The translations under genes were made by a program, and so were the position numbers. The notes beneath the pieces are model-generated. The model was not told where the DNA came from. It saw nothing but the letters and a program-made list of their open reading frames with translations, and searched no databases. From Geodia barretti (lineage: Eukaryota): a stretch of 18,732 bases of DNA. The DNA lies in NCBI GenBank assembly GCA_030341885.1, contig CASHTH010004028.1, positions 1 through 18,732 of the forward strand. The letters run 5' to 3'. Shown here piece after piece: positions 1-18,732 of this stretch (position 1 is its first letter; the number at the start of each line of letters is the position of its first letter).

Positions 1-58
1 CAATGATCAAGGTAGTGGCACCGCAGATGGTCCAGAGAGTGGTCGACAGAGCCATGCA
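1..58 (+). CDS. Acyl-CoA dehydrogenase family (ACAD10/11-like), penultimate coding exon, partial at window edge (...MIKVVAPQMVQRVVDRAMQ)
   Basis: Open frame runs to a GTATGT donor at 59. The peptide resembles the conserved ACAD helix that precedes the C-terminal GG.G motif. Confidence 0.55.
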
Positions 59-391
59 GGTATGTACTATAGGCAGTTTCTGTATATTATACAGTTGGTG
101 ACTTAAGCGAGCCCATAGTCATCTGAAATCTGCATGAATACGGCACTCTCTGTGCTTTGAATTTTGCCCTCTCTGTATTTGCCAATGGAAGAGAACCCAC
201 ACCTCTAGTTGCACCATCTTTTTTATCAGAAGCTGCGGTGCTTTCCATACGTAAATTGCTCACACATACGTAAATTGCTCGGCAATAATGTATTGCATTT
301 GTTATATATAGTAGCAGTTCTCCGTGTTAGGTTCTAAAGGTGGGCTATATAACTACATATCCCTCCCTCCTTCCCTCTTCCCCTTATATAG

Positions 392-535
392 GCTCATGGA
401 GCAATGGGCCTGTCCGGAGACAGACCCCTTGCCCAGTTCTTCTCCTTGGCCCGCATCCTGAGGCTGGCCGACGGACCAGACGAGGTGCACGCGGCGGCAC
501 TGGGAAAGATGGAGATAAAGAAGAACCAGAGATAG
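392..535 (+). CDS. ACAD10/11-like terminal exon: [47 protein letters not shown]
   Basis: A polypyrimidine tract and AG acceptor at 390-391 precede a phase-0 ORF ending in TAG at 533-535. The C-terminal ACAD motif (G.G...[17 protein letters not shown]) is recognisable. The 340..585 ORF on the track is the wrong frame. Confidence 0.65.
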
Positions 536-623
536 AGTGGACAACAATAGCGCGCATGTGTATATACTTTAGCGCATGTGTTTAAAAATTTGACCTTTGA
601 ACCACACCACGTGTGCGAAGAGA
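536..623 (+). promoter_or_regulatory. 88-bp gap between ACAD stop and NLE1 start; holds a duplicated TAGCGC(GC)ATGTGT motif; ACAD 3' end and NLE1 promoter/5'UTR must overlap here
   Basis: Two copies (tagcgcgcatgtgtat / tagcgcatgtgttt) at about 551-585 followed by TTTAAAAATTT. No canonical AATAAA is present. Confidence 0.35.
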
Positions 624-764
624 ATGGAAGCGGGCGAGGATGAGAAGCGAGTTTTGGCTCAGTTCAAGAGCGAGGACGGCGTGTTGGTGGGCACGCCGTT
701 CGACCTCCCTCTGGGTGTCACCAAAGACTCCCTGGCGGCTCTGTGCACCGCCGTCCTAGAAAAC
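624..764 (+). CDS. NLE1: Notchless (NLE1) exon 1: MEAGEDEKRVLAQFKSEDGVLVGTPFDLPLGVTKDSLAALCTAVLEN (Nle domain)
   Basis: ATG follows an in-frame TGA at 591. Strong similarity to the NLE N-terminal domain of Notchless. GTGAGT donor at 765. Confidence 0.85.
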
Positions 765-969
765 GTGAGTCGTACAAACTCACTAGCTCGCTCTTGTTTG
801 CTCGTTGGCGAAGAGGCGCTAGCTGTTGACTGATGGTAACATTAACGGTACTACCGTGTTGTGTGATACATCATGCAGCAGTCGATGTCATGGTGATGTC
901 GTCACATCACGTGACCCCCACCATACACCCATACATTGAGGCTGCACGAGCGTGTATTGATGCCTTTAG

Positions 970-1141
970 GATGATGAGACGGTGTATGAGTTCTACGTGC
1001 ACGAGCTGGAGGTGCGGGAGAGTCTGGCTGAGGTGTTGGAGAGGGGCAGTGGAGGGACGGAGAGGTTGGTGGAGATTGTCTACCAGCCTCAGGCCAGGTT
1101 CAGAGTCCAGTCCATCACCCACTGTACCAGCAGCATACCAG
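970..1141 (+). CDS. NLE1: NLE1 exon 2: DDETVYEFYVHELEVRESLAEVLERGSGGTERLVEIVYQPQARFRVQSITHCTSSIP(G)
   Basis: TTTAG acceptor and GTAGGC donor. Phase is consistent with exon 1. Matches the conserved IIYQPQA.FRV..V..C motif. Confidence 0.85.
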
Positions 1142-1282
1142 GTAGGCATAGCTAGTATCATACCTATGAAGTGGGGTCTCATGTGGTCTCTAGTGTAAAG
1201 GTATAAATGAAGTGAACTGGAGGTATATAGTCAGTGGGTTGAATTTTTTCAATGAGTTGTACTGACTTTTGTGTGTTCTTAG

Positions 1283-1328
1283 GTCATTCGGAGGCTGTGA
1301 TTGCTGTTCAGTTTAGTCCTGATGGACG
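1283..1328 (+). CDS. NLE1: NLE1 exon 3: (G)HSEAVIAVQFSPDG(R)
   Basis: TCTTAG acceptor, GTAAGT donor, phase consistent with exon 2. Start of WD repeat 1. Confidence 0.8.
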
Positions 1329-1536
1329 GTAAGTGAGGTTATAGTGACATCATCAATCTCCACAAATATAATTCTCCTGTGTATGGTATGGGGGATGGAG
1401 AGCTGAATGGGGAGGGAGAGACTAGGAGGAATGGGAGGAATAAAAAGACAAAAAGAGGGAGGGAGTGGTGTATATAAAGGGGGCAGAGAAAGAAGGAACG
1501 GAAGAGAAATAGAGAGAGAGATGTTTGTGTCCCCAG

Positions 1537-1697
1537 GTCTCTTGCCAGTGGGCTCTGGAGACCACAACGGCTGAGACTGTGGGACATATTCACCGAGACC
1601 CCCACTGCACACCTGCAAGGCCCACAAACACTGGATACTGTGCATTGCGTGGTCGCCGGACGGGAAGAGACTGGACTCTGGCTGCAAGAATGGACAG
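1537..1697 (+). CDS. NLE1: NLE1 exon 4 (WD repeat): conserved ...PLHTCKAHKHWILCIAWSPDGKRLDSGCKNGQ is readable only in a frame different from the entry frame; internal frameshift(s)
   Basis: Entry frame from exon 3 gives SLASGLWRPQRLRLWDIFTETP. The conserved SGSGDTTVRLWD and HTCKAHKHW blocks need about three 1-nt C deletions plus a 1-nt change in the CCCCCA run at about 1600-1605. Confidence 0.6.
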
Positions 1698-1974
1698 GTC
1701 GGTTTCCCATCTTCAGTAGATGTGGTGAGGTTGTATATATATTGATCGTATAACTAGTAGAATTTTCGCCAAATATCAGCCGCATGCCCTTTGCCAATAG
1801 CCCACCAGCCTTACTAGGTTTCCATAACGTTTTTCGCAGCACTTGTTTTAAAAAATTTTTTTACATGTGTGTGTACGGTAATCCTAATATTAAATTTTTT
1901 GTGGGTGGCGATTATATGGACAATCTCCAAATTTAGTCTCTGTGAAAATGTTTTTTGTGTGTGTGTGTCTTCAG

Positions 1975-2073
1975 GGTGTGTGTGTGGGAGGCAGAGACAG
2001 GGAGACAGGTGGGACACACCTCTCTCGGTCACAAACAGTGGATCACCTCTCTCGCCTGGCAGCCCCTTCATTT
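1975..2073 (+). CDS. NLE1: NLE1 exon 5: VCVWEAETGRQVGHTSLGHKQWITSLAWQPLH(L)
   Basis: CTTCAG acceptor inside a (TG)n tract; GTGAGT donor. Conserved KWIT.L.W.PLH motif. Phase against both neighbours is off by one. Confidence 0.6.
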
Positions 2074-2089
2074 GTGAGTCTATTATATA

Positions 2090-2575
2090 CCTTCACTGGG
2101 TAGTAGAGCATTGCATGGGAGAGTGTTGGAGTATGCCTGCTTTACATTAGTGCTGACAGGGCACGGACAGACTAGTAGAGCATTGGAGTGTTGGAGTATG
2201 CCTGCTTTACATTAGTGCTGACAGGGCACGGACAGACTAGGTATGAGTCATTGAGTGTTGGAGGTATGCCTGCTTGTAATCTATTAGTGCTGACAGGGCA
2301 CGGACAGACTAGTAGAGCATTGAGTGTTGGAGTATGCCTGCTTTACATTAGTGCTGACAGGCACAGACATAGACTAGTAGCAGCATTGCATGTGGGAGGG
2401 TGTTGGATACCATTAGTGCTGACAGGGCATGGACAGGACTAGTAGAGCATTGCCATTGGGAGGGTGTTGGATACATTAGTGCTGACAGGGCACGGACAGA
2501 CTAGTAGAGCGATTGCATTGGGAGGGTGTTGGATACATTAGTGCTGACAGGGCACAGACAGCTATGCATTGAGAT
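2090..2575. repeat. Intronic minisatellite, about 7.5 copies of a 63-65 bp unit (GCTGACAGGGCACGGACAGACTAGTAGAGCATTG.AGTGTTGGAGTATGCCTGCTTTACATTAGT)
   Basis: Direct tandem copies with point and indel variants, in NLE1 intron 5. Confidence 0.9.
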
Positions 2576-2736
2576 GTACCAAAAACAGACCAACCACAAC
2601 TTGAGTTCTAATGGAGACCGAAGACGGTACATATATAGCATGTTGCAATGTGAATAGCGTTGTGCCTGCAAGTTCACACATAGCAGATATATTTGGCTTG
2701 TACTATAATATGGCTCATGTTGCTCAATCTTTCCAG

Positions 2737-2773
2737 GGACCATCTTGTAGACTGCTGGCCAGTGCGCTCAAAG
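2737..2773 (+). CDS. NLE1: NLE1 exon 6: GPSCRLLASA(S)K; conserved SKDG continuity needs a 1-nt deletion near 2768
   Basis: TTTCCAG acceptor, AAG|GTACGT donor. Matches human .PECRYVASSSKDG. Confidence 0.55.
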
Positions 2774-2842
2774 GTACGTATACTTGCTGTGAGCAATTTT
2801 TAGATCACATGACGCATCATGTGATTGTTGTTGCCATGACAG

Positions 2843-2998
2843 GATGCGACAGTGAGGATATGGGACGTGGTGCTGTGTAAGGCGGTGATGGTCCTCTCTG
2901 GCCACACCCAGTCTGTGACGGGCATTAAATGGGGTGGGGAGGGACTCGTCTACACGGCTTCACAAGATAGGACCATCAAAGTGTGGAGGACAAAAGAT
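2843..2998 (+). CDS. NLE1: NLE1 exon 7: DATVRIWDVVLCKAVMVLSGHTQSVTGIKWGGEGLVYTASQDRTIKVWRTKD
   Basis: 52 clean codons from acceptor AG (2841-2842) to donor GTGAGT (2999). Near-identical to the human WD3/4 region. Confidence 0.85.
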
Positions 2999-3267
2999 GT
3001 GAGTTTGTGTGTTTATACGTACCACTAGTTAGTTTAAGAAAGTACTAAAGTCTGTATAATTATAATTATATTATGTTGCCTGACTCTCTTCTCATTTCCA
3101 TGTAGCGGGTTATTCGTCCTGTTTAATTAATGTCTATTCTACGTATAGATAAACAGAAGACAGATATTAGTGGCTCGATATTCACATGCACCTGGACACA
3201 CGGCATAAAATCGGGAAAAACTAAATCTCCTCTTTCTCCTTACTCTGCCTCACTCTTCCCACGCCAG

Positions 3268-3407
3268 GGATGTCTCTGTCGCAGTCTCCAAGGTCACGGT
3301 CACTGGGTCAACACCATGGCTCTCAGCACCGACTACTCTCTCAGAACAGCTGCATTTGACCCCGGCGACCCCGACCCTCCAACACACGGGAGTCCAGAAA
3401 ATGGGCC
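3268..3407 (+). CDS. NLE1: NLE1 exon 8: GCLCRSLQGHGHWVNTMALSTDYSLRTAAFDPGDPDPPTHGSPENG(P)
   Basis: CGCCAG acceptor, GTAAGT donor at 3408. Conserved QGHGHWVNTMALSTDY block. Ends in phase 2, which does not fit exon 9. Confidence 0.7.
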
Positions 3408-3506
3408 GTAAGTATTCTGCAGCTATGAGTTCTCATGGGTTAACTGTGGTTTGCTAAGTGGGGGGGTGTTTTTAATTTTTAATGAGGTTTTTTTCTTTCA
3501 TTTCAG

Positions 3507-3547
3507 AGCTCCAGAGAAGGGCCCTTGTTAGATACGAGGCAGCTAAG
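3507..3547 (+). CDS. NLE1: NLE1 exon 9: (Q)LQRRALVRYEAAK
   Basis: TTTCAG acceptor, GTAATG donor. Matches human LQELKERALSRYNLV. Its frame needs a single base from exon 8. Confidence 0.55.
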
Positions 3548-3756
3548 GTAATGTGTTCATCCATAGAATAACACCACACTGCCGGACTATACACATTTGA
3601 GGGTTGAATATACACACAATCTCTGTCACTGTCACATCTCTAGCTATGTCCATTTTGCCCCTCTCCCTCGCCCACTTCCCCATGTGGTGCATGTGGTTTT
3701 TCTCACTGAGTTTGTTTGTTAGATGTGAGGTAGAAAACTAGGTGTTGGAGGTGTGT

Positions 3757-3778
3757 GTGTGTGTGTGTGCATGCAGGA
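3757..3778. repeat. (GT)11 microsatellite directly next to the NLE1 exon-10 acceptor
   Basis: gtgtgtgtgtgtgtgtgtgtgc followed by atgcag|GAAGG. Confidence 0.9.
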
Positions 3779-3885
3779 AGGCAGTGGAGGGAGAGAGGTG
3801 TTGGTTGTCTGGTTCAGATGATTTCACTCTCTTTCTCTGGAACCCATCCAGAACCACGCACAGCAGAACACATTGCCAGAGGACC
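3777..3885 (+). CDS. NLE1: NLE1 exon 10: (K)AVEGERCWLSGSDDFTLFLWNPS...; the 3' part changes frame (conserved ..IAR.TG is in a +1 frame); exon end uncertain
   Basis: Acceptor CATGCAG comes straight after (GT)11. The SGSDDFTLFLWNP block is clear. Neither candidate donor (ACC|GTGATG at 3886, GAT|GTACTA at 3909) gives the G phase that exon 11 needs. Confidence 0.5.
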
Positions 3886-3959
3886 GTGATGAGAGATGTA
3901 CTACAGTCTATATCGAGCCAGACGCATGGTCCTGCCCACACTCCACCTTTCAATGTCCC

Positions 3960-4500
3960 CAAGGTGTCCCTTACTCAGAGTTTAACCACCGAATATAAGG
4001 GTCACCTCTGAATAAAGGAAACATTTGGTGTCCCTTATTCAGAGTTTAACCACCAAATATAAGGGTCACCTCTGAATAAAGGAAACATTTGGTGTCCCTT
4101 ATTCAGAGTTTAACCACCAAATATAAGGGTCACCTCTGAATACAGGAAACATTGAGTGTCCCTTATTCAGCAGTTTAACACCATGTAATAGGTCCCTCTG
4201 ATGAAGGAACATGTGGTGTCCCTTATTGCAGAGTTTTAAGCCACGCGAAATATAAGGGTACACCTCTGATAAAGGCACAGTATGGTGTCCCTTATTCCAG
4301 AGTTTACCAAAAGAAAGACCGAATATACGGGTCCCTCTGATAAAGGAAGCTTTGGTGTCCCTTATTCCGATACTCACCAAGATAAGGGTCACCTCTGAAT
4401 AAAGGAAACATTTGGTGTCCCTAGGTGTCCCTTACTCAAATATAAGGGTCACCTCTGAATAAAGGAAACATTTGTTGTCCCTAGGTGTCCCTTACTCAAA
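3960..4500. repeat. Intronic minisatellite, about 8-9 degenerate copies of a roughly 64-bp unit with internal palindromes (GGTGTCCCTTATTCAGAG-TTTAACCACCAAAT-ATAAGGGTCACCTCTGAATAAAGG-AAACATTT)
   Basis: Tandem copies decaying toward 4500. Each unit holds GGTGTCCCTTAT / ATAAGGGTCACC and TTATTCAGAG / CTCTGAATAA inverted pairs. In NLE1 intron 10. Confidence 0.85.
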
Positions 4501-4548
4501 GGATTCACTGACACCCAATTCTCCTACCAAAACGTGTATTATGCACAG

Positions 4549-4654
4549 GTCACCAGCAGCTAATCAACCAAGTGCTGTTCTCACCGAATGCCAGACTCAT
4601 AGCCAGTGCCTCCTTCGACAAGTCCATCAAACTATGGGACGGGAGAACCGGCAA
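4549..4654 (+). CDS. NLE1: NLE1 exon 11: (G)HQQLINQVLFSPNARLIASASFDKSIKLWDGRTG(K)
   Basis: CACAG acceptor, GTGAGA donor. 34 clean codons, near-identical to human HQALINQVLFSPDSRIVASASFDKSIKLWDGRTGK. Confidence 0.85.
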
Positions 4655-4930
4655 GTGAGATAAACCGAGCATTACTATAAGGAATGCAAAGCATTTTCGG
4701 CGAGTGAAAGTGAGAGTGTGAAATTTCCACTATTCGTGACAGTGAAATGGATATCCAGCATTCAGATGACTATGTGTACACCCGTTTCACTTGTGAAAGC
4801 AGAAAACGGCATCGTCCATTGTCAGCGGGCTTTACCAAGGGGTGGCCGGGTTTGTTACAACTGACCGTACCTACTTGTTAACCTTTAAACTGCAACTCTG
4901 AAACTAAAGCCCATAATTGTACATGATGCA

Positions 4931-5168
4931 ACTTTTTTTGTAAGACGAAGTTCATTGTGAGTGGATTGAAGCCTAGCCTATATTACCACATGGGTTCGAT
5001 TAGCATGTCTCAACAACTTGGTAACGAGGTAGAAAGGCAAGTCAAGGCAAACAAGTCAACTACACCCAGGACAGCTCAAAGAAAAGAAGAAGAGCTGCCC
5101 TGGGTGGGATTGGAACCCACCACACTCTGCAGTCTAGGCGAGCACTCTACCAACTGAGCTACCAGGGC
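4931..5168 (-). mobile_element. Candidate tRNA-derived SINE: 73-nt tRNA-like head (5096-5168), about 160-nt body, A-rich tail (T7 on + strand at 4933-4939)
   Basis: Minus-strand GCCCTGGTAGCTCAGTTGGTAGAGTG...GTGGGTTCCAATCCCACCCAGGGCA. Acceptor, D and T arms are perfect. The anticodon stem is disrupted. In NLE1 intron 11. Confidence 0.35.
5096..5168 (-). pseudogene. tRNA-like sequence with degenerate anticodon arm (tRNA pseudogene or SINE head), nominal anticodon AGA
   Basis: 7-bp acceptor stem GCCCTGG/CCAGGGC. D arm GCTC-AGTTGGTA-GAGT. T arm GTGGG-TTCCAAT-CCCAC. Anticodon stem CTCGC/GCAGA pairs only 3 of 5. Position 37 is a pyrimidine. Confidence 0.5.
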
Positions 5169-5211
5169 AACTCAGCTCATGTCTCTCTAATGGTGTACGT
5201 ATTACTGTTAG

Positions 5212-5371
5212 ATACGTGGCCAGTCTGCGAGGCCACGTGAGTGCAGTCTATCAGATCTCGTGGTCAGCTGACAGCCGACTCGTCTGCAGCGGGAGCTCCG
5301 ACAGCACTCTCAAAGTCTGGGACATCAAGACCCGCTCCCTCCTCACCGACCTTCCCGGACATGCAGACGAG
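5212..5371 (+). CDS. NLE1: NLE1 exon 12: (K)YVASLRGHVSAVYQISWSADSRLVCSGSSDSTLKVWDIKTRSLLTDLPGHADE
   Basis: TGTTAG acceptor, GTATAT donor. Phase consistent with exon 11. Strong WD7 conservation. Confidence 0.85.
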
Positions 5372-5430
5372 GTATATAACCCTCTCACCTGATTGGTCGA
5401 TTAGCCAATGATGTCGTGATGATGTCGTAG

Positions 5431-5501
5431 GTATTTGCAGTGGATTGGAGTCCGGACGGGGAGAGAGTGGCAAGTGGTGGGAGAGACAGAGTACTGAAGT
5501 T
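5431..5501 (+). CDS. NLE1: NLE1 exon 13: VFAVDWSPDGERVASGGRDRVLKL
   Basis: GTCGTAG acceptor, GTAAGT donor, phase consistent. Confidence 0.85.
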
Positions 5502-5563
5502 GTAAGTCCACAACTGGCGACGTTGTGTGTATTGGTGATGATCTTACGAATCTTTCTCTACAG

Positions 5564-5576
5564 ATGGAGACGGTGA
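5564..5576 (+). CDS. NLE1: NLE1 terminal exon: (L)WRR*
   Basis: TCTACAG acceptor. Ends ...KLWRR* as human ends ...RIWRR*. TGA at 5574-5576. Confidence 0.8.
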
Positions 5577-5654
5577 AATGGTATTATTGTTGATAGGGAT
5601 CAAAGCGACTAAAGCACGACCAGAACATTTTATAAACACACCCTTAAGGTCCAT

Positions 5655-6695
5655 TTTTTGTGCAGTATACTCATGCCATCCATCATGGTACTGGTGGCTA
5701 CTGGTGGAAAGGTACATATTGTCAGTATACCCATGCCATCCATCATGGTACTGGTGGCTACTGGTGGAAAGGTACATATTGTCAGTATACTCATGCCATC
5801 CATCATGGTACTGGTGGCTACTGGTGGAAAGGTACATATTGTCAGTATACCCATGCCATCCATCATGGTACTGGTGGCTACTGGTGGAAAGGTACATATT
5901 GTCAGTATACTCATGCCATCCATCATGGTACTGGTGGCTACTGGTGGAAAGGTACATATTGTCAGTATACCCATGCCATCCATCATGGCTACTGGTGGCT
6001 ACTGGTGGAAAGGTACATATTGTCAGTATACCCATGCCATCCATCATGGCTACTGGTGGCTACTGGTGGAAAGGTACATATTGTCAGTATACCCATGCCA
6101 TCCATCATGGCTACTGGTGGCTACTGGTGGAAAGGTACATATTGTCAGTATACCCATGCCATCCATCATGGTACTGGTGGCTACTGGTGGAAAGGTACAT
6201 ATTGTCAGTATACTCATGCCATCCATCATGGTACTGGTGGCTACTGGTGGAAAGGTACATATTGTCAGTATACCCATGCCATCCATCATGGTACTGGTGG
6301 CTACTGGTGGAAAGGTACATATTGTCAGTATACTCATGCCATCCATCATGGTACTGGTGGCTACTGGTGGAAAGGTACATATTGTCAGTATACCCATGCC
6401 ATCCATCATGGTACTGGTGGCTACTGGTGGAAAGGTACATATTGTCAGTATACCCATGCCATCCATCATGGCTACTGGTGGCTACTGGTGGAAAGGTACA
6501 TATTGTCAGTATACTCATGCCATCCATCATGGTACTGGTGGCTACTGGTGGAAAGGTACATATTGTCAGTATACCCATGCCATCCATCATGGTACTGGTG
6601 GCTACTGGTGGAAAGGTACATATTGTCAGTATACTCATGCCATCCATCATGGTACTGGTGGCTACTGGTGGAAAGGTACATATTGTCAGTATGAT
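5655..6695. repeat. Minisatellite, about 17 copies of a 60-bp unit (TACYCATGCCATCCATCATGGTACTGGTGGCTACTGGTGGAAAGGTACATATTGTCAGTA) with an alternating T/C variant (120-bp higher-order repeat) and a few 61-bp variant units
   Basis: Near-perfect direct repeats. The track ORFs 5578..6813, 5658..6728, 5660..6694 and the minus-strand ORFs are artefacts of the repeat. Lies between the convergent 3' ends of NLE1 and NUDT9. Confidence 0.95.
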
Positions 6696-6992
6696 AACCA
6701 GCCCTTTGCATGTATATATACATCGTGAGGTTCAACGCCAATTTGATGCCCACTTGACCTCTCGCATTTCACGTGATGCTGCTTTCCATGCGAAGTTAAT
6801 TCCATGCTCGTAGTAGTTAAGTATCCCTTCCAAAAAATAAATTCAGATCACTTTTGCCAAATAAGAGAACAGGCCACACGGCACTATCCAGTGACAGCCG
6901 TTTATAAAAAAGGAAAAACTAGGTATATAGGCTTGCTTTGCATGCCACTAGGGTGTAGTTTACAAATAGGCCAAGTCTAGTGTCCCGCTGTG

Positions 6993-7138
6993 CTACCAGG
7001 CGGCTTTCCGGTGCTCCACAGCGAGGCGGACGAAGTGGGAGTGGCTGGCGTAGAGACTGAGACCAGAGTGGACCTCCGTCCACGCCACGGCAGCCGCGTC
7101 GTCCCCGGCAACCAGATTCAGCTTACTGAAACCCTCAC
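6993..7138 (-). CDS. NUDT9: NUDT9-like exon 7 (terminal): (G)EGFSKLNLVAGDDAAAVAWTEVHSGLSLYASHSHFVRLAVEHRKAAW*
   Basis: GATGTAG acceptor at 7139-7141 (- strand); stop TAG at 6993-6995. Matches human NUDT9 ...[48 protein letters not shown]. Confidence 0.8.
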
Positions 7139-7498
7139 CTACATCATCATCATATGTAGTGTGTGTTTCCACACCTCAATCCCCAATGTACATATATACA
7201 AAGGCCAGGGAGAGAGATTGTCTGTCATTGAACTCGGGCATTATCAGTGACTGGGTATTATGCATTGAGTTACAACTCAGAACAAAAATTGACCTTCGTT
7301 CCCTGTATGATTGCTAAGTAAAGTATATATAGCACTATCAGCATGTGAACATAATCAAACTGTAGCTTACATGCTTATCAGCAAAAACAGAGATATGGGG
7401 CATGTTTATTAATCTGTCCCCAAATATCAATCACGTCTTGTGTAAACAGCAGTGGGTGCAGTAATGACTGGTTTGTGTAGATATAATATATATCTGAC

Positions 7499-7583
7499 CT
7501 GAGTCGTCATGAAAGTTAAAGACAACTGTCTCCATCCAGGCATTGTCTGTGTTCCGAGGATCATCGACATACCCTGCATACAA
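7499..7583 (-). CDS. NUDT9: NUDT9-like exon 6: [28 protein letters not shown](G)
   Basis: TGCGTAG acceptor, CAG|GTCAGA donor. Matches human [27 protein letters not shown]. Confidence 0.8.
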
Positions 7584-7733
7584 CTACGCACATTGGGGAG
7601 GCAAATAGTAAAATAGCGTATTCACAGACTCAAACTGGCATCTTGAAGGAAAATATTCGTGCTACATAGCAATTTCACACAGGATGACGAGCCTAGTATG
7701 TAAAAATGTCTCCCACAAGAATGTGATTCATGC

Positions 7734-7877
7734 CTTGTCTCCAGACTTGAAGAGGTGGTTGATGTGCTCTTCAATCTTTCTCTTCTCCTCGTCCGTGGCC
7801 TCGAGGGAGTTGAGCGCTTCTTCTCCAAACTCCTTCTTGAGTGTGGCCGACACCGTGTCTCCTGCCTCCACCATTCC
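7734..7877 (-). CDS. NUDT9: NUDT9-like exon 5 (Nudix box): [48 protein letters not shown]
   Basis: CCCTCCAG acceptor. Donor is AAG|GCATGA (GC-AG intron). Matches human [43 protein letters not shown]. Confidence 0.8.
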
Positions 7878-8089
7878 CTGGAGGGAGGGGCTCAGACTGT
7901 AAGGTAAATCAACTGATACACATTTAGGCCCAAAATTCAAATCCTTTCGCTGCTGTATATTTCGAATTTACTAACACGTAACACAGATGTAAAACAATGC
8001 AAAAGCCCACCTGACTTCCTGTGGGCCCCTAAGAGTTTTAATTCACACACAGCTCTCCTTCTCTATCATTTTGTGGTAGTGCAACTTAC

Positions 8090-8195
8090 TCCAGGGATAG
8101 CCCAGGCTCCAGTGTCTCCTCTTCTGACAGCCACAAACTCCAACACTGGCTTTCCCTCTCTCTCCACTCTAGCTCCACTCCCATCTCTCTTCCAC
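8090..8195 (-). CDS. NUDT9: NUDT9-like exon 4: (R)WKRDGSGARVEREGKPVLEFVAVRRGDTGAWAIPG
   Basis: GTGCAG acceptor, GGA|GTAAGT donor. Matches human [37 protein letters not shown]. Confidence 0.8.
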
Positions 8196-8360
8196 CTGCA
8201 CAGAGAGTGACACTGTAAACAGGCCAACAACTACTGTATAGTATTTTTATTCAAATTTCCTTTCCAAGTGAGTTCCTAAACAGGATTGTGCTTTATTCAT
8301 TCTTGCATGTGTATGCACCTGGATAATAGTTAGTTGTATTAAAATCTTTTGTGAACTCAC

Positions 8361-8447
8361 CTGGTGACGACAGGGTCAGCTGCATGATTGGGTCCCCACC
8401 TCCCGAGCAGACCCCTCCCGATCATCCCTGTCCGACCCACTGGGTTC
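8361..8447 (-). CDS. NUDT9: NUDT9-like exon 3: (R)[28 protein letters not shown](R)
   Basis: CCTGCAG acceptor, GTGAGT donor. Matches human [30 protein letters not shown]. Confidence 0.85.
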
Positions 8448-8590
8448 CTGCAGGCACAACGGGACAGAGAGGGAGGGAGAAGAGAGGTAGGGAACAGTTC
8501 TTCTAGAGAGGTGTGGGGGGGGGGCAAGGGGCCAATTTCCCCCCATAAATTTTGCCCCCTGGGCTCAAAATGAAGTGGTAGTAGTGATAC

Positions 8591-8695
8591 CTGGGGACTT
8601 TGTCCATTATCTGGTAGGTGCCCATGTGACTCTTTCTGTCCACTTTACCGTCCAATGAGTTGAACTGCAGCGGTTTTTCCGGCTCCTCCTCCTTC
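8591..8695 (-). CDS. NUDT9: NUDT9-like exon 2: (R)[34 protein letters not shown](R)
   Basis: ATTTGCAG acceptor, CAG|GTATCA donor. Phase consistent with exons 1 and 3. Confidence 0.75.
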
Positions 8696-8816
8696 CTGCA
8701 AATATACACAGAGCTTGTGTGAATACAACAGATTTTGAGGAAAAACAAATGTGGGATGTGGTTGTTTTGCTCCTAATTGTAACAAAAATGATTGACTGCT
8801 ATGCCTCATTAGAGAC

Positions 8817-8992
8817 CTGATGTCGGGGTCTGCCCAAACGGGACGGGAGAGGACGCGAGGTGCCGTGTAGTCCACGGGGTGGTATCCGGGGTAGTCCACG
8901 GACCAGGGGGTCTTGTCTTCCGGCACGGGGAACCGCCGGACGCCGCCCAGGTACTCCAGGGGCTGCCTGTGAGTCGTGAAAGTAGTCGCCAT
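8817..8992 (-). CDS. NUDT9: NUDT9-like exon 1: MATTFTTHRQPLEYLGGVRRFPVPEDKTPWSVDYPGYHPVDYTAPRVLSRPVWADPDI(R)
   Basis: ATG at 8990-8992 (- strand); GTCTCT donor. Matches human ...[25 protein letters not shown]. There is no long N-terminal presequence before the conserved core. Confidence 0.8.
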
Positions 8993-9214
8993 CCTTCGGA
9001 GCCACGATATCCCAGCTGTAGCAGCGGCCAGCTCTCGAAATCAGCACAGCAAATCCTGTGTCCCCGTGTGTTGCACTCAGCTACACCCTTAGATTGAGCC
9101 CCGCCCAGCTGCGCATGCGTATGCGGAATTGGCGACGGCCCGGATCGATGACGGTCAATCGAGAGCCGGTGACTAATTCTCCTTGTGCGATTGGGCAGGA
9201 AAATCCTGATCAGT
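8993..9214. promoter_or_regulatory. CpG-rich bidirectional promoter between NUDT9 (-) and an unknown + gene. Contains CTGCGCATGCGTATGCG (NRF1/ewg-like GCGCATGCG core) at about 9108-9124
   Basis: 222 bp between the divergent start codons. High CpG density runs from about 8820 to 9200. Confidence 0.55.
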
Positions 9215-9280
9215 ATGTCTGTGGCGCAGCAGTTGAAAGACCTGAGAAGCGATGTGCGGACGCTTCTGGACTACGCACAA
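9215..9280 (+). CDS. Unknown coiled-coil protein, exon 1: MSVAQQLKDLRSDVRTLLDYAQ
   Basis: ATG in a Kozak-like context (cagtATGt) just downstream of the CpG-island promoter. Phase-0 GTATGT donor at 9281. Confidence 0.55.
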
Positions 9281-9343
9281 GTATGTAGCAAGCTAACGGA
9301 ATTTCTAGCTAGCTATACACGATGTTTACCGTCGGCCGTCTAG

Positions 9344-9424
9344 GCGCTGAAGGCCGAAAACGAACGTTTGCGAGGTGCTTTTAGAGGTTCATTCGTCTTT
9401 CTCAGGAATAAAGAACAAGAGAAG
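9344..9424 (+). CDS. Unknown gene, candidate exon 2: ALKAENERLR... (short form ends at 9374 on G|GTGC; long form ends at 9424 on AAG|GTGCGC)
   Basis: CGTCTAG acceptor. In-frame continuation of the exon-1 heptad-like sequence. Which donor is used cannot be settled from sequence. Confidence 0.35.
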
Positions 9425-9800
9425 GTGCGCAGTATTCGTGCAACTCTGTATTGTAATGTGAGATCTATAATCCGACAGGTTTTCAGAGCTGTCACGGAAG
9501 TTGGTGCTGCGTTTCCAAAGCTCAAGACAGTCCCCGACATTTCCCTTACCCACAGCAAAGCAACAGTGAGCTTACCCTACGCAATTCTATGCAAGTTATT
9601 TTCTTGTTATTTTCACTTTGGCATGGTAGCTACTATAGTCTAGCTCGTACTATAGAGTCTAGTCGACTGTGTAGTAAGTTACTAATCTGGCAGTGTATTG
9701 TGTTGTGTATTACATCAGCAACGATTAACCACCTTGCAGCATGTGACACACAGAGAGCTTGTGAGTGTGACTGTATTTCCCTCATCCCTCCCCTCAATAG

Positions 9801-10042
9801 AGCCATCATCTACCGAATGCCTCTGAAGGATTCACAGAGGAAGCAGCAGGTCTCCTGAATGGGGAGAATGAAGCTGGGAGAGAAGTGGGGAATGATGAAG
9901 CTCATAATGAAGGGAGTATTCTGAAACCTCAGTTATTCACTACAAGTGACTTAGCAGATGCACTACTGGAGCACAATAAGCTGTTGGGCAGACTTCGACA
10001 GTACACTATCTCCAGCAGTAACACCTCAATACCTACCTCCAG
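9801..10042 (+). CDS. Unknown gene, candidate exon: two alternative readings. Short: AIIYRMPLKDSQRKQQ to donor 9850. Long: SHHLPNASEGFTEEAAGLLNGENEAGREVGNDEAHNEGSILKPQLFTTSDLADALLEHNKLLGRLRQYTISSSNTSIPTS to donor 10043
   Basis: Strong CCCTCCCCTCAATAG acceptor. An 80-codon open frame to GTAATT. Only the short reading is phase-compatible with the downstream exon chain. Confidence 0.35.
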
Positions 10043-10510
10043 GTAATTTAAAAGCTGCACAACTAACATCTCCTTCTCACCTTAACAATTGATAGCCTAA
10101 GGACATAGGAGGAAGGACAGGCCAAGCAATGATTCTGAATGCATTCCCTGTAGCTGGAGAGTGCAATGCTTATTAAGCCCTCAGAATGGGGTTGCCTTAT
10201 AAGTTTGTGATAAGTGTACATAAACTCTTATTTAAGCGGGGTAATATTGGCTCCAATGGCCAATTTCTGTTTTTGGACATACTGTTGATGGTTGGTGGGT
10301 GATCCCGTTGAGTAAACTCTGAATGTCCCACTCAAGATAATTTTATTGTTGTTGTTATTAGACTCATGTAAACAGCTCTCCAAACATCGGAGAGCATGAT
10401 CTGACAGGAGCCGGTGTGGTTGGCTTTAGGGAACAACAAAACATGAATGTAAGCAGTGTATTTTGTGGCATTATTATTGCAGGATATCGATTACTTTCCT
10501 CCGTTTACAG

Positions 10511-10591
10511 GATTTTGCCGTTCATGTCAGTTGGTCAAATGAAAGTAGCTTTGAAATCTACCGAAATTACCTCGATTTCTTCACACTGCAG
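10511..10591 (+). CDS. Unknown gene exon: DFAVHVSWSNESSFEIYRNYLDFFTLQ
   Basis: CCGTTTACAG acceptor, CAG|GTGTGT donor, phase 0 at both ends. Phase-consistent chain with the next two exons. Confidence 0.5.
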
Positions 10592-10663
10592 GTGTGTACA
10601 GCAAAGAGTTGAAGAACAGATTTTGACTACTAATGTGTTTTTGTTGTTCTCTACAATGTATAG

Positions 10664-10715
10664 GCAAGATTAAGGGAATTAGGGGTACAAAAAACAAGAA
10701 CTCCGGAACTTCCAT
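10664..10715 (+). CDS. Unknown gene exon: ARLRELGVQKTRTPELP
   Basis: AATGTATAG acceptor, CAT|GTACGT donor. Phase consistent with both flanking exons. Confidence 0.5.
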
Positions 10716-10774
10716 GTACGTTTACAATAAGCATATTAATGATTTTTCACTTTGCTCTCTGCTTTATGTAATAG

Positions 10775-10863
10775 TATCGGATCATCTTCTGGCAGTGTTG
10801 GGTCAACTCAGCTCTACTGAGTCACTGTACCATCGATACAAGTTGGTCGATTCATTTTGCAAA
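10775..10863 (+). CDS. Unknown gene exon: (L)SDHLLAVLGQLSSTESLYHRYKLVDSFCK
   Basis: GTAATAG acceptor, AAA|GTAAGA donor. Read through unspliced, it would stop at 10887. Confidence 0.45.
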
Positions 10864-11635
10864 GTAAGACTTCACACGATACAGTAGGTCCAACCACAAT
10901 CCAATCCTTTTTACCATCGGCTATTATTTCACAAGCACTGGTGTAAGTATGTTATTAAGTGTGTGATCTGACACAGTGCAATAGAAGTGTCTCAGGTGCC
11001 TGTAGAAATAACTATTTTCCCCTTTTGTGTAGGCATTGCTGGCAGTGTAAAGGGAAAGGAAGTTGGAGATGTTGGCAGGACTTCTGTACTGATCTTCTTT
11101 GTTCCCGTCTCCGAGACATACAAATAGAAACGTTAGCAGCTTTATTGCAACCCTTTCGTTTTCATTACACAATATTTATACACACACACACAACAGTACC
11201 AGGCTGGACAGTAGCTACAGTTTTGAAGCAGAAGGTAAGCAAAACCTGTCGGGGAAAGTCGTACCTTTGCTGCTGATAAACAACCTTCAAACGCTTCTCA
11301 TAGTTGTTTGTTCTTAAGTTTGTTTCTGTATGATAATAGGAGAGAGTGACTTGGACAGTGAAGACTGCTTGGCTTCCTGTCTTCAGTGTGCTCTTGCTCA
11401 CGACAGAAGTGGTACAACACACACAGCGGTAGGTTTTCACTTTCACCGAGGTAACTAGTAAACTCCTGAGGAATAGTAATCTTTACCCATGAGGCGTGTG
11501 ATATACTATCGAGCTTTCCTTTCTACAATATGGTTTATCCGTGCATTATGCTGCCAAGGACATCTGTGTAGCATCTGAAGTAGTTTTTATAGTATGTTTT
11601 TTCTGTGTATTCCATAAGGAAATGTAATAAGCAAT

Positions 11636-11656
11636 ATATATATATATATTATATAC
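11636..11656. repeat. (TA)n microsatellite inside an AT-rich tract
   Basis: atatatatatatatatta. Confidence 0.85.
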
Positions 11657-11722
11657 ATGAGCAATAGTAGTATATATAAATTATTATAATTATATTATGT
11701 TGACTGTTACATCTGTGTATAG

Positions 11723-11926
11723 CAGACCGGTTGGATGCTCGGAAACGGACCAACCAGAGAAGCCGAGAGCGAGAAAGGCAGACCTCAGATTCACAAGCCG
11801 TCCCTCGCACATCCTGTCCTCACCCACATGCACTCTGCACCCACGACACACCCAGTAGCCGTTACCCCATCGCGATCAAACACCGAAACTCCCCATTCTG
11901 AAGACCTCCTCTTCTCTCGACAGTGA
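11723..11926 (+). CDS. Candidate terminal exon, possibly of the 9215 gene: QTGWMLGNGPTREAESEKGRPQIHKPSLAHPVLTHMHSAPTTHPVAVTPSRSNTETPHSEDLLFSRQ* (S/T/P/H-rich, low complexity)
   Basis: TGTGTATAG acceptor. 68-codon phase-0 ORF ending in TGA at 11924-11926. Confidence 0.3.
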   Translation, partial: QTGWMLGNGPTREAESEKGRPQIHKPSLAHPVLTHMHSAPTTHPVAVTPSRSNTETPHSEDLLFSRQ

Positions 11927-12663
11927 ACCCACTACGGTCCGCGTCAGGGAGCCGACGGCGGGGAAGTGTGGCCGGCTGATTTCAGACATCGTTCCTCAAA
12001 TATTCTCAGTGGAGGAGAGGGAGAGCTCTCACTAGAGTCAAAGCCCTCTGTGTGAAGAGTGGCAACATGGACTGGGGGGTAAGTTCCACCCCAGATATAT
12101 GAGAGCCTCCATCTATATTGGCTCTCCGTGCCAGTGCTATAATTATCATGGTTCTATTGTCGGATGTGTGTTAGATTAATTAAATGGGGTACACAAGCTA
12201 GTCTGTCGACCCATTCAAGTAATAGTGGGGACTGTCTGAAAATAATACTCGGGCCCATAGACTACGCACCTAGAGCAATGGGACGGAGCCATACATGCTG
12301 GTGTCAGGAAACGTTGCTCGATGAGAATGACATTTACAGGTACGGGAGACCTCAGCTGGCCACGCGAACCAGAAAAATAGCCGGAAGATGGAAGAGAACA
12401 AAACACTAGCACAGATGGCGGAGAAAGAACTTTCGATGTCAAACAGTTGATTTATCCTCATTGGAGCCTCAACTTGATTTCAACTCAGAAATTTTTTATC
12501 CGTTTTTGCACTATTGCTGCAGATATCAAATCAAAATATTTCCCACACAGTAGTACACACGGTGGCATACAACGTGTAAGAAAAATTCACAAGAGTTCAA
12601 AAAACTAAGTAAGTCTAAAATCTGCTACTATTGTTCCCACTGTCCACCAGACTGCACGAATAG

Positions 12664-12828
12664 CTATCTGTGTATTATAGCCTGTAGGAATAGGAGGTGG
12701 AAGGATTGGCAGGGGGCGGGGCCTCGAGAGCTCCGATAAGCCCCGTGGGCGGTGTTGAAGAGGTTAATGGGACTTGATCCGTCTGTTATCAGAGTGGACT
12801 TGAGCCCCAGACTCTTTAGCAGCTTCAC
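12664..12828 (-). CDS. MVP: MVP terminal exon: [54 protein letters not shown]
   Basis: CTTTCACAG acceptor. Matches human [34 protein letters not shown]. Stop TAG at 12664-12666 (- strand). Confidence 0.85.
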
Positions 12829-12895
12829 CTGTGAAAGAACGGCAACCCTGAGTGAAAACACAGCTTCCCGAAGATATTGCGGCAAAGTATACATA

Positions 12896-13013
12896 ATGTG
12901 AGGGGGCATGGGAAAAGGGACCTATATGGCTGGAATGTGAAAATGTTAACCACAAAAACTTAATTTTCACATTCCAGCCATATAGGTCCCTTTTCCCATG
13001 CCCCCCTCACATA
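12896..13013. repeat. 118-bp near-perfect inverted repeat (49-bp arms, about 19-bp loop): candidate MITE or foldback hairpin in the last MVP intron
   Basis: ATGTGAGGGGGCATGGGAAAAGGGACCTATATGGCTGGAATGTGAAAAT ... ATTTTCACATTCCAGCCATATAGGTCCCTTTTCCCATGCCCCCCTCACAT. The arms differ only by a C5/C6 run. Confidence 0.8.
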
Positions 13014-13311
13014 CATTTTGGACCCTTACTCAGTAGTTGGTTGCTAAATCACTAACATTTTCACTGAGCATAATGATCTTTATACACTTTGGGACCTTTG
13101 TACATGGTGCTACGTCTAACTATCTGGGGCTAAATAGACCACCACATGATCAGCACATTCGTGGGTAAGTATAGTTTTGCGTGTGATCAGGCGGACAATG
13201 TACAACAGTTCTCAATAGCTATTGTATGTACGTACGTCAGGCAAAGAGTGAAGTAGGGTAGTTGTAGAGGAAGGTTGAGGTGTTATGTATACTCGTGTAC
13301 TGTTTAAATAC

Positions 13312-13502
13312 CTGCCATCTCAGGGCCGGCAGTGGCAATAGCCTGAATGGTCTGCGAGCCAATGGCATCGACCATGTCCTTGAATTTATGTGTCCGATGG
13401 TCGCCATGTCCCTGGCCCTTGGCAATCTCGAGGGTCGTTCTGCTCCCTTACAAACTTTGTCTCTGCCTCCCGCGCACCCGACAACCTCTCCAGCTCTGAT
13501 TC
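13312..13502 (-). CDS. MVP: MVP exon (cap-helix region): ESELERLSGAREAETKFVREQND / LEIAKGQGHGDHRTHKFKDMVDAIGSQTIQAIATAGPEM(Q); two apparent 1-nt frame breaks
   Basis: The N-terminal half reads in one frame and the conserved KFK.M.EAIG....AGPEMQ half in the +1 frame (break near 13425-13430). The exon ends GAG ATG GCA G|GT, but exon M needs phase 0. Confidence 0.6.
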
Positions 13503-13774
13503 CTGTGAGAGTAATATTATACAACAATTAGTGGTAGTAGTCGCACGAATAAGGCTGGGGTCACAATACACATCGCATTGCCCTGTCAGCGCCTTGCAGC
13601 TTTTGCTGCACCGAGAGGATAGTTTCTAATCTCCGCAGCACAACGTGATGCAGCACAGTGCGATGGGGCGATGCAACATACCCAGCCTAAACTCTTATCA
13701 TAATACTTATATAGCCCATGCAAATTTCAACGTCTCTAAGTTGGAACTGATTCCGAGGGTTTCACTGTACCTAC

Positions 13775-14018
13775 CGCCTCAATCTGCTGGCTTGGGCCTT
13801 CAGTTTGGCCTGTTCTACTGCAGCCTGTCCCTCGATCTTGGCAGCCTCTGCTCGTGACTGGGCCTCAGCCTTGGCCTGTCCCGTCGACTCAACTGCCGCA
13901 CTGTTGGCCTGCAGCTCCAGGAGCCTCCTTGCGTGCTCTTTCTGCCTCAGCCTCGTCCGTGATCTTCTGTCGCTCCAGAGCTCCCTTGGCCTTCTGCTCC
14001 AGCCTCTCTGCCTCGTGT
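13775..14018 (-). CDS. MVP: MVP exon: (R)[31 protein letters not shown] / [45 protein letters not shown]...; internal 1-nt frame break
   Basis: Conserved ARKELLELQA.S.AVESTG.AKAEA.SRAEAA.IEG. The frame shifts by one at AAGGAG[G]CTCCTG (+ strand about 13923-13926). The last about 15 nt are in yet another frame before the GCG|GTAGGT donor. Confidence 0.6.
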
Positions 14019-14337
14019 CTGGAATGTATGGAGTAGCATATTATTCACATGTATAGCTACAGTCTCTCTCTCCCTCCATAGTATCATCTACATGTGTAGC
14101 TACACATCTCTCTTTCACTTCTCTATTGTAGTGGGTTGTCAGTTTTTGTGTTCCAGGATGAAGATGGGTTTTCTTTTCCCTAGGTTTTGTTCTTACACGT
14201 GTTTTTTCAGAATTCAAAGACTGGTAGTTTACACGTACATAGGTAGTGTGCACTTATTATTCGTAATTGTGTGACGGTTGGACGTAATACAGTACATACA
14301 CACATACACAACTGTATACTTTGAACAAACTTTTGAA

Positions 14338-14384
14338 TACACACACACACACACACACACACACACGGCGCGCGCGCGCACACC
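14338..14384. repeat. Compound (CA)n(GC)n microsatellite forming the 5' splice site of the MVP intron on the - strand
   Basis: + strand cacacacacacacacacacacacacacggcgcgcgcgcgcacacc|tggcag. The - strand reads ACTGCCAG|GTGTGCGCGCGCGCGCCGTGTGTG... Confidence 0.9.
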
Positions 14385-14595
14385 TGGCAGTGGCCTCCTG
14401 GGAGTTGGTTGTGATCTCAATGGCCAATTGCACTGACTTCTGCAGAGCATCCCTAGTCCTCTGATCGACTGGCTCTGCCGACTGGATGTCGATGCTGGTT
14501 ATCACGAGGCAGTTGGCAGGGAAGGCGAAGCGATCGCGGACCTTTCCCTTATCGTCTATACCAAAAACAGAGGCACGAATGATCTTTGCCGAGTT
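14384..14595 (-). CDS. MVP: MVP exon: [70 protein letters not shown](R)
   Basis: CACAG acceptor, CAG|GTGTGC donor. Matches human NSARIIRTAVFGFE...[37 protein letters not shown]. Confidence 0.85.
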
Positions 14596-14788
14596 CTGTG
14601 CGGAGGGTAGGATTGGAGGAGAGAGAATTAGACAGTTAGCCAGCAGATATATATATACAGACTTATTCATGAGTCAAACCTCCGAAAAAGGACTCTTCCA
14701 GTTAAGGACGCCTATCCATAAGGCACACCAGGTCATGCCTTATTATTGACTACACACGCACACACACACTCCACTTCCTATATTATAC

Positions 14789-14933
14789 CTTGTGAAAGTC
14801 GTCAAACTGGACCCCAGCCACAGCTCCTCTGATCCTAGAGGCAATGGCTTTGCAGGCGTCACCGACAAAGTCTGGCACCGAGAAAATCTTGGACGCCTCC
14901 TTCTCGCTCCCCTTGTCTGCCACCTCAAAATGC
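14789..14933 (-). CDS. MVP: MVP exon: (W)[48 protein letters not shown]
   Basis: TTTCCAG acceptor, AAG|GTATAA donor. Matches human [49 protein letters not shown]. Confidence 0.85.
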
Positions 14934-15068
14934 CTGGAAACGGTTCAGATTTACGGAATGAAAAGTGAAAAGCAATGCTCTAACGCTCTAGAGCAATAGT
15001 CATATGAATTCTAGGGCCATGTTGTGCTGAGGTCGAATGAATTCAAAGCGGTATCTCCCTCCACTCAC

Positions 15069-15372
15069 CAGTTGTAGGACAGTTGCAGAGAGAGTCTGGC
15101 GTGGTCCGAGGTCTCAATGGTGATGATGTCGGTACAGAAGTCGGGCCCCAAGAGGAGGCAGAGGGCCTTGATGACATTGGGCTTCTTGGGTTTCCCGCCG
15201 GAGAGAGACAGCTGAGTGAACTGCTCGTCCGGCTCCAGCATGACGAGGTCGGGCCCGAACATGACACGTGCCGTCTTCTGTTTGTAGTCGTAGATCTGCA
15301 CGGCGGCGTTGTGCGGGACTCGGAAGGTGATGACCCTCGTTTTGTCTCTCTTTGTAGAGACTGCTGCCCGAG
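15069..15372 (-). CDS. MVP: MVP exon: ..[100 protein letters not shown](W)
   Basis: Strong match to human ...[90 protein letters not shown]. The 5' phase is off by one against the upstream exon. Donor is TG|GTGAGT. Confidence 0.75.
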
Positions 15373-15659
15373 CTGTGTTGTGGGGACAGTCAAGTGGTAG
15401 AGTAAGGAACTAAGGTTGCTAGTGGTTACAGTTAGCCGTGTACGTCAACAGTGCAGCCCTTCGTATCTGGACACCAAAGTATTCATTATTAGAGAGGGGC
15501 CCTTATTCAGAAATTCATGCAAAAAATTAACTGTTCTTTGGGAAAAAGGTGTCCCCCTTATTGGAGAGTTGTCCTCATTTCAGGAGTGCCCTTTGAAAAG
15601 GGTTTCAACTGTCAGTCAAAGGTTTCTTCTCCTCTCCCTTCCCCCTCCCTCTCGCTCAC

Positions 15660-15788
15660 ATCTATCGGAGCGGTCAGCGAGGGGTCTTTGGCCTGAGAGA
15701 GGAGATCTTCAACGGCCGGTGGAAGATGCTTCTCCCACAGTTCCTCGTCCTGGGTCAGCATGTACGTCGAACCACACACAGACCTCAC
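15660..15788 (-). CDS. MVP: MVP exon: [43 protein letters not shown]
   Basis: GACAG acceptor, GAT|GTGAGC donor. Matches human [44 protein letters not shown]. Confidence 0.85.
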
Positions 15789-16057
15789 CTGTCACGTAGA
15801 GAATGAGTGACTTTAGCAACTTGCACCCAGAGCCTCACAAATAGTTAAGATTTGCTTGTGTCTGTCTGTCTTACCATATTGAGTAACAAACTCCCCACTT
15901 CAGGCACATGTAGTATACAGAACATGTACGACAGTGAAACCTCTGAAAAGGACCCTCTGATAAAGGATAGTTATACACTTGGCCTGCCTCTACTTGATTA
16001 CTTCCGAGGGTAATGATGTCGTTCCAAAACTTCACATCTCACAAAAGTTTGATGTAC

Positions 16058-16207
16058 CTTTCCAGTCTTGATGTCCCTGGCGTATATTCCTTCGTTTTCG
16101 TCGAGAGGAATGGCCTTTTGCTTGGTGACCACCTCAACCTCTACCGAGGGGACGTACTCCTGGGGCCCTCTGATCATCCAGCGATCGCCCGGCTGGCGAG
16201 ACGCTCC
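16058..16207 (-). CDS. MVP: MVP exon: [50 protein letters not shown]
   Basis: TTTCCAG acceptor, AAG|GTACAT donor. Matches human [48 protein letters not shown]. Confidence 0.9.
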
Positions 16208-16536
16208 CTGGAAAGAAGGAGAGAGAGATAATAGTTTATCCAATGAGAGAGGAAGAGAAGGGAGATATAACTGTGCAGAGCCAGGGCCTGGCAGGGCTGA
16301 TTATGAATGCAAAGCATGGCTCGAATTGCAGCTGTTAGCAATATAGCAACCCACTTCTGAGAGAAAACAGGAGTGCGAAATTTCGTGGATTTACAAATAT
16401 GTAAAGCATTGAGGGCACCAATAGTTATAGAAAACTGCGCAATTGAGATGAGTAGGTGGACTCGCTTGGTGCAGGAAGTGGAGCATGTGCCTGGAATGCA
16501 GGCAATTAACTATTGTTCCCTCTGTGCCTAGCTCAC

Positions 16537-16773
16537 AGTGTCAGGGTCGGTATGCTCCTCAATGGCCTTCATAATGAGCCCCTCATCCTCCCCTAGAACA
16601 TAGACATTCTGAATTCCCTTCTCCAGTCTCTCGCCGGGCTCCAGGAAGAACGACTTCTCTCCCTTCACCAGCTTCCTCTGGCCCAGCTGGGGTTTCCCGT
16701 CGCTGCCTACAGGGTCCAGGATGACGCAATACTGCCGGTTGGTCAGTGTGGTGATGTTGGTCACACCTACTAC
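16537..16773 (-). CDS. MVP: MVP exon: [79 protein letters not shown]
   Basis: ATACAG acceptor, ACT|GTGAGC donor, 79 clean codons. Matches human ...[60 protein letters not shown]. Confidence 0.9.
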
Positions 16774-16774
16774 C

Positions 16775-16895
16775 TGTATGGGGAGGAGGGTACAGTGTAA
16801 CATGGTGGGGAGGAGGGTACAGTGAAACATGGTGGGGAGGAGGGTACAGTGTAACATGGTGGGGAGGAGGGTACAGTGTAACATGGTTGGGAGGA
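16775..16895. repeat. Intronic tandem repeat, about 4.5 copies of a 27-28 bp unit (GGGGAGGAGGGTACAGTGTAACATGGT)
   Basis: Direct repeats right upstream of the MVP exon acceptor at 16773. The minus-strand ORFs across it are repeat artefacts. Confidence 0.9.
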
Positions 16896-16955
16896 GGGCA
16901 CATAAGAATGGTGACAAAGGGGATGAAAGAAGAAAGAAGAGAGAGAAGTAGCCAC

Positions 16956-17081
16956 CTCTTCGTAGACATCAGGAATGTGTGCCTCAGTGTCCTCCATCTT
17001 GATGAGCCATTCCTCTCCGTTCCTGTGGGTGACTCCATTGCGGTCGGTGAAGGTCCGCGTGGCTCTCATGTGCAGGGCAAC
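16956..17081 (-). CDS. MVP: MVP exon: [42 protein letters not shown]
   Basis: GTGTAG acceptor, GAG|GTGGCT donor, 42 clean codons. Matches human [42 protein letters not shown]. Confidence 0.9.
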
Positions 17082-17358
17082 CTACACCACACAAGCATGC
17101 CTATACATTCAGCACCACATACCATCATGCCTATATATACATTCAGCACCACATCACGAAAAAAAACAACTCGCTCTGCTAAGATTTTGTTGAGCAGTAT
17201 GAGCAATTTGCACCACACTCCAACTGTTGCAGTAAAGAAACACTGAGGGAACTCTGCCCAGTTCAATGTCTCCAACTAAACTTCAGAACTTTAGCATAGC
17301 TGGCCTGACTTATATACGTATCAAACACAGTGGATCACTTACTAAGTGACTGACTGAC

Positions 17359-17481
17359 CTTCTCAGTGAGGACATAGGCATCCACCAGCTCCACCACCTC
17401 CTCATAGGCTCCAGGAAGGTAGGCCCCAATCTTCTTGACCAGCCACTCTTCTCCCGTCACTCTGGGGTTCCCGTCTCGATC
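17359..17481 (-). CDS. MVP: MVP exon: [41 protein letters not shown]
   Basis: TTGTCAG acceptor, AAG|GTCAGT donor. Matches human [41 protein letters not shown]. Confidence 0.9.
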
Positions 17482-17684
17482 CTGACAAGGAGAAGTGGAA
17501 CAGGAGGAGGAGGAGAGAGAGGGGCAGAGATAGCAAGTGGAATAAGGACAGAAAGGGTTATAAGGCAGTTGAAAACGGAAAACGAGGAGAGTTGAAAAAT
17601 TCATCATTAACCGGCAGGGAATATTTGAGAAGGGAAATACTGGAAGAGAGAGGAAAGAGGTATATAGCTGTTCGTGAAGTGTAC

Positions 17685-17788
17685 CAGAGTCTCCTTGCGG
17701 GCCCTCAGTTTAATGGCCTGGTTTGGTTTGATGACTGTGGCCCTGATCGTCTCCTCGACAACCACCTCCTTGTATGGAATGTAGGTCC
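17685..17788 (-). CDS. MVP: MVP exon: (G)[34 protein letters not shown]
   Basis: CTCTGTAG acceptor, CTG|GTACAC donor. Matches human [33 protein letters not shown]. Confidence 0.9.
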
Positions 17789-18310
17789 CTACAGAGTGGG
17801 GAAACCCTGCTAATAAACACACCCCGAAATAAGGACACTTCACAAACCAGCACACTTTTCTATATTGGTTTCACACTACACATAATTATTGTACAGAGGA
17901 TATGCAGAAACATTATATGTAAATAGTAGATACAGTGATGTAAGAACGGGGCATTCTAAAAATAGTCACAGCAGCATGAGTTGGCATGGTAAAATTTGGG
18001 GAAGTCTTCTAACAATGACACAGCAGCGGCTGAAGGGAAGCTGGTATTTTAATTATACCCACACCAAAATGCATGAAAATGATGTGGTCTGTAAACGCAG
18101 GAAGTAAAGCCACAGTGAGCTAGCTTGTCACAACTATAGAGCTCCCAGCTTGTGAAGCTAGCCTGTCACAACTATAGAACTCCCAGCTTGTTGATTTCAC
18201 ACACACTTGCATTGCCCGATACCCTCTAATTCATGCTACATCACACTGTGTCAGGTCACAGGCTCCGGCAACATAATAGTCCTCCACCCAGAGAGTGGGT
18301 GAGAGCTAAC

Positions 18311-18515
18311 CTGGGCCCTCAAACAGCCACTCGTCCCCAGCTGTCCTCTTGGACCCTCCTTCCTCCACAAAGTCTAGGACGGCTCGCAGACGCAGTGCAG
18401 TGTTGGCCGGGACCACCTTCAGCTGGGTGACTATCTGCTTCAGGACCTCTCCCGGGAAGAGAGGAAACGGGTCCTGTGCCACCCGTATCTCCTGGTCTGC
18501 GTGGCGCAGCTTTAT
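18311..18515 (-). CDS. MVP: MVP exon (vault repeat 2): [68 protein letters not shown](G)
   Basis: CTCCCTCTCCAG acceptor, CAG|GTTAGC donor. Matches human [69 protein letters not shown]. The more 5' exon or exons (about 80 aa) are not in the window. Confidence 0.9.
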
Positions 18516-18650
18516 CTGGAGAGGGAGAAGTGTATCATTATCATATAGATGTAACAATAGACCATGTGATGCCAATGTACAGGGAGAGCTTTGAGAGGTA
18601 GAAAACAAACTCGCTGTATTAATGTTAAAATGGAGCGATTCCCTGTCTGC

Positions 18651-18732
18651 CAATAGAAATCTTTCACATACGGCTTTCAAGTTATCTTTCACACATTATC
18701 CCTTTTTTAAAAATCTTTTCACATAATGGAAA
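18651..18732. repeat. Three spaced copies of ATCTTTCACA[T/C]A at the window edge, in the MVP 5' intron or upstream region
   Basis: atctttcacatacgg / tatctttcacacatta / aatcttttcacataatgg. Confidence 0.5.

Follow-up and report, generated by a model that had tools for sequence, protein, structure and literature searches.

Frameshifts and false pseudogenes that arise from long-read consensus errors are a described failure mode of genome assemblies (PMC12007338), and apparent frameshifts that a better assembly removes have also been described (PMC8445201). The locus considered here lies in a stretch of 18,732 nucleotides of Geodia barretti (contig CASHTH010004028.1 of assembly GCA_030341885.1), which is called the window below. 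It carries a Notchless (NLE1) gene whose reading frame is broken in seven or more places according to an earlier note, which proposed either an unprocessed pseudogene of very recent origin or indel errors clustered in this part of the assembly. Our results favour the latter and not the former, the locus being intact in conspecifics, the lesions indel-dominated, and introns and a second gene being affected as well. The broken frame is thus very probably an artefact of the window's assembly, caused by unpolished consensus patches that adjoin tandem repeats, and in the organism itself NLE1 is, almost certainly, present at a single locus as an ordinary and intact Notchless/Rsa4 orthologue with a product of 479 aa.

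The proposed identity of the gene is confirmed by database matches, the NLE domain, the WD40 repeats and an end-to-end alignment with human NLE1. Every descriptively named protein among the best 120 database matches is a notchless protein homolog 1; the product shares 62-70% of its residues with other metazoan NLE1 proteins, and the nearest named ones belong to two sponges, Oscarella lobularis (67%) and Corticium candelabrum (65%). Once its indels are repaired, the window product (479 aa) aligns over residues 5-479 with residues 12-485 of human NLE1, as present in a pre-60S structure (8fl0 chain NJ, E = 2e-214), and also with yeast Rsa4 (3jct, E = 3e-137). The NLE domain (PF08154, NLE / NUC135, a ubiquitin-like domain) scores 44.7 bits (cut-off 23.4) at residues 10-70 and is encoded by exons 1-2 without any repair, and PF00400 (WD40) matches the indel-repaired protein with 232 bits in six stretches. 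By homology, the gene would function in pre-60S maturation, its NLE domain binding the MIDAS domain of Rea1/MDN1. Exons were placed by spliced alignment with our own GeneWise-like DP, which has frameshift and intron states, using as query the NLE1 protein of a congener, whose gene has 14 exons, introns that are all GT-AG and a product of 479 aa. The order acyl-CoA-dehydrogenase-like gene, NLE1, NUDT9 gene is common to the window and the congener contigs. The coordinates are as follows.

625 to 5576, + strand: NLE1 (Notchless homolog 1 / Rsa4) gene, 14 exons, based on the spliced DP, with the same exon structure as the intact congener gene
625-764, 970-1141, 1283-1328, 1537-1697 and 1975-2073, + strand: NLE1 exons 1-5
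2737-2773, 2843-2998, 3268-3407, 3507-3547 and 3777-~3887, + strand: NLE1 exons 6-10
4549-4654, 5212-5371, 5431-5501 and 5564-5576, + strand: NLE1 exons 11-14, with the stop within exon 14
13300-18500, - strand: MVP gene

The comparison material consists of three short-read-style contigs of the same species (L002, L006 and L007) from ENA metagenome assemblies, with ~4x coverage and from other individuals than the window, from which the window differs by ~1-2% substitutions. L002 (ERZ6104056 NODE_20172) follows window positions 1-3797 collinearly, through the acyl-CoA-dehydrogenase-like exon upstream of NLE1 and through the intergenic DNA, and L006, from a sample other than that of L002, spans 3145-3942. 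L007, from the same assembly as L002, holds an exact copy of the window's 115-aa NUDT9 first-exon ORF, intron read-through included, and this assembly therefore contains the species of the window. The congener is represented by two haplotypes (L001 and L004), which are ~83% identical to and syntenic with the window and differ from each other by 3-7%. Exact ORF look-ups gave no match for three window ORFs (NLE1 exon 12, 10633-10887 and 12664-12909) and no same-species sequence for window positions 3943-7772 and beyond 13000; the same-species comparison of NLE1 ends at 3942, and exons 11-14 are judged clean by frame and congener only. A cluster look-up with the exon 10 peptide returned an unrelated member only, and a full-length search with the repaired NLE1 gave no full-length protein of the species (best match 70% identical) and therefore no transcript evidence.

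As claimed from the letters alone, exons 4-10 are unreadable in the given bases without indel correction, and the bases at the lesions are those that had been quoted (gggCtctggagacCacaacggCtgag, and others). With frameshifts allowed, the DP takes 8 frameshift steps within 1550-3807 and does not align the 3' end of exon 10 as an exon, putting a spurious micro-exon at 4405-4424 in its place; at the control loci, the same DP gives 0 frameshifts in 3/3. All conserved NLE1 blocks are kept after indel repair. Base-level alignment to the same-species contigs shows 18 coding indel events, which are spread over exons 4, 5, 6, 8 and 10, with exons 1-3, 7 and 9 free of them; multiple indels are indeed present in the given bases, but the figure of at least seven falls well short of the total. 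The lesions are listed below.

1553 to 1603, + strand: exon 4, four single extra C's (1553, 1562, 1571 and in the C-run 1599-1603)
1974 to 2025, + strand: exon 5, one surplus G at the acceptor (1974/1975), plus a -1/+1 pair (2020/2025) by which LS becomes SL
2740 to 2766, + strand: exon 6, missing T at 2740 (GGA[T]CC) and extra G at 2766
3373, + strand: exon 8, extra G, found in none of L002, L006 and L001
3805 to 3887, + strand: exon 10, one surplus base (3805-3808), followed by heavy noise at the 3' end (3847-3887)

The extra C's of exon 4 are present neither in the same-species L002 nor in the congener L001, and without them the exon reads SLASGSGDTTVRLWDIFTETPLHTCK; of the three C's and one A that had been suspected here, the three C's stand, whereas the fourth extra base is a C (~1599). 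At the exon 5 lesion sites, L002 and L001 agree and the window differs. The phase mismatch between exons 4 and 5 is real and stems from the surplus acceptor G, the -1/+1 pair being frame-neutral. Exons 5 and 6 are also out of phase, through the missing T at 2740, which is distinct from the extra G at 2766. The mismatch between exons 8 and 9 likewise exists, its source being the extra G at 3373 in exon 8. The break assigned to the junction of exons 9 and 10 is genuine but lies inside exon 10, at the extra base of 3805-3808, and the 3' end of this exon is very noisy, with six insertion events, one deletion and four mismatches relative to L006 in 40 nt (3847-3887). The true reading of exon 10 is WNPADSKKHIARMTG, as given by the L006 alignment, peptide P0152 and the congener L001. 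Exons 11-14 are in frame and align to the congener without indels. The confinement of the lesions to the middle third is correct for NLE1 (exons 1-3, 7, 9 and 11-14 are without indels) but not for the window, in which an exon of another gene (~11720-12080) is broken as well.

The same locus is intact elsewhere. L002 reads NLE1 exons 1-9 with 0 frameshifts and L006 reads exons 8-10 intact, so that every NLE1 exon compared within the species (1-10) is intact, and L001 and L004 each encode a full-length 479-aa NLE1 with 0 frameshifts. Every disabling lesion is missing from the independent same-species contigs L002 and L006, which come from other individuals. Along the window, the differences from these contigs are distributed in patches.

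1541 to 2815: noisy patch A, which contains exons 4-6 with introns 4-5, a portion of intron 6 and a tandem array of 65-bp units (2121-2561)
2816 to 3372: clean island, which takes in exon 7 with intron 7 and the greater part of exon 8
3373 to 4500: noisy patch B, proven to 3942 and likely to run through a 64-bp tandem array at 3963-4482, its 3' limit being inferred
11046 to 12741: noisy patch C, outside NLE1, disrupting an exon (~11720-12080, + strand) of a neighbouring gene that starts near 9217

Patch A shows 24 one-nt indels and 15 mismatches relative to L002 in 815 comparable bases, and patch B (3373-3942) shows 16 one-nt indels and 15 mismatches relative to L002 and L006. The 557 nt of the clean island have zero differences from L002, and L006 is identical too from 3145. 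In comparison with L007, 11001-12750 carries 34 one-nt indels and 17 mismatches, against 6 and 38 in 7773-11000; the exon at ~11720-12080, which is a single open frame in each of L007, L001 and L004, switches between frames in the window. The patch limits are abrupt and do not follow gene structure, that of patch C (~11000) falling inside another gene. The patches carry ~2-5% single-base indels, about half of them outside homopolymers, and the introns of the NLE1 zone are as full of one-nt indels as its exons. Indels between the copies of the tandem arrays inside the patches amount to 8% (2121-2561) and 12% (3963-4482), compared with 0% in arrays outside.

This error spectrum differs from that of natural variation. 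The NLE1 zone (1541-3942) has 40 one-nt indels to 30 mismatches, compared with 6 to 25 in 1-1540 (p = 5e-4) and 12 to 65 between the natural congener haplotypes (p = 1e-7); when patch C is added, the noisy stretches reach 74 one-nt indels to 47 mismatches, and the clean ones have 12 to 63 (p = 2.6e-10). Exons 4-10 contain 18 indel events and ~10 substitutions, half of the substitutions being in the 40-nt noisy tail, whereas 13 substitutions and no indels separate the two congener haplotypes in the same exons. Collapsed heterozygous haplotypes were rejected as a source of the coding lesions on the ground that natural haplotypes show no exon indels. The ratio of insertions to deletions is 26:14 in the NLE1 zone and 15:19 in patch C, and an attempt to deduce the sequencing platform from an insertion bias was dropped because these values disagree.

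If the sequenced individual truly carried a very recent unprocessed NLE1 pseudogene or a null allele, with another allele or a paralogue supplying the function, this would account for a frame that is truly broken in the given sequence, and it would suit both a highly heterozygous lineage, as seen in the distance between the congener haplotypes, and a substitution at 1675 that strikes an invariant Ala (RLASG to RLDSG). We consider this reading very unlikely, however, because two to three independent contigs of the species and both congener haplotypes have an undamaged locus, and because neutral decay would yield mainly substitutions, not the observed excess of indels, which also outnumber mismatches in the adjacent introns. 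Furthermore, the lesions break off abruptly for 557 nt within the gene and reappear 7 kb away in another one, and the conserved blocks all survive indel repair. It is highly improbable, too, that the indels are real in the sense that, in a highly heterozygous and possibly clonal marine invertebrate, a single haplotype has been regionally indel-mutated, with the loss of NLE1, an essential ribosome-biogenesis gene, and of a gene nearby, the second haplotype remaining intact.

The gene might instead be intact as written, with misplaced splice sites hiding alternative exons or non-canonical introns that restore the ORF, and several lesions do lie at or near exon borders (1974/1975, 2740 and ~3885). 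Four lesions are nevertheless in the middle of exon 4, and with frameshifts forbidden the best model has to invent two micro-exons, use a GC donor and tolerate an in-frame stop, scores 254 units lower and loses four invariant blocks, replacing SLASGSGDTTV, RLWDIFTET, DPSCRLLASASK and GGSGGREVLV by unrelated residues. No other placement of splice sites therefore rescues the ORF, and a continuous frame through 1537-3890 was not found in this way; this reading is extremely improbable and already refuted. A still fainter prospect is that the genomic bases are right and that the frame is restored by insertion/deletion RNA editing or programmed frameshifting, in whose favour speaks only that the four extra bases of exon 4 are all C. 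Genomic DNA of the same species is without the extra bases, so no recoding is needed in those individuals, and the indels are equally dense in introns, affect all four bases and have both signs.

Under the preferred explanation of consensus errors, the window is a patchwork in which some stretches match the same-species assembly save for ordinary polymorphism and others are indel-rich consensus. The tandem arrays inside the NLE1 patches (2121-2561 and 3963-4482) may have made short reads unable to assemble or polish these stretches, which, judging from the error spectrum, would have been left as low-depth long-read consensus by gap filling or failed polishing; that the errors are patchy and not genome-wide suggests gap filling or locally failed polishing. 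NLE1 exons 4, 5, 6, 8 and 10 are the ones that happen to fall within the error patches, and the intact ORF across exons 3-11 would be expected to read SGSGDTTVRLWD ... DPSCRLLASASK ... WNPADSKKHIARMTG. The substitution at 1675 and the LS to SL change at 2020/2025, both inside patch A, may be errors too. The broken NLE1 consequently has no biological weight and serves as a warning about the assembly: at least three patches with 2-5% single-base indels occur in 18.7 kb, and gene models as well as pseudogene and gene-loss calls will be wrong where exons overlap them. Two examined genes of the window are affected, NLE1 and the gene starting near 9217, and the assembly needs polishing ahead of annotation or comparative use.

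Compared with NLE1 and yeast Rsa4, a 60S ribosome-biogenesis factor, the repaired product has the same arrangement of an N-terminal NLE domain followed by WD40 repeats, the window copy differing from other NLE1 in the A to D exchange at the otherwise invariant Ala (1675) and in LS to SL (2020/2025). Like an unprocessed (duplicated or unitary) pseudogene, it keeps the full intron-exon structure and has multiple frameshifts; unlike one, it shows no substitution excess or relaxed constraint, its lesions extend beyond the gene, and conspecifics have an intact orthologous locus. The closest likeness is to false pseudogenes in under-polished long-read or gap-filled assemblies, with which the window shares differences from a short-read-style assembly that are indel-dominated and substitution-poor, fragmented ORFs, effects on coding and non-coding sequence alike and patches near repeats, although its errors are patchy and not genome-wide.

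The window, eukaryotic DNA, contains spliceosomal introns. In it our own spliced protein-to-DNA aligner (a DP that models codons, frameshifts and phase-aware GT/GC-AG introns, queried with NLE1 proteins) delineated a 14-exon NLE1 (Notchless/Rsa4) gene on the + strand, with its ATG at 625 and its stop at 5574-5576. Queried with the closest intact orthologue, the aligner needed 8 frameshift steps, all within 1550-3807, and did not align the 3' end of exon 10 as exon, placing a spurious micro-exon at 4405-4424 instead. The bases quoted in the earlier note, which had described this broken frame, are present in the window, and its proposed test for a continuous ORF through better-placed splice sites came out negative. 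When frameshifts were forbidden, the best model scored 254 units lower, invented micro-exons and a GC donor, read through a stop codon, and turned four invariant blocks to junk. Re-placing splice sites therefore fails and the broken-frame observation holds, leaving virtually no chance that the gene is intact as written with its splice sites misplaced. The indel-repaired product (479 aa) carries an NLE domain (PF08154) and WD40 repeats; human NLE1 of pre-60S particle structures (8fl0; E = 2e-214) aligns to it along its entire length, and yeast Rsa4 likewise aligns. NLE1 is an essential 60S-biogenesis factor, and, judged by sequence, the window gene is an ordinary NLE1 orthologue.

A full-length NLE1 protein from the same species was not found in the protein collection, where the best match was 70% identical; the search was therefore made with the genomic ORF expected from a clean exon 4, including intron read-through. 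It matched ORFs on ENA metagenome assembly contigs, which are evidently host DNA. L002 (ERZ6104056 NODE_20172, 4.9 kb, coverage 4, named in SPAdes style) is collinear with window 1-3797, including intergenic DNA and the 3' exon of an upstream acyl-CoA-dehydrogenase-like gene, and L006 (802 bp, from a different sample) spans 3145-3942. L007, from the same assembly as L002, aligns to 7773-12999 and carries an exact match, by exact look-up, to the 115-aa NUDT9 first-exon ORF of the window with its intron read-through, so the L002/L007 assembly contains the same species. These comparison contigs are of low coverage and from other individuals, with same-species sequence spanning window 1-3942 and 7773-12999. 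Two further contigs, L001 and L004 (ERZ28669063 ctg10662 and ctg24291), represent two congener haplotypes, syntenic and ~83% identical to the window. They diverge from each other by 3-7%, and multi-base indels are frequent in their non-coding DNA, which implies very high heterozygosity in this lineage. Under identical DP settings, both haplotypes give a complete NLE1 that has 13 introns, all GT-AG, and needs 0 frameshifts, and exons 1-9 in L002 have 0 frameshifts; exon 10 reads EGSGGREVLVSGSDDFTLFLWNPADSKKHIARMTG in L006 and its peptide P0152.

Base-level alignment to the same-species contigs and the congener defined the window-specific lesions:

Exon 4: +C at 1553, 1562 and 1571; +C in the run at ~1599
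Exon 5: +G at 1974/1975; -1 at 2020 and +1 at 2025
Exon 6: -T at 2740; +G at 2766
Exon 8: +G at 3373
Exon 10: +1 at ~3805; then, in 3847-3887, six insertion events, one deletion and four mismatches

These comprise 18 coding indel events spread over exons 4, 5, 6, 8 and 10. For exons 4-8 and 3805, L002/L006 and L001 agree against the window, and the exon 10 tail lesions rest on L006 and P0152, the L001 alignment being ambiguous there. Exons 1-3, 7 and 9 show zero indels against same-species contigs, and exons 11-14 are in frame and indel-free against the congener. At 1675 the window has GAC (Asp) in place of the GCC (Ala) of RLASGCKNG that is present in contigs of the same species and of the congener and in every homologue inspected; this substitution, inside noisy patch A (1541-2815), is possibly another error.

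The tandem arrays, neighbouring genes and other features of the window are as follows:

380-535, +: 3' exon of the acyl-CoA-dehydrogenase-like gene (APH and Acyl-CoA_dh domains upstream in L001)
2121-2561: intronic tandem array, 65 bp x 6.8, amid a noisy patch
3963-4482: intronic tandem array, 64 bp x 8.1, amid a noisy patch
5094-5169, -: tRNA-Ser(AGA) call, 76 nt (ARAGORN), within NLE1 intron 11
5658-6692: 60-bp tandem array closely following the NLE1 stop, very clean (98% matches and 0% indels over 17.2 copies)
7000-9000, -: NUDT9 (PF25969 NUDT9_N on the first-exon ORF)
11046-12741: patch C, dense 1-nt indels, breaking the exon at ~11720-12080 (+) of a gene starting near 9217
12902-13005: inverted repeat, 43 nt and perfect, around an 18-nt spacer
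13300-18500, -: candidate major vault protein (MVP) gene, identified from the earlier note's reading

The broken NLE1 frame is very probably an assembly error and not gene decay, because the differences are indels rather than substitutions: 40 one-nt indels and 30 mismatches separate 1541-3942 (array 2101-2560 left out) from the same-species contigs, versus 6 and 25 for 1-1540 (Fisher test, p = 5e-4) and 12 and 65 between the congener haplotypes (p = 1e-7), whose exons differ by 13 substitutions and 0 indels. The same conclusion follows from the introns of the noisy zone, which equal its exons in indel density (~half of the zone's indels fall outside homopolymers), and from the 557 nt at 2816-3372 that interrupt it with zero differences from L002, the boundary of this clean island being unrelated to gene structure. 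The signature also reappears beyond NLE1. Compared with L007, positions 7773-11000 differ by 38 mismatches and 6 one-nt indels, and positions 11001-12750 by 17 mismatches and 34 one-nt indels, plus 10 indels of greater length. There is no excess of indels in the NUDT9 region. In L007 and in both congener haplotypes (127 aa in the latter) the exon at ~11720-12080 forms one open frame, whereas the window is readable there only by frame hopping. Pooled one-nt indels to mismatches are 74:47 in noisy zones versus 12:63 in clean zones (p = 2.6e-10). Finally, the in-patch arrays (2121-2561, 3963-4482) have 8-12% indels between copies, versus 0% in those outside (5658-6692, 16779-16902, 18118-18191).

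A real NLE1 null allele in the assembled individual would need a mutational process giving almost solely 1-nt indels, in patches, that affected exons and introns alike and reached two genes, with conspecifics left intact, which makes it very unlikely. RNA-level recoding that restores the frame is needless, since the extra bases are absent from genomic DNA of the same species, and its probability is close to nil.

Among the other elements, the tRNA-Ser(AGA) call may be a tRNA-derived element, since Ser tRNAs normally have a long variable arm and 76 nt is short for one; the congener's NLE1 intron has nothing corresponding to window 5012-5177. Copies of the 60-bp array alternate at one C/T position, and the congener contigs do not align to 5719-6733. 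L007 terminates inside the inverted repeat, which may be a MITE-like hairpin or an assembly break point.

The window resembles a mosaic in which accurate sequence alternates with what would be low-depth single-molecule consensus. A tandem array lies within each of the two NLE1 patches; short reads probably could neither assemble nor polish such stretches, which may then have been filled, or left, as unpolished long-read consensus. The 65-mer array has ~2 copies in L002 versus ~7 in the window, being either collapsed in L002 or polymorphic, and this, with the patches surrounding arrays, fits a failure of short-read assembly or polishing. Naming a sequencing platform from the insertion bias was dropped, as the bias of the NLE1 zone (insertions:deletions, 26:14) is absent in patch C (15:19). 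That errors in long-read consensus produce frameshifts and false pseudogenes is a documented problem (PMC12007338; see also PMC8445201).
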